From a virus (lineage: Duplodnaviria > Caudoviricetes), in the IMG/VR virus record IMGVR_UViG_3300024232_000327, positions 1 through 56,607 of that record: 56,607 nt of DNA; one strand, 5' to 3'. The position numbers and the translations under genes were made by a program. How positions within the stretch are numbered: the first letter of the stretch is position 1; the number at the start of each line of letters is the position of its first letter. The notes under the pieces were generated by a model. That model saw only the letters and a list, made by a program, of their open reading frames with translations. It was not told the origin of the DNA and did no database searches. Shown in pieces: positions 1 through 56,607 of the stretch.

Positions 1-157
1 GGCCTTCGTTGAAGACTAAAAACAAATAAGTCTCCCCCCCCTGGTCAAGAAAAAATTATTTTTTGTTTGATAATTTTAATTAGTCGGGTATAGGGTATGC
101 ATAGGGTATATATATATTATGTAATACCTATTAAGATAATACCTAAATATTATTTAC

Positions 158-493
158 TCATTTACTTCCCTGCGCAGTACGCTTATTCTCAAGGAGGTTA
201 GCTGGGTGCATAGGGTCTACAGGAACACCGTCTGTTCCTACCGCAGCAGAGAAGCCTGCATGTTCCTCGTGCTGCTTACTGGAGTTATGGTGTGAGAAGC
301 AGAGAGACTGTAGCTCACCCTGCCAGAATAGCGTGGAGTTACCTCTGTGCGGAACCACATGGTCCACTACGGTAGCTGCTTCCACCCTGCCTGCCTGTAT
401 GCAGTACCTGCATAGAGGTTCCTTGCGTAGGTGTGCAGCCCTGAGGTCGTACCAACGCTTGCAGCGATAGAGCTTATATGCGGTCTTGCTCAC
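158..493 (-). CDS. HNH endonuclease (packaging-associated, HK97 gp74-like)
   Basis: PLCRYC...ATVVDHVVPHRG...LQSLCFSHHNS.KQ HNH motif with Zn ligands; position at the start of the late operon. Confidence 0.9.
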   Translation of the reverse strand: MSKTAYKLYRCKRWYDLRAAHLRKEPLCRYCIQAGRVEAATVVDHVVPHRGNSTLFWQGELQSLCFSHHNSSKQHEEHAGFSAAVGTDGVPVDPMHPANLLENKRTAQGSK

Positions 494-500
494 GGTTCAC

Positions 501-686
501 TCAAAGATGAGTAATTGGCTTAGCAGAGCCAAAACCTATCCAGTAGCCTCTGCTCTCGTAATAATCCTTGACCGCCTTCTCACCGTACCTCTCAATCGCT
601 TCGGCTACGGTAATATCTCCCATGCGAGAGACTTCTTGCGTCTTTCCTTCTCCAGTCCAAGGATTATCCTTATACCTCTTACTCAT
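501..686 (-). CDS. hypothetical protein
   Basis: 61-aa ORF with a GAGGA RBS-like element upstream, co-oriented between the NusG-like and HNH genes. Confidence 0.55.
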   Translation of the reverse strand: MSKRYKDNPWTGEGKTQEVSRMGDITVAEAIERYGEKAVKDYYESRGYWIGFGSAKPITHL

Positions 687-775
687 CTTTCCTCATCCTC
701 AGGCTTCGCACTCTACGCTACATGTGATGTAGCATACTCCATCGCGTGAGAACCCATGAGCGCGCAGTCACCCGG

Positions 776-1414
776 TTATCGGGTGTGGTACCTCAGGTTA
801 GTTCTGACGCGTGATGCTCTTCGCGAGCGCTGTCTGATGCGCCTGTCGTGAGCTCTGCTAACCGGCTGAGAGCTTCTCTTGCGGAGCTCGCTCTCCTTCA
901 CGTTGACTAGGACGGCGCGACCGAGCCACTCCACGAGGACTACGGCGCGATCCTCGCCTATGGCGTTCTGGTAGATGCCGTAGACGTCGAGAAATCCGTC
1001 GACGACGACTTCGTCGCCGTACTTGAACTGTCGCTCGGGTTCCTCGAGAGGCAATGTCGTTCCGCCTCCGCAGATCTTGACGAGACCCTCGACTACGTCG
1101 TGACGAACCACTGCAGGTTGACTCCCGAACGAGACGATGCTCATCACCCCAGAGACGTGGTGAGCCAGGTCCCAGCACGTGGCCATGGGAACGATGATGT
1201 AGGACGGAAACGCCGGCTTCAGCTTCTCTACGAGACGACCGTGATGCGCCGCCTTGAAGCGACGCATGAACAGGAAGTGAGGGATGTCGATCTTCTCGAG
1301 GCGCTTAGAGACGCGGACCTCGGCGTTCGGCATAGTAGTGGCTAAGACCCAGTCCTGCGTCACATCTCGAGACCCCTCCTGGAGCAGTTGATGACCAACT
1401 GGTCCGCGAATCAT
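776..1414 (-). CDS. nusG: NusG/RfaH-family transcription antitermination factor
   Basis: NGN-like WVLATTMPNAE...PAFPSYIIV...GVMSIVSFG and KOW-like FKYGDEVVVDG...AVVLVEWLGR; start uncertain. Confidence 0.8.
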   Translation of the reverse strand: MIRGPVGHQLLQEGSRDVTQDWVLATTMPNAEVRVSKRLEKIDIPHFLFMRRFKAAHHGRLVEKLKPAFPSYIIVPMATCWDLAHHVSGVMSIVSFGSQPAVVRHDVVEGLVKICGGGTTLPLEEPERQFKYGDEVVVDGFLDVYGIYQNAIGEDRAVVLVEWLGRAVLVNVKESELRKRSSQPVSRAHDRRIRQRSRRASRVRTNLRYHTR

Positions 1415-1422
1415 CTTTTTCA

Positions 1423-1451
1423 GCAGTACCTCAAAAACTTGTGGAAGTAAA
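1423..1451 (-). promoter_or_regulatory. sigma70-like phage promoter for the nusG-like gene
   Basis: minus strand TTTACT-N17-TACTGC with GG before the -10 element, matching the promoter family elsewhere in the window. Confidence 0.5.
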
Positions 1452-1514
1452 CACCGTCATGTGCTAGATCTGCCATCAGAAGGGCCGTGAGGCCCTTGTC
1501 GAGTTTTTGGAGCG

Positions 1515-1795
1515 AACTATCCTATCTAGATAGGATACCTGGAGAGAGATAGGATAGCAAGATGTCCTAGGGGCATCAGCAAAAATCCTATCTATCCTAA
1601 AAATCCTAACTTTTTGACAGCCCCTACACAATGGAGTTGGAGGAATACCCGTGCGCGGGTATCTTCTTTCTCCTCCAACTCATTATTATATAATATATAT
1701 ATATAGATAGATAGCATAGATAGGATTAGGGCTGGTGGCATCAGCTCCAAATGCTATCCTATCTAGTATCCTATCTAGGTCAAGATAGGATACAT
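1515..1795. repeat. putative replication origin (ATCCTATCTA/TAGATAGGAT iterons, palindrome, hairpin, AT tract)
   Basis: perfect 20-bp palindrome TATCCTATCTAGATAGGATA at 1518-1537; further full or partial iteron copies near 1547, 1585, 1717, 1756, 1768 and 1784; inverted repeat GAGTTGGAGGA/TCCTCCAACTC at about 1634-1681; TATATA run at about 1685-1705. Confidence 0.65.
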
Positions 1796-1914
1796 TTTCT
1801 CTTTCTCCCTGGGATGTCAGCGACTTAGCTCTATCAAAAGAGTAAAATAGAGTATAAATATCGCAAGTTTCCTATGTGCCGCAGAGACTTCTTGAGTTTC
1901 AAAATGAGTAAAAA

Positions 1915-2214
1915 TCACCGATCCGAGGTCTCCATATCGCGCTCCCTGGCCCGCATCAGGTCCCTGAGCCACATCTCCCGGGCCGTCTTGCGGTCGACAC
2001 CCCACACTCGGGTCAGCTTCTTGATGTAGACGATCTCCGGCTTCGACTCGTGGCTGGTCCGGTACTCGTGGCACTTGTCCGGGTTGGCACGCTGCCAAGC
2101 CGCGGTCCGCGCCAAGATCTTCTCCTTGTCGCGGAGGTAGCGCCTGCGGTCGAGCTCCTTGCGCTTCGCCTTCCGCTCCTGGTCCGTGTAGATCCGCTTG
2201 CGACCCATCTTCAC
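1915..2214 (-). CDS. small basic hypothetical protein
   Basis: Arg/Lys-rich 99-aa ORF; AGGAGG RBS (CCTCCT on the plus strand) and TTTACT-N18-TAGAAT upstream. Confidence 0.6.
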   Translation of the reverse strand: MKMGRKRIYTDQERKAKRKELDRRRYLRDKEKILARTAAWQRANPDKCHEYRTSHESKPEIVYIKKLTRVWGVDRKTAREMWLRDLMRARERDMETSDR

Positions 2215-2371
2215 CTCCTGGGTTGAACAATTCTACCCCAGGACCGGCAACAGAGTAAATTATTATTTTTTATCAAGACCCTACTACACGAGGCCTCTTG
2301 AGAATGTAAACCTCACGACAGGAGCTAGATTCAGTCTTATGTACTCTCCAGGCGACCGGCGGCAGGCGACT

Positions 2372-4648
2372 TCAGAACGGTATGTGATCCTCGACCGGCT
2401 CCATGAGGTCCTTGTCCCAGTCGGTGCGATCGTCCTCCCACTGGACGTCCTGCTGCACCATCGTCGAGAACTGCTGTCTGCACTCCTTCAGAGATGGCAG
2501 CACGTAGCACCAGTCCTGACTGTCACTGAGCTTGTGGCCCTGCCGGTCTACGCGGTCGATGGTCAGCCGCCTGCGGATCATGCCCTTCACGTACTTCGCC
2601 ATGAACATGCCTACGCCTACCTCGATGGACCTGCGTCGCGCCCCTTGAACGCTGCTGTGCTTCACGTATCGCGCGAACAGCGCCATGACCGGGCACGTGT
2701 TCTTCTCTCCGTGACCCATGGGCAGGTATCCGCGGCGTAAGGTGTCGAACCACCAGCCCTCCAGCGGACTGCTGCTCTCGATCTGCTGCTCCAAGAGAGC
2801 CGCGGTCTTCGGCACCCGGCGAAGATTCACCTGGGTAAGATCGAAGTGGAGGAGCCAGTAGAGCAGCGCCTCGCGTCCGCCCTCGTTCATCTCCTTCTCG
2901 ATCGCGCCGAAGTAGTCGCTGTTCTGGATCTGGGCGTCGCCGACGTCGAACACGGCGAACCTCCGCTCCATCATCCCTGCCGGGACGAGCCAGTCGTGGT
3001 TGCCGGTGACGAACAGCCGGATGAAGTTCTTCACCTGGATCGGGTCGAGGCCCTTGAACTCGATGGGCTGGGTGTCACCGGTGATGATGTCCTTGAGCCT
3101 GCCCTCGCCTCGCTTGTCGCCGGCCCAGAACGCCTCGTCGGCGTGCAGCATCAGCAGCGAGGCCATGTGGCTGTTGAACTGACCGGTGATGTAGCGCGGC
3201 TCGCTCACCAGCAGGTAGTGCGGACCTATCAGCGTCCCCATCACGCGGCCCACGATGGTCTTCCCTACTCCCTGCTTCCCTCTCAGCACCAGCGACGTGC
3301 CGATCTTCTTCTCCGGGTGCTGGAACAGCTGGGCGAACCACGCCATGATCCAGTTGAACGTCGTCGCGTTGTCCTGCGCCACGTTGTGGAGCATGTGATC
3401 GAGGAACAGCTGGCACGAGCCCTGACGCGGAGCTACGGCCCAGCCCTTCCACAGGTTGTAGAAGCCCTTCCGCGTGTCGGCAGGGTTGAACTCTATCCCT
3501 CTATACTCGCGTCGCGTGGGGCTCTCGATCCAGAAGTCGCTGATCAGCTTCTTCTTCTTGCCCACTACGACCTTCGGCTTGTTGCGACACATCACCGTGA
3601 AGGTGCTGACGTGCATCAGGTTCACCGATCCGTAGGCGCTGTCCTCGACCTCCATCACGGCTACCTTCATGCCGACCTTGACGAGAGCGTACTTCTGGTT
3701 CATGTCGTCTAAGATGGAGCTGTTCTTCTCGTCCCGCTCGGTGCCGCTCTTCTCCTTGGCCTTCGCGATCTGGGTCACCACGTAGTCGCGGCCGCGATTC
3801 TCGGTGCAGTGCTCGAACACGGCGCAGCCGCGCTTCGACGGGTCGAGACACGCGGCTACGATGTCGTCGTCGCTCACGCTGAACCTGAGACACCCTACGA
3901 TGAAGGCGAACGTGAGCTCGCTCCGCGTCGGGTAGGCACCGTGGGTCTTGCCAGAACCCAGGTTGGGGAGGCTGAGGAGCGTGGCCACGCTGGGAGGTAT
4001 GGCGACGGCTTCCTTCAGGCTCGCCTGGGTCTTCTCCTCCGGGCTGTCGCTCGACCGGTTCACGGTCTTGAACGTGCGGCGGGCCCGCTTGGCCAGCTCG
4101 TCGACCGTCGCGCGGCACTCGCTGCCGATGCTGTGGAGCCCCATCTCGTTGATGGCGTGTCCGGTCATGACGATGTAGCGGCCGGTCATACCCGCATAGG
4201 TCTCGCAGGACACCACGTCGTCTACTCGCTGCTTGCGGTGGATGTCGAGCGACGGGTCGCACGTGCCGATGATCCTGAGACCCGTGCCCGAGATGGTCAC
4301 CTCGGCGTAGGAGTTAGCCTTCATCACCTTCTCGAGAGCCCACGGGTGGATCGCTCCCGTCTCCGGGTCGCGGCAGTTGTCGATGTCGAACGCGGCGAGG
4401 CCTGCGTCCATCACGAAGCCGATGCCGTCGAAGCCGACGCGGCTCTTCATCGCCTCGGAATATGTGACCCAGGTGGCAGGGTCCGTGCTGCTCGCCTTGG
4501 TTCCGCTGACCTGGTACGGGATCTTGGTGTTCCTGCCGCGGACCTCCTCGAACCTCCACAGCACCCAGTTCTTGCGTCGCGTGAGCTCCTCGAGCCTCGT
4601 GGGCAGCGACTCGAGGTTCACGACGAGACGCAGCTCTGGCTTGGCCAT
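2372..4648 (-). CDS. primase-polymerase (AEP) fused to DUF5906-type P-loop helicase
   Basis: N-terminal WVLW..KIPY..ASSTDPATW, FDIDNC and YAEVTISGTGLR; Walker A GKQGVGKT, Walker B HADEAFW, and ERRF. Confidence 0.9.
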   Translation of the reverse strand: MAKPELRLVVNLESLPTRLEELTRRKNWVLWRFEEVRGRNTKIPYQVSGTKASSTDPATWVTYSEAMKSRVGFDGIGFVMDAGLAAFDIDNCRDPETGAIHPWALEKVMKANSYAEVTISGTGLRIIGTCDPSLDIHRKQRVDDVVSCETYAGMTGRYIVMTGHAINEMGLHSIGSECRATVDELAKRARRTFKTVNRSSDSPEEKTQASLKEAVAIPPSVATLLSLPNLGSGKTHGAYPTRSELTFAFIVGCLRFSVSDDDIVAACLDPSKRGCAVFEHCTENRGRDYVVTQIAKAKEKSGTERDEKNSSILDDMNQKYALVKVGMKVAVMEVEDSAYGSVNLMHVSTFTVMCRNKPKVVVGKKKKLISDFWIESPTRREYRGIEFNPADTRKGFYNLWKGWAVAPRQGSCQLFLDHMLHNVAQDNATTFNWIMAWFAQLFQHPEKKIGTSLVLRGKQGVGKTIVGRVMGTLIGPHYLLVSEPRYITGQFNSHMASLLMLHADEAFWAGDKRGEGRLKDIITGDTQPIEFKGLDPIQVKNFIRLFVTGNHDWLVPAGMMERRFAVFDVGDAQIQNSDYFGAIEKEMNEGGREALLYWLLHFDLTQVNLRRVPKTAALLEQQIESSSPLEGWWFDTLRRGYLPMGHGEKNTCPVMALFARYVKHSSVQGARRRSIEVGVGMFMAKYVKGMIRRRLTIDRVDRQGHKLSDSQDWCYVLPSLKECRQQFSTMVQQDVQWEDDRTDWDKDLMEPVEDHIPF

Positions 4649-4805
4649 GGTAGATTCCCGGCTTCTAAGAGGAGATCAGGAGCGGAGATCCTTACCTATC
4701 TCGGAGCCAGAGTAAACACTGAGTGGACTTCCTGACGCATCGAGGTAAGATCTCTGTCCGCGGTCTCTGGTCGTCTGTCTCCTCTCCCGGCGCCACCAGA
4801 GATCT

Positions 4806-4846
4806 GTCCCCGAGGAGCCTCCCGCGCACCCGGTATCCTCGGGGAC
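4806..4846. repeat. 11-bp inverted repeat in the divergent intergenic region
   Basis: GTCCCCGAGGA ... TCCTCGGGGAC. Confidence 0.6.
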
Positions 4847-4857
4847 GCTGAGCCTCA

Positions 4858-4900
4858 AGTAAATCTAACTGTTTACTTTATCTTTTCTCTGTGGTAGGTC
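4858..4900 (+). promoter_or_regulatory. phage promoter with overlapping AGTAAA-N8-TTTACT inverted repeat
   Basis: TTTACT-N17-TAGGTC, with AGTAAA 8 bp upstream of the -35 element. Confidence 0.6.
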
Positions 4901-4924
4901 GGCAGATCAGAGGAGACTAGAGTC

Positions 4925-5398
4925 ATGCTGGCACGATCGTTTCTCGCTCCTGAGGTCCTCGGCATCACCGCCAAGCAGCACGCGGCCCTGGTCGAGGTCC
5001 TCCACATGATGGAGCGAGGGGAGCTGCGTCACGTAGACTACGACTTCGACATCTCAGGTCTTCATCAGGAAGGAGCCTTCAACATGCAGTGGTGGGAGCT
5101 CCCGACCTCGCGATTCTCGGCTTACGACGTCGTCGAGTCGAACTGCGGCACGGTCTGCTGCATCGGCGGGTGGGCGGAGAGGGTCGGAGGCCGCGGCCTG
5201 TTCTCCTACTACAGGAGCGTCTTCAGAGACAGGGACGTCTTCACAGACATCATGAGGGACTCCAAGAAGCGACGACTCCACGACCTGTTCTTCCCCGAGG
5301 CGAACCTGTCTCGGATCACCGTAGATCAGGCGTCTCGAGCGCTGTCGAGCTACCTGACCACGGGCCGCGCCGGGTGGGACGAGATCGTCAGAGCTTAG
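4925..5398 (+). CDS. hypothetical protein (paralog A)
   Basis: GGAG RBS; MLARSFL..., FNM..W, CGTVCCIGGWAE and TVDQASRALSSYLTTG shared with the next ORF. Confidence 0.75.
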   Translation: MLARSFLAPEVLGITAKQHAALVEVLHMMERGELRHVDYDFDISGLHQEGAFNMQWWELPTSRFSAYDVVESNCGTVCCIGGWAERVGGRGLFSYYRSVFRDRDVFTDIMRDSKKRRLHDLFFPEANLSRITVDQASRALSSYLTTGRAGWDEIVRA

Positions 5399-5426
5399 AT
5401 CGTCAAGACGCAGGAGGAGGCTTCCG

Positions 5427-5813
5427 ATGCTGGCACGTTCCTTTCTCAGCGCCGAAGACCTGGGCATCAGGCAGGACCAGCGCGACGCGCTGATCAAGGT
5501 GCTCCACATGCTCGAGAGAGGGGAGCTGGTCCACACCGTCTTCGCTCGCGAGACGCATCGCGGCTTCAACATGACCCTCTGGGTCGAGAAGCATCGCTGC
5601 GGCACGATAGCCTGCATCGGCGGCTGGGCGGAGCTAGTCGCTAACGACTCTAACCTGTTCGACGTCGTCGTCAACAAGCTCGACGAGCTGTTCTGCCCTC
5701 CCAGGGACGAGGTGGCGAACTACGCCTCCGTCACCGTCGAGCAGGCGTCTCGAGCGCTGTCGAGCTACCTCACCACCGGCGACCCGCGATGGTCTGAGGC
5801 GACGAAGTCCTGA
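5427..5813 (+). CDS. hypothetical protein (paralog B)
   Basis: GGAGG RBS; tandem paralog of 4925-5398. Confidence 0.75.
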   Translation: MLARSFLSAEDLGIRQDQRDALIKVLHMLERGELVHTVFARETHRGFNMTLWVEKHRCGTIACIGGWAELVANDSNLFDVVVNKLDELFCPPRDEVANYASVTVEQASRALSSYLTTGDPRWSEATKS

Positions 5814-5844
5814 GATCCTGAGAGCACAAGAGAGGAGCAGACTC

Positions 5845-6216
5845 ATGAGCGACCGCAAGATGCCGCAGGAGTACCAGAACCTTCGCGAGCTTTCACGACT
5901 CCTCCGCGACAGGAGTCGCTGGCCTGAGAACTTCGAGTGGGACTACTCGCGGTGTACCAACTGCGCCATCGCCCTGTGGCAGATCACCAGAGGTCTCGAG
6001 CAGGAGCCGTTCGTGCCCGGAGAGATCTGGGTCGTCGGCATTCAAGATGTTCTCTTGGATCTCGGCGTGCGTCGCGACTTCAGCACCCTGTGGCACAGGC
6101 AGGTGCGACTCTGTGACCCTCTCGCGCGGAGACGTGAAGTCACCCCAGACGACGTAGCAGATGCCGTCGACGCCCTTCTCAGTCGCGTGCCGCAGGAGGC
6201 CTCATGGCACCAGTAG
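5845..6216 (+). CDS. hypothetical protein
   Basis: GGAG RBS; co-oriented ORF with core codon usage. Confidence 0.6.
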   Translation: MSDRKMPQEYQNLRELSRLLRDRSRWPENFEWDYSRCTNCAIALWQITRGLEQEPFVPGEIWVVGIQDVLLDLGVRRDFSTLWHRQVRLCDPLARRREVTPDDVADAVDALLSRVPQEASWHQ

Positions 6217-6431
6217 ATCTCTCCCCGCTCTGGGTCGTGGCCACCCTCATCTTCGGCGAGTCACTTCCAGCTAAGGTGATCGACGCCCACACGTTCCGCA
6301 GCGAGGCCGCCTGCATCCTGTACGCGCGACACAGGTACGGTCAGGGTCTCATGGACGCGTTTCGCCTCGAGTGCGTAAGCTCCGGTCGCATCAACGACAC
6401 CACGCGACTCCTGCGACGCAGGGAGGACTGA
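6204..6431 (+). CDS. small protein with hydrophobic N-terminus and Cys pair
   Basis: GGAGG RBS; F.S..AC...F.L.C pattern shared with 6815-6991. Confidence 0.55.
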   Translation: MAPVDLSPLWVVATLIFGESLPAKVIDAHTFRSEAACILYARHRYGQGLMDAFRLECVSSGRINDTTRLLRRRED

Positions 6432-6432
6432 G

Positions 6433-6600
6433 ATGGCCCATATCATGGGGCGTCACTTTTGGATCGTGCTCTATGGCCTGCTAGGCCGCGACCCGCCATC
6501 GGTCAGGTGGGATAATGAGTGGGGAAACTCCTGCTGGTTCTCCATGGGGTACAATCCAAACGGCAGGATCGATTCCGCACGTTGGTGGAAGCACAAATAA
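6433..6600 (+). CDS. small hypothetical protein (55 aa, not in ORF track)
   Basis: read by hand: MAHIMGRHFWIV...RWWKHK*, after a GGAGG RBS. Confidence 0.5.
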   Translation: MAHIMGRHFWIVLYGLLGRDPPSVRWDNEWGNSCWFSMGYNPNGRIDSARWWKHK

Positions 6601-6611
6601 AGGCCGCCCAA

Positions 6612-6818
6612 GTGGATATCGTGAAGCGCCTAAGGCAATTCGCTTACGACAGCCCCGATGAGGAGCTGCGCGAAGATGCCGCCGCCGAGATCGAGCGATT
6701 GCGTTCTGCCCTCGGGGGCATGCTTGACGAGTTTTCTGCGAACTTCCCAGATGATGAAAATTCCGCAGTTGATTTTGCCCGCAGCGTAGTCGCCGTACAG
6801 GAGAGGCCACTCAGATGA
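6612..6818 (+). CDS. small phage protein (DIVKRLR...AAAEIERLR type)
   Basis: GTG start inside ORF 6519-6818; pattern typical of small phage accessory proteins. Confidence 0.55.
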   Translation: MDIVKRLRQFAYDSPDEELREDAAAEIERLRSALGGMLDEFSANFPDDENSAVDFARSVVAVQERPLR

Positions 6819-6991
6819 TGATGGCTCTCCTCACCACCTGGGTCGTCAGCGCCTCTCTTGGCAGCGTCGAGCCGATCGACCCTATGGAGTTCACCACCCG
6901 CGAGGCGTGCCTCGCCCACATGAACCAGAGGTACAGCAGCGCGGTGATCTACACGTTCCACCTCGACTGCCGCCGGCAGGTGCGATCATGA
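6815..6991 (+). CDS. small protein with hydrophobic N-terminus (not in ORF track)
   Basis: read by hand: MMMALLTTWVVSASLGSVEPIDPMEFTTREACLAH...FHLDCRRQVRS*. Confidence 0.55.
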   Translation: MMMALLTTWVVSASLGSVEPIDPMEFTTREACLAHMNQRYSSAVIYTFHLDCRRQVRS

Positions 6992-7094
6992 GATCGAGGA
7001 GGCGAAGAGCGAAGAAGAAGACCAGGCGTCGCAGGCCGAAGCTGTCTGCGAGGTCCAAGCAGAAGATCCTCTATCCGGGTGTGAGGAGAAGACT

Positions 7095-7466
7095 GTGGAC
7101 TACGAATATCGAGTAGAAAGAGGAGAGAGAATCGTGACCAGTGACTACTATCGCGTAGAAAGGTCACCTAGCATCAGTGACTACTTCGACTGGCTCGGCT
7201 ATCACGCCAGGGACCGCGTGACCGGCTTCACCGGCGTGGCCGACTCGGTGTGCTTCGACCTCTACGGCTGCGTTCAGGTGAGCCTCACGCCGGAGCAGAG
7301 CCCGGCGAGCGACAAGGAGTGGAAGCCGGGGCGATGGTTCGACGTCAAGCGGCTCGAGAGGACGTCTGATACCCGCGTGATGGAGCCTCCTCGGTACTCG
7401 GCTCCAGGCTCAGAGATCGGAGCCGCCGACAAGGCTCCTCCAGATCGCGACCACATGAAGTGGTGA
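7095..7466 (+). CDS. hypothetical protein
   Basis: LG..ARDRVTGFTGVA...LYGC.Q...P....WFD..RL, a pattern seen in small phage proteins. Confidence 0.65.
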   Translation: MDYEYRVERGERIVTSDYYRVERSPSISDYFDWLGYHARDRVTGFTGVADSVCFDLYGCVQVSLTPEQSPASDKEWKPGRWFDVKRLERTSDTRVMEPPRYSAPGSEIGAADKAPPDRDHMKW

Positions 7467-7897
7467 GGGAGAAGGACAGGTCGTTCGGTCGTCAGTTCCG
7501 CCGTCTCTCGCCTGAGCAGCGTGATATGGCACAGCAGGCGATCCGTCACCTGAGCAGGGCGTGGCTCGAGGGAGACAGCGTCGAGATGGAGATCGCCTGC
7601 AAGGTTCTCAACTCTCTCCTCGACGCGGCAGAGATCCTCTCTCTGAAGGAGATAGCCGGAGAGAAGTTCCAGTGCAGTGTCACGGAGTGCAGTCGCGAGA
7701 AGGGTCGCGGGTCGGGTCACGGGATGTGCTACTATCACTACAGGAGGTGGTACGACGACCAGGTCAGGTCGGGCCACGTACCAGATCCGACGCGGAGAAG
7801 AAGGAGGATAGAGGAGAGATCAGATCACCCCGAGGTGTGCCGTCGCTGCCACGAGAGGATATGCAGGTGCCATGCAAGAAGAAGGAGAAGCACGTGA
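7460..7897 (+). CDS. hypothetical Zn-finger protein
   Basis: CSVTEC...GMCYYHYRR Cys/His motif. Confidence 0.55.
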   Translation: MVREKDRSFGRQFRRLSPEQRDMAQQAIRHLSRAWLEGDSVEMEIACKVLNSLLDAAEILSLKEIAGEKFQCSVTECSREKGRGSGHGMCYYHYRRWYDDQVRSGHVPDPTRRRRRIEERSDHPEVCRRCHERICRCHARRRRST

Positions 7898-8240
7898 CCA
7901 TCGTCACAGGCGACGTGATGAGCGAGCTCAAGAAGCAGCTCGACTGGCGCGGTCCCACCTCCGGCAAGAGGCAGGGCCACGTGGTCTTGTCCTACGACTA
8001 CGGTGAGTTCCTGTATCGCCGCGTGCTCGACCTGATCGCGACCCAGGACGCGCTGGTCAAGGATCTAGAGAGGAAGGACAAGACATGATTCATCATCCTG
8101 TCGTCATGACGGTCTGTCTCTCCTTGCTGGTCCTCTTCTCCTTCGTCCTGGGATACGACATGGGATGGCAGAAGCGACACGAGCAGCAGCGACTCCGTGA
8201 CAAGATCCGTGAATCTCAAGAGTGGTATCGTGACCGCTGA

Positions 8241-8283
8241 AGTAAAGAAAAAGGTTTACATCCCGCCTCAGATGAGGTAGTCA
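8241..8283 (+). promoter_or_regulatory. phage promoter with AGTAAA-N8-TTTACA
   Basis: TTTACA-N17-TAGTCA, with GG before the -10 element. Confidence 0.55.
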
Positions 8284-8319
8284 GAGATCAGGCCTCCGCA
8301 GGCCTCGAGGAGACACCAG

Positions 8320-8916
8320 TTGCCAAGCCAAGACGAAGATCTCGACGCCCTGATGCGTCAGGACGCGGTGAGCAGTGAGGATCGCCTCGACGCTCTGTCC
8401 AAGCACGTTCGCAGGTGGCGCGACCTCAAGGTCGAGATCGCGGACCTCGAGGAGCGACTCGCCACCAAGTCGCGGTCGCTTCGCGACATGGAGCGCGACA
8501 GGTTGCCGGAGCTGTTCAGCGCCAGCGGCGTGGACCGCGTCGACGTGCCGGCGGACGGCAACTTCCCAGGGGCGCAGGCCGAGCTCAAGCCGTTCTACCA
8601 GGCTGCCATCCCCGTGGGGTGGCCGCAGCATCAGAAGGAGCGAGCCTTCCAGGAGCTCGACGCCCTGGGTCTCGACGCGATCGTCAAGCCCTCCGTCGTC
8701 GTGACCTTCGACCGCGGCGACCTCGAGGCGGCCCTCAAGCTGTGCAGGGAGCTTCAGAATAGAGACCTGCCAGCCGTACTGGACCAGCGCGTGAACCACC
8801 AGACGCTGACCGCAGCTCTGAAGGAGCTGTGCGAGGCAGACCGGCGACCCAGCCCGGAGCAGCTCAGCGCCATCGGCGCGACGGTCGGCAAGATAGTGAA
8901 GGTGAAGCTGCTGTGA
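8320..8916 (+). CDS. replication-module hypothetical protein (coiled coil)
   Basis: GGAGAC RBS with TTG start; LPELF...G and V(N)HQTL.A motifs resemble proteins next to phage SSB genes. Confidence 0.65.
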   Translation: MPSQDEDLDALMRQDAVSSEDRLDALSKHVRRWRDLKVEIADLEERLATKSRSLRDMERDRLPELFSASGVDRVDVPADGNFPGAQAELKPFYQAAIPVGWPQHQKERAFQELDALGLDAIVKPSVVVTFDRGDLEAALKLCRELQNRDLPAVLDQRVNHQTLTAALKELCEADRRPSPEQLSAIGATVGKIVKVKLL

Positions 8917-9121
8917 GAATCATCTATAAGTACGACGGCAAGGCGGTCGGCGGACCCTGCAACGACGGGAGGCTCGAGGCAGACTTTCCTCATGTCACGA
9001 TCCCGCTCCACGTGCCAGGCACCTCCGGGTTCTGCTCGGGTCAGTACGTATTCAACGAGCTCCTCGGCATCTGGCTGTGGGACGGCCAGTGGCCTCCGCG
9101 TCTCGGGAAGGAGAAGAGATC

Positions 9122-9316
9122 GTGAGCGGCCACAGCGGCTTCGAGATCACCTGCACGGTGTGCAACTTCGAGGGCGGAGAGATCGCAGCGTGCAAGGTGA
9201 ACGACGTGCCGATGATCGCGATCCGCTGTCCGAACTGCAAGCGGATCGTAGCCAAGCGGACCGACGGAACCGACTGGCACGAGCTGAGCACCGTGCCGCA
9301 GACGAAGAGGAGCTGA
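9122..9316 (+). CDS. small Zn-ribbon protein
   Basis: CTVC...CPNC; GTG start overlapping the previous stop. Confidence 0.5.
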   Translation: MSGHSGFEITCTVCNFEGGEIAACKVNDVPMIAIRCPNCKRIVAKRTDGTDWHELSTVPQTKRS

Positions 9317-9317
9317 G

Positions 9318-9668
9318 ATGGACAGCCTCAAGCGACTGCGTCAGGTGTCGCAGCAGCGACAGGTCGAGTGGCTCGGAGCCACGGCAGGTGGCCTCAAGCC
9401 GAGCCTCTCGTTCATGGGGAACGAGATGGCAGGCGAGGTCGGCGAGGCGTGCAACGTCATCAAGAAGATCGAGCGGGAGTGGATGGGCCTCCCCGGCAGT
9501 CGCGCCACGAACGACGACCTGGCGATGGAGCTGGCCGACGTGATCATCACCGTGGACCTGATCGCTGCCAGGATGAACATCGACCTCGAGACGGCAGTCG
9601 CCATGACGTTCGACCGCAAGAGCGAGGCGATGGGGTTCAAGACCAGGTTCTACCAAGACGAGAAGTGA
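9318..9668 (+). CDS. mazG: MazG-like nucleotide pyrophosphohydrolase
   Basis: EMAGEVGEACNVIKK...LAMELADVII all-alpha NTP-PPase motif. Confidence 0.85.
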   Translation: MDSLKRLRQVSQQRQVEWLGATAGGLKPSLSFMGNEMAGEVGEACNVIKKIEREWMGLPGSRATNDDLAMELADVIITVDLIAARMNIDLETAVAMTFDRKSEAMGFKTRFYQDEK

Positions 9669-9700
9669 GTTCCTACTTCTTCAACCCAAGGAGACACGAC

Positions 9701-10579
9701 ATGGCTAAGCAGGCTACAGACGTCGCGGCCCACGCCAAGGTGGGACTGCCAGCGGAGGCGAGCGACCTCGACGAGATGATGCGTCAAGATGCGGGGATGG
9801 GCATCAGCAACCGCGCCGAGGACAACATCGTCCCGCAGCTCAAGGTCCTTCAGCCTCTCAGCCCTGAGGTCACCGAGGGGCCCGAGAAGGTGCCTGGAGC
9901 CCAGGCTGGCGACTTCCTCCTGGGTACCACGCTGATCAAGGGGAAGGAGGGCATCTGGTTCCAGCCCTGCCACATGGACCACAAGCTGTTCGAGTTCATG
10001 CCGCTGGACCGCGGCGGGGGATTCGTGGCCGAGCACCCGATGAAGCGCGACGCGAAGGGCATCGCGGTGTTCACCGACGAGGGAGATCCCGCTCTGCCGC
10101 AGCGGGCGGTGAAGCTCGACAGGTTCCGCTACGAGATCAACGACAACAACCTGATCCACTACCGCCAGCTCGCGGGGTTCGCGTGGAAGTACTCGGACAA
10201 GGAGCTCGAGACGACGGGTCAGCCCTACGTCATCAGCTTCAAGTCGACGGGCCACACCACGATGAGACAGTGGATGACCAAGGCGAGCCGCTCCAACCAG
10301 ATGAAGGACGGCACCCAGCGGCCGCTGTTCGCTCACCTGTACCACCTCACCACGTCGCATCAGCGCAACGCCAAGGGTCAGTGGTACAGTCTCGAGGTCG
10401 GCGACGCGGAGCTGATCCGCAAGGGCTTGGTCAGCGACCCGAACAGCGTCTACCTGATGGGTCGCGCCCTCGCCAGCGCCTTCGCGTCTGGGGAGAAGGA
10501 GAGCGCCAAGCCGGAGCGAGCGGAGAGCGAAGACGCTCCGCGTCGCGACAACGACGGCGACAGGGAGATCCCGTTCTAG
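9701..10579 (+). CDS. putative single-stranded DNA-binding protein
   Basis: GGAGAC RBS before ATG 9701; VPQLKVLQPLSPEV...GDF; acidic C-terminal tail ending DREIPF. Confidence 0.65.
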   Translation: MAKQATDVAAHAKVGLPAEASDLDEMMRQDAGMGISNRAEDNIVPQLKVLQPLSPEVTEGPEKVPGAQAGDFLLGTTLIKGKEGIWFQPCHMDHKLFEFMPLDRGGGFVAEHPMKRDAKGIAVFTDEGDPALPQRAVKLDRFRYEINDNNLIHYRQLAGFAWKYSDKELETTGQPYVISFKSTGHTTMRQWMTKASRSNQMKDGTQRPLFAHLYHLTTSHQRNAKGQWYSLEVGDAELIRKGLVSDPNSVYLMGRALASAFASGEKESAKPERAESEDAPRRDNDGDREIPF

Positions 10580-10701
10580 ATCTCGGGGGAGGAGAGGTGA
10601 CGCAGCAGGTGCCCTGGACCGTCCTCGCTCGCGGTCGACTGTGTCGACTAGGCACCTCGCGAGCCGCCGAGGCGGGCTGCGATCATCTCTAATCAGAAGG
10701 A

Positions 10702-11526
10702 GTGACAGAAGTGGTCTCCAACGTCAAGGTTGAAGGTGCATCCCCTCGACCCCACCTGTCTGAGATCGAGGCGCAGCGGCGGTGTCTCCCTGCTGACGAC
10801 TCGTGCGGACCACGGACAGGTGACGACGGCAGAGCGCAAGCCGGTGCAGGGCCACTCTTGGTTCACTGGATGAGCATGATGAGCAGGCTCGCGTCGCTTC
10901 AGCGCTTCTCGATGGAGCGGCTGGCCAACCGGGAGTCAGTTCTCGAGCACCTGGGTCAGGTGGTCCTCACCTCTCTCATGCTCGCCAGCGAGATCCGCAA
11001 CCGCGACTCCAAGGTCAGGATCGACCTGTTCACCGTCATGGCTCGAGCCGCGGTCCACGACACCGAGGAGGTGATCACCGGAGACATCGCCAGGCCTACC
11101 AAATATGCCTCGCGGGAGACCCAGGAGATGTTTCGCAAGCTGAGCGCGAGCGCCGTCGAGGACATCGCGAGCGAGCTCTCGAGCCGCGCCGACCTCCCTG
11201 GGTTCGCCAGCGTGATGCGGGCCAATCATCGCAACGCCAAGGGCGCTGGCATCGAGGGGTGCGTCGTGGCCCTGGCCGACATCCTGGCGGTGGTGACGAA
11301 GGTGTGGGAGGAGGTGATCCTCCGCAACAGCGGCGCGATGATCCGTCAGGCCCATACGGCACGAAAGCAGCTGGTCGCGTACCAGAAGCGGATCAACGAC
11401 GAGGTCGACCGTGACTCACCGACCCACGCGTTCCTCAGCAGAGTCGTCGTCGAGGCGCTGCTGATAGCCGACGAGGCGATCTGTCGTGACTCCCGGTGGC
11501 TCGGGACCAAGGTGGAGACCTACTGA
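10702..11526 (+). CDS. HD-domain 5'-deoxynucleotidase/dNTPase (YfbR/DatZ-like); true start may be about 10870
   Basis: RESVLEH...VHDTEEVITGDIARPTK...ALAD. Confidence 0.85.
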   Translation: MTEVVSNVKVEGASPRPHLSEIEAQRRCLPADDSCGPRTGDDGRAQAGAGPLLVHWMSMMSRLASLQRFSMERLANRESVLEHLGQVVLTSLMLASEIRNRDSKVRIDLFTVMARAAVHDTEEVITGDIARPTKYASRETQEMFRKLSASAVEDIASELSSRADLPGFASVMRANHRNAKGAGIEGCVVALADILAVVTKVWEEVILRNSGAMIRQAHTARKQLVAYQKRINDEVDRDSPTHAFLSRVVVEALLIADEAICRDSRWLGTKVETY

Positions 11527-11766
11527 TCTTGAAATGGCTGGCGGTAAGGCGCGAGCTAGAACGAGGCCAGATCGACGCGGGATGTCAATTGTGTAAACCG
11601 CCCATCCCGCGACGAATTTAGGAAGAATGAGATGCGAGAAGGCGACGTACTCGACAGCCCGACCCTGTGTCACGAGATCGCGGAGGCAGCGCTGCGAGCC
11701 GCGGCTGGAGTCACTACTTCAGGGTCCGCTTCAGGTCATCTAGTGTAAACATTTTCTCAGAGGGTA

Positions 11767-11795
11767 TTTACAGCCGAAGGATTTGAAGATATATA
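11767..11795 (+). promoter_or_regulatory. phage promoter
   Basis: TTTACA-N17-TATATA. Confidence 0.55.
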
Positions 11796-11843
11796 CCACG
11801 CACCGCAGCGATGCGGATCAGCCGTGAGAGAGGAGACCCAGTC

Positions 11844-12272
11844 ATGGCAAGGCGTTCATCTTCACTTCAGTTCGAAGACCTGCCCGGTGGCACCAGCGGT
11901 GGACCTGGCAGCAAGCGCGACATGAGCAAGTCGCTGATGAGCTACCGGAAAGACGGCTACGCCGTGTTCTATCCGACGCAAGATCAGATCGACAAGCTCG
12001 GCAACTACGTCAAGGTCCAGCTCATGCGAGAGAGCGGTCAGGTCGTAGGCTCCCACCTGAAGCGCTCGAGTCGCGACGAGAGCGGCAGCATCGTGCTGCG
12101 TACCACCGTGGACACGGAGCGACCCAACTACCCCATCCCGATGAAGCGGGTCGGCCGCATCCGCATCGCCCAGGACGCGATGCGACGCGAGGAGGTGCAA
12201 ACCGAAGTCGACGCCGCCGGCCTCCGCGTCTGGTTCCCGGACGGGTGGACGGTGATGGAGACGGTCCGCTAG
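11844..12272 (+). CDS. hypothetical protein
   Basis: GGAGAC RBS before ATG 11844. Confidence 0.65.
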   Translation: MARRSSSLQFEDLPGGTSGGPGSKRDMSKSLMSYRKDGYAVFYPTQDQIDKLGNYVKVQLMRESGQVVGSHLKRSSRDESGSIVLRTTVDTERPNYPIPMKRVGRIRIAQDAMRREEVQTEVDAAGLRVWFPDGWTVMETVR

Positions 12273-12315
12273 AAGATCCGTAGCTCGAGGAGTAAATAGG
12301 AAGGAAAACTTTATA

Positions 12316-12344
12316 TTTACTCCTCGACCTTCATGTGGTATGCG
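12316..12344 (+). promoter_or_regulatory. phage promoter
   Basis: TTTACT-N17-TATGCG with GG, in an AT-rich intergenic stretch. Confidence 0.55.
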
Positions 12345-12432
12345 AAAACAATGGAAAAGCGATAATGTAAAAACTGCCGAGGAGGAAATTATCTATTTCC
12401 TTTTCGATCTTTGTGATTATTGAGAGGATCTC

Positions 12433-13620
12433 ATGACCAAGATCAAGGACGGCGGAGTTCAGGGCAGGATGCTGCCGTTCGTCGAGTCGCTGAAGGGCGG
12501 TCCCGGCTCCGAGATGAAGATCCACGTGATGAGCAGCGACGGCATGAGCCTTGCCGCCGAGGCGTGGCGGCTCTCTCGCGACGTGGACAAGCTGATCGAG
12601 TGGCAGGACATCTACACCGTCGACTCGCCCTGCTGCGAGATGCCGTCGGCGTTCTGCCACTTCCACAACTTCACCATCCTCGAGCGGGAGATCTTCGCCA
12701 GCTCGAGGACCCACGTGATGTGGGCCAGGACCTCGTTCGTAGACTCGCCGGAGAAGTACACCGTCCCTGCCGACCTGATCCAGTACGTCGACGTCACGGC
12801 GCACTACGAGATGAAGCGGAAGATGCAGAAGGGCAAGGAGTCGGGCCAGCACCAGGACGAGTGGAGGCGCTTCCTCCCCGTCATCGCGCTGACCTCGTTC
12901 ACGATGCGAGTCTCGTACCGCGACGCGATCAAGTATGCCAAGTACTTCGAGCACCTGGCTCACGAGTGTGACGAGTCCCTCCAGTCGCGATTCATCAGCA
13001 TCTACAGCGAGCTCAAGCGCCTCGCGACCCACTTCACCGGGTCGTACAAGATGACCGAGGCCGCGATGGATCTGATGAGCACGTCGAAGTTCCTCCACGA
13101 GGGACAAGTAACTCCGACTGTGACCAACCTCAACGGCGGGATGATCGACACCGGAGCCGTGATGGTGTCCACGTTCACCGTGCCGTTCTGGATCAGGGCC
13201 CACTTCGTACGTCACAGGCCGATCACCATCGCCGACGACCTGTTCCAGGTGCTCAAGCGACCCGACGTCGTCGACCTGATGATCAGCCACCAGGTGACCA
13301 TGCAGGTAGCTGCCAGCAGAGAGATCTGGCGCTCGCTCCTGGGCAAGCGGAGCTGCTGGCTGACCCAGTCGACGCTGAGCCGCGAGAGAGATCCGTGGCA
13401 GCAGATCCTGGATCAGTTCGGGAAGCACGTCCTGCCGTGCGCCGGCAGCGAGTGCCCCTACCACCGCGACGCTCGCAACCGCATCGAAGGCACCGACCCT
13501 GGGTGCCCGTGTCCGCGGTACCTCAAGCTGAACGGTATAGATGCAGCTCCGTTCCTCCCGCGGATCGACCAGGCTCTCAGGAGTCGTGCTGAGTACTGGC
13601 AAGATGAGGTGGTCAGGTGA
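12433..13620 (+). CDS. divergent tandem-domain FAD-dependent thymidylate synthase (ThyX)-like protein
   Basis: FWIRAHFVRHR (ThyX RHR motif) in the second half; QDEWRRFLP...TSFTMRVSYRD resembles ThyX E.AR..LP...T......N.R in the first half. Confidence 0.6.
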   Translation: MTKIKDGGVQGRMLPFVESLKGGPGSEMKIHVMSSDGMSLAAEAWRLSRDVDKLIEWQDIYTVDSPCCEMPSAFCHFHNFTILEREIFASSRTHVMWARTSFVDSPEKYTVPADLIQYVDVTAHYEMKRKMQKGKESGQHQDEWRRFLPVIALTSFTMRVSYRDAIKYAKYFEHLAHECDESLQSRFISIYSELKRLATHFTGSYKMTEAAMDLMSTSKFLHEGQVTPTVTNLNGGMIDTGAVMVSTFTVPFWIRAHFVRHRPITIADDLFQVLKRPDVVDLMISHQVTMQVAASREIWRSLLGKRSCWLTQSTLSRERDPWQQILDQFGKHVLPCAGSECPYHRDARNRIEGTDPGCPCPRYLKLNGIDAAPFLPRIDQALRSRAEYWQDEVVR

Positions 13621-13710
13621 TCCGCAACGTAGTATTCTTCACGATCTGCGCCATCTACGCCGTGGCCGTGATCGTGGCGTTCGTCCTCTGAGGCGTGAGA
13701 AGGAGACACG

Positions 13711-14283
13711 ATGTCGATCCTCAACGGCAACAGCAAGCGAAGTCAGAAGCCGCCGGCTCCGGTCCAGCTCCGTGAGGAGCCGCCCGAGCTGCCGCGGGCA
13801 CCCCAGCTGCCAGTGCGAGCTCCGCAGGACAGCCGCCGCCACGTCCTCGCCGAGCGAGCGGCTGAGGCCGCTCAGTACGTCGTCGACCTCGAGCACGAGC
13901 GAGACGTGCTGCGTCAGTCCCTCGGCGACGCCAAGAGCGAGATCCACTTCCTGCGGATGACCCTCGAGGCGGCGAGCATGGAGACCGCCAAGATGCGGGA
14001 GAGCCGTGACTACCTGGTGGGTCAGCTGGCAGGCCTGAGGAGCAGAGCCGACCTGCTGGCGAAGAACCTCCTCGACCTCGTCGACGACGCGCGGAAGACC
14101 CAGGTCGAGGCGCCGGTCAACGAGTTCGCTCCGCAGCCGAAGAGGGAGCTCGTGGACCTCGACCGCCTCGGAGAGGAGGTGATGGCCCAGACGGAGGCGA
14201 TCATCAGAGACGAGCCGCTGCCGTCGTTCCTCGACAAGCAAGAGTCGCACCCCATCGAGTCAGAAAGGGTGGACCGGACGTGA
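13711..14283 (+). CDS. coiled-coil hypothetical protein
   Basis: GGAGAC RBS; heptad-rich central region. Confidence 0.65.
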   Translation: MSILNGNSKRSQKPPAPVQLREEPPELPRAPQLPVRAPQDSRRHVLAERAAEAAQYVVDLEHERDVLRQSLGDAKSEIHFLRMTLEAASMETAKMRESRDYLVGQLAGLRSRADLLAKNLLDLVDDARKTQVEAPVNEFAPQPKRELVDLDRLGEEVMAQTEAIIRDEPLPSFLDKQESHPIESERVDRT

Positions 14284-14887
14284 GCATCTCCGTCATCCTC
14301 GCCGTGGTGGCCGTCGTCAACGCTGTCATAGCCTCCATCCTCGTCTGGGTCGTCATTCAGATCGTCGACCTAGACAGGAGAATCCGCAGGATGAGCCAGG
14401 ACTGCACCACGCGTCGCATCAACAGCTGGTGGGACAGATGATCGACGTCGAGATAGACGTAGTCGACCTCGACTACGTCGAGGTCTGCGGTCAGCGGATC
14501 AAGCGACCCTCCGGGGTGTCGCGGAGCGAGTGGCTCGAGTTCTGGAATGCCGCTAGGCTCTACACAGAGGGCTACTACTTCACAACGGAGTAACATGGCG
14601 ATGGACGAGAAGAGACGAGAAGCGATGAACTTCCTGACCCGTCTCGGGGCAGAGGGCCACGTGAGCTTCGAGCAGATAGCTCTCGCGATGAAGGGCAACA
14701 TGGTGTGGTGCCGGAACGGAGAGTTCGCGTCAGAAGCCACTCCATGCGACGAGGTGATCTGCCAGTTCAAGAAGAGTCAGCGGCGACTGGCTACTCCTGC
14801 TGAGCTCTGCAAGTGTCACACATTTCAGATAACTCTGTTCTCCTCGAGATGGGCTACTGCCCGTCACGTCTACCCGGAGGCTACGAG

Positions 14888-15364
14888 ATGAGGATCTACC
14901 TGGCAGCTCCGTTCTTCACCCCGTCCCAGCTCGAGCTGGTCAAATATGTCGAGGACACCCTCGTGTGGTTCAAGACTTCGTACCCGGAGAAGGAGATCCG
15001 CGTCTACTCTCCGCGTCTCGGGAACGGCGTCATCACCGAGATGACCAGGGAGGAGCGACTCAAGATGAGCCCCACGATCTTCAGGTCCAACGTCGACGAG
15101 ATCAAGAGGGCCAACCTGGTGTTCGCCGTCGTGGACGACCGCGACCCCGGGGTGATCTGGGAGATGGGATATGCCTACGGCATCGGCGTGCCGATCGTCA
15201 GCTTCACTGACAAGGGCTACGGCCTCAACGTCATGGTGAAGGAGTGCGTCACGGCCCACGTGAAGGGTCGCGAGGCGCTGAGCGAGTTCTTCACCACCTA
15301 CGTCGAGAACGGCCTCAGCGCCTGCCGCGCCAAGTTCTCCAACTTCGACCCGGCGGCGTCATGA
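14888..15364 (+). CDS. nucleoside 2-deoxyribosyltransferase / N-glycosidase family protein
   Basis: MRIYLAAPFF...YSP...IF..NVDEI....D.RDPGVIWEMGYAYG. Confidence 0.9.
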   Translation: MRIYLAAPFFTPSQLELVKYVEDTLVWFKTSYPEKEIRVYSPRLGNGVITEMTREERLKMSPTIFRSNVDEIKRANLVFAVVDDRDPGVIWEMGYAYGIGVPIVSFTDKGYGLNVMVKECVTAHVKGREALSEFFTTYVENGLSACRAKFSNFDPAAS

Positions 15365-15549
15365 CGGAGATCCTAGCCTCGATCGACGCCCCGCACTTCT
15401 TCGCGGGCGTCGTCCTGTGGGACGACAAGGTAGTCGAGGCTGCCGACGTCGTGAAGTACATGCGGAGGTGGTCGAGATCCAGGGTCCGCGACTACTGCAG
15501 TCGCAAGGGATGGAAGATCGTCGTGGTCTATCAGATGGAGCGATCTTGA
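15361..15549 (+). CDS. small hypothetical protein
   Basis: MTEILASIDAPHFFAG...; overlapping start/stop coupling. Confidence 0.55.
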   Translation: MTEILASIDAPHFFAGVVLWDDKVVEAADVVKYMRRWSRSRVRDYCSRKGWKIVVVYQMERS

Positions 15550-15998
15550 TGAAGGCGGTGATAGTCGGCCTCTTCAACCCGAAGAGTCAAGACCCTGCCT
15601 ACGCGATGGAGCCGTTCACGCCGAACGGGTCCGGCGAGCGTCTGTGGAAGATGCTCAGCGAGGTGGTACCTGTCACCAAGCAGGACTACGTCGGCCACTT
15701 CGAGATGATCAACGTGATCGACACCGACAAGGTCACGTGGGAAGACGTCGAGTACTTCGAGGCTCGAGCCATAGAGATAGAGAGGAGGGTCGAGTCACGA
15801 CCTGCCGCAGTCCTCGGCATCATGGCGTGGACCTCCCTCCGCGTCGAGAGAAGTCCGATCCGCAAGACCGACTGGTTCGGTCACTACAAGAACTGGTGGC
15901 TTCTCCCTCACCCCTCGGGCCTGTGCCGCGTGTACAACGACCCGGTGATGCGTCGCAGGGCCGGAGAGGCTCTCGCCAAGATCGGAGGTCTGCTGTGA
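15549..15998 (+). CDS. uracil-DNA glycosylase-like protein
   Basis: IVG..P, SGERL, N, AVLG and LLPHPSGLCR.YN motifs of the UDG superfamily. Confidence 0.65.
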   Translation: MKAVIVGLFNPKSQDPAYAMEPFTPNGSGERLWKMLSEVVPVTKQDYVGHFEMINVIDTDKVTWEDVEYFEARAIEIERRVESRPAAVLGIMAWTSLRVERSPIRKTDWFGHYKNWWLLPHPSGLCRVYNDPVMRRRAGEALAKIGGLL

Positions 15999-16411
15999 TC
16001 GTAGTCGTGGGGTTGGACAACACGCTGTGCCAGAGCAGGTGGCGCAGCTCGCTCATCGAGACCGAGGGGTGGGAGGCGTACCACGAGAAGCTGGTGGCAG
16101 ACGAGCCGAACCGGATCATGAAGCAGCTCGTGGCCAGTCTCAAGGCCGGCGACCACATCGTCGTAGCCTGCACGTCACGGCCAGACCGCTGGAGGATGGC
16201 CACCTACGGGTGGCTCATGCGGAAGGAGATCGTCGTCGACGAGCTGCTGATGCGGGCCGACAACGACTTTCGCCCTGCCTCCCAGGTGAAGATCGACCTG
16301 GTGGACAAGGCTGTCGGAATGAGTAAACTGGACCTCGTCATCGACGACCGCGACGACGTGCTCGCGGCGTTCCGTGCCAAGGAGATCTGCTGCCTTCAGT
16401 TCGCGAGATGA
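15995..16411 (+). CDS. HAD-superfamily (PNK 3'-phosphatase-like) protein
   Basis: GLDNTL, CTSRP, LLMR..ND.RP....K and IDDR motifs; first Asp of motif I is replaced by Gly. Confidence 0.75.
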   Translation: MIVVVGLDNTLCQSRWRSSLIETEGWEAYHEKLVADEPNRIMKQLVASLKAGDHIVVACTSRPDRWRMATYGWLMRKEIVVDELLMRADNDFRPASQVKIDLVDKAVGMSKLDLVIDDRDDVLAAFRAKEICCLQFAR

Positions 16412-16813
16412 CGTGTGGTGGTGACGTGTCAGGACATGAGCGCAGGCTGGGTCGTGCTGTGGATCATAGTCCTCGGATTGCTGGTGCTGTGTCCACTAGC
16501 CGCAGGTGTCGCAGTCATTCAGAGGAGAATCAGATGGACGAGGGCTACTCACGCTCCGTATCTTGCTTTGCGCTAGGGCCGATCGCCTGCTTCGCGTACC
16601 CGCTGTCGCTGCCGGCGGCACTATGGTTCTGGCTATGACCGCTATGACCGTCTATCTCATCATCACCGAAGACGTGAATCACGTCTGGTTCAGTGATCCT
16701 AGAGCGTTCAAGACCGAGCAGGATGCGCGGGATTGGTCAGCCAAGCAGCCGCCTTCACCTGACGGCTACACTAGGGTTCTCTACCGATGTCACGAAACGG
16801 AGACTCTAGAGTG

Positions 16814-16951
16814 ATGTGGGGCTGCATCGCAGAGTATCAGCGCGTGATCCTGACAGTCTGGTGGATCTTGCTGGGGCTGATCGCGCTGTCTGGTTCTGCG
16901 ATTGTCGTGGGTGCGGCCTTGTCTATCGTGTACAATTTTTGCTGCAATTGA
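16814..16951 (+). CDS. small membrane peptide (45 aa)
   Basis: read by hand: MWGCIAEYQRVILTVWWILLGLIAL...YNFCCN*. Confidence 0.5.
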   Translation: MWGCIAEYQRVILTVWWILLGLIALSGSAIVVGAALSIVYNFCCN

Positions 16952-16992
16952 GGAGCGTGGCTCGCCAGCAGGGAAAAGTAGAGGAGCGCTTA

Positions 16993-17181
16993 ATGTTAAT
17001 GGACGCCCGCGACAACCTCGACCGGATAATGCAATGTTCTCACTGTGGGTGGGCCGGTCGTCTCAGCCAATGCAAGCTAAAGGCGTCGCCGGTCTCTTGC
17101 CCGAGGTGCGATTGCGGCGATGTCGGCTATCTCATCCCGGATGGAGATTTCTTACTGCCGGGCAGGCATGCCGTGAATTGA
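16993..17181 (+). CDS. small Zn-ribbon protein
   Basis: CSHCGW...CPRC, following a GAGGAGC junction. Confidence 0.55.
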   Translation: MLMDARDNLDRIMQCSHCGWAGRLSQCKLKASPVSCPRCDCGDVGYLIPDGDFLLPGRHAVN

Positions 17182-17197
17182 GGAGCCGATTGTAGCT

Positions 17198-17515
17198 ATG
17201 GCCAGGCCGCTGCAGAAAACTTATGACCCGATAAATCCATTCGTCGTGGAGCGCCACGACCAGGAGGACGGCTCGATCACCTACGAGGTGTGGGACAGTC
17301 GGCCAGCCACCTACCGTCGGCTCTGCTCGATCAATGAATGGAATGACGGCGGTGATGAAGACGACGAGGAGCGTGAGCTAAGCACCGCAAAAGCGGACGC
17401 CGATATGATCTCAACAGCGTTAAACATGGTGTTCGGGTCGCGCGACTTCAAATCTGCAAAGCTGCGCACGATCAAAGGGGCCGTCATGACTGTTCAACAG
17501 GACAAGCAAAAATAG
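17198..17515 (+). CDS. hypothetical protein
   Basis: 105-aa ORF bounded by two junctions. Confidence 0.6.
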   Translation: MARPLQKTYDPINPFVVERHDQEDGSITYEVWDSRPATYRRLCSINEWNDGGDEDDEERELSTAKADADMISTALNMVFGSRDFKSAKLRTIKGAVMTVQQDKQK

Positions 17516-17521
17516 GAGCCT

Positions 17522-17622
17522 TTGACGGGGACGTGGAAAGTCAATCCACATTGCGGGCTGAGACATCGCCCGCGTCGGCCGGGTGGGTCTCGGCTTCTGG
17601 GGTAGCGCCCTAAACCCGTCAA
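17522..17622 (+). ncRNA. candidate structured RNA (closing stem plus four hairpins)
   Basis: TTGACGGG/CCCGTCAA closing stem; GTGGA/TCCAC, GCGGGC/GCCCGC, GCCGGG/CTCGGC and GGGG/CCCT hairpins. Confidence 0.5.
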
Positions 17623-17640
17623 GCACAAAAGGAGCAGATT

Positions 17641-17718
17641 TTGGAGTACATCCTAATCCTCATTCTAGTCGTCGGCGCAACAATGAACTGGCCGTGCGAT
17701 CCCGATCTGAGATGGTGA
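17641..17718 (+). CDS. 25-aa hydrophobic peptide
   Basis: TTG start after a junction: MEYILILILVVGATMNWPCDPDLRW*. Confidence 0.4.
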   Translation: MEYILILILVVGATMNWPCDPDLRW

Positions 17719-17736
17719 TAAAAAGAGGAGCGTCGA

Positions 17737-17892
17737 GTGAGCACCTTCGGACATGATGAGCCAGACCTTTGTGCCTGTGGGCAAAAAATTGATCACAAGA
17801 CCCCCTGCTTGTTGCGCCCCGGCCCCATCACGACGGAACAACTAGACGTGCTGCAATTTGGTCGTGTGCTACATCGCAGACCTGCAAAATAG
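17737..17892 (+). CDS. small hypothetical protein (51 aa)
   Basis: GTG after a junction: MSTFGHDEPDLCACG...RRPAK*, with the stop inside the next junction. Confidence 0.5.
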   Translation: MSTFGHDEPDLCACGQKIDHKTPCLLRPGPITTEQLDVLQFGRVLHRRPAK

Positions 17893-17901
17893 GAGCCGAT
17901 T

Positions 17902-18147
17902 GTGCGATTGGACGAATGGTCGGAATTGCTCGCGAGCCAGCTTGATAAGGAGCGCAAGGAACTTTCTGAGAATCCACGCCACCAGATCGACGAGGATTAC
18001 ATTCAGATGATGTATGCATTGCGTCATATCACGGACACCCGGTTTCGGTTAAGAGACGCTCCCGCCCAGGAGCTTTTGGAGGAATGCCAGAACACTGCAT
18101 ACAGATCGCTGTATGATCTCGGTAGATGGTGGCGAGAGGCCGAATAA
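17902..18147 (+). CDS. hypothetical protein
   Basis: 81-aa ORF following a junction. Confidence 0.55.
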   Translation: MRLDEWSELLASQLDKERKELSENPRHQIDEDYIQMMYALRHITDTRFRLRDAPAQELLEECQNTAYRSLYDLGRWWREAE

Positions 18148-18322
18148 AATGCGAGTCGTGGGTGGTCGTCGAGATGATGATGGCTCACCCCGAGATGACG
18201 CGCGAGGAAGCCAAGCGCATCTATGACAGCGTGAAATAAGGGAGCGTCGAATGGACGACCCGTTGAAGCATACGCCATCTTGTGAATTGTAGCCTGCGGG
18301 CTGTGCAATAAAGGAGCTGTTT

Positions 18323-18445
18323 GTGAAGAAGCCAAAGCCGGTCACTGAGTGGGAAATGGCGATCATAGCCGCCGGATATTTCTGGCGCGGCACGTCCATC
18401 ACGGATGGTGCTTTGGCAATTCTGCGGCAAGTGTATGGAAAATAG
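18323..18445 (+). CDS. small hypothetical protein (40 aa)
   Basis: MKKPKPVTEWEMAIIAAGYFW...VYGK*, between two junctions. Confidence 0.5.
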   Translation: MKKPKPVTEWEMAIIAAGYFWRGTSITDGALAILRQVYGK

Positions 18446-18454
18446 GAGCGTTTA

Positions 18455-18533
18455 GTCCGGGCATGATGCAGAGCGGTTTCGAGGGTGCACCCATTACCGC
18501 CGAATGCCGGTTTGATTCCGGCAACGGACGCCA
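18455..18533 (+). ncRNA. tRNA-like RNA (non-canonical D and anticodon arms)
   Basis: GTCCG/CGGAC acceptor-like stem followed by GCCA; T-arm GCCGG-TTTGATT-CCGGC; GCGGT/ACCGC stem; 79 nt. Confidence 0.55.
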
Positions 18534-18551
18534 ACACTAAAGGAGCCGATC

Positions 18552-18734
18552 TTGCTCACCGGCAAACAGCGTTACCGGCAAATCAAGGTGAAGGCCAAGA
18601 TCATCGCTGATCGCCAGCTTCGTGAATTCATGGCGGGCACGCTCGACATCCTTCCCTGCCGTGGCGACCTTGAGGACGAGCTTATATGCCGAGAGTTCGA
18701 TCGGATGGCCACCGAACTGCGATCTGCAAAATAG
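18552..18734 (+). CDS. small hypothetical protein
   Basis: 60-aa ORF ending SAK* within the CTGCAAAATAGGAGC junction. Confidence 0.55.
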   Translation: MLTGKQRYRQIKVKAKIIADRQLREFMAGTLDILPCRGDLEDELICREFDRMATELRSAK

Positions 18735-18857
18735 GAGCGTCGGGTGCGCAATGAAAATGGTCGGCGGTAACGCGCGAGCGGGAAAGAGAACCAGACGGGA
18801 CGCGGCGTCAATCTTTGGAACCGCCCGCCGCGTTCCAATGGACTAGAGGAGCATCGA

Positions 18858-18989
18858 GTGGACCCGGACGCGACGCACAAGTGGTGGATATGGCGCGGCA
18901 TGGAATGTTGCGAGGTCTGCGGCATCGTCCGACGCGCCGACCGGAAAAATAGTCCATGCAAAGGTCCGACACGGATCGTCTGCAAATAA
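18858..18989 (+). CDS. small Cys-rich protein (43 aa)
   Basis: MDPDATHKWWIWRGMECCEVCGIVRRAD..NSPCKG...CK*. Confidence 0.55.
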   Translation: MDPDATHKWWIWRGMECCEVCGIVRRADRKNSPCKGPTRIVCK

Positions 18990-19000
18990 GGAGCGTTTGA

Positions 19001-19156
19001 ATGAGCTTTGAGTCGGTCATCTTTAGCATCATGGGCGTCGGCGCGATCTTCTTGACAGTCGGCGCTGGCTTGGCATGGGGGTGGCCCGCGTCTCTAGCCG
19101 CCGTCGGCGCGATGCTAATGTTCGGGCCGTGGTTTCTCTTAATGATGAACAGTTGA
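19001..19156 (+). CDS. small two-TM membrane protein (51 aa)
   Basis: MSFESVIFSIMGVGAIFLTVGAGLAWGWPASLAAVGAMLMFGPWFLLMMNS*. Confidence 0.55.
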   Translation: MSFESVIFSIMGVGAIFLTVGAGLAWGWPASLAAVGAMLMFGPWFLLMMNS

Positions 19157-19166
19157 GGAGGCTTGG

Positions 19167-19352
19167 ATGGAGAACGGGCCACGCGAGGAGATGCTGCGGG
19201 ACTTCACGGCTTACTGCTTGGCCAATCCGAGCGAGCGGTTCTGGCAAGCTTTGCGGAACTGGTCGGGCCATAACTTTATTCTGGTTAGCCCGTCCAAAGA
19301 CGATCTGAAGCAATCGCGGGATACGTTCTACTGGCACGGCAAGGACAAATAA
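19167..19352 (+). CDS. small hypothetical protein
   Basis: GGAGG RBS; F.AYC.ANP.ERFWQALRNWS...DTFYW. Confidence 0.6.
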   Translation: MENGPREEMLRDFTAYCLANPSERFWQALRNWSGHNFILVSPSKDDLKQSRDTFYWHGKDK

Positions 19353-19363
19353 AGGAGCCCTTA

Positions 19364-19906
19364 TTGATCCTCACGGCGATAGACACCGAGACGACAGGAT
19401 TGATCGAGTCGCACCTGATGCGTCTCGAGTTCCAGCCGCACGTGATCCAGTTCTGCGCCACGGTGTTCGACCTCGACCGCGGAACGGTTCTCGAGAACGT
19501 GGACCTCCTGATCCAGCCACCTAAGCTGAGCCTGGTGACGGAGGACATCACCAAGATCACTCGCATCACCCAGGAGATGCTGAGCGACAAGCCGAAGTTC
19601 GCGGAGGTGTCGAGAGAGATCTTCCAGGTGATCTGCGATCACCCCGCTGTCGTGGCTCACAACCTGTCATACGACAAGGCGATGATCGACCTCGAGGCCA
19701 GGCGTCTCGACACCCAGGTGAGATGGCCGCTGCGGCAGATCTGCACCGTCGAGCAGTCGGTTCACCTCCTGGGTTACAACACCAGTCTCACGGACCTCCA
19801 CGACAAGCTGTTCGGCTTCAAGTTCGAGGGCGCCCACTCGGCACGTGCCGACGTCGACGCGCTGGTGAAGTGCGCGATAGAGATGCGAAGGAGGGACATG
19901 CTGTGA
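19364..19906 (+). CDS. DnaQ-like DEDDh 3'-5' exonuclease
   Basis: DTETTG, VAHNLSYD and HSARADV motifs. Confidence 0.9.
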   Translation: MILTAIDTETTGLIESHLMRLEFQPHVIQFCATVFDLDRGTVLENVDLLIQPPKLSLVTEDITKITRITQEMLSDKPKFAEVSREIFQVICDHPAVVAHNLSYDKAMIDLEARRLDTQVRWPLRQICTVEQSVHLLGYNTSLTDLHDKLFGFKFEGAHSARADVDALVKCAIEMRRRDML

Positions 19907-20431
19907 CTACGATCACGATTCGCAGACCTGAGACTGCGATCAGCTACTTCGAAGAGCTGTGGTGCGAACTGATAGGAGAGCCACGGGTGAAGTGCAGGCT
20001 CGGTCAGAGACAGATCACGTTCTGTTACATCACAGCTCAGCTGACCTTCGCAGATCACGTCAAGTTCTTCGACGAGCCGTCTGGAGGAAACCTTCTTCAA
20101 ACGGCCTTCTTCCAGGAATCTCTGAAGCTTCAGAGAGGCGACATGCTCATTCTCGAAGTCCACTGGGAGAACTGGTGATGGCCGCCTGCATCAAGTGCGG
20201 TAAAGATGCTCATGAAGGCTCGGGCTCCTGTCCGGTGTATCACGGCCGTCTTCACGACGGGTTCTGCCCTGCGTTCGCCGACGGCGAGACCTGCCTCGAG
20301 ACGTGTACGCGCTTTCACGACTGGTGGATCACGGAGTGCGACAGGAACGACGCGCTGATGAAGAAGCTCTGGAGAGTTCCCAAGTGGATCAGGAGATGGT
20401 ACTCCCTGAACGACTTCTGGGAGACCAAGAG

Positions 20432-23395
20432 ATGATCAGCACCGGCTACTCGTTCCGCCACGCCGTCGGCAGCCTCGCCGAGGTGATCAGTCGCATCAAG
20501 GAGATCGGATGGTCCGAGGCTCCGGTGGCAGATAGACTCTCCACGTTCTCGTTCGTCAAGTGGGACCGCATGACCAAGGAGGCGGGTCTCAGGCCGGTCT
20601 ACGGCGTGAGCCTAGGAGTCGTCCCGGAGCGCGGCGTGAAGAAGCCGATCGTGGACTGGTGGAAGTTCTTCGCCAAGGACTCTCTCGAGCCGCTTCACGA
20701 CCTGCTGTACCGCGCCACCAGTCGAGAAGGCGACAGCTGGGTCACCTACGAGGAGATGATGACGGGTGGCTTCGACGGTCTGATCGCGATCACCGGAAGT
20801 CGCGTTCTCCTCGACAACATATCAGTTCACGAGGACCTCTACGTCGCGATGAGTCCTGCCACTCCGAAGGGACTGTGGGTCGAGGCCAAGGACCGCGGTC
20901 ACAGATTTGTAGCGATCAGCGACAACTGCTATCCGCGCAGAGACGACGAGCGGATGTACCTCGCCGCCCTGGGATGGAGGTCCTCGACCCAGACCTACCC
21001 GCGTCACATCATGGGCGACGCTGAGCTGCGGGAGGCGATCTGGTACTGCGGCTACGAGGACTTCTCCGTGGCCGTGAAGAACCGTCAGAAGATCTTGACG
21101 AGATGCCGCGCCGAGATGAAGAAGGCAGCGCTCCTGAGGCCGCCCCAGGAGAAGACGCTCCGCGAGATGTGCGTGGAAGGAGCCAAGAGACGCGGCTGCG
21201 ACCTCAGCGATCCTGTCTACGCGGAGCGACTCGAGAAGGAGCTCAGGATCATCGACGAGAAGAACTTCGCCGACTACTTCTTCGTCGTGGCTGACATCTT
21301 GCAGTGGGCGCGCCAACACATGATCTGCGGTCCGGGGCGGGGCAGCTCCTCTGGGAGTCTAGTCTGCTGGCTCCTCGAGATCACGGCCGTCGACCCGATC
21401 AAGTTCGACCTCGTGTTCGAGCGATTCATCGACATCACCAGAGCTGACTACCCGGACATCGACGTGGACCTCAGTGACGAGCGACGCGAGCTGGTGTTCG
21501 GGTATCTCAGGGAGAAGTACGGTCGCGAAAAGGTAGCGCGTCTCGCGACCGTAATTCTCTTCCAATCTAAGAGTGCTCTCAACCAGATCGGAGCAGCGAT
21601 CGGCGTCCCGAAGTGGATGGTCGAGGAGACAGTGAACAGCGTCATCACCAGGAGCAAGGGCGACTCTCGCGCCGACTACAAGGTGATGGACACGTTCACC
21701 ATGACGTCGGCTGGCCAGAAGCTCGCCGCTGAGTACCCGGAGATCGCGATCGCGGGACGCATCGAGGGTCACCCCGTCACCAGCAGTCAGCACGCCGCCG
21801 GTGTCGTCCTGACCAACGAACCGGTGCGAAAGTACGTGGGAGTGAGAGGCCACGACGACCTCGCCATGGTGGACTGGCAGGACGCCAAGGACATCGACCT
21901 CATCAAGATCGACATCCTGGGTCTCACCCAGCTCTCCACGTTCGAGCGCTGCCTCGAGATGGTCGGCATCAGGGAGCCTGGCAAGTTCCTCGAGGAGCTA
22001 CCGCTCGACGACCCAGGGGCGCTAGACGTTCTCAACCAGCGCAAGATGAGCGGAGTGTTCCAGTTCCAAGGTGCTACCACCAAGCAGGTGGTGCATCAGC
22101 TCGACAGGATCACCGAGTTCGAGGACATCGTCTCGATCACCGCGCTGTGTCGCCCCGGTCCTCTCGGTTCTGGCGGCACCCAGAGCTGGGTCAACCGCAA
22201 GAACGGCGTGGAGAAAGTAGAAGTGTTCCACGAGGCGTTCCTGCCGTACCTCGAGAAGACCATGGGCGTGATGGTCTACCAGGAGCAGGTGATGCGGATC
22301 TGCCGCGAGATCGGCGGCATGAGCTGGGGCGACGTGACCGCGCTGCGGAAGGCGATGGGCAAGAGCCTCGGCATGGAGTACTTCGACTCGTACCGCGACA
22401 AGTACCTCCCCGGGGCGATCGCTAAGGGCGTGCCCGAAGAGGCAGCCATGAAGATGTGGGACGGCATGTGCTCGTTCGGCATGTACGGCTTCAACAGGGC
22501 GCACGCCGTCGCCTACGGGCTGCTGACCTACTGGTGCTGCTGGCTCAAGGCTCATCACCCCGTGGAGTTCGCCGCAGCTACGCTCGACGCCGAGCACGAA
22601 CCGAACAAGCAGGTGGAGATCCTCCGCGAGTTGAAGGGCGAAGGCGTAGACTACAGGGCTGTCGACCCAGAGGTGTCGACGGATCGCTGGACTGTCAAGA
22701 CAGAGGGCAACCGCAAGGTCCTGGTGGGTCCTCTCACTCTCGTCAAGGGGGTAGGACCGGCCATGATGCAGAAGGTCGTCGCAGCCAGGAGCGGCGGCGC
22801 TCCGCTGACAGAGAAGATGAAGGAGCGTCTCTCCAAGCTGACGACCAGCATCGACTCGTTGTACCCGGTGAGTGACGCGACGGCCAAGCTGTGGCCGAAG
22901 CTCCTCGAGGAGGGAAAGGTGACCAAGCCCCTGGAGGAGGCGATGAAGCACGTCGTCGACGTGAGCAAGGTCTACGACGAAAGACGCGGTCAGAGCGCGA
23001 TGGTGATCGGAGTCCTGGTGAGGAACCACCCCCTCAACGAGAACGAGCCGGGCCGCGTGGCACGACGCGGCTACGCGATCAAGAAGGGCCCGCTTCAGGC
23101 TCTGAACTTTCATCTTCGCGACGACACGGGGGAGATCTTCTGCAAGCTGAGTCGTCATCAGTACTCCAAGTTCGGCGAGCGCCTGATCGCAGGGCGACCC
23201 GGAAAGTCGCTGTTCGTGATCATGGGCAAGATACCACCAGACTTTCGCATGCTCTGGGTCAACGACGTGAAGTATCTCGGAGAGATAGACGGAGAGGAGA
23301 GACATCGTGGAGATGAAGACGAGTCGCGACCAGATCGAAGCGTCCATCAAGAACACCTTCGAGAAGATCCTCAAGCTGTACCGGTCCAAGGCTGA
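20432..23395 (+). CDS. dnaE: DNA polymerase III alpha subunit (family C)
   Basis: GRGSSSGSLV, PDIDVD, HAAGVV, KIDILGL, GVFQF, RPGP, YQEQVM and FNRAHAVAY; probable ATG at 20432. Confidence 0.95.
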   Translation: MISTGYSFRHAVGSLAEVISRIKEIGWSEAPVADRLSTFSFVKWDRMTKEAGLRPVYGVSLGVVPERGVKKPIVDWWKFFAKDSLEPLHDLLYRATSREGDSWVTYEEMMTGGFDGLIAITGSRVLLDNISVHEDLYVAMSPATPKGLWVEAKDRGHRFVAISDNCYPRRDDERMYLAALGWRSSTQTYPRHIMGDAELREAIWYCGYEDFSVAVKNRQKILTRCRAEMKKAALLRPPQEKTLREMCVEGAKRRGCDLSDPVYAERLEKELRIIDEKNFADYFFVVADILQWARQHMICGPGRGSSSGSLVCWLLEITAVDPIKFDLVFERFIDITRADYPDIDVDLSDERRELVFGYLREKYGREKVARLATVILFQSKSALNQIGAAIGVPKWMVEETVNSVITRSKGDSRADYKVMDTFTMTSAGQKLAAEYPEIAIAGRIEGHPVTSSQHAAGVVLTNEPVRKYVGVRGHDDLAMVDWQDAKDIDLIKIDILGLTQLSTFERCLEMVGIREPGKFLEELPLDDPGALDVLNQRKMSGVFQFQGATTKQVVHQLDRITEFEDIVSITALCRPGPLGSGGTQSWVNRKNGVEKVEVFHEAFLPYLEKTMGVMVYQEQVMRICREIGGMSWGDVTALRKAMGKSLGMEYFDSYRDKYLPGAIAKGVPEEAAMKMWDGMCSFGMYGFNRAHAVAYGLLTYWCCWLKAHHPVEFAAATLDAEHEPNKQVEILRELKGEGVDYRAVDPEVSTDRWTVKTEGNRKVLVGPLTLVKGVGPAMMQKVVAARSGGAPLTEKMKERLSKLTTSIDSLYPVSDATAKLWPKLLEEGKVTKPLEEAMKHVVDVSKVYDERRGQSAMVIGVLVRNHPLNENEPGRVARRGYAIKKGPLQALNFHLRDDTGEIFCKLSRHQYSKFGERLIAGRPGKSLFVIMGKIPPDFRMLWVNDVKYLGEIDGEERHRGDEDESRPDRSVHQEHLREDPQAVPVQG

Positions 23396-23678
23396 GGAGT
23401 ACTCGGAGAGCAACGACGACGCTCTCAGCAACTTCACCAGGGACGCAGCGGACACCGGTCTGTCGCCCGAGATGGTGCTCCGCATCTTCGCCACCAAGCA
23501 CTGGCGAACGATCACCGACTACTGCGACGAGATCGGAGACTCCTCCGTGTCGCGCAAGCGGAGCGAGCCGCTGGAGAATCGTATCGACGACTTGATCACC
23601 TACCTCTGCATGCTCAAGTACATGGTGATCCTCCGGTCGACGGTCGGTGACTCTCCGCCGCCGGCGAAGGACGCGTGA
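23307..23678 (+). CDS. helical protein resembling nucleotide-modification-associated (DUF1599/Nmad1-like) domains
   Basis: K..EY....DALSNF...G......KH...EPLENRIDDLITYL. Confidence 0.45.
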   Translation: MEMKTSRDQIEASIKNTFEKILKLYRSKAEEYSESNDDALSNFTRDAADTGLSPEMVLRIFATKHWRTITDYCDEIGDSSVSRKRSEPLENRIDDLITYLCMLKYMVILRSTVGDSPPPAKDA

Positions 23679-23685
23679 CGCGACG

Positions 23686-24285
23686 ATGCCTCGAGGACCC
23701 AGGTCGCGACGCACCGAAGAGATGGCCGCTGAGGCCCACTCTCTGATGGAGACGGGGATGGACGCCTACAAGGCGGCGGCCATCCTCAAGATCGGCAAGT
23801 CAACTTTCTATCGCTACGGCTTCAACGTGAAGAGCGACGGCACCAAGTGGAAGCCACAAGGACGGAGGCGTACTGTCGTGACAGACGAGATGCTGAAGAT
23901 GGCTAAGGAGCTGTTCGACTCCGGGATGTCGAAGGCGAAGGTGGCGGAAGAGATGAAGATTCCCGAGTGGTCGCTTCGCAACAAGCTCAAGCGAAAGAAC
24001 TTCTCGATCGCCTTCTGGGTCGACGCCTACAGGACGATGACCGCTGCTGAAGCGTCTCGAGCTACAGGCAAGACGGAGATCGCCGTCTACCGGCTGTGGA
24101 ATCGCCTCCGCGACAAGGGGTTCATCACCGACTGGAAGATCCCTCCTGACAGGCGCCAGCCGAAGCCCGTAGCGAAGAAGCGAAGATTCAAGCTCATCCC
24201 CTACGCAGGGAAGGAGACGCGACACGACCAGCTCATGTTCGCTCGCCGCGAGAAGCGTCACGACGGCAGAGGGTCGCGGTCATGA
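23686..24285 (+). CDS. multi-HTH DNA-binding protein
   Basis: three HTH-like segments (AAAILKIGKSTFYR; VAEEMKIPEWSLR; ASRATGKTEIAVYR). Confidence 0.65.
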   Translation: MPRGPRSRRTEEMAAEAHSLMETGMDAYKAAAILKIGKSTFYRYGFNVKSDGTKWKPQGRRRTVVTDEMLKMAKELFDSGMSKAKVAEEMKIPEWSLRNKLKRKNFSIAFWVDAYRTMTAAEASRATGKTEIAVYRLWNRLRDKGFITDWKIPPDRRQPKPVAKKRRFKLIPYAGKETRHDQLMFARREKRHDGRGSRS

Positions 24286-24587
24286 GCAACTGTCCACGAG
24301 TGATGACCCGAGACGAGATGATCGAAGGTCTCAAGAGAGGAAAGACGCTGGCTGTGGACCGCAGGGACGCTCCAGAGCTGGAGGATCTCCTCGATCTCCA
24401 GGCGGAAGGTCTCGTGGAGTCGGAGCTGATCGAGGTCGACGAGCAGTACTCCGTTCTCAAGTTCAGGTGGAAGCGATGAGCTATATCTTCGCGATCTGGC
24501 TGGTCATGACCGCGGCATTCTTCTTGGGATTTCACACCGGTCACGACGTGGGTTATAGTCGCGGACGTCTCGAGACGATCCGATGGT

Positions 24588-25052
24588 ATGAGCGTAGACG
24601 CCGGTCTGAGGAGCCTGTTCCGGAAGCACCTGCCTCAGGTTGACTTCCTCGCCGTGGAGACCCCCTCCACGAGCCGCGGCGTGGCTGACATGAACTACTG
24701 CTTCGCAGGAGCAGAGGGGTGGATCGAGATGAAGCGAGCCGAGGGTCACAAGGTTCGCGTGTCACCAGAGCAGGTGGGGTGGGCGGAGCGGCGCCTCGAC
24801 CACGGCGGTCGCGTCCTGGTGGCGGTGCGAAAGGTCCTGGCTAGGAGTGACAGCCTGACCCTCCTCTGGGGCGATCAGCTCAGGTCCCTCCGGGACGAGC
24901 TGCCCTTGACTGAGGTTCCTGCGATCGGGACCTGGACCGGCGGTCCTGCCCGGTGGGACTGGAAGGCCGTCCTCCAGGCTATGACCTGCCTCTCACCCAG
25001 GAGAGGGACCTGCCAGGAGGTCCGTGGTGCCATGACGGGAGGTCGCCTGTAG
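24588..25052 (+). CDS. PD-(D/E)xK nuclease (VRR-NUC / Holliday junction resolvase-like)
   Basis: E.....GVADM......GWIEMK......SPEQVGW. Confidence 0.75.
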   Translation: MSVDAGLRSLFRKHLPQVDFLAVETPSTSRGVADMNYCFAGAEGWIEMKRAEGHKVRVSPEQVGWAERRLDHGGRVLVAVRKVLARSDSLTLLWGDQLRSLRDELPLTEVPAIGTWTGGPARWDWKAVLQAMTCLSPRRGTCQEVRGAMTGGRL

Positions 25053-25125
25053 GGCTACCCCCACGAATCTAGATTCGTGAACCTACAGGCGTCTCTGCGA
25101 CCTGTGGAACATAAGGGGTACAGCC

Positions 25126-25216
25126 TGTGACATTTATTCACACCTCCCTCCCCTCGAAAGATAGTTGGAAAAGAGTAAAAATAGTAGTTTACTTATTCTT
25201 TCCTCTAGGGTAGACT
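25126..25216 (+). promoter_or_regulatory. promoter repeat copy 1 (about 90 bp)
   Basis: TGTGACATTTATTCACAC; AGTAAA-N8-TTTACT-N17-TAGACT; near-identical to 28550-28643. Confidence 0.75.
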
Positions 25217-25253
25217 CTAATCACGATACAGACAGACTTCAGGGAGAACTCAG

Positions 25254-25421
25254 ATGACTCGGTATTCTACCTTCAAGTTCATGAAGATCTCAGGGAAGAT
25301 CTTCTGGGTAGTCCTGGTCAATGGCTGCTATGAGAACAGGAAGGGCGGAGTGAGCTCTAAGAAGTTCTCGAAGCTAGAAGCTGCTGAGAAGTATGCTGAG
25401 CATCTCAGGAATGCGAAGTAG
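25254..25421 (+). CDS. small basic protein (55 aa, not in ORF track)
   Basis: GGGAG RBS; MTRYSTFKFMKISGK...LRNAK*. Confidence 0.55.
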   Translation: MTRYSTFKFMKISGKIFWVVLVNGCYENRKGGVSSKKFSKLEAAEKYAEHLRNAK

Positions 25422-25451
25422 GGAAAATTGAGAACTTAGGGGAGAACTAAG

Positions 25452-26480
25452 ATGCCGCGTCGTATGGGAGAGCTCCGTCGCCTTCTCGCCGAGTGGAACA
25501 GCCTGGTCCCGCTGGCCCAGGAGCGAGGCATCCGTCACGTGGGTACGATGCGGGTTCAGGCTCGCGAGTACTTCCACATGGACCGGGTCGTGGCCCGCCA
25601 GCGGGTCGCCGATCTCCGCGCCCAGGTGGCTCCGTTCTTCGCGCCGAACATCTCTGCCCCGGTCGAGCAGCAGGCGAGCGACACCTTCGGCGTCGAGCTC
25701 GAGTGCTACATGCCCCGCGGCACCACTCGCTCGCAGCTCGCGCAGCTCATCCGCGACGCCGGCGTCCTGTGCCAGGAGGAGCACTACAATCACTCCACGC
25801 GCACTCACTGGAAGGTCACGACGGACGGCTCGCTCGGCTACGATTACGGCGTCGAGATCGTGAGCCCACCTCTCTCCGGTGAAGCCGGCTTCGACGCTCT
25901 CCGCAAGGTGTGCCAGGTCTTAACCCGGCTCCGCTGCAAGGTGAACAAGAGCTGCGGCCTCCACGTCCACGTCGGCGCGCGCCACCGCAGCGTCGCGAAC
26001 CTCAAGAGCCTGGTCCGCGCCTACAAGCACTTTGAGCTCGTGATCGACTCGTTCCTCGCTCCCTCGCGTCGCGGCAACAGCAATCAATTCTGTCAGTCGT
26101 CACACATCTCGAACGAGACGAACTTCGACGTCGCGACGACGGTCCGCGAGGTGGGTCTCGCTTCCGGTCAGTACGGCTTCGACCACGCTCGCTCGTCAGG
26201 GCGCTATCGCAAGCTGAACCTGATGTCCTTCCCCGGGTACGGCACCGTCGAGTTCCGCCAGCACCAGGGCACGGTCGAGGGGCGGAAAGCAGAGATGTGG
26301 GTCAGGTTCTGCCTGCGGATGGTCGCATCTTCCTCGAGCATGACCCATCAGGAAGTTGTCATGCGGGATAACACCTTCGCAGGTTTCGCTTCGTTCCTGG
26401 GTCTGACCCAGGTGGAGCAAGACTACTTCAACGAGCGCCGCGAGGAGTTCGCGTCGCGAGAGCAGAGGAGAGCGGCATGA
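25452..26480 (+). CDS. putative amidoligase (COOH-NH2 ligase family)
   Basis: TFGVELEC, WKVTTDGS, EIVSPPL, SCGLHVHVG, RY.KLN and TVEFRQH. Confidence 0.85.
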   Translation: MPRRMGELRRLLAEWNSLVPLAQERGIRHVGTMRVQAREYFHMDRVVARQRVADLRAQVAPFFAPNISAPVEQQASDTFGVELECYMPRGTTRSQLAQLIRDAGVLCQEEHYNHSTRTHWKVTTDGSLGYDYGVEIVSPPLSGEAGFDALRKVCQVLTRLRCKVNKSCGLHVHVGARHRSVANLKSLVRAYKHFELVIDSFLAPSRRGNSNQFCQSSHISNETNFDVATTVREVGLASGQYGFDHARSSGRYRKLNLMSFPGYGTVEFRQHQGTVEGRKAEMWVRFCLRMVASSSSMTHQEVVMRDNTFAGFASFLGLTQVEQDYFNERREEFASREQRRAA

Positions 26481-26731
26481 GGTACAGAGCAGCAGACGGC
26501 ACGCAGTACGAAGCTCAGGACGCGAGCGACCTGGTTCATCAGATGCACGAGTCTAGCTTCGCCAGGCGCGACAGCGACTTCGAGTTCACCGCCGAGATGG
26601 CAGACCGTATGGAGAAGACCTACGGCGGCAAGGTCCGCAGCTTCCCCCTCGAGGACTTCGTCGACGACCTGATGTCGATCGGCTTCCTCAAGGAGGGCGG
26701 CGAGAGCAAAGTGGAGAAGCGACGTGGCTAA
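26477..26731 (+). CDS. hypothetical protein
   Basis: ATGA overlap with the amidoligase stop. Confidence 0.6.
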   Translation: MRYRAADGTQYEAQDASDLVHQMHESSFARRDSDFEFTAEMADRMEKTYGGKVRSFPLEDFVDDLMSIGFLKEGGESKVEKRRG

Positions 26732-27362
26732 GAAGACCAAGAAGCAGCGCCTCAACGAGGAGCTCAAGGAGCTTCGCGAGAAGCGTCGCGTGCTAGAGGA
26801 CCTGAGGCAGAAGAAGCCTCAGGCTCCTGCCATCATCTCGATCTCGAGGTCGATCCACCGCACCCATCACCTGTACTGGGCCTACGGCTCGAACCTCAAC
26901 GTTGCAGAGATGCAGCGCCGCTGCCCGCAGGCCGTGAAGTACCAGAAGCTCTACGTCAACAACGGCCTGCTGGTGTTTCGCGACCGCGCCGACGTGATGA
27001 GCACCAAGAGCTCGGACGACTTCGTGGCCGGCGGTCTGTGGTGGATCACCGACGCGTGCGAGAAGACGCTCGACAGATACGAGGGAGCTCCGCGTCACTA
27101 CGCGAAGCGATACCTGACCCTGAGGATCAGCGGAGTGGTGAGGACCTGCCTGTTCTACAAGATGAACGACCGCGGTATCATGCCGCCGGACGAGGCGTAC
27201 CTCGACAGGATCGCCAAGGGCTACCACGACTTCGACCTCGACCTGACGTTGCTCAGCATGGCCGTCGCTCGGAGCCACGAGGACAAGCAGCGCACGCCGT
27301 ACCTCCGCGAGAGCTGGGAGCGACGTGGCAAGCTCGCTCGCGCCAAGATCATCCTGGGTTAG
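26724..27362 (+). CDS. gamma-glutamylcyclotransferase-like protein
   Basis: YWAYGSNLN...RCP...G.LW....LDRYEG...Y. Confidence 0.85.
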   Translation: MAKKTKKQRLNEELKELREKRRVLEDLRQKKPQAPAIISISRSIHRTHHLYWAYGSNLNVAEMQRRCPQAVKYQKLYVNNGLLVFRDRADVMSTKSSDDFVAGGLWWITDACEKTLDRYEGAPRHYAKRYLTLRISGVVRTCLFYKMNDRGIMPPDEAYLDRIAKGYHDFDLDLTLLSMAVARSHEDKQRTPYLRESWERRGKLARAKIILG

Positions 27363-27374
27363 AGGAGATCTGAC

Positions 27375-27722
27375 ATGACGCCGCAGAGTTGCCTTCACCA
27401 GATCTACCTGACCCACGTCGCACTGTATCGCCTCCACCAGGTCGAGGAGAAGGTCAAGGGAAGCCACGAGATCCAGCGTCTCGTGGTCGATGCCTACGAC
27501 GCGGTCGAGAGACTCCGCGTGCTCCTCGAGGCCGAGCGACAGGCAGAGACTGCGGCTGGCTGCACCATCGAGGTCCAGATCGAGAACTGCATGACGGGGG
27601 AAGTCACACGGCTGACGACTGGGGAGGAACACGACTATGACATGGCTCTGTTCGAAGCAGCCATCATAAAGGAGTTTCGCCTGGCGTTTCAGGAGCCGCT
27701 CCGCTCGGGAGGTGAGTCGTGA
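27375..27722 (+). CDS. hypothetical protein
   Basis: GAGGAG RBS; lies within the operon. Confidence 0.55.
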   Translation: MTPQSCLHQIYLTHVALYRLHQVEEKVKGSHEIQRLVVDAYDAVERLRVLLEAERQAETAAGCTIEVQIENCMTGEVTRLTTGEEHDYDMALFEAAIIKEFRLAFQEPLRSGGES

Positions 27723-28120
27723 GCAAGAAGACCCAGGTGGTGTTCGTCTACGGCAGCCTCAAGCGAGGCTTCCACAATCACCACCTCCTCGAGACGAGCG
27801 AGCTCCTCGGCGAGGCGACGAGCTGCGACCGCTTCGTGATGTGGGGAGCCGGCTTCCCGTTCCTCGCCTCGAAGTCGCGCGGTCACCGCGTCGCCGGCGA
27901 GCTCTACCTGGTGGACCTCGAGACGCTTCAGTGCCTCGACCATCTCGAGGGACACCCTCGGTTCTACCGCCGCCAGTCGCGTCTGTTCCGAACAGGCCGC
28001 ACGCGGAGGCGGGCCTGGATCTACCTGGTGCCGCAGGACCGCTATCAGAGCTCCGACGTACTCGTGAGGCCAGACAGGGACAGCATCCTGCGGTGGAGTC
28101 AAGAGCAGGCGGGATGGTGA
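27719..28120 (+). CDS. gamma-glutamylcyclotransferase (AIG2/YtfP-like)
   Basis: VFVYGSLKRG..NH...V.GELY.....LDHLEGHP..Y.R. Confidence 0.9.
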   Translation: MSKKTQVVFVYGSLKRGFHNHHLLETSELLGEATSCDRFVMWGAGFPFLASKSRGHRVAGELYLVDLETLQCLDHLEGHPRFYRRQSRLFRTGRTRRRAWIYLVPQDRYQSSDVLVRPDRDSILRWSQEQAGW

Positions 28121-28142
28121 TTCAAAAGAGAAAAAATACCCA

Positions 28143-28171
28143 TTTACTTTTAATTTTCTCTTTGGTAGACT
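28143..28171 (+). promoter_or_regulatory. phage promoter
   Basis: TTTACT-N17-TAGACT. Confidence 0.65.
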
Positions 28172-28197
28172 GGTCTCCTTCGCAGCAGGAGATACTC

Positions 28198-28536
28198 ATG
28201 TCAGATCCACACTTCCAGGCCGCAGACCAGGTCTACCAGATCTTGAACCTCACCCCCTTAACCACCAACCAGATCAGGGACCTCCTCGCTCAGGTCGCCG
28301 ATCGCCTCCAGGCTCCCCTAGCTCCGCACTGGGCCGACCAGCTCCAGGTCTTCGACCAAGTCGCCTTCAAAGACGCTCAGGGCAAGGTCAGGCAGGGCTA
28401 CGTGTCCGCAGTCACCATCTCAGAGTCAGGTCCAGACGCCGTCCAGCTCCACTACACATTCACCGATACAGACCAGCCAGACACCAACTCAGATCACAGG
28501 GTCGAGCACATCTCAGGGGACTTCTTCAAGATCTGA
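28198..28536 (+). CDS. hypothetical protein
   Basis: AGGAG RBS before ATG 28198, downstream of a promoter. Confidence 0.6.
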   Translation: MSDPHFQAADQVYQILNLTPLTTNQIRDLLAQVADRLQAPLAPHWADQLQVFDQVAFKDAQGKVRQGYVSAVTISESGPDAVQLHYTFTDTDQPDTNSDHRVEHISGDFFKI

Positions 28537-28549
28537 TCGGGGTCAGGGG

Positions 28550-28643
28550 GTGTGACATTTATGTCACACTCCTCCCCCTCCTGAAAATAAATCGGAAAAG
28601 AGTAAAAATAATAGTTTACTTATCCTTTCCTCTAGGGTAGACT
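28550..28643 (+). promoter_or_regulatory. promoter repeat copy 2 with perfect operator-like palindrome
   Basis: GTGTGACAT-TT-ATGTCACAC; AGTAAA-N8-TTTACT-N17-TAGACT. Confidence 0.75.
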
Positions 28644-28679
28644 ACCACTATCGGAAGACAGGAACACAGGGGAAATCAG

Positions 28680-28877
28680 ATGAACGTCGACAGCTCCAAG
28701 TCCTACGCCACCCAGGAGAACCTGATGAAGGCCCTCGAGAAGATGGACCTCTTAAGGTTCCGCCCCGTGGTGGTCCGCAACAAGGAAGGCCGGTGGACGG
28801 CGATCTTCGGCTACTCTCTCTCGCAGCACCAGAACCCCGCTTCGATCTGCCACCTGGGCTTCATGGTCATCAACTGA
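28680..28877 (+). CDS. small hypothetical protein
   Basis: first ORF after promoter copy 2. Confidence 0.6.
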   Translation: MNVDSSKSYATQENLMKALEKMDLLRFRPVVVRNKEGRWTAIFGYSLSQHQNPASICHLGFMVIN

Positions 28878-28969
28878 GGTCTTCCCTCGGAGCCCCTGCC
28901 CCGCCCTCGGCAGGACCAGCGAGACTAGGGGCACTCAGGTTCAACCCAGAGCACAGACAGGAGACACCG

Positions 28970-29587
28970 ATGTGCAGCCACCACGATCACGAAGCCGAGA
29001 TGCAGCAGATGGAAGTCGAGGGAGATCGCCTACAGACCGCCCGCGACGAGCGCAACAAGCACGCCGCCCGCTCCGCGATGGAGCAGACCGACATCTTCGC
29101 CGGCCTCGACGGCACCCTAGAAGAGGGCCACGAGGAGGCTACGTCCGAGGACATGCGCGGCAAGTTCAGCGACGCTCTCGTCGCCCGCCAGTTCCTCCGG
29201 GCTGGCAAGGCGATCGTTACACTGGTCTCCACCAAGACGGGGAACCGCTTCACCTACAAGGTGACCAAGAGCGACGACGGCAACTGCCACTTCGTGGCCC
29301 TCCTCAACGGGCCGGACAACACCTCCAACTACAAGTACCTGGGTCGCATCGCCCGCGAGATCTTCTTCAAGGGCCGCAAGACGCCGAAGGCCGGAGACAT
29401 CGCGACAGATGCGCCGTCGATGCTCGCCTTCGACTTCGCCTGGAGGCACCTCGTGCAGGGGAGCATCCCCGCCAACCTCGAGATCTGGCACGAGGGCTCC
29501 TGCGGCAGGTGCGGGCGCCGCCTCACGGTGCCTGCCTCTATAGCTCGCGGCTTCGGTCCCGAGTGCAGCGAACGGATGGGGTTCTAA
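28970..29587 (+). CDS. DUF6011-like Zn-ribbon protein
   Basis: C-terminal CGRCGRRLTVPASIARGFGPEC; GGAGAC RBS. Confidence 0.75.
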   Translation: MCSHHDHEAEMQQMEVEGDRLQTARDERNKHAARSAMEQTDIFAGLDGTLEEGHEEATSEDMRGKFSDALVARQFLRAGKAIVTLVSTKTGNRFTYKVTKSDDGNCHFVALLNGPDNTSNYKYLGRIAREIFFKGRKTPKAGDIATDAPSMLAFDFAWRHLVQGSIPANLEIWHEGSCGRCGRRLTVPASIARGFGPECSERMGF

Positions 29588-29611
29588 CGGCTTCCTCGCC
29601 TCATCCTCAAC

Positions 29612-29640
29612 TGGAGCCGCGCGAATGCGGCTTCCTTTTA
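29612..29640 (+). terminator. possible intrinsic terminator
   Basis: GGAGCCGC/GCGGCTTC stem followed by a short T run. Confidence 0.35.
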
Positions 29641-30228
29641 TCCCCAGGAGATCGACATGGCTTATGTGAACTGGTCTGCTCGCGCTGAGGAAGCCGAACT
29701 TCGTGGCGACTGGCATGAGGCTAAGAAGTGCTGGTACTACGCGGCTCAGCAGCTCAACGGCAATCCCTACGGTCTCAGGACCGAGTACGTCTTGAGAGAG
29801 GACGCTGCAGGTGAACGCATCCGAGGAGAGGTGTCGTGACCCTCTACAAGATCTACTTGACGAACTTCGATCGCTTCTCCGAGTGGGAGTTCTTCAGCCT
29901 CGAGGACGCCGCAGTCGCAGCGAAGAAGATCTGCTTCGAGTGCAGCATCCATCACGGCCAGCGCCTCGTGGCGGTCTGGTCGCCCCTCAACGGCCTCAGC
30001 CTGGTCCACTAGGGAGGAGCGTCATGACGGGACTGCGAGAGACGAGCGAGGCTAGCATGGTCGCCGCCCACAAAGCCGGCACGGCGTTCTGGCGCTACAA
30101 CCGGCCAGTCGACGCTACCCGCGAGCACCTTGCCAGCGTCGCCCGCTCCTGCGGGTGGCACGGCGAAGACGAGACGGCCTGGCTTGCCGGCTACTACGGA
30201 GCCAAGGCTCGAGATCAAGGCTGGGAAG

Positions 30229-30272
30229 AGTAAATCAGATAGGTTTACTCTTCTTTTCCTCTGTGGTATGAT
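30229..30272 (+). promoter_or_regulatory. phage promoter
   Basis: AGTAAA-N9-TTTACT-N17-TATGAT. Confidence 0.65.
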
Positions 30273-30293
30273 GATCAGAGAGAGGAGACACAT

Positions 30294-30521
30294 ATGAGCA
30301 GACCGAGATACAGCAAGCAGCTCCGCGAGGCGAGGTCGGTCGCCGAGGAGCTAGGACTCGAGGACGTCGTCTTCGAGCCGCGGAGTCGCCACTTCTTACT
30401 CCGCGCCACGTACCAGGGCCGCGTGATCACGACGATCGTGTCGGCGAGCTCGAAGAACTGGCGCATCCACGACTTCTTCCGCACCAACCTCAAGCGATCC
30501 ATCCGCGAGGCATCCCTATGA
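30294..30521 (+). CDS. small hypothetical protein
   Basis: GGAGAC RBS downstream of a promoter. Confidence 0.6.
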   Translation: MSRPRYSKQLREARSVAEELGLEDVVFEPRSRHFLLRATYQGRVITTIVSASSKNWRIHDFFRTNLKRSIREASL

Positions 30522-30949
30522 CAACCCGCAAGCGTCGCACCACGTTCCGCGTCGTGGCCACCCGAGAGTCGATCGACAACAGCGAGAGGAACTCTCTCCA
30601 CTGGTGCATCTTCGCCCTCGCGATCGGCTACTCCATCCCCGGAGCGATCCACATCTCGGTCGACAAGGACGAGACTCGCTTCTCCTACAAGGGCATGAGG
30701 TACATCTTCCGCACGCCTCCCAAGTCTGCCGAGATCGCCGAGAGCTACGACCGCGGCGTCCTCAGCAAGAGAGAGGTTCGCCCCTGGGACGACATCCTCG
30801 AAGATCCCATCAGCGTCGAGCCGGTCCAGCACAAGCGACCCAAGCGGAGAGCTGCGACCAACCAGAAGGTCAGCGTCAAGCGAAAGCGACGCACCGGCAG
30901 GTGCGACTCGGTTCGCTCGACTCGGTGGAACGGAGGGAAGCTGCGATGA
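30518..30949 (+). CDS. hypothetical protein
   Basis: translationally coupled, with a basic C-terminus. Confidence 0.6.
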   Translation: MTTRKRRTTFRVVATRESIDNSERNSLHWCIFALAIGYSIPGAIHISVDKDETRFSYKGMRYIFRTPPKSAEIAESYDRGVLSKREVRPWDDILEDPISVEPVQHKRPKRRAATNQKVSVKRKRRTGRCDSVRSTRWNGGKLR

Positions 30950-31392
30950 AGATGCGGGTCACGTTCGAGATCGACAGCAGCAACTACGGCTGCATCATCC
31001 GCCTCCAGGAGGACGGCGTCGTCAGCAAGGTCATATCGACCTCAGTCGAAGACGTCATGCCCGATCGCGAGAAGGCAGTCATCAAGATGAAGGAGTACCG
31101 AAACGGCCACAGCGTCTCCGCCGCCAGGGTGAAGACAAGTAGCGATCTCCGCGCTGTAGAGCTCGTGGTAGCCATCATGCAGAGCGACCCTGACTCGGTC
31201 TGGCACATCGAAGAGATCGGAGCTCGCCTCCACAGCGGCTTCGGACACCACCCAACTACGGCTTCGTCGACTATGTCCATCCTCAAGAAGCACGGCTACG
31301 TGAACCACGTCAGCGTCGGCAACTGGAAGCTGAGCGAGCTCGGCTGCAAGCACGAGCAGAACGTCCCGCTGCCGTTCAAGGTGAGCTCATGA
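30946..31392 (+). CDS. winged-helix-like protein
   Basis: ATGA overlap; EIGARL...TASSTMSILKKHGYV......W.L. Confidence 0.55.
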   Translation: MKMRVTFEIDSSNYGCIIRLQEDGVVSKVISTSVEDVMPDREKAVIKMKEYRNGHSVSAARVKTSSDLRAVELVVAIMQSDPDSVWHIEEIGARLHSGFGHHPTTASSTMSILKKHGYVNHVSVGNWKLSELGCKHEQNVPLPFKVSS

Positions 31393-31748
31393 CGAGAGTC
31401 CTGAGATCGGTCCACTACAAGGATCGCTACGGAGCCTGGGCTGGCAATCCCAAGGGGAACAGGCCGAACTACGAGCGATGCTGCGAAGCGGTATTCCGCA
31501 ACTTCCATGCGTACCAATGCACCAGGCTGCGAGGGTGCGGACCCGACGAGGCGTACTGCAGGCAGCACGATCCTGCGGTGAAGAAGAGACGAGAAGAGGC
31601 ATCTCGAGCTCGTCAAGATCTGGCCTTCCGATCACGCCGCCTCGAGATGAGCGGAGCTAGCTTCTTTGAGGTTCTCAAGAAGATAGCCGCGGGCCACGAC
31701 GATCCGCGTCAGCTGGCTCAGAAGACAATAGACGAGTTCGAGAGATGA
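31389..31748 (+). CDS. Cys/His-rich hypothetical protein
   Basis: RCC...QCTR..G.G....YCRQH. Confidence 0.6.
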   Translation: MTRVLRSVHYKDRYGAWAGNPKGNRPNYERCCEAVFRNFHAYQCTRLRGCGPDEAYCRQHDPAVKKRREEASRARQDLAFRSRRLEMSGASFFEVLKKIAAGHDDPRQLAQKTIDEFER

Positions 31749-32452
31749 CAGTCCACCTGTACTGGGACTACCCCAAGGGGAGCGACTTCTCCGAGAGCAA
31801 CAGCTCGAGGATCACCCGAGCGGTGACCCTATGCGGCAAGTCACTCCCCGTCGGGATGGTGACTGCGAACCCCCTAACTGCCACCTGTGACACCTGCGTC
31901 GAGCGATACCGAGAACATCAAGAGAGGGCAAGAGACATGGTCAAGACCGTGAACATCCACGACCTCAGCGGACCGCAGCTCGTGAAGGCCTACAACGAGA
32001 TGCGGGCCACGGCGGGGCATCCTCCCATCAAGAAGTTTCGCGACCTGGAGACGGGGCGGCGCTTCGTCACCGACGCCATGGTCATGGTCGGCTCAGCTTC
32101 GAAGGTCGACGAGATCCTCAGCGAGGTGGCTGCTACGGCTACGGCAACCCGGGAGGAGGCTCCTGCTGCGGTCAGCGGCAAGGAAGAAGACTCTCCGCCT
32201 GTCACTGACAAGAACAAAGAGGTCAAGAAGAGTAAAAAGAAAGATGGCATCTCTGACGCAGATGAGATAGAGATCCTAGATCTTGACTACGGCAAGCGGG
32301 AGAAGCCTTCTGCCACCATGACGCGATGGGGGAAGCTCCTCGCGCTGAAGACCAAGACGGTGGGCGAGTATCGCGCCAAGATCGCCGGCGACAAGACCAT
32401 AGGAGACGTGAAGTGGTGGATCAAGCACAAGAGGATCTCTCTGAAGGCGTGA
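31745..32452 (+). CDS. hypothetical protein, possibly DNA-binding
   Basis: low-complexity linker and basic C-terminal domain; start uncertain. Confidence 0.55.
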   Translation: MTVHLYWDYPKGSDFSESNSSRITRAVTLCGKSLPVGMVTANPLTATCDTCVERYREHQERARDMVKTVNIHDLSGPQLVKAYNEMRATAGHPPIKKFRDLETGRRFVTDAMVMVGSASKVDEILSEVAATATATREEAPAAVSGKEEDSPPVTDKNKEVKKSKKKDGISDADEIEILDLDYGKREKPSATMTRWGKLLALKTKTVGEYRAKIAGDKTIGDVKWWIKHKRISLKA

Positions 32453-32742
32453 GTCGTCGTCGCTTCTCCTTGGAGCCGGACAAGATCAACTACTCCGTGT
32501 CAGAGCGGGAGCTCTTCCGTCTTCTCCCGAAGAACGGCTCCAAGATCAGCAGCACCAAGCTCACCGAGCTCAAGATGAAGATGCTCGGTGACTGGGACGT
32601 CGAGCACCCGCAGAAGAACGTAACGATAGCCATGACGTCGCTCAGGAAGAAGGTCGAGGTCAACCGCGAGGCCTTCCGGATCTGTAGAACCAAGCGGTGC
32701 GGTCCTCACCCCATCCAGTACTGGGTCGAGTGGAAGAAGTGA
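32449..32742 (+). CDS. OmpR-like winged-helix protein
   Basis: S.SERELFRLL...NVTIAMTSLRKK. Confidence 0.5.
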   Translation: MSRRRFSLEPDKINYSVSERELFRLLPKNGSKISSTKLTELKMKMLGDWDVEHPQKNVTIAMTSLRKKVEVNREAFRICRTKRCGPHPIQYWVEWKK

Positions 32743-32746
32743 CGAC

Positions 32747-33403
32747 ATGAAGCAAGCCTGCGGCATCTGGTTTCCCGACGACGAGAAGCACCTCGTAGAC
32801 ATGGTGAGTCGCTCGCCGCGGGTCGACGGCAAGGGCACCTACCAGCTTCACAAGCTCGAGGCCGCACTGAAGTTCGTTCCCAAGCGGCGTCTAGCCCTCG
32901 ACGTCGGTATGCACGTCGGCCTGTGGGCGATGCACCTGGTGAAGACGTTCAAGACCGTGATCGGCTTCGAGCCGGTGGCAGATCACCTCCACTGCTTGGC
33001 CAGAAATATGGCTGAGGCTAACGTCACCAACTGGAAGGTTCACCCGTTAGCTCTTGGCAACAAGAATGCGAACGTGGGCCTCAAGCTCATGAAGGGCAGC
33101 ACCGGCAGCACCGCGATCGCTGAAGAAGACGGGGTGATCCCGATGAAGCGCCTTGACGACTTCGAGTTCACCGACCCTGTAGACTTCGTGAAGATCGACG
33201 TCGAGGGCTACGAGTACATGGTGCTGGAAGGCGCCGAGCAGACGCTGCGAAGGCACAAGCCGGTCGTCATCGTCGAGCAGAAGCCAGGGAAAGTCGAGTG
33301 GTTCGGCCACAAGCAGTACGACGCTCGTGATCTTCTCATTTCGTGGGGCGCGCGTCAGGTGTTCGAGATGCAGGGCGACTGCTGCCTGACGTGGAGGAAG
33401 TGA
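32747..33403 (+). CDS. FkbM-family methyltransferase
   Basis: ALDVGMHVGLW, FEP, ALG, RLDD, VKIDVEGYE..VLEGA. Confidence 0.9.
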   Translation: MKQACGIWFPDDEKHLVDMVSRSPRVDGKGTYQLHKLEAALKFVPKRRLALDVGMHVGLWAMHLVKTFKTVIGFEPVADHLHCLARNMAEANVTNWKVHPLALGNKNANVGLKLMKGSTGSTAIAEEDGVIPMKRLDDFEFTDPVDFVKIDVEGYEYMVLEGAEQTLRRHKPVVIVEQKPGKVEWFGHKQYDARDLLISWGARQVFEMQGDCCLTWRK

Positions 33404-34884
33404 TGAGCCTCGTCGAGTCGCTGACTCGCGACGACGAGCCGCAGTTCGCGCGCTGGAAGCACCAGCAGCAGGCGCTGGATCGCATGCGCTCGCGTCGCGG
33501 CTTCGCCCTGTTCATGGACATGCGGACCGGCAAGACGAAGGTGATCCTCGACGAGTGGGCCGAGATGGTTGCGTCTAGAGAGGTGTCGCAGCTCCTGGTG
33601 ATAGCCCCGGCTGGGGTGTACCGGACCTGGAGCCAGGCGGCTCGGGACCATCTCCCCCTCGGCCTGCTGCGACGGTCGGCTCTGATCACGTGGTCTGCCA
33701 GCGGCAGCCAGAAGGAGACTGGTAGAGTCAAGGTCCTCCTGGGTAGGCCGGGACCCAAGATCCTCCTCGTGAACGTAGAAGCCCTCTCTGCTGTAAAGCG
33801 AGCTCAGGACCTCTGCCTTAACTTCTGCCTTGACGCCCCTACCACGGTAGTCATAGACGAGAGCACCACGATCAAGGAGCGGAAGGCCAAGCGAACCAAG
33901 TTCTGTCTCAAGCTGAGTCAGACGGCCAGAGCGCGTCGCATCCTGACGGGCACACCGTCGCCACAGGGACCGCTGGACCTGTTCTCTCAGTTCGCGTTTC
34001 TCGACTACAAGATCCTCGGCTGGAACTTCACGGCGTTTCGCAACCACTACGCGAAGATCGTCCGCAAGCCGTTCGGCCCGGGTGGGCGGATGATCGACGT
34101 CGTCGACGGCTACAAGAACCTCGAGCAGCTCAAGAACCGGATCGCTCCCCACTCCTACCGCGTGAAGCTGAGCGACTGCTACGACCTGCCGGAGAAGATG
34201 TACCTGCGTCGCGACGTAGAGATGAGCGACGAGCAGCGCAAGGTCTACGCTCAGATCAAGGAATACGCCACGGCAGTCCTCGAGAGAGCCGAGAAGGAAG
34301 GCGAGATCCACCGCGTCACGGCTACGATCGTGCTGACCCAGGTGCTGCGACTTCATCAGGTCCTGGCAGGTCACGTGACGAGCGACGACCACTGCACTGT
34401 GGACCTGGCAGAGAACAAGACTTCTGAGATGCTGGAGATACTGGCGAACCACCAGGGGAAGGCGATCATCTGGGTCGCGTACGACCGCAGCGTCGCGAAG
34501 GTGGTTCACGCTCTGACCGAGGCCTACGGCAAGGGGAGCGCCGCTCGGTTCTGGGGTGGGAACGTGGACACTAGAGAAGACGAGGCGAAGCGATTCCTGA
34601 TCGACCCAAGCTGTCGCTTCATGGTGGCCACCGCAGCGTCAGGTGGTCGCGGGAGGACCTGGGCGGTAGCCGACCTGGTGATCTACTACAGCAGCACCCA
34701 CTCGCTGGAGCACCGCCTTCAGAGCGAGGAGCGGCCGCAGGCGGTGGGTAAGACCCAGAGCGTTGCCTACTTCGACCTGGTCTGCCCTGGCACCGTCGAG
34801 GAGAAGATCCTCCACGCCCTGCGGAACAAGATGAGCCTCAGCGACGCGGTGACCGGCGACGACTGGCGTGAGTGGGTGGTGTGA
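33403..34884 (+). CDS. SNF2-family helicase
   Basis: MDMRTGKT, IDES, LTGTP, and QSEERP motif VI variant. Confidence 0.9.
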   Translation: MSLVESLTRDDEPQFARWKHQQQALDRMRSRRGFALFMDMRTGKTKVILDEWAEMVASREVSQLLVIAPAGVYRTWSQAARDHLPLGLLRRSALITWSASGSQKETGRVKVLLGRPGPKILLVNVEALSAVKRAQDLCLNFCLDAPTTVVIDESTTIKERKAKRTKFCLKLSQTARARRILTGTPSPQGPLDLFSQFAFLDYKILGWNFTAFRNHYAKIVRKPFGPGGRMIDVVDGYKNLEQLKNRIAPHSYRVKLSDCYDLPEKMYLRRDVEMSDEQRKVYAQIKEYATAVLERAEKEGEIHRVTATIVLTQVLRLHQVLAGHVTSDDHCTVDLAENKTSEMLEILANHQGKAIIWVAYDRSVAKVVHALTEAYGKGSAARFWGGNVDTREDEAKRFLIDPSCRFMVATAASGGRGRTWAVADLVIYYSSTHSLEHRLQSEERPQAVGKTQSVAYFDLVCPGTVEEKILHALRNKMSLSDAVTGDDWREWVV

Positions 34885-35592
34885 GGTGGACGAGAAGACC
34901 AAGATTGAGGTTCTCAAGATCCTCAGGACCATAGCTCAGAGAACCTGCAAGCGGTGCATTCGCACCTACGAGATACCGATCAGCGTGATGATCGACGAGA
35001 TAGACAAGGAGCTTCGATCACGATCTGCGGCGAACCGTCGACGCGTCAGAGATCGGCCGCCGAAGACCCACTAGGCGGGTGCAACTCGAAACGGTGGGCG
35101 CTACGCGTGATCGGTCGGGACGCCGAGCGTAGCTTGTGGGGTTGCACACTTACGCGCTTCTCTAGACGACAAGAGATAACGTCATGAGAGTCTTCTTCGG
35201 CGAAGTTATCGAGTTAGTCCTCGTTCTCGTGACGTTCGGCGTCTTCATCTTGATCGTGATGTACGCTTTCAACCTGGGATGCAAGTTCAGCCACTGGCTC
35301 CACGACGAGGAGTACGTCTTTCTCTTTCCGAACGGCTGGGTCTGGCGCAAGAGAGGGACGAGAGACAACCCGTGACCCTCGTAGATGCCAAGTGCAGACT
35401 GTTCGCCCTGATGCTCGCCGCCAGGTCGGCGCGTCGCGTCCTGGCGAAGCGAAAGGAAGATCTTCTCGAGCAGCGCAAGCGGTTCGACTCGAAGTTCTGG
35501 TACGACATCCGCAAGAAGATCGACGCAGAGATCACCGAGATCGACCACGTGACGCACCAGATCAACGGCGCGCTCGGAGAGCAGTGACAGCG

Positions 35593-36372
35593 TCACTCCA
35601 TCTTGTATGATTCCATCGTGAACAGAACCGTCCCGCTCGAGGTCCACAGGCCGTGGCCCGCGAAGCAGCCGCCGCCGAACGTGATGCCTACCGTCTGAAG
35701 GTCGGCCGTCGTGGCCGCGAACCCAGCTGGGTCGGCCTGGTTTAAGATGTTGGTCCAGTGGTCAGGGTCGAGAGGGACCGTCATGCTGAGCGTGCCGAGA
35801 CCCTCGAGCCTGGTCCAGGTCTTCTGGAAGAATCTCCCCGACGGGTTCTTGTCGGTGAAGTCGTCGCCTCGCTTCTGGAAGTACAAGCTGGCGTGAGCGC
35901 CGTAGTCGCATGGGTTGTTCGCTCTGTTCCACTCCCACGTGACTGGGTTGCCGCTCAGCTCCTTCAGGGTGTACCTAGCCGTGATCGTTCCGCGGGCGTA
36001 GCCGCTGACTCCAGTCACCAGGTAGTGAGCGCCGTCCTGGATCGGGAACACGAACGACCACCCGTCCTGGGCGTACCCAGGGGCAGAGATGTTAGGACTG
36101 TACTGAAACGCCCATCGCGTCGGGTCCATCGAGATCACGATCGGTTGACTCGAGGGTGGAGACGGAGGAGATCCTCCACTGCACGCTCCTAGCGACAGCA
36201 CCGCCGCTACGGTGAAGATCTTTACCAGGTCGATCTCCGCGTGAAACCATCTTGCGAAGCAGCTTCTACACTCGAACTTGTCGCTCATGAGCGCCTCGTA
36301 GCAGACCCAGACATGGAGAGAACTGTGGCACCTGACACAGACTTCGCGTTCGGTTCTGGTCCACTGGTCCAT
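35593..36372 (-). CDS. hypothetical protein with internal lipobox-like segment
   Basis: AAVLSLGA-C-SGGSPPSPP followed by a beta-rich domain; start uncertain. Confidence 0.55.
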   Translation of the reverse strand: MDQWTRTEREVCVRCHSSLHVWVCYEALMSDKFECRSCFARWFHAEIDLVKIFTVAAVLSLGACSGGSPPSPPSSQPIVISMDPTRWAFQYSPNISAPGYAQDGWSFVFPIQDGAHYLVTGVSGYARGTITARYTLKELSGNPVTWEWNRANNPCDYGAHASLYFQKRGDDFTDKNPSGRFFQKTWTRLEGLGTLSMTVPLDPDHWTNILNQADPAGFAATTADLQTVGITFGGGCFAGHGLWTSSGTVLFTMESYKME

Positions 36373-37136
36373 GATCTCTCTCCAGCGTTCTCCTCGACGA
36401 TGCGTCGGAACATCGGAGCGTCAACTCCGAGGTCCTCGACGTATCTGGCGAAGGCAGCCGTGTCCTTCGGGAGACACGATCCGCCGAACCCCCTGAAGTG
36501 CTCGCTGCAGTCGAGATAGTGATGACCGATCGAGCTCCGCAGCGCCATCGCGTTCTTGACATTGGAGTAGTCGACTCCAGCCGACTTGCAGACGTCGTAG
36601 AACTGGCACGCGAAGTTGATCCTGAGAGCGTTGTAGACGTTGCTGAAGTACTTGCAGAACTCTGCTTCCATCGGCGTCATCCGCACGATCTTCTTCGGGT
36701 AGTAGCCGTGGGCCAATCGGATCTTCTCGAAGTCGGTGTGGCGGTAAGATCCGACGATGAGAACTTCGTGGTTCTCGACGAAGTCGCTGTAACTGCACTT
36801 CTCGCGGAGAAACTCCGGACAGTAAGTCAGCGCCAGCTTCCGCTCGATGTGAAGGCGGTCGGTCGTCCCTGGAACTACGGTGCTCTTGATCACCACTGTG
36901 CCGCGATATGTGATCCGCTCGAGATCTCGTACTATCTCCTCGACTATCGAAGTGTCACATCTTTCGTCAGGTAGCTGAGCGGTAGGGACGCATATGAAGA
37001 TGATCTCGGTGTCAAGGAGGTCCTCGAGGCGCGTGTCCATCTTCACGTCGTGACAGACCACGTCGTGACCCAGTCGCCTGAAGGCGTAGCGGAGGGTTCC
37101 TCCGACCATCCCCACACCTACGATGCCGATCTTCAT
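36285..37136 (-). CDS. UDP-glucose/GDP-mannose dehydrogenase family protein (lacks C-terminal domain)
   Basis: GVGMVG Rossmann motif, ICVPT, KSTVVPGTT, PEFLRE, AE..KY..N and GFGGSCLPKD. Confidence 0.9.
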   Translation of the reverse strand: MKIGIVGVGMVGGTLRYAFRRLGHDVVCHDVKMDTRLEDLLDTEIIFICVPTAQLPDERCDTSIVEEIVRDLERITYRGTVVIKSTVVPGTTDRLHIERKLALTYCPEFLREKCSYSDFVENHEVLIVGSYRHTDFEKIRLAHGYYPKKIVRMTPMEAEFCKYFSNVYNALRINFACQFYDVCKSAGVDYSNVKNAMALRSSIGHHYLDCSEHFRGFGGSCLPKDTAAFARYVEDLGVDAPMFRRIVEENAGERSWTSGPEPNAKSVSGATVLSMSGSATRRS

Positions 37137-37339
37137 GCTTTCTCCTCTGGAAGTTTTCCAAACGTGATGATGAGCTCTTGTCTCTCTTTGAGGTGATGCA
37201 CCAGCTTGTCGTGGAACTCGATGGCATGGTACAGGTCGTGCCAGACTAAGACGAAGCGGACCTGCTTCACGTCTTCGTGGAGCTCGACGAAGTAGCGACC
37301 GTCCTCGTGGAGCTTGAGAGGTCCGTCGCCAATCGCCAT
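37133..37339 (-). CDS. small hypothetical protein
   Basis: coupled ORF beginning MAIGDGPLK. Confidence 0.5.
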   Translation of the reverse strand: MAIGDGPLKLHEDGRYFVELHEDVKQVRFVLVWHDLYHAIEFHDKLVHHLKERQELIITFGKLPEEKA

Positions 37340-38082
37340 CACTCGGTGTCCGCTACTATGACCTGAACGGCCTTCTCTGAGTCGACGATCGACTCGATCC
37401 ATCTCAGGAGGTTCTCTGCATCTTCTACTATCTCTACCTCTCCACGCACCACTGGACCGAAGTGGGTGCAGAGACGCCTCAAGCAGATAGCTGCAGCCTC
37501 GACCGCGAACAGAGGACACATGATCACGATGCGCTGGAACTGCTCACCTCTGGTGCCTTGAGTTCCGTAGGGTCGCAGCGTCTTAGGTCTTACTCCCTCG
37601 CGGAATACCTCCCACAGGCCTGTGTCCGGATTCTCTGAGTACTTCTCTATCATATTCTCGATCTGGCCAGAGACGAAGTGTGAGTTCCAGCTCTGCTGGA
37701 ACAGGCCTGACTCTGCGGTGTCTGCAGTCGTGTTGTCTGCCGACATGTCACGACCCTCGTTGTACTCTCCAGAAGACTCTCGCATGCCGAGGCCTATCAT
37801 GATCAAGAACAGGCGTCGCAGCACGTCAAGACCAGGGTTCATCTCCTCCTGAAATACTCTCCAGATCGCGTCGCGGCGGTTCTTGACGACACCTTCTGCC
37901 ATCTCCTTCACCTCAGCATCGCCGTTCTTGAATCTCTCGTAGATGACGGCATATGCCAGGGCCATACCCTTGATGTACCCAGGAGGGGCGACGCCACGAT
38001 CGAGCCACTCGCGGCCCATCAGCGGAGACTCAGAGGCTGCTCGTATCACAGCGTCACGTGTCGCCTTCATCATGTCTTCCAC
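37339..38082 (-). CDS. putative endolysin (lysozyme-like fold)
   Basis: MRESSG...AESGLFQ resembles the ES/GL.Q lysozyme-transglycosylase motifs; lies directly after the tail genes. Confidence 0.5.
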   Translation of the reverse strand: MEDMMKATRDAVIRAASESPLMGREWLDRGVAPPGYIKGMALAYAVIYERFKNGDAEVKEMAEGVVKNRRDAIWRVFQEEMNPGLDVLRRLFLIMIGLGMRESSGEYNEGRDMSADNTTADTAESGLFQQSWNSHFVSGQIENMIEKYSENPDTGLWEVFREGVRPKTLRPYGTQGTRGEQFQRIVIMCPLFAVEAAAICLRRLCTHFGPVVRGEVEIVEDAENLLRWIESIVDSEKAVQVIVADTE

Positions 38083-38085
38083 CGA

Positions 38086-40269
38086 TCAGTTGATGAGAGG
38101 CCCATTCCTGGTGCCAGCTACGAGATACGTGACGAAGGACGTACCGTCGACCGCGTTACCTGAAGCACCGGCTGCTCCTCCAGGCGTAGACGAGGTGACG
38201 CCACTGCTGCCAGCTGTACCAGGGTTGCCGCCGTTTCCGCCGCTGGAGCCACCCTGGGCTTGGCCACCTGTACCACCTGCGGTCTCCGTACCAGGATTTC
38301 CGGCGACGCCGTTCGAACCTCCTCCGGAACTACCGTTTCCTCCGAGACCCACTTCGATGCCTGCACCGCCGCCGCCACCGCCACCGTCGAACAACCCTGG
38401 AGTAAGTCCGCCACCTCCGCCACCACCACCGCCACCTGAGACCTCACTGTTGTTGGTGAGACTGATGGCATACCTGGTGTACAGCGCCGTTCCTCCTCCG
38501 AGGCCAGCGGTGGCTTGGGATACGGGGAAGACTGCGCCGTTACCACCCTGGCCGCCCTTACCCTCGATCTTTCCGTTGTTGGTGATGCCGATAGTGACAC
38601 CTGCCGGCCAGCTGCCGACGTCGAACGAAGGGACGCTAGTGTTGCTGCTCCCGATCTTGATGCCACTCTGGACCACCACCGTGACCACGGTACCGGAGAC
38701 CGGCGTCGCGTAGATCGAGTCGTGAACGGTGCGGAGGTTCACGTTGTTGACATTGCCGTCGAAGATGATGACGTGCGGCGCATCCGGGCTCTGCACCGCC
38801 TGCTGGGTGAACAGCATCTCCTCAGCCTGAACTGTAAACTTCTCCGCCTGAGGGTTGACCTGAACGACTTGGATAGGAACTTCGACCAGACTGCCATCAG
38901 TGTCTTGAAGCGGCCACCCTCCGAGAAAGTATCCGCCTCCAAGTGAGGGGTCGTCTACGGAGTAGCGTAGGAGATCGAACTTGAAGCTCCGCGGCGGATC
39001 GCGAAACCTGCCGATGATGTTGGTGCTGGCCTTCGTGGCCACGGCCCTTCCTCCGGTAGGAACCCACCTGGAGAAGATCTTCTTGATAGCCGGCCCGTTG
39101 TAGTCAGTCTCCGAGTCGGCGTCCATCGTCACTGCCGAGCTGCGATAGTTGTCGATCTGATCTTCCTTCACCAGAGGGTTGATCTTGGCAAAGTAGAAGT
39201 AGATCTGACTGACTCTCTTTTCAGGCTGCTCACTGATGTTGAGAGTCCCTGCGATCGTGTTGTCCTGGTCGTAGACCACCGACTGAGTCGAGATAGGCCT
39301 GAGAACTTGAAGGCGGATCTCCTCGTTCACATCATCCCACCAGATGGCTAGACCTGCTTGCTCTACCAACTCCGAGATGAGAGTGTTGACAGATACCGGC
39401 TCTGCGATGAGAGCCGTATACACCGTGTTGAGATAGGCTGATGTCTCCGTGGTCCAGTTCGAGAGAGTGATAAAGCCGGTATCGACTCCTGCGTAGGTGG
39501 TAAACAGGTCGTATATGATGTTGGCTACGTCCATGCCGCTATAGAGGAGACAGAGCTGGACGCGATCCTGAGCATTGTGAGTCACAGCGGTAGTGTTGAA
39601 CTCACCGCGGGTGAGAGTGAACACGTCTCCACTTCGCGTGAATCCACAGATCTCACTGCCACCGACTGCTACATACCCAGATGCTGGATACTCTGATCCT
39701 ACTCCAGTCGGCGACAGCGTAACCACTGTAGTCGGAGGAGAGTTAGGCGGAGAGTCTCCAGACGCCGAGATGTTGGCAGACAGGAAGCCGTTGGAGAGAA
39801 CTGGAGCCTGCGCCCTGTCGCCGTCTGCCAGCTTGAGGATGTCCTTGGCGACTATGGTGTACTCACCGTCGTCTGAAGGTCCATCAGTAGACTCGACGAC
39901 GTAGTGACGCGTCTCCATCTCTGACAGCGACTGGTCTGTCGTCCCGATGATGAGACGCATGGCAGAGCCACGAAGCTTGAGACCGTAGTAGGCACGCCAC
40001 TTGCCCCAGAAGGTGCCGCTGTCAAACGCCTCAGATGCGAATATGTGGCGATGGTCCTTGAACCTCACCGTGACGCTGGCGCGCTGACCGAGGTCGGAAC
40101 CGAGACTGATGGTGGCAGGAGTGACCCTTACCTCCTTGATCGACGGGATGGCGTCGATGTCAAGCGGGAGATAGGAAGTATCGACTGCGAATCGAAACAT
40201 CGTCGCGATAGGAGGGCTCATGCCCAAGGCTGGCACGTCTATCTCGACGTAGGTGAGAGCCTGAGTCAC
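38086..40269 (-). CDS. tail tip/hub protein with Gly-rich C-terminus
   Basis: position after the Dit-like gene; GGGGGGG repeats in the C-terminal region. Confidence 0.75.
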   Translation of the reverse strand: MTQALTYVEIDVPALGMSPPIATMFRFAVDTSYLPLDIDAIPSIKEVRVTPATISLGSDLGQRASVTVRFKDHRHIFASEAFDSGTFWGKWRAYYGLKLRGSAMRLIIGTTDQSLSEMETRHYVVESTDGPSDDGEYTIVAKDILKLADGDRAQAPVLSNGFLSANISASGDSPPNSPPTTVVTLSPTGVGSEYPASGYVAVGGSEICGFTRSGDVFTLTRGEFNTTAVTHNAQDRVQLCLLYSGMDVANIIYDLFTTYAGVDTGFITLSNWTTETSAYLNTVYTALIAEPVSVNTLISELVEQAGLAIWWDDVNEEIRLQVLRPISTQSVVYDQDNTIAGTLNISEQPEKRVSQIYFYFAKINPLVKEDQIDNYRSSAVTMDADSETDYNGPAIKKIFSRWVPTGGRAVATKASTNIIGRFRDPPRSFKFDLLRYSVDDPSLGGGYFLGGWPLQDTDGSLVEVPIQVVQVNPQAEKFTVQAEEMLFTQQAVQSPDAPHVIIFDGNVNNVNLRTVHDSIYATPVSGTVVTVVVQSGIKIGSSNTSVPSFDVGSWPAGVTIGITNNGKIEGKGGQGGNGAVFPVSQATAGLGGGTALYTRYAISLTNNSEVSGGGGGGGGGGLTPGLFDGGGGGGGAGIEVGLGGNGSSGGGSNGVAGNPGTETAGGTGGQAQGGSSGGNGGNPGTAGSSGVTSSTPGGAAGASGNAVDGTSFVTYLVAGTRNGPLIN

Positions 40270-42341
40270 GCGATGGCTCTCATCGAGAGTACAGCAGCCA
40301 TGCGCCTGGTCACCGGATCAGTGTCAGGCTGGACGTCCTCCGTGAGCCACGCGAACGCAGTGTCTTCGGGGTAGTCGTTAGGGTTCCACGCCCAGAAGAA
40401 CGGAACCTCGACTGCAGCGGCTACGAACGGGTCGAAGTTGGCACGATACCAGCTCGGAGTGAACCAGGCGAACTCCGCCTTGCTATCACGATACTCGCTG
40501 AGCTGAATCCTTCCAAGAAAGTTTCCACTCTCGCTCATGCCGTTCACGACTACGGTCTTCCTGGCATGAGGGAGGTCCTTGTGCTGAACGTCTATCTTGA
40601 CTCCTCTCTCGAGGACCAGAAGCTCACCAGCGTAGAGCACTGACGCCTGAGCAGCGTCACTCCCTGCCGAGATGGAGAGACGCAGGTCGCTGGTAGTCGG
40701 AGAGAACCTCAGGATCAGTGGTTTGTCGTCCTCTACGAGAACTCCAGCCCCGGGTGTCAAGCTGCTGATAGGTACGCTGTTAGGAACGAAGTCGCCAGTG
40801 TACAGCGCCTGTCCCTTGATGACCCTGAGCTGGTCGATCCAGCCGTCAACCGGAGTAGCGAGATCTCCGAATGGTGATCCGAACGTATTGCCGATGACGG
40901 GCGCATTTGCCGCATTAGTCATTGGATTGCTGTTGGCAAAGGTGCCTTGAGACAATCCGTTCAGGTACAGCGTCGTGGTTCCAGAAGACCGGCACAGGGC
41001 GATGTGGTACCAGGTGTTGATAGATACGGTAGTACCAGCGGTTATGACGTCAGACCCGTTGATGAAGTATCGCAGATCGTTGCTCTCGAGTCGCAGACAC
41101 ACCGAGAACTGGGCACCACCTGCTGCACCTCTGCTGTCGTAGAGCATCTGACGGTGCGACAGCGAGCTGAACCGCGCCCACATGTCGATGGTGAAGTCGC
41201 CGGTCCCGAAGTCAAAGTCGCTCGAGCCGTCACCGCTGAGATAGCTGTCAACGCCGTCGAACAGACACGACGCAGTGCCGAACTTGAACTGGGCGGTATC
41301 GAGCTGAGCGCCATTCACAGCAGTGAAGACGTGATCACTTCCACCGCTGTCAACTATGCTGGTAGATCCGTCTGTGCCGTCGAAGTTCAACAGGAGATCA
41401 TATCCGCCGTTGATCAGGTTCCCTCCGTCTGGGTAGGCAGCTGTCGGCGCAGTAAAGTTGGCAGTCCACGACGCGGTACCAGAGAGGATGCGAAACTCGT
41501 CGATCCACCCGTTCATCTGTTGGGCGCCGCTCTTGTCGCCTCCTATCTCGTCGATGCCAGTCGTGTTGGAGACGCTGTAGCTAGCCGAGTATGTACTCCC
41601 CTCCTGGGTGCCGTTGATGAAAAGCTTGGTAGAGCTGCCGCTCTTGGTAACTGCCACGTGATACCAGGTTCCAGTCAGCAGCGCAGTAGTCCCGGTGATC
41701 CGGTCTGCGGAGTTCTGAAAGAACTTGACTACGTGACTGGTCTGAGCCACGTAGATCGTTATACCGTTGGCCGCTCCAACGCTGGTTCGCGAGTCATAGA
41801 GGATCGCATCAGATCCGACGTGGGCGCTGATCCTGACCCAGAAGTCGACGGTGTAGTCAGAAGATCCGATCGGAACGTTGGTGCTCTTGAGAGAGCACGC
41901 GTTGAGACGCGCCGAAGCAGAGCCGAACTTGAACTGAGAGGTGTCGATCTGAGGAGATCCGAATGCTATGTTGACTCCATAGTCGTTCCCAGAAGAGTCC
42001 TGGAACTGAGTCGACCCGTTGGTTCCCTCGAAGTGAAGGAGAAGCGAAGACGGAGTGCTCCCCATACCGGTGAGACTCACCTTCGCTCCTATGGTGCCAA
42101 AGTTGTGCTTAGCTACGGCAAGATAGTTGGTAGTCTGACCACCAAGCGACACGTCAATCGTCTGAGCTGCAGCAGAACTGGCTTTCCAGAACAGGTGCGA
42201 AGCGGTGTTGAGAAGATTGCTAGCCGGGAACCCGGTCTCGGTAGAGCTAGATGCGACAGATGTCGCAATGTTATCGATGCCAATGAGAGGAACTCCGGAG
42301 GGGGAGTCACCCGGGTCGTATCCGCTCTGGATCTCTATCAT
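40266..42341 (-). CDS. distal-tail-like protein with two inserted LamG/ConA-like domains
   Basis: two repeats LLL.F.G..GST...DS...QFKFG.AS...DFT...W...TWYH.A...LY/FING...GWID..R; follows the tape measure gene. Confidence 0.8.
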   Translation of the reverse strand: MIEIQSGYDPGDSPSGVPLIGIDNIATSVASSSTETGFPASNLLNTASHLFWKASSAAAQTIDVSLGGQTTNYLAVAKHNFGTIGAKVSLTGMGSTPSSLLLHFEGTNGSTQFQDSSGNDYGVNIAFGSPQIDTSQFKFGSASARLNACSLKSTNVPIGSSDYTVDFWVRISAHVGSDAILYDSRTSVGAANGITIYVAQTSHVVKFFQNSADRITGTTALLTGTWYHVAVTKSGSSTKLFINGTQEGSTYSASYSVSNTTGIDEIGGDKSGAQQMNGWIDEFRILSGTASWTANFTAPTAAYPDGGNLINGGYDLLLNFDGTDGSTSIVDSGGSDHVFTAVNGAQLDTAQFKFGTASCLFDGVDSYLSGDGSSDFDFGTGDFTIDMWARFSSLSHRQMLYDSRGAAGGAQFSVCLRLESNDLRYFINGSDVITAGTTVSINTWYHIALCRSSGTTTLYLNGLSQGTFANSNPMTNAANAPVIGNTFGSPFGDLATPVDGWIDQLRVIKGQALYTGDFVPNSVPISSLTPGAGVLVEDDKPLILRFSPTTSDLRLSISAGSDAAQASVLYAGELLVLERGVKIDVQHKDLPHARKTVVVNGMSESGNFLGRIQLSEYRDSKAEFAWFTPSWYRANFDPFVAAAVEVPFFWAWNPNDYPEDTAFAWLTEDVQPDTDPVTRRMAAVLSMRAIA

Positions 42342-44332
42342 GCTGGCACCTTGAGCTTGTAGCCGTCTGACATACCTGCGTTGAGAGAGTCGAAGAGACC
42401 TCGCAGCATGTCACCTGTGAACAGGTCACCTGGCTTCATGCCGCGAATCTCTACCGTCTGAGATCCACCGCCAGAACCTCCGACCTGTCCCGGCCTGCGG
42501 ATGTCGACCATCTCTCCAGGCGTAGCCTGAAACGCTACCATCTGCGAGTCTACGCCAGTGAGACCGCCACCGACCTTGAAGCTGCCGCCGGTAGCGAACT
42601 GCTGCGATTGAATCTTGGCCACGTAGCCAAGGCCTGCCACTACGGAGGCAGCAGCAGCGGCGTAGCTGAACGGCGGTGGGTAGGTGGCTAGAGCCTTGGT
42701 TGCAGCGGTATAGGTGTTGAAGACTGCCTGAGCGATGGCGGCGATCTTTGCCGCAGTGCTGAACTCCTTGTTGGCCTGCGCTGCAGCGGCTAGACCAGTA
42801 GCCAAGTCACTGGCGATCTTCCCCGCTGCGATGTCCCACGCTTGACCCGTCGACTCGGCTGCCTTGCGGGAGGCGAGAGCTGCCTGGTCGGCAGTGATGG
42901 CATTGTTGCTGAGGAGGACTTGAATGCGCTGGAGCTGCTGCTCGTACTGGAGATAGGCAGGAAGACTCTGCTCGACGAGCTGGGCACCAGCCTGCTGGAG
43001 GAGAGCCTGGTTCAGCGCCTGCTGCGCCGCTGTAAGCTTGGTCTGATCGTTGGTGAGCTTCAGTGCCAGCTGATCTACGAGACCCAGCTGGATCGCCTGC
43101 TGAACGAACCCAGGAGCGAGATTGTTGAACTCACCGCGGAGCTCGGCCGTCTTGATGGTCAGCTCGTTGAGGGTCTTCGACAAGTCGCCGAGGGGGATGG
43201 CAGGAGCGGAGATCTTCACCCTGTTGATGGCGTCGAGGTTCTGCTGAACGACGGAGAGAACCTCGTTCATGTCGACGAGGCCCTTCTCCGTCTCTGGAGG
43301 AGGCGTCTTGGCGAGCCTGGCATTGAGGGCGGCGAACGCGGCATCGGTGTCCTCGCCGTTCTTCTTGAGGAGCTCCCAAGCCTTGCTGAACTCTCCGGAG
43401 AAGATGAGCTTGCCAGCCTCCTTCAGGCCGATGAGCTCGACACCAGCACGCTGAACTCCTAAGGAGAACCTGAGAAGCTCGTCTGTGCCAAACCTGATGA
43501 CACTGTTGAGAACGTTCTGAGTGTCCTCCATTCCTTTCGCGTCTTTAGCCACCTGAAGCAAGGAGCCGCTGACGTCTTGGAGAGCAGGAAGCATGCCAGC
43601 GGTGAGCTGAAGAACAATACCGTCCCATATCTTGTTGAGCTTGTCGAACTCCTTCTGGGTCTTGAGAGCAGCCGCCACCGTGTTAGCGTTGATCTCGAGG
43701 CCCAGAGCCTTCATCTGGTCCTTCTGCTCGGTGATCGCCTTCGACCCTTCGTTGAGGACCGGAAGGAGAGCTGACCCGCCGCGACCCATCAGCGCGGTAG
43801 CGAGAGCGACCTCGTTGGCTCCCTCGGTATAGTCCTTGAACTTGTTGGCCAGCTCGGCGAAGACGGTAGAGGAGTCCTTCACCTGACCACTGCTGTCGCG
43901 GACTGAGATGCCGAGGACGTCGAAGGCCTTCTTCGCCTCGCTGCTCTTGCCCTGCGCCACGTCAGCGATGTTGCGGCTGAGTCGCACCATCCCTTGACCG
44001 AGAGTGTCGATGTCGACGCCGACGTTCTTCGCCACGCCGCCGATGGCAGCGAAGCTCTCGACGTCGGTACCAGCCCGCAGCGCCGTCTTGCCGATCGTCA
44101 CCAGCTTGTCGATCGCAGCTCCCATCGAGCTGACGATGCTGCTGGCCACGCTCGAGATGCTGTTGGCGATCAGCGTACCAGCAGCTACGACGCCGGCGCT
44201 GACACCGGAGAACGCCTTCTGAAAGCCAGTGGCCTTGTTCTCGGACGACTTGAGGCCGTCTTCGAACGAAGCAGAGTCGAGACCGAGGACGACTCGGAGT
44301 GCGCCGATGATAGCGTCGCCTGCGCCTGCCAT
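42338..44332 (-). CDS. tail tape measure protein
   Basis: IGALRVVLGLDSA.F N-terminus, Ala-rich helices, C-terminal FATGG...TPGE. Confidence 0.9.
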   Translation of the reverse strand: MAGAGDAIIGALRVVLGLDSASFEDGLKSSENKATGFQKAFSGVSAGVVAAGTLIANSISSVASSIVSSMGAAIDKLVTIGKTALRAGTDVESFAAIGGVAKNVGVDIDTLGQGMVRLSRNIADVAQGKSSEAKKAFDVLGISVRDSSGQVKDSSTVFAELANKFKDYTEGANEVALATALMGRGGSALLPVLNEGSKAITEQKDQMKALGLEINANTVAAALKTQKEFDKLNKIWDGIVLQLTAGMLPALQDVSGSLLQVAKDAKGMEDTQNVLNSVIRFGTDELLRFSLGVQRAGVELIGLKEAGKLIFSGEFSKAWELLKKNGEDTDAAFAALNARLAKTPPPETEKGLVDMNEVLSVVQQNLDAINRVKISAPAIPLGDLSKTLNELTIKTAELRGEFNNLAPGFVQQAIQLGLVDQLALKLTNDQTKLTAAQQALNQALLQQAGAQLVEQSLPAYLQYEQQLQRIQVLLSNNAITADQAALASRKAAESTGQAWDIAAGKIASDLATGLAAAAQANKEFSTAAKIAAIAQAVFNTYTAATKALATYPPPFSYAAAAASVVAGLGYVAKIQSQQFATGGSFKVGGGLTGVDSQMVAFQATPGEMVDIRRPGQVGGSGGGSQTVEIRGMKPGDLFTGDMLRGLFDSLNAGMSDGYKLKVPA

Positions 44333-44334
44333 GA

Positions 44335-44996
44335 CTAGCCTCTCTTCGCCTTGTTCTCGATGGCCTTGTTGTGAGCTCTAGCGATCATCTCGAAGATCGC
44401 CGCTTGCTCTTGCCAAGTCTGGGTCTGACGCCGATCCGGGACCTGAAGCTTGCGGAGGTTCGGCAGCTTCTTGGTACGCGACAGCGCCGCGACATGCCAA
44501 GCCAGCCAGGCGCTGCGATTCTGCGCCCGGCGGGTGGCAATGTCACGGCCTTGGATGAGAGCCGACATGGTACGAGGAGTCTGATCCCAGAAGGACTCAG
44601 GCTCGAAGCCTAGGGCGACCCACTGGGTGAGGCGTTCGTCCCAGTCCCATTCGTCGCCGTCTTGGGAGGGTTTTCATCTACCTGCCCTCCGAGCTTCGGA
44701 GACATCAGCGTGATCGCCTCTATGAGGGCCTCGTTGGCCTTCTCGAGACCGACCTCGTCGACGATCTCACCGACCTGCTCCTCGGTCATACCGCGATGAT
44801 ACTTGTAGAGAGCTGCCTGGAGGGTGGCCAGCGTCTCCTCGACACCCCACCCCTCTAACGCGACCCTCTGGATGAGCTTCGGCCAGCTCATCTTCATCCT
44901 TCTCTCGATGGAGGCGAGAGCATACGTGTTGAGAACGAGAACGTACCTCTTACCTCCAGCCTCGAGAGGCACTTCTCCCTTGACTGGGTTAGCCAC
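44335..44996 (-). CDS. tail assembly chaperones G (44610-44996) and GT via -1 frameshift
   Basis: slippery A AAC CCT at 44673-44667; -1 frame reads ...GFEPESFWDQTPRTMSAL, in frame with ORF 44335-44568. Confidence 0.85.
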
Positions 44997-45009
44997 TGGT
45001 CACCTCCGA

Positions 45010-45444
45010 TCAGGTCGTGCCGACGCTGATAGAACCTGTCACCTTGAGGGTGACGGTGGCTACCATCACGTCGTCGAACGGGACGGTAGGCTCGTAGCCG
45101 GTGACCTCACCGTTGAAGCTCCAGGTCACTCCATTAGGGAAGCTCAAGCGACAGCCGCGAGTTCGCGACTGACCCGTGGGGAGGGAGAGGAGCTCGAAGA
45201 TCCTGTCATCAGTGGCATTGCCAGGGATGAAGTTCACGTCGAAGCTCGCCTCACCGCTGTCGATGAGTCCGCCGATGAACTCACGATAGCGGTTCGGTGA
45301 CTGCATGTGAGTCACCTCGACCTGGTCAACTTTCGCGCTGGGAGGCGTGATCGACTTGACCTCCAGCATCTGGGTGTAGTCGTTCGGAGAGTTCTCGTTC
45401 GCGATCTCGAAGACTGATCCGTAGCCGAGCAAGGCGTTAGACAT
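45010..45444 (-). CDS. major tail tube protein
   Basis: EVKSITPP...EVTHMQSP...REFIGGLIDSGE...F.G.V......LKVTG. Confidence 0.9.
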   Translation of the reverse strand: MSNALLGYGSVFEIANENSPNDYTQMLEVKSITPPSAKVDQVEVTHMQSPNRYREFIGGLIDSGEASFDVNFIPGNATDDRIFELLSLPTGQSRTRGCRLSFPNGVTWSFNGEVTGYEPTVPFDDVMVATVTLKVTGSISVGTT

Positions 45445-45464
45445 GGTTTAGTTCTCCTTCAGCT

Positions 45465-45917
45465 TCAGGTAGCAGACTGTTTAGCGAGTAGACGCGCCGC
45501 CTTGCGGGCGGCACGGGCAGCGGCCTTCGCGATCTCCTCCCAGAGGGAGGCTCCGACGGCAGACGGGATGTCCTTCTTGTTCTTGTCCCAAGCAGGTCGC
45601 ATGTAGGGTCGCGGCGTCTGATAGATCGAGCCGAACTCCTGGACGATGGCTCTAGTCATGGAAGCAGGACCGACGTAGACCTCTACCTTCGAGCCTTTCT
45701 CAGCTCCGGACTGACTCCTGCTGAGCTTGGTGCTGACAGCGATCGTCGACGCTAGTCTTCCGGTCTGTCTCGGAGCGTACCTCTCGGCGTCGGCGCGAAG
45801 CGGCTCGGCAGCGTCTATCAGAGCTCGCTTCTTGACGTTGGTGGCCGTCGCCTTCTTGAGGTCCTCGAGTGCCTCGACCAGGTCGGAGAGACCGTCAACC
45901 CGCATCGTCACCTTCAC
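45465..45917 (-). CDS. HK97 gp10-like neck protein
   Basis: V.GL..L...L, AP..TG.L, EFGS....PRPYMRPAWD. Confidence 0.85.
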   Translation of the reverse strand: MKVTMRVDGLSDLVEALEDLKKATATNVKKRALIDAAEPLRADAERYAPRQTGRLASTIAVSTKLSRSQSGAEKGSKVEVYVGPASMTRAIVQEFGSIYQTPRPYMRPAWDKNKKDIPSAVGASLWEEIAKAAARAARKAARLLAKQSAT

Positions 45918-46330
45918 GAGTCGAGACTCCTGTACCAGATGAGGTAGTCACGACCCATACGGAACATCCGCATGGTCGCGTCGTACTCCTCGCGACTGTT
46001 GACTACGAACACGCCGTTGACTTCGACGGTCTCGCTGTTGCCCTGCCACTCGCCGCGCTGACCCGTGAGGCGGTCGTAGACCGCGCCGGCTAGGGAGTTA
46101 GCCTCGTCGCTGGTCGTGGCCCACGCGTCGATCTGCATGCGAACCTGTGACAGACCAGAGTCGCCGTCCATCGTGTAGTCAGTCGTCTCCGAGATGCGAT
46201 TGAACACTACGCTCGGCTCGAGCTGACCCTCCGGCATGCGACCGTGATGGATGCGAAAGCCACCGACCTTGTCGCGAACGACAGAGCTGGAAAGAAGGAA
46301 GGTCCGCAGAGCTGGCCTGATGTCCTTCAC
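45914..46330 (-). CDS. tail completion/terminator protein (DUF3168-like)
   Basis: GTG start VKDIRPAL; RMQIDAWA...A..LA.AV...L. Confidence 0.8.
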   Translation of the reverse strand: MKDIRPALRTFLLSSSVVRDKVGGFRIHHGRMPEGQLEPSVVFNRISETTDYTMDGDSGLSQVRMQIDAWATTSDEANSLAGAVYDRLTGQRGEWQGNSETVEVNGVFVVNSREEYDATMRMFRMGRDYLIWYRSLDS

Positions 46331-46548
46331 TCGGCGTTCCTCTGCTGATAGCACCTCTCGGTGCGGCTGAAGAGGACAGAGATCTTTCCCTTCTCGCAGT
46401 CGTAGTGACAGATGCTGGAGCTGGCTCCGCTTCTGCGCTCCTGACTCCGCAGATGGCATATACCTTGTGGCTTCACCTGGTCGGCGGTCATCACGGCGTA
46501 CGGATCTGACGCGTGACCGAGAACGAGAAAAACCACGACTAGGATCAT
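46327..46548 (-). CDS. small secreted Cys-containing protein
   Basis: hydrophobic N-terminus MILVVVFLVLG; four Cys. Confidence 0.45.
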   Translation of the reverse strand: MILVVVFLVLGHASDPYAVMTADQVKPQGICHLRSQERRSGASSSICHYDCEKGKISVLFSRTERCYQQRNAE

Positions 46549-47591
46549 CACTGGTCTCCAGGTGCGAACTGGACTGCGGTAGCCTTGAGCGGGCCCCACA
46601 CCAGTCCTCGTAGCACGAGACCCGCCGAGTTTCCACTCTTTCCTGCCAGCATATCTTGGATGCTGAGAGAGCTGCTGATAACCGCGGTGTCGGTCAGGTC
46701 GTAGCTGCCTCCGAACTTCCTGGCCTGGAGGAAGTTGCTGTCGTACGTTCCTACCAGACCTGCTCCCTTGACCGGAGACACTGGGTCGCCGTTGATGTCG
46801 AACTTGAACTCCTCACCGTAGGACGTTATCGTTATCTGCTTGGTGTTGATCCTGACCTCGACCGGTCCCTTCGTCCCGACTCCCACGACGCTGATGCCAC
46901 CTCTGTCGAGAGCGTCCTGACCGATCCACGGCCACGACGGGTCGGGGTTGACAGCCCCGGGGAGGAGGGTCTCGATCGTCTTGTCCACTCCGCCGATCGG
47001 CACGGTGAACGTACCGAGATCGTTGTCGTAGGCCGTCGCAGGACCGGCCTGTCCCTCTCCACTCGCGCCGTTCGGCTCGGCAGACTTCCAGTTGCCAGGA
47101 TCTCTCGGATCGACGCTGGAGCCGACGAGACCTCCGAAGTTGGTCTGACTCCCCGAGATGAACGTGCCGTTGGCGTAGGAGAAGCTCTCGAATCCTAGAT
47201 CTACGAACTCCCACTGATGCGGAGTCCAGATGAAGCCGTCTTCCGAGGTGAAGTAGTAGCCGTCATCTGCGTTGATCTCGTGGGCCGGCCCTGCCGAGGG
47301 ACCGACGCCTACAACCCAGATGCCGAGTCCCATCGTGTTGACGTTGCCGCCGCTGCCGAAGGTCTTCCAGTTGGTGCCGTCCCAGTAGGCAGGGCGCGCG
47401 CCGCCGGCGGCGTCAGGTACGTAGGCTATGCCACCTACCGCGCCGGTGGTAGGCAGGTCGCCGAACGCCTGCGGCACCTGGGCCACACCGATGCCGGCCC
47501 TGACGTAGCGACCCGACTGCTTCAGCGCCAGTACCTCAGCGGCGCTGAGAGGCGTCGTGACAGACGGAAGCTGGCTGATCTTCTTGGTCAT
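46548..47591 (-). CDS. virion fibre/decoration-like protein
   Basis: KKISQLP...L...E....Q.G N-terminus and LP...GGIAYV.D..GG..PAY.DG..W motif. Confidence 0.6.
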   Translation of the reverse strand: MTKKISQLPSVTTPLSAAEVLALKQSGRYVRAGIGVAQVPQAFGDLPTTGAVGGIAYVPDAAGGARPAYWDGTNWKTFGSGGNVNTMGLGIWVVGVGPSAGPAHEINADDGYYFTSEDGFIWTPHQWEFVDLGFESFSYANGTFISGSQTNFGGLVGSSVDPRDPGNWKSAEPNGASGEGQAGPATAYDNDLGTFTVPIGGVDKTIETLLPGAVNPDPSWPWIGQDALDRGGISVVGVGTKGPVEVRINTKQITITSYGEEFKFDINGDPVSPVKGAGLVGTYDSNFLQARKFGGSYDLTDTAVISSSLSIQDMLAGKSGNSAGLVLRGLVWGPLKATAVQFAPGDQ

Positions 47592-48421
47592 GGCCCTGGG
47601 AAGAAGTCCTGCGGGTCTGTTCCGATAACGTTCATGCTCCCTCCGTCTCCGGTGTTGTCTTGAAACTTGATCCCACTGGCTCCGTCTCTCCGATTGCTGT
47701 AGGTCGGAGTTCCCAGAGTATCTATCGCAAGAGAAAGGTTCGCAGGTTTTCCCTCAGGAGTGATGAACATGTTGAGATTGCTCGTGCTCGACAGATCCAA
47801 ATACTTGTCAAACCAGAACACGCACTCGGAGAGCATCACGTTAGGATTCGCAGTTCTCTCTCCTGGAAGACGATACTCAAACCCGCTCACTTCCATGTTG
47901 AATGACTCCATCTGAGCAGCCACTCCGTCATGAATTGCCTGATCATAGTTCGGCCCCCAACCGAAGAAGCCATTGTTGTTGATCCAGTCGCTGAACACTC
48001 CTATGGAAGGTTGAGGCTGAATGACCTGTCCCGCCCCTGGGTTCTGCTCGTTCACGCTCTGCCTGTTGAGATAGAGATGACACCTGTTAGAGTAATTATC
48101 GCCGTCGGTTCTGACTGAGTTACCTATGTGGTTCCAAGTATCAGGCAATATAGTGCTAATCGGAAGAAAATCACTAAAGCATCTACCTTGTCTCACGGTA
48201 GCCTCAACACAGAGGAACTCAAATCTCCACTTGAGACCTCCTGAATCGAGAACCTGAAGCCTCAGACGGCTGTCGCCGCTACCGAAGCAGTAAGGACCAA
48301 ATGGAGTGCCGCTTTGAGATACCATCCCAGCGTATACTACAGCGGGGATGTAGAACCATCCCGAGAAAGTGCACTTCGGAGAGTCAGGTCTTGCAGACGC
48401 AACCGACTGAAGATAGGTCAT
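47588..48421 (-). CDS. LamG-like virion protein, paralog 3
   Basis: FSGWFY, TWNH; C-terminus F.DN.G.GG...GTDPQDFFPGP. Confidence 0.65.
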   Translation of the reverse strand: MTYLQSVASARPDSPKCTFSGWFYIPAVVYAGMVSQSGTPFGPYCFGSGDSRLRLQVLDSGGLKWRFEFLCVEATVRQGRCFSDFLPISTILPDTWNHIGNSVRTDGDNYSNRCHLYLNRQSVNEQNPGAGQVIQPQPSIGVFSDWINNNGFFGWGPNYDQAIHDGVAAQMESFNMEVSGFEYRLPGERTANPNVMLSECVFWFDKYLDLSSTSNLNMFITPEGKPANLSLAIDTLGTPTYSNRRDGASGIKFQDNTGDGGSMNVIGTDPQDFFPGP

Positions 48422-49419
48422 GGGCCTGGGAAGAAGTCCTGCGGTTTAGTTCCTACCGCTTCGAATGCCCCTGACGTCCCTTGGTTGTCCTCGAACTTAG
48501 TTCCGGAAGACGAGTCCCTGTGAAGCCATACGTCAGGAGTGCCGAAAGCCGCCTTCGCAGCAAGCATGTCGATAGGAAGCTTAGGAGATCCGTCTACCAT
48601 CCTCACGACCTTGTCGAGATTGTCTGTGTCAGACCAGTCGATGTACTTTCCAAACCACACCTGAAAGTTGCTGAGGACGAAAGACTTGTTGTTCTTGACC
48701 TGGAAGCTGTTCTCGAATGCAGGGTCGTTCTCGTTGAACAGGATGCCGATCTGCTCACCGCTGACGTCCATAGCGTAGGTTCTCGAGGTGATGTCGGGAA
48801 GTGGCTCACCACCGTAGCCGTCGTTGTTGGCATACTCCCATGTGGGGCTGTCACCTGTGCTGCGGAGCGGATAGTTCAGGTTGTCGTATCCTGGCTTTGT
48901 CGAGATAGAGATGTCGAGACCGTTGAGAACTGTCGCCCACAGCGTGTGGATCTGAAACGGGATGAACCCTGGAGACTGGGAGAAGCCCCACCTGTCACCG
49001 GTCGACCAGTCAGCTGCGAACGCCAGGTGGTTCCACGTTCGTGGAGTCCAAAGCGGAGAGCTCAGCCCCGAGCTAGCGTGGTTCCTGTTAGATGCGGTGA
49101 ACGACATCACAGGGATGTAGTTACCCGTCACCGGTCCTCCGAATCCAGAACCATAAAGCGGAGCCTCGCGGCCGATCCTGTCGAAGAAGATAGCGGTCTC
49201 GACGCTAGGAGTAGGGAACCCGCTCTTGGACCACCTGAGCTGAAGAATCGAGTTGTCCGTGTTTTCCAGCTCAGGAACGTGACCTATCTCCATGAGGTAC
49301 TGACTGATCTGCGTCGCTGTAGCTTCTTCTGCGATGTCGAACGGCGCATAGAAGAACACCGAGGCACTGAACTTCATGCAGTCTGCGACAGGAGTGCTGT
49401 TCTGAACCAGTCGCGTCAC
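48418..49419 (-). CDS. LamG-like virion protein, paralog 2
   Basis: FSASVFFY, TWNH; C-terminus FEDNQGTSG...GTKPQDFFPGP. Confidence 0.65.
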   Translation of the reverse strand: MTRLVQNSTPVADCMKFSASVFFYAPFDIAEEATATQISQYLMEIGHVPELENTDNSILQLRWSKSGFPTPSVETAIFFDRIGREAPLYGSGFGGPVTGNYIPVMSFTASNRNHASSGLSSPLWTPRTWNHLAFAADWSTGDRWGFSQSPGFIPFQIHTLWATVLNGLDISISTKPGYDNLNYPLRSTGDSPTWEYANNDGYGGEPLPDITSRTYAMDVSGEQIGILFNENDPAFENSFQVKNNKSFVLSNFQVWFGKYIDWSDTDNLDKVVRMVDGSPKLPIDMLAAKAAFGTPDVWLHRDSSSGTKFEDNQGTSGAFEAVGTKPQDFFPGP

Positions 49420-49691
49420 GAGACCACAGCCCTGTCCGTCACGCGCCTCCACGTGTTGAAGTTGTCGGAGAACGCCGGCACCGCTCCGCCCACCTCGTCC
49501 GTCACCAAGATGAGCTGACCAGGCTGCGCCGCCGACGGGAGGGTGGCCACGGTGTAGCTGGCCATCACCACGATCGTGTTGAGAGCCGCCTTCTTGGTGA
49601 CGCCGCCCTGGACGATCACTACTAATTCCGAGCCGTCGAGCGGCAGAGTAGCCTCCGGCAGGTCCTCGAAGTCCTTGATCGCGAACGTCAT
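49416..49691 (-). CDS. small fibre-anchor/decoration protein
   Basis: DLPEATLPLDGSELVVIVQGGVT and YTVATLPSA...VTDE.GGAVPAFSD...WRR. Confidence 0.6.
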   Translation of the reverse strand: MTFAIKDFEDLPEATLPLDGSELVVIVQGGVTKKAALNTIVVMASYTVATLPSAAQPGQLILVTDEVGGAVPAFSDNFNTWRRVTDRAVVS

Positions 49692-49692
49692 G

Positions 49693-50607
49693 CTAGACTC
49701 CGTTGTACGGTATGCCGCTCTCTGGACCAGGACGGTAGACGACCGGCTCGGTGCCTACGAGAGTGAAGTCACCACCGTCTCCGAGGTTGTCCGAGATCTT
49801 AGCTCCAGAGACGCTGTCCGCCGTGAGGAGAACCGCAGGGGTGCCGAACTCGGCGACTGCTCGACTCGGAGTCGGTATCAGCATCGTGTCTTGAATCTTG
49901 GCAAACTTAGAGAAGTTGTTGGCATCTGTCGGGTCGATGTACTGCCTGAACATCAGAGATGTCGACACCTGAAGCGGAGGTATCTTTCCGTTGACTCCAC
50001 CTACGCCACCGTTTCTCATGAACGCACTGCCGGGGAAGTAGCAGTCCGCTCCGCTGAGCGGCATCTGATAGACCGCGCTGCTGTTGCTTCCGGTCGGACC
50101 CTGATCGTTCGGCGACACTGAGTCACGACCCACGTTGAGACCGTTGAGAACAAATCGACCCTTCTTCCACTCGCTCGGATTGTTCACAGGCTCGGTGCCA
50201 AAGTGTTGACCGGGGTGATTGGTGTCGAACGATGCTAGCAGCATGTTCCAACCACCCTGATTGAGCTTCATGCTGAGCGTCTCAGCTGGTCCATTACCAC
50301 CGTCGCCGTTGGTGATCGGATACTGAGTGACGAAGTCTCCGCTTCCGTCACCGGTCCACCCAACGATGTTGTAGTTCCATATCTCAGACGGATAAGGAGG
50401 GCTCTGACGGAGCGACCCTTGAATCTCAACGCGACAGAGATCGTCAAGGTTGGAGAATACCTCGAAAAGAGTAAAGTTATTGAGCAGAGTTATCGTATCA
50501 CCCATATAGTCGTACAGCTCTTGCCTCGTAGGCATCCGCCATACGACCATGACCGTCGCACCGAAGGAGTTCGCGGCCTGAAAGTTGAGATTGCTGAGGA
50601 GCGTCAT
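49693..50607 (-). CDS. LamG-like virion protein, paralog 1
   Basis: GWNMLL; C-terminus EFGTP....DNLGDGGDFTLVGTEP...PGP. Confidence 0.6.
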   Translation of the reverse strand: MTLLSNLNFQAANSFGATVMVVWRMPTRQELYDYMGDTITLLNNFTLFEVFSNLDDLCRVEIQGSLRQSPPYPSEIWNYNIVGWTGDGSGDFVTQYPITNGDGGNGPAETLSMKLNQGGWNMLLASFDTNHPGQHFGTEPVNNPSEWKKGRFVLNGLNVGRDSVSPNDQGPTGSNSSAVYQMPLSGADCYFPGSAFMRNGGVGGVNGKIPPLQVSTSLMFRQYIDPTDANNFSKFAKIQDTMLIPTPSRAVAEFGTPAVLLTADSVSGAKISDNLGDGGDFTLVGTEPVVYRPGPESGIPYNGV

Positions 50608-51071
50608 CAGCTTCCCAGCACGATCGTCGTGTCGCCGAGGTAGTCGCCGTCCTCGGTCATGAGCTGATCGCCGCCCTCGGTCGCGAATATCGTCTCCTGA
50701 ACGTGCGAGACGGCGGCCTGCCTCGAGGCGGTGATCTCGAGGGTGTCGTTGCGCTTCGGCTCCTGCACGAACATGACGTCGTAGAGACTCCGCTCGTCGA
50801 GCGGGCTGTTGCTGATCTCCGACGCTGGCATCACGACGCGATCCAGCGGAGAGAGGCTCGCTAAGATCGTATCCCACCTGATGGTGAACCTGACCTGCTC
50901 TCTGGCAACCCACTGAGCGGAGACGCTGACCTCGGACCCGACCAGCGGCTTGACGTCCGCCCACCTCAAACCGATCGTGGTCCACACGTCGATCGGCTCT
51001 CCGCTAGAAGATAGCATCGAGCTCTTGCGCTGGATCGCGATGCGAGTGTCGAGGGTGCCGGCACGGTTCAT
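50607..51071 (-). CDS. head closure / head-tail adaptor (SPP1 gp16-like) with C-terminal extension
   Basis: AG.LD.RI.IQ......GEP...W......WA.V.P..G.E...FTIRW. Confidence 0.85.
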   Translation of the reverse strand: MNRAGTLDTRIAIQRKSSMLSSSGEPIDVWTTIGLRWADVKPLVGSEVSVSAQWVAREQVRFTIRWDTILASLSPLDRVVMPASEISNSPLDERSLYDVMFVQEPKRNDTLEITASRQAAVSHVQETIFATEGGDQLMTEDGDYLGDTTIVLGS

Positions 51072-51886
51072 TCTATGAGCCTCCACAGCGTGCCGTCGAC
51101 GAGCTCGTCCTCGTCGAACTGGCAGTAGGCCAGGGAGTTGAGCCAGGGCTGGCGCTCAGGATACCACGGGTACTCCACGTCCTCGAGAGAAGAAAGACCC
51201 ACGAGGGCGGCTGCAGAGGTCGTCCGGTCTACGAACACCGGGCACCCCATGATCACGGCCTCGACTGCAGCGTTGCTGCCGTGCGTCACCAGGCAGTGAG
51301 CTCCCTTGAGATCCTCGTGGAGCTTGCGACCCGAGCGCTGCATCTCCTTGTTGCGGATCACCAGCGGGCGATCCGTGAGTCGCTTGAGCTCCGCGACGGT
51401 TCGCTGAGTCCAGCCCTGAATGCCGTGAAACTTCTCGTAGGTCGGCGACGGCTCGGCGACGACGATATGTTTACCGACCTTCGACCACGGCCACACCTCG
51501 GTCTTGAGGCTCTTCCACCTGTCGTCTCTCACGTGACGGATCTTGTTCATCTGGAACGCGCCGACGTGCCAGCGGTAGTAGCCACCGTTGTCACCCTGAG
51601 GCAAGTCGGTGGCGAACACGCGACGCGCGTAGCCCCTGTCCCAGTAGATCCACCTGCGACCTATCTCGCGCCACCTGGTGACGATAGGACGAAGCTCTGG
51701 CGTGCATCCTACGACAGGGACGATGTGGTCTGGCAGCTTCTCCAGCGCCTTGAAGTCGTAGGCAATCGAGTTGCCGACCTTCTGAGCGATGCGATTGAAC
51801 AAGTTCATCTTGAACCCCTTCAGCCCAGGAGGGATGAACAGGCAAGCATCCTTAGGATCTACTATCACCAGTTGTCCCTTACCCAC
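51068..51886 (-). CDS. GT-B-like glycosyltransferase (capsule-synthesis KpsS/KpsC-like C-terminus)
   Basis: IRNK...L...L..AHCLVTHGSNAAVEAVIMGCPVF. Confidence 0.6.
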   Translation of the reverse strand: MGKGQLVIVDPKDACLFIPPGLKGFKMNLFNRIAQKVGNSIAYDFKALEKLPDHIVPVVGCTPELRPIVTRWREIGRRWIYWDRGYARRVFATDLPQGDNGGYYRWHVGAFQMNKIRHVRDDRWKSLKTEVWPWSKVGKHIVVAEPSPTYEKFHGIQGWTQRTVAELKRLTDRPLVIRNKEMQRSGRKLHEDLKGAHCLVTHGSNAAVEAVIMGCPVFVDRTTSAAALVGLSSLEDVEYPWYPERQPWLNSLAYCQFDEDELVDGTLWRLIE

Positions 51887-52545
51887 TTGAGGGAGCGAAA
51901 GTCACGCGGCTGTCTCTTGCCGGGGAAGGCTACGATCTTCGCGTCAGCTGGCAGCACGTCATCTGAAGGCCATCCTGGCTTGCGGAAGGCGTATATGCCA
52001 GACTCCTTGCCGCACTTCCAGGTCGCCGCTCCAGGCAGCTTGTAGTGAAACCAACCCTGATCGTCGGGGAACTCGAAGTGAGGCATCTCGCACGCCTTCT
52101 CGATCGTGAAGTCGCTCCAGAGTCTCTCGTTGTGACCTGCTCTGAGCATCATCACCGAGCCGTTGAACGGACACGGGTTGATCGCATTGGCTCCTGACAG
52201 GATGACGAACGTCTCGTCTCTCTTGAACGTGCTTCCGATCTTCCCGGTGATGACCAAGTCGAGATCGAGACAGACCAGTCGATCTTCGATCTCTCGCTTC
52301 TTCTGCCACTTCGGGTCGAACATCCTGAGACGTACGAAGCAGCCCTTATAAGAGGTGAGGTGCGGGTCCTTGATCACATGGCGCTCGATGTCGGACGGTA
52401 ACCTCGGCACTGCGCTTCGCTCTCTCTCGGTCATGACCATGAAGCGAAACGACTCGTCCATGTTGCGGTCGAGACCGCGCTTGAGCTTGATCACATCTTC
52501 AACAGAGTACTTTCCACCCCAGAGCCACGTGCAGATCGTCAGCAT
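51865..52545 (-). CDS. GT-A glycosyltransferase
   Basis: W..KY, DLD (DxD), NGSVM, DDQGW, IVAFPGK..P. Confidence 0.75.
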   Translation of the reverse strand: MLTICTWLWGGKYSVEDVIKLKRGLDRNMDESFRFMVMTERERSAVPRLPSDIERHVIKDPHLTSYKGCFVRLRMFDPKWQKKREIEDRLVCLDLDLVITGKIGSTFKRDETFVILSGANAINPCPFNGSVMMLRAGHNERLWSDFTIEKACEMPHFEFPDDQGWFHYKLPGAATWKCGKESGIYAFRKPGWPSDDVLPADAKIVAFPGKRQPRDFRSLKWVRDNW

Positions 52546-53183
52546 CGGAACACCACGCAGGAGTAGTCAACTTCCTTCTCCTCCTTCGGACGTGATCCTC
52601 CGAAGTACTCGTCGACTGCTCGCCTGCATCCGAGCCAGTGACCGTAGTCGTCGACTATCAAGAAGCCACCTGGAGTGATCTTCGGCACCAGACGCTTGAG
52701 AACGCTCTTCGTGGGTCGGTACCAGTCTACGTCAAGACGGAGAACTGCTATCCCCGCCTCGTGACTCCTGGCGTCGACAGTCTCCTCTACGTCGCCGATG
52801 ACGAAGTTACATCTGCTCAGGAGGTCTGGTCCCATCGTGAAGAAGGCGTCCTTTACTTCCTCGACGTCGACAGCATCCCACTTCGTGCCGCCCTTCTTCT
52901 TCAGGTTCCAGCGGTCGATCGCCTTCTCTCCGCTCCGCTTCGTGTCGAATACCGGATCTGGCTCGGTCATCCCGTCGAACGTATCGTAGAGCCAGCAGGT
53001 TCGCTCCGGCAGCATGAGACGCGCCATCATGATGTTGCCACCGCGCCAGACGCCACACTCGACTACGTCACCTGCGATCTTCTCTGCGTCGATCTTCCTG
53101 AAGATGGACATCATCGACTCGAGACGCGACTGCGGAGACATGGTATGAGGCCGCACCTTCGCGAAGATCTCGGCCGGAGTCAT
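52539..53183 (-). CDS. TylF/MycF/NovP-family sugar O-methyltransferase
   Basis: GDVVECGVWRGG, YDTFDGM, LRLDVDWY, IVDDYG.W.GC..AV. Confidence 0.9.
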   Translation of the reverse strand: MTPAEIFAKVRPHTMSPQSRLESMMSIFRKIDAEKIAGDVVECGVWRGGNIMMARLMLPERTCWLYDTFDGMTEPDPVFDTKRSGEKAIDRWNLKKKGGTKWDAVDVEEVKDAFFTMGPDLLSRCNFVIGDVEETVDARSHEAGIAVLRLDVDWYRPTKSVLKRLVPKITPGGFLIVDDYGHWLGCRRAVDEYFGGSRPKEEKEVDYSCVVFRC

Positions 53184-53371
53184 CGGTCCTTCTTCTCCAG
53201 GAAGTCGAGAACAACCTCTCGAATGAGAGCAGCCTTGCTCAGCTTCTTCTCCTTGGCTATCTCGGAGATCTCGTCGTACTTGTCACGAGGCAGCTCGAAC
53301 GTCATGCCTGCCATGAGACTGGTGCGATCTGTGACAAAGTTGACGTTAGACATCTTGTGATGTCGCATCAA
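53180..53371 (-). CDS. ribbon-helix-helix (CopG-like) regulator
   Basis: MTFELP...I..IAK...LSKAALIRE.V. Confidence 0.65.
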   Translation of the reverse strand: MMRHHKMSNVNFVTDRTSLMAGMTFELPRDKYDEISEIAKEKKLSKAALIREVVLDFLEKKDR

Positions 53372-53940
53372 GATCTCCAGACTATCCCGATGCCGTTGTC
53401 TCTCGAGCAGTATCTAATCTCACGGCTGCGGAACGAGGACTTGATCTCGTTCCACACCTTTGACACCTCGATCGGCATCTTCTTGCTCGGCTCTGGTCGC
53501 GGTATCCACCCGATGTCGTGGAATGCCACCATCTTTCCGAGCTTACCATAGTTCGCCCAGTCCTTGCGAACGAACGGCTCGGTGTGATTGGCGTCGATGA
53601 ACACCAGGTCGAATGGACCGAGAAGCTCCACCTTGCGGACGATCTCTGCGTCGGTGCTATCGCCCATGAACAGGTGAGCGTCGTAGCCTCTCTTCTTCAG
53701 CTCACGATGACACTCTTCGAGGTTGGGTCGGCTGGCCTTGAACGAACCGTCACCCTGCGGGAGATCTACCGACACGCTTCGCGAGCCAGTTGGCATCTGA
53801 TGAGTGATGCGCCACCAGGTGCCGCCGTGCTTGGAACCGATCTCGAGATAGCTTCTCACCTTCTCCGAGCGGATCAAGCTCAAGAACTCTGAAAACTCGT
53901 TCGCATCTTGCTGAAGATTGGTCTCACACTTCATCGTCAC
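53368..53940 (-). CDS. class I SAM methyltransferase (Methyltransf_24-like)
   Basis: YLEIGS..GG, GDS, DLVFIDANH, VAFHDI, GIG. Confidence 0.85.
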   Translation of the reverse strand: MTMKCETNLQQDANEFSEFLSLIRSEKVRSYLEIGSKHGGTWWRITHQMPTGSRSVSVDLPQGDGSFKASRPNLEECHRELKKRGYDAHLFMGDSTDAEIVRKVELLGPFDLVFIDANHTEPFVRKDWANYGKLGKMVAFHDIGWIPRPEPSKKMPIEVSKVWNEIKSSFRSREIRYCSRDNGIGIVWRS

Positions 53941-54712
53941 TTATGATCCTCCTCGCAGCAACTGTAACCTCTTCGACGCTGATGCGATCCATAGCTCGCC
54001 TGCAGTGGTCGCAAGCTTCTAGCGAACCGCAGAACTCTGTCTCCCCTCCAGTCATGTTGACATGACCATCATACCCCATGGAGCTCGGAGGAATCCAGCC
54101 GCCGAACATGACGACGGAGTGAGTGCCAACTGCAGCAGCAGCGTGGTGCATGCCACCCTCTGACCCTATGAACAGGTTGGCCCTGCTCAGTACTCCAACA
54201 GCTTGGCGAAACGTGCGAGTCTCGATGAAGTCAGCGCCGAAGAGACGCTGATGCGACCCCTCATGGATCAGCTGAACTACCCTGATGTCCTTGACGAGAT
54301 CGTCGACTAAAGACTGAAAGCGATCGAACGACCACTGCTTGTTCGGATAGGCGCCCTTCTTCCGAGGTACGTTAGGTTCTACGAGAACGAACCCGTCGTC
54401 GATGGACTCAGTCAGCTGTCGCTCTACGTCAGAGAAAAAGATCTCCCCGGGAGTGACCCTGAAGTCCATGTTCCAGACCCAGCGATTGTTCTCCTGACGA
54501 TTGTAGACACGATGTCCCTTGTAGTACCTGATCCACTCGGCATCAGCTGCCTTCTCTGACCCGGGAGGGAGAACGTTCGGGTTGTTTGCGAACACCATCT
54601 TGGAGAACGGACCCCAGATGATCCTCTGACCGTCGCCGAAGGCGATCCGCTTTCCTCGAGAAGAAGCTCCTCGCGCCATCCCCGTAGCGACGATGTCGTC
54701 ACCTGCTCCCAT
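53924..54712 (-). CDS. GT9-like (heptosyltransferase-type) glycosyltransferase
   Basis: MGAGDD N-terminus, K.W, FIGSEGGMHHAAAAVG..SVVMFG. Confidence 0.75.
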   Translation of the reverse strand: MGAGDDIVATGMARGASSRGKRIAFGDGQRIIWGPFSKMVFANNPNVLPPGSEKAADAEWIRYYKGHRVYNRQENNRWVWNMDFRVTPGEIFFSDVERQLTESIDDGFVLVEPNVPRKKGAYPNKQWSFDRFQSLVDDLVKDIRVVQLIHEGSHQRLFGADFIETRTFRQAVGVLSRANLFIGSEGGMHHAAAAVGTHSVVMFGGWIPPSSMGYDGHVNMTGGETEFCGSLEACDHCRRAMDRISVEEVTVAARRIISDDEV

Positions 54713-55322
54713 GAAGCCTCTTCCACACGGCTGCGACGCGGTCGTCCATCGCCAGCTCGGACATGTGGACCGCCTCGAGGTCGCAGGTCTGGAGGATCTT
54801 GTCGACGCTGTCCATGTCGTCAGCGTATCCGGTCCAGGCGAAGTATCTGATCGCTCTCTTGCCGAGATCGCGAAGAACGTCATTGAGCTTGACGATCTCC
54901 ATCGCTCGCTTGAGCTTGTGATACGTCCCGAGGAACAAGACGATGTCGTAACCCTCGGAGCCGAACGCCTTGTCGATCGCCTTCGGTCCCTCCTCGAGGT
55001 TCACCACCTCGAACTTGGTCTCGCACTCCTCGAGCTCGGAGAACCAGATCTTGGCGTTCTGGATCGACGGACCGTGGATGTCGCAGCCGTGAACCAGCCG
55101 CGCACCATTGCGATAGAACTCGTAGGCTACGTGTCCCCTGTTGCAGCCGACGTCGAGAACCGAGGCACCCTGAGAGAGGAGAAGCAAGTCGCTGAGGCCT
55201 ACGAACCGGTTGTCGTTCCAGCCTGATCCGCTGCGTCGCTGTGGATGCTTCTCGTCCATGAAGCCGCCGCCAGCCGCCTTGTCCTGCCACCTCATTCCGG
55301 AGGCTGGTCGCGAAAGACTCAT
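54699..55322 (-). CDS. class I SAM methyltransferase
   Basis: SVLDVGCNRG, GCD, YDIVLFL. Confidence 0.8.
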   Translation of the reverse strand: MSLSRPASGMRWQDKAAGGGFMDEKHPQRRSGSGWNDNRFVGLSDLLLLSQGASVLDVGCNRGHVAYEFYRNGARLVHGCDIHGPSIQNAKIWFSELEECETKFEVVNLEEGPKAIDKAFGSEGYDIVLFLGTYHKLKRAMEIVKLNDVLRDLGKRAIRYFAWTGYADDMDSVDKILQTCDLEAVHMSELAMDDRVAAVWKRLHGSR

Positions 55323-56122
55323 GCCGGCACTGCGACTCGAGGCATGTTGTCAGGAGTCCGACCCCCTACTGCTCGAGTGCAGTGGAGAAGCATCTTTGTC
55401 CACTCGTCAGCGAACTCCTGGCTCTCGTAGCCGGGTAGATCAGGGAGTCCCTCGGTGAAGTGAACCAGCGCCGGGTTGGCGTTCTTCTTGCTCCACCCGG
55501 GGAGATAGTTCCACTCGTCTGGGAGAGCACCGATCTCGTGGTCCTCGAGCCAGCAGAACCGATGAAGATCACGACCTGGAACGGAGTTGATCATGTCGAG
55601 GGTGAGACGCTTGTTGGCAGGGTGATCGCAGTTGAACAGCATCACCGACGACCACATCTTGCGATGATACTTCGTCTGGACCTGATTGTCCATCTTCACC
55701 GTCTTCTTGGTCTCATAGTTTTGCTGAACGCACATCACTGCCTTGGTAGGATCTGCTAAGGCGAACAGCTTAGAAGGATTGCGGCGGAACATCACGTCCA
55801 CGTCGACGAACAGCGCCCACCCCTTCTCGGCGAGGTGAGGTACCAAGAACCTCGAGATAGCGAACTCCGTCGACATAGGAGCTTCGGAGATCACGTCCCA
55901 CATCTTCCTCGTACCGTTGAGCTCCTCGATGTGGGTCGGCCTGGTATACAACCCGGTGCGCTGGAGGAGATTGAGAACCACGCCGTAGACTGGAACGATG
56001 CTGTTGTACTTCCGGATCGAATCTCTGGCCACGAAGAACGCGTGGGCCTCTCGCTTGTCGTATCCGATCCAGATGGTCTGATTGACATGACGCGTTACGC
56101 CTGGGAGAGTCATAGACCCCAC
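55319..56122 (-). CDS. GT-A glycosyltransferase (GT8-like)
   Basis: IGYD.RE, STEF..SRFLVP, FVDVD, WSSVML.NC.H, WN.L, VHFT.G. Confidence 0.8.
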   Translation of the reverse strand: MGSMTLPGVTRHVNQTIWIGYDKREAHAFFVARDSIRKYNSIVPVYGVVLNLLQRTGLYTRPTHIEELNGTRKMWDVISEAPMSTEFAISRFLVPHLAEKGWALFVDVDVMFRRNPSKLFALADPTKAVMCVQQNYETKKTVKMDNQVQTKYHRKMWSSVMLFNCDHPANKRLTLDMINSVPGRDLHRFCWLEDHEIGALPDEWNYLPGWSKKNANPALVHFTEGLPDLPGYESQEFADEWTKMLLHCTRAVGGRTPDNMPRVAVPA

Positions 56123-56607
56123 TCCTCGAGTGTCTCGTTGATGCTCATCTTCTTGAACGACTTTATGGAGCTGATGGGAGAACAGTTGACTATCTCTACA
56201 CCGAGATTCTCTGCATCTCTCTTAGCTATCTCGAAAGCCGGAGCCCATCTGTTGAAGTTGCTCCTGTCGGGGTTGTTCATTCCCGGAGCTGTGTTGCGTC
56301 CGTACCAGTGGAGGAGACCCTTGTGCTCCTTGCAGTCGAAGCCCACCAGCATGATGCTCGTTGCTCCGAACTGAGTCACCAGGTTCAAGCCCTGGAAGCC
56401 AGAGTTGCCGCCATTTCCGAGAGCGAGAGGCTCGTCTACCAGGAGGTTGTCCTTGCTCATCTCGATCTTGACGCGCCTCATGTTCTTCGACCATGGATAG
56501 CTCGTGATGTTGACACCGTGGTACATCTTGAGGCCCTTGAAGGATGGGAGCCCCTTGCGGTCGATCCACCACGGTGCGTCACAGCCATAGCAGACCTCCG
56601 CCCACGG
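56110..56607 (-). CDS. Maf/MptE/sialyltransferase-fold-like protein, truncated at the window edge
   Basis: frame open to the edge: PWAEVCYGCDAPWW...GGNSGFQGLNL...GA..I.LVGFD...IVNCS. Confidence 0.55.
   Translation of the reverse strand, partial: PWAEVCYGCDAPWWIDRKGLPSFKGLKMYHGVNITSYPWSKNMRRVKIEMSKDNLLVDEPLALGNGGNSGFQGLNLVTQFGATSIMLVGFDCKEHKGLLHWYGRNTAPGMNNPDRSNFNRWAPAFEIAKRDAENLGVEIVNCSPISSIKSFKKMSINETLEEWGL

Follow-up and report, generated by a model that had tools for sequence, protein, structure and literature searches.

Organization of the locus

The window analysed here, a stretch of 56.6 kb (56,607 nucleotides), originates from an uncultured soil phage whose record is 73% complete. Between its nucleotide-metabolism and replication genes, about 15 tiny genes follow one another head to tail on one strand in a 2.5-kb run. 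This array is divided by 16 junctions, all located there on the + strand within 16.9–19.4 kb, into unrelated micro-units of 13–105 codons and one structured, probably non-coding unit. The layout of a junction is an A-rich stop, followed by GGAGC, five bases and a start codon (ATG, GTG or TTG), and the distance from a stop to the next start is 9–11 nt in seven of the 15 gaps between units. An all-against-all blastp comparison of the units returned KWW.W, over 9–10 residues, as the sole match, and the units are mutually unrelated. The array is a hyperplastic (variable) region in the early/replication operon of this soil phage. Between 14 and 21 kb, two promoter-like sites (2.0 expected) and two terminator-like sites (3.6 expected) were detected, none of them at junctions, and tRNA and Rfam searches matched no family in the array.

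The junction motif

On the + strand of 16814–19363, GGAGC occurs 19 times, a density of 7.45 per kb compared with 2.35 per kb elsewhere in the window (Poisson P = 1.7e-5). An initial annotation of this DNA had counted fifteen GGAGC junctions; 15 copies do mark unit boundaries, to which a GGAGG variant (19157) has to be added for a total of 16, and four further copies (17248, 17368, 17949 and 18069) are internal to ORFs. The eight junction strings that it quoted were all found in place, and translation bears out the ORF ends that it described (AK, CK, GK, DK or CN before the stop). The stop of the upstream ORF ends between −1 and +1 nt from GGAG at 12 of the 16 junctions; the start codon lies exactly 6 nt past GGAG (5 nt past GGAGC) at ten, 6 nt past GGAGC at one, and later or not at all at five. 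By this geometry of stop, GGAGC and start each unit is set up for translation, as had been proposed.

The junction matrix (PWM) that had been suggested as a check was built with 21 columns, and both strands of the 56.6 kb were scanned with a threshold of 10 bits. Scores of at least 10 bits were obtained at 16 places, every one in the array (16.9–19.4 kb), and nowhere outside it on either strand; in leave-one-out scoring the junctions reached 13 or more. In a comparison with 44 other window genes that have GGAG 4–12 nt upstream, C at +4, directly after GGAG, was found at 15/16 junctions versus 4/44 genes (P = 1e-9), A at −6 at 16/16 versus 10/44 (P = 4e-8), and G or T at +8 at 16/16 versus 19/44. 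In 23 of these 44 genes the base after GGAG is A, in agreement with the earlier remark that core genes use GGAGA(C). The spacer sub-families GTCGA and CGATT occur repeatedly among the junctions, which fall in the direct-repeat families D1–D5 of a repeat search and share 13–17 nt of exact identity between copies. The string CTGCAAA, at −10 to −4 in J7, J12 and J14, is framed as GCA-AAA at two of these junctions and as TGC-AAA at the other; because it is read in two frames, conservation of the junction appears to act at the nucleotide level. The conserved positions exceed pairing with the usual anti-SD sequence. The junction stands out as a repeated element of its own that is limited to the array, and the array specificity of the matrix, together with the enrichment of C at +4 and A at −6, confirms that it extends beyond a stop plus a Shine–Dalgarno sequence.

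It is extremely unlikely that a phage RNA polymerase uses the junctions as promoters. Promoters of the T7/T3 type end ...ACTAAAGGGAGA, and J11, ACACTAAAGGAGC, bears what we take to be a superficial likeness to the 3′ end of a T3-type promoter; the asymmetry, intergenic location and single orientation of the motif are also in keeping with such a function. Against it, the positions upstream of −7, by which T7/T3-type promoters are specified, have an information content near zero, no RNA polymerase gene was found in the window, and an antiterminator-like protein points to the use of the host polymerase.

Units of the array

All features described in this section lie on the + strand. The left part of the variable insert (16412–16810) contains small ORFs (e.g. 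16635–16814) whose third-position GC is low and which lack the junction motif. The last unit before the array (16811–16951) is a hydrophobic ORF of 46 aa behind a ribosome site of the GGAGA type; it has a weak DUF5676 2TM match (E 0.0022, under the Pfam cut-off), and its TGA stop abuts J1. Without a following start codon, J1 (16944–16964, GGAGC at 16952–16956) looks like an apparent 'empty' unit, with 26 nt (16957–16982) to J2. J2 and its unit (16975–17181, GGAGC at 16983) comprise a 62-aa Cys-rich ORF (16993–17181, CxxC...CxxC), for which Pfam and PHROG searches returned no match. In J3 (17174–17515 with its unit, GGAGC at 17182) the usual GTG position is occupied by GTA, and an in-frame ATG two codons further opens a 105-aa acidic protein (17198–17515).

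J4 (17507–17630 with its unit, GGAGC at 17515) is followed by a unit (17520–17630) with no start at the usual spacing and a codon-position GC that is not coding-like. Its MFE is −53.7 kcal/mol (z −4.41; 0/200 shuffles fold as well), and three predicted hairpins are enclosed by a 9-bp closing stem (17521–17529 with 17615–17623). Rfam and tRNA searches found no match for this unit, which is probably non-coding and structured. The earlier proposal of RNA units in the array thus stands for 17520–17630, and the other doubtful units, those of J10, J12 and J8, are unremarkable in folding (z = −2.26, −0.23 and −0.31, respectively).

J5 (17623–17718 with its unit, GGAGC at 17631) precedes a 25-aa hydrophobic micro-ORF (17641–17718), and J6 (17719–17892, GGAGC at 17727, GGAGCGTCGAGTG, family D2) a 51-aa ORF (17737–17892) ending in PAK. 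The 81-aa ORF (17902–18147) that follows J7 (CTGCAAAATAGGAGC, 17884–18147, GGAGC at 17892) had no relative in an IMG/VR search. A micro-ORF at 18174–18239, of 21 aa from the ATG at 18174 or 37 aa from 18126, is the exception of the array in having no junction upstream. J8 (18233–18312, GGGAGC at 18240, GGAGCGTCGAATG) carries a 13-codon micro-ORF (18251–18292) and a 20 nt spacer, and J9 (18305–18445, GGAGC at 18313) a 40-aa ORF (18323–18445) ending in YGK.

The unit of J10 (18437–18540, GGAGC at 18445) is either a 25-codon ORF (18463–18540) starting 14 nt past GGAG or non-coding, and 6/200 shuffles fold as well as it does. J11 (18534–18734, GGAGC at 18542) precedes a 60-aa ORF (18552–18734) ending in SAK. 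After J12 (CTGCAAAATAGGAGCGTCGGGTG, 18726–18846, GGAGC at 18734), eight codons follow from a start at the usual spacing, and 31 codons, up to the next junction, from an ATG in another frame at 18751; this doubtful unit is possibly decayed. J13 (TAGAGGAGC, 18840–18989, GGAGC at 18848) is followed by a 43-aa Cys-rich ORF (18858–18989), J14 (CTGCAAATAAGGAGCGT, 18982–19156, GGAGC at 18990) by a 51-aa hydrophobic ORF (19001–19156), and J15 (19149–19352), the GGAGG variant, by a 61-aa ORF (19167–19352) ending in KDK. The right anchor of the array is J16 (AAATAAAGGAGC, 19346–19906 with its gene, GGAGC at 19354), which also provides the backbone exonuclease gene (19364–19906) with its ribosome site; the homologue of this gene in L004, the closest relative found, is likewise preceded by GGAGC-N5-GTG.

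Composition and distribution in other phages

The array region is less GC-rich than the core (0.566 versus about 0.61 elsewhere), as had been noticed, and its GC3 is 0.68, versus 0.82–0.89 in the window backbone and 0.65–0.71 in the genes of L079, a different phage. L004 (polymerase 59% identical) is without the array: the homologues of the flanking genes are separated there by about 350 bp and none of the units was matched, so that the block is not collinear in relatives, in line with the initial annotation. The array is compositionally foreign and a variable insert.

The same junction type as in the window is present in L079/L080, and the only part of the window common to them is 18844–18996, a block of 153 nt with 94% identity and unrelated flanks. 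This block corresponds to one 43-codon unit from junction to junction (J13–J14), and its homology ends inside both junctions, within the 9–17 nt common to each side. The encoded 43-aa protein differs from that of L079/L080 by three synonymous and three non-synonymous changes and forms one protein cluster among 5.8 billion proteins. The other proteins of L079/L080 have no homologue in the window save an SNF2 helicase at 24%. To judge from this alignment, a single gene with an SAS-like junction at both ends (see below) seems to have moved between two otherwise unrelated soil phages.

Two other units have more distant relatives. Homologues of the 105-aa protein are encoded by four IMG/VR phages (L081–L084; 40–79% aa identity), with DNA similarity confined to the gene (17244–17410) and other junction types, and those of the 61-aa protein by L143 and L144 (53% aa identity), without the array junction. 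Since these distant homologues have other ribosome sites, the units do not always travel with the junction.

In other soil runs, five distinct contig loose ends fall in the array, of which three lie in junction cores (18996 in X2 and X3, 19160 in X3 and 19358 in X5), another about 10 nt upstream of such a core and the last mid-unit (17994). As the cores make up 5.6% of the array, at least three of five would be expected there by chance with P = 0.0017, and the alternative path at 19160 goes on with a canonical junction spacer. The expectation that homology breaks at junctions was borne out on both sides of the L079/L080 unit and at three of the five branch points, the mid-unit end at 17994 departing from it. 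Among assembled contigs of four runs, in which rare variants are dropped, no joints of any kind (junction-to-junction deletions, excised forms or circles) were found. One unit exchange is fully resolved, and the loose end at 18996 represents the same event as that seen with L079.

It is possible, though in our view rather doubtful, that the array is an operon imported from a lower-GC phage lineage with AAATAGGAGC-N5 as its preferred ribosome site, serving translation only; illegitimate recombination and selection for intact genes would then place the ends of exchanges at junctions. Joints in phage mosaics generally lie at gene boundaries, which counts for such an origin, as do the absence of joints in the four runs and the GC3 of the array, equal to that of the L079 backbone and unlike that of the window backbone. 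Stereotyped stop-plus-SD junctions also occur elsewhere, CCATAGGAGA four times in L082 and ATAGAGGAGAA four times in L084, and suggest lineage 'dialects' shaped by translation. On the other hand, the C at +4, the A at −6 and the recurring 5-nt spacers are near-invariant although unpaired with the usual anti-SD, and CTGCAAA is conserved across two reading frames. The block of one shared unit with ends inside short shared stretches of two otherwise unrelated phages, and the concentration of branch points in the small fraction of the array made up by cores, likewise argue against it.

Comparison with known systems

The SAS of Cluster K mycobacteriophages, with the consensus 5′-GGGATAGGAGCCC (Pope et al., 2011; PMC3203893), and a SAS-like motif of Microbacterium Cluster EF phages (PMC7302621) are the nearest counterparts of the junction by position. 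To the extent described in the available text of these sources, SAS and junction are both multi-copy, asymmetric and in one orientation at the ribosome-site position before starts; both are limited to non-structural genes, with the upstream stop often within the motif, are conserved where 16S rRNA pairing is impossible and precede unrelated families. Indeed, with 16 copies on the + strand, the array agrees with the SAS pattern of at least ten copies in one orientation with AGGAG 3–7 bp before starts, with conservation beyond rRNA pairing (C at +4, A at −6 and G/T at +8) and with stops inside the motif of non-structural genes. The 8-nt SAS core, ATAGGAGC, is the commonest form of the array junction. 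As far as the same text goes, the differences are that SAS is flanked by GGG 5′ and CCC 3′, whereas the junction is A-rich 5′ and without CCC 3′; that SAS copies are spread over a genome arm and those of the array are packed in one 2.5-kb micro-ORF array; and that SAS hosts are actinobacteria, whereas the host of the array phage is probably Gram-negative, because a Gp38-type adhesin domain is present in the window and the nearest cultured polymerases are in proteobacterial phages (about 34%). Since GGGATAGGAGCCC is not matched with up to two mismatches, only the core ATAGGAGC(C) being common, and the repeat search found no 17-bp upstream inverted repeats of the ESAS kind, the junction can be regarded as SAS-like and not as a member of the Cluster K family. 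In the available text of the SAS sources, SAS is linked to translation, and 'recombination' in that of PMC12699233 concerns engineering only; the array junction, in contrast, comes with comparative evidence of exchange at the motif.

Alternatively, the main role of the junction could be that of an operator at which a regulator specific to this gene class, be it a small RNA or a protein of phage or host, switches the genes on or off, much as T4 RegA or RegB act at early ribosome sites; recombination would then be incidental. The limitation of the motif to a single gene class and a single strand, and its conservation past rRNA pairing, accord with this idea, which the SAS authors also raised in the available text of PMC3203893; the role of SAS is still termed unverified in that of a 2025 survey (PMC12699233). 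We consider it unlikely, as no candidate regulator was identified, ESAS-like upstream inverted repeats were not found, and an operator alone leaves the junction-bounded sharing of a unit between unrelated phages unexplained. Stoperators are short asymmetric 13-bp motifs, repeated in a single orientation within short gaps between genes, at which the phage repressor binds and transcription is affected; the junction is likewise short, asymmetric and repeated in one orientation, but coincides with the ribosome site, and no repressor is known for it. Stoperators of Cluster A mycobacteriophages are mentioned in the available text of PMC3203893.

By evolutionary behaviour, the closest likeness is to the PeSL (promoter-early stem-loop) cassettes of T4-type phages (Arbiol et al., 2010, PMC2839356; Comeau et al., 2014, PMC4122927). 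In the available text of these papers, PeSLs are, like the junction, conserved regulatory motifs flanking small ORFans in hyperplastic regions between core genes, inter-phage indels and replacements terminate in the motif, and inter-motif homologous recombination is modelled as shuffling single genes with expression signals supplied. The array shares the flanking of ORFans and differences that end in the motif (one resolved exchange and the branch points), and has no sigma-70 promoter and stem-loop terminator of about 100 bp at its junctions. The PeSL, as described there, is transcriptional and about 100 bp long, whereas the junction is translational, with stop, ribosome site and start in about 20 nt; PeSL mini-circles have been shown physically, whereas no excised form of the array was seen in the contigs of the four runs.

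An integron-like organization had originally been proposed. As in integrons (IntI, attI and attC), the units are promoterless, unrelated small genes in the same orientation (all + strand) with a recurring site and single-unit mobility, but the array is without integrase, folded attC and attI/Pc platform, and its junction is itself a ribosome site. The absence of an integrase from the window, noted at the outset, was corroborated: no integrase, serine recombinase or transposase was recognised among 106 window proteins (PHROGs) or 14 large proteins (Pfam), nor any recombinase or annealase in the window of this 73% complete record. A weak HTH-level match to 'DNA invertase' at 23722–24285 (E 2e-4) had no passing stretch. 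Ten inverted pairs were found in the repeat search, zero of them at junctions, and the junction has no attC-like inverted repeat. As a mechanism the integron is unsupported, with integrase, attC-like site and excised form all absent from the searches, and neither the integron-like cassette capture nor the circular excised units foreseen in the initial annotation were recovered, the latter in assembled contigs that drop rare forms. A site-specific system with a recombinase from elsewhere in the genome or the host, excising units as circles, would account for repeated sites between promoterless units of one orientation and for a shared unit with ends within the site, and its recombinase could lie outside the known 73%; we nevertheless regard it as very unlikely, given the searches above, the short asymmetric junction without an attC inverted-repeat hairpin, the lack of joints or circles in the contigs and the absence of a recombinase gene in 4 kb around the L079/L080 array. 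Site-specific cassette capture is a poorer fit than homology-guided shuffling at a conserved regulatory junction, as in the PeSL model.

A translation junction as a proposed homology linker

The interpretation that we favour, with slightly better than even confidence, is that an SAS-like translation junction doubles as a homology linker for PeSL-style modular shuffling of micro-genes. The array would be expressed as one polycistronic transcript, with the stop–SD–start geometry allowing efficient and possibly coupled translation of each unit. Because every unit starts and ends in the same 13–24 nt, recombination between junctions may be possible, either among co-infecting phages or within one genome, through general or phage-annealase homologous recombination or through template switching. 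Single units would be inserted, deleted or replaced in register and a newcomer translated at once, making a dedicated recombinase unnecessary; the junction would be SAS-like by position and PeSL-like by evolutionary role. Besides the mid-unit loose end, the lack of joints in the contigs, the distant homologues behind other ribosome sites and the absence of a recognised recombinase or annealase from the window, further points weigh against this reading: exact identity of 13–17 nt is low for efficient homologous recombination, and the intergenic space is nearly all junction, making junction breakpoints inseparable from selected breakpoints at gene boundaries.

A more far-reaching proposal, which we find improbable, is that the junction is the site of a dedicated, translation-ready cassette exchange common to unrelated soil phages, an 'integron without attC', in which single micro-genes or RNA units would be excised and inserted by an annealase or recombinase that is specific to the junction and has its gene outside the known 73%; it would also explain actinobacteriophage SAS as exchange linkers and not as translation signals alone.

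Tiny accessory genes abound in the variable regions of phages, and many are believed to act in host takeover or anti-defence; the way in which they are gained one at a time without damage to their neighbours is only partly understood. The array joins start signals of the SAS type with modular shuffling of the PeSL type. If homology-guided shuffling at junctions is general, a translation junction of about 20 nt would be enough as a portable linker that steers recombination to safe sites in register and ensures that the incoming gene is expressed, which gives SAS-type motifs a testable role. The junction matrix combined with a micro-ORF also offers a simple rule for finding exchangeable accessory-gene pools in viromes; among 141 loci, the densest set of matrix matches was that of L079, with five in 2.6 kb.

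Genome context of the array

The phage genome is linear in the record, with 56,607 bp, a GC content of 59.5% and a completeness of 73% as estimated by CheckV. Pfam and PHROGs place the nucleotide-metabolism and replication genes on the plus strand between about 4.9 and 35 kb, among them a PNKP-type HAD phosphatase (15995-16411, +), an RNase T-type exonuclease (19364-19906, +), the α subunit of DNA polymerase III (20384-23395, +) and an SNF2 helicase (33403-34884, +), and the tail and head genes on the minus strand from 36 to 56 kb. Neither the array nor 15.5 kb of the backbone matched a cultured phage in a nucleotide search, and the polymerase shares about 34% identity with its counterparts in Serratia, Erwinia, Burkholderia, Vibrio and Xanthomonas phages. 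The available 73% of the genome showed no recognisable gene for an integrase, another recombinase, an annealase or an RNA polymerase.

A junction distinct from other ribosome sites

The array occupies about 16.9-19.4 kb of the plus strand and consists of very short units separated by 16 junctions of about 20 nt (J1-J16), typically comprising an A-rich tail with a stop codon, GGAGC, a 5-nt spacer and a start codon. All junction strings quoted in the initial annotation were found at the positions it gives, and GGAGC is enriched in the region, with 19 plus-strand copies in 16814-19363 (7.45 per kb versus 2.35 per kb elsewhere; P = 1.7e-5), of which 15, together with one GGAGG variant, form the unit boundaries. 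Aligned on GGAG, the 16 junctions have the consensus A(-6) A W A N A GGAG C N K N K N N T G, in which A at -6 and G or T at +8 are invariant (16/16), while A at -1 and C at +4 each occur in 15/16. The start codon lies precisely 6 nt past GGAG in ten of the 16, the upstream stop ends at most one base from GGAG in 12 of the 16, and seven of 15 stop-to-next-start gaps measure 9-11 nt. Spacer sub-families of the forms GGAGCGTCG[AG][AG]TG and GGAGCCGAT[TC][GT]TG recur.

The junction is more than a stop codon followed by a Shine-Dalgarno sequence, as the initial annotation had maintained. In the remaining genome, GGAG precedes 44 of the 86 genes of at least 50 aa at a distance of 4-12 nt; it is followed by A in 23 of the 44 and by C in only four, and A stands at -6 in ten (Fisher tests against the junctions: 1e-9 for C at +4, 4e-8 for A at -6). 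A 21-column junction matrix reaches at least 10 bits at 16 places, all of them in the array and none elsewhere on either strand; every junction scores at least 13 when left out of the matrix, and at 12 bits the yield from shuffled sequence is 0.62 hits per strand. An independent repeat search also retrieved the junctions, as families of direct repeats of 17-24 nt. Taken directly from the sequence, the conserved CTGCAAA at -10 to -4 is read in two frames, ending ..GCA AAA TAG in two units and ..TGC AAA TAA in a third, and conservation must therefore act on the nucleotide rather than the protein sequence; the common C-terminal Lys or Asn arises because A-rich sequence is required. The backbone genes, for their part, prefer a stereotyped GGAGAC(AC) ribosome site (starts at 8320, 9701, 13711, 28970 and 30294, for example), and one genome thus uses two start-site 'dialects'.

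A reading of the junctions as T7-type promoters was rejected, as they are uninformative upstream of -7 and a gene for an RNA polymerase was not recognised. In IMG/VR, the 15-mer CTGCAAAATAGGAGC matched 58 loci, none with an array or with similarity to that of the window; these are chance matches or ordinary ribosome sites.

A foreign and variable insert

The closest relative found (L004), whose polymerase is 59% identical, has a backbone collinear with that of the window, and in it about 350 bp, occupied by a single unrelated gene, separate the homologue of 15549-15998 from the exonuclease gene; none of the array units is present. A more distant relative (L003) carries different genes at this position. 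The block is thus not collinear in relatives, and its GC3 of 0.68, versus 0.82-0.89 for backbone genes, marks this variable insert as compositionally foreign. The exonuclease gene starts with GGAGC-N5-start in both the window (19354-19366) and L004 (8880-8905), and the last junction of the array is therefore a native ribosome site of the backbone, which may have been the anchor from which the array expanded. Across 14-21 kb, promoter-like and terminator-like sites did not exceed chance, which fits a single polycistronic transcript through the region.

Exchange of one unit with an unrelated phage

A 30-base string spanning J14, which has no exact match in IMG/VR, located two metagenome contigs, L079 and L080, which represent the same phage (99.9% identical where they overlap). 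They have only 18844-18996 in common with the window, at 94% identity. Similarity begins at TAGAGGAGC in J13 and ends at ..AAGGAGCGT in J14, with unrelated flanks on both sides, so that the phages have precisely one unit in common, the Cys-rich ORF of 43 codons at 18858-18989, in which three synonymous and three non-synonymous differences separate the two copies. A single unit has thus passed between unrelated phages, the transferred segment both beginning and ending within a junction, and homology here breaks where the cassette idea had placed the breaks.

The array of the other phage is flanked by genes for a PD-(D/E)XK nuclease, a VRR-NUC-like protein and an SNF2 helicase, of which only the helicase has a homologue in the window (24%). 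This array contains units of 20, 27, 43, 43 and 93 codons with the same type of junction between them, and its five matrix hits in 2.6 kb make it the densest among 141 loci (1.42 Mb). The GC3 of its genes, 0.65-0.71, is similar to that of the window array. The adjoining 43-codon Cys-rich units at L079 1749-2023 have an N-terminal word, D.(T/E).KWW.W, in common at a level that is not significant (E = 0.05 and 0.016). Tandem duplication was rejected as the origin, given that KWW.W is all that is common; the two could be very old tandem paralogues.

Branch points in other soil runs

Contigs from four soil sequencing runs (X2-X5) reproduce the order of the array, and one contig of X2 spans 15755-18996. 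Within the array, there are five different positions at which a contig that has followed the window departs from it. The departure at 18996 (X2 and X3) continues as L079 and is therefore the same event as the exchange described for that phage. Another, at 19160 (X3), falls right after the GGAG of J15 and continues with a canonical spacer and GTG, and a third, at 19358 (X5), falls right after the GGAGC of J16. At 17610 (X5) the letters match again by eye past a 2-base gap to about 17620, 10 nt upstream of J5, where a structured element ends, and the departure at 17994 (X5) is in mid-unit. Branch points cluster in the junction cores, which make up 5.6% of the array (P = 0.0017 for at least three of five falling there by chance). 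Stretches without contig cover in X3-X5, such as 17613-19020 in X5, were not scored as absence, and the contigs of the four runs contained no joints indicative of deletions or circles.

Coding and non-coding units

The ORFs of the array have 13-105 codons and show no relatedness or paralogy among themselves; several are Cys-rich or hydrophobic. Pfam and PHROG scans assigned no family to any unit and gave a single sub-threshold 2TM match. Most units display the coding pattern GC3 > GC1 > GC2, which is absent from three whose starts are late or missing (17533-17613, 18463-18540 and 18751-18846). The junction-bounded unit 17520-17630 (+), which has no credible ORF, is predicted to form a closed three-hairpin fold (-53.7 kcal/mol, z = -4.41, 0/200 shuffles); the other doubtful units fold unremarkably compared with shuffles. 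The unit is thus likely to be non-coding and structured, with a small RNA, a processing site of the RNase III type and an element acting at the DNA level as candidate roles; tRNA and Rfam scans matched no family in it or in the other units. Between J1 and J2 (16952-16987) only 26 nt remain, without an ORF, an interval that resembles an empty slot and was perhaps left behind when a unit was lost. At 18734-18846, the ORF that begins at the usual distance from J12 has only eight codons, while a 31-codon ORF in another frame stops at the next junction; this looks like a frameshifted, decaying unit.

The 105-aa protein (17198-17515) has homologues in four IMG/VR phages (40-79% identity) and the 61-aa protein (19167-19352) in two (53% identity), and both are thus members of genuine protein families with a wide, scattered distribution among phages. 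The four homologues of the former (L081-L084) align to residues 1-81 only, and in a variant contig of X5, 28 nt are missing at scattered positions in the Lys/Gln-rich 3' end of its ORF (17477-17508); judged from these alignments, the tail adjoining the junction is variable. IMG/VR contains no relatives of the 81-aa unit (17902-18147) and none of the 43-aa unit when searched with an alignment of this protein and its L079 copy; against 5.8 billion proteins, the 43-aa protein matched only the L080 cluster.

Relation to known systems and a possible mechanism

The junction resembles in position and anatomy the Start-Associated Sequence (SAS) of Cluster K mycobacteriophages, which is described as GGGATAGGAGCCC, present in 11-19 copies 3-7 bp ahead of starts, confined to non-structural genes, often with the upstream stop inside it and conserved beyond what rRNA pairing explains (PMC3203893). 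The core ATAGGAGC is common to both, but the window junction has neither the SAS flanks nor ESAS repeats. In a 2025 survey, the function of SAS still counts as unverified (PMC12699233). The evolutionary behaviour of the junction resembles that of the PeSL cassettes reported to flank ORFans in hyperplastic regions of T4-type phages and to mediate modular shuffling (PMC2839356, PMC4122927); a PeSL, however, is a promoter-terminator unit of about 100 bp, whereas the junction is a stop, ribosome site and start within about 20 nt. As a mechanism, the integron analogy is not supported, as its defining features, IntI and attC, were not recognised in the available 73% of the genome. Literature outside subscription journals yielded no description of ribosome-site junctions as recombination linkers.

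The junction would provide each unit with a strong, uniform translation start immediately after the preceding stop, and translation of successive units may be coupled. As a repeated sequence, it would also offer 13-24 nt of homology for recombination or template switching, through which units could be added, removed or swapped in register. The proposal in the initial annotation that the junction is the crossover site draws pointed but limited support from the junction-bounded exchange and the branch points in junction cores; against it, the more distant phages do not have this junction ahead of their homologues of the 105-aa and the 61-aa unit, whose DNA is similar only within the gene. Two soil phages that carry a homologue of the 105-aa unit have repeated stop-plus-Shine-Dalgarno junctions of their own, CCATAGGAGA four times in L082 (4288-5843) and ATAGAGGAGAA four times in L084 (1261-6056). 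Since these phages and the window backbone each have their own stereotyped sites, junction 'dialects' are properties of lineages; lineage-specific junctions may be common, and junction-guided exchange would be restricted to phages with a common dialect.

Other features of the genome

A cluster of nucleotide-modifying genes on the plus strand (9318-15998 and 25452-28120) encodes MazG-like, dNTP triphosphohydrolase-like and UDG-like proteins, a nucleoside 2-deoxyribosyltransferase, an amidoligase and two γ-glutamyl cyclotransferase-like proteins, given which the phage DNA may be hypermodified. Sugar-metabolism genes lie within or adjoin the virion module on the minus strand (36285-37136 and 51865-56526), with a UDP-glucose dehydrogenase-like protein, a glycosyltransferase, a sialyltransferase-like protein and a methyltransferase. 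In the structural arm, the neighbouring genes 46548-47591 and 47588-48421 (-; region 46548-48421) are preceded by near-identical 22-nt sequences, cgcaggacttcttcccagg[gc]cc ATG, which suggests tandem paralogues with conserved C-termini.
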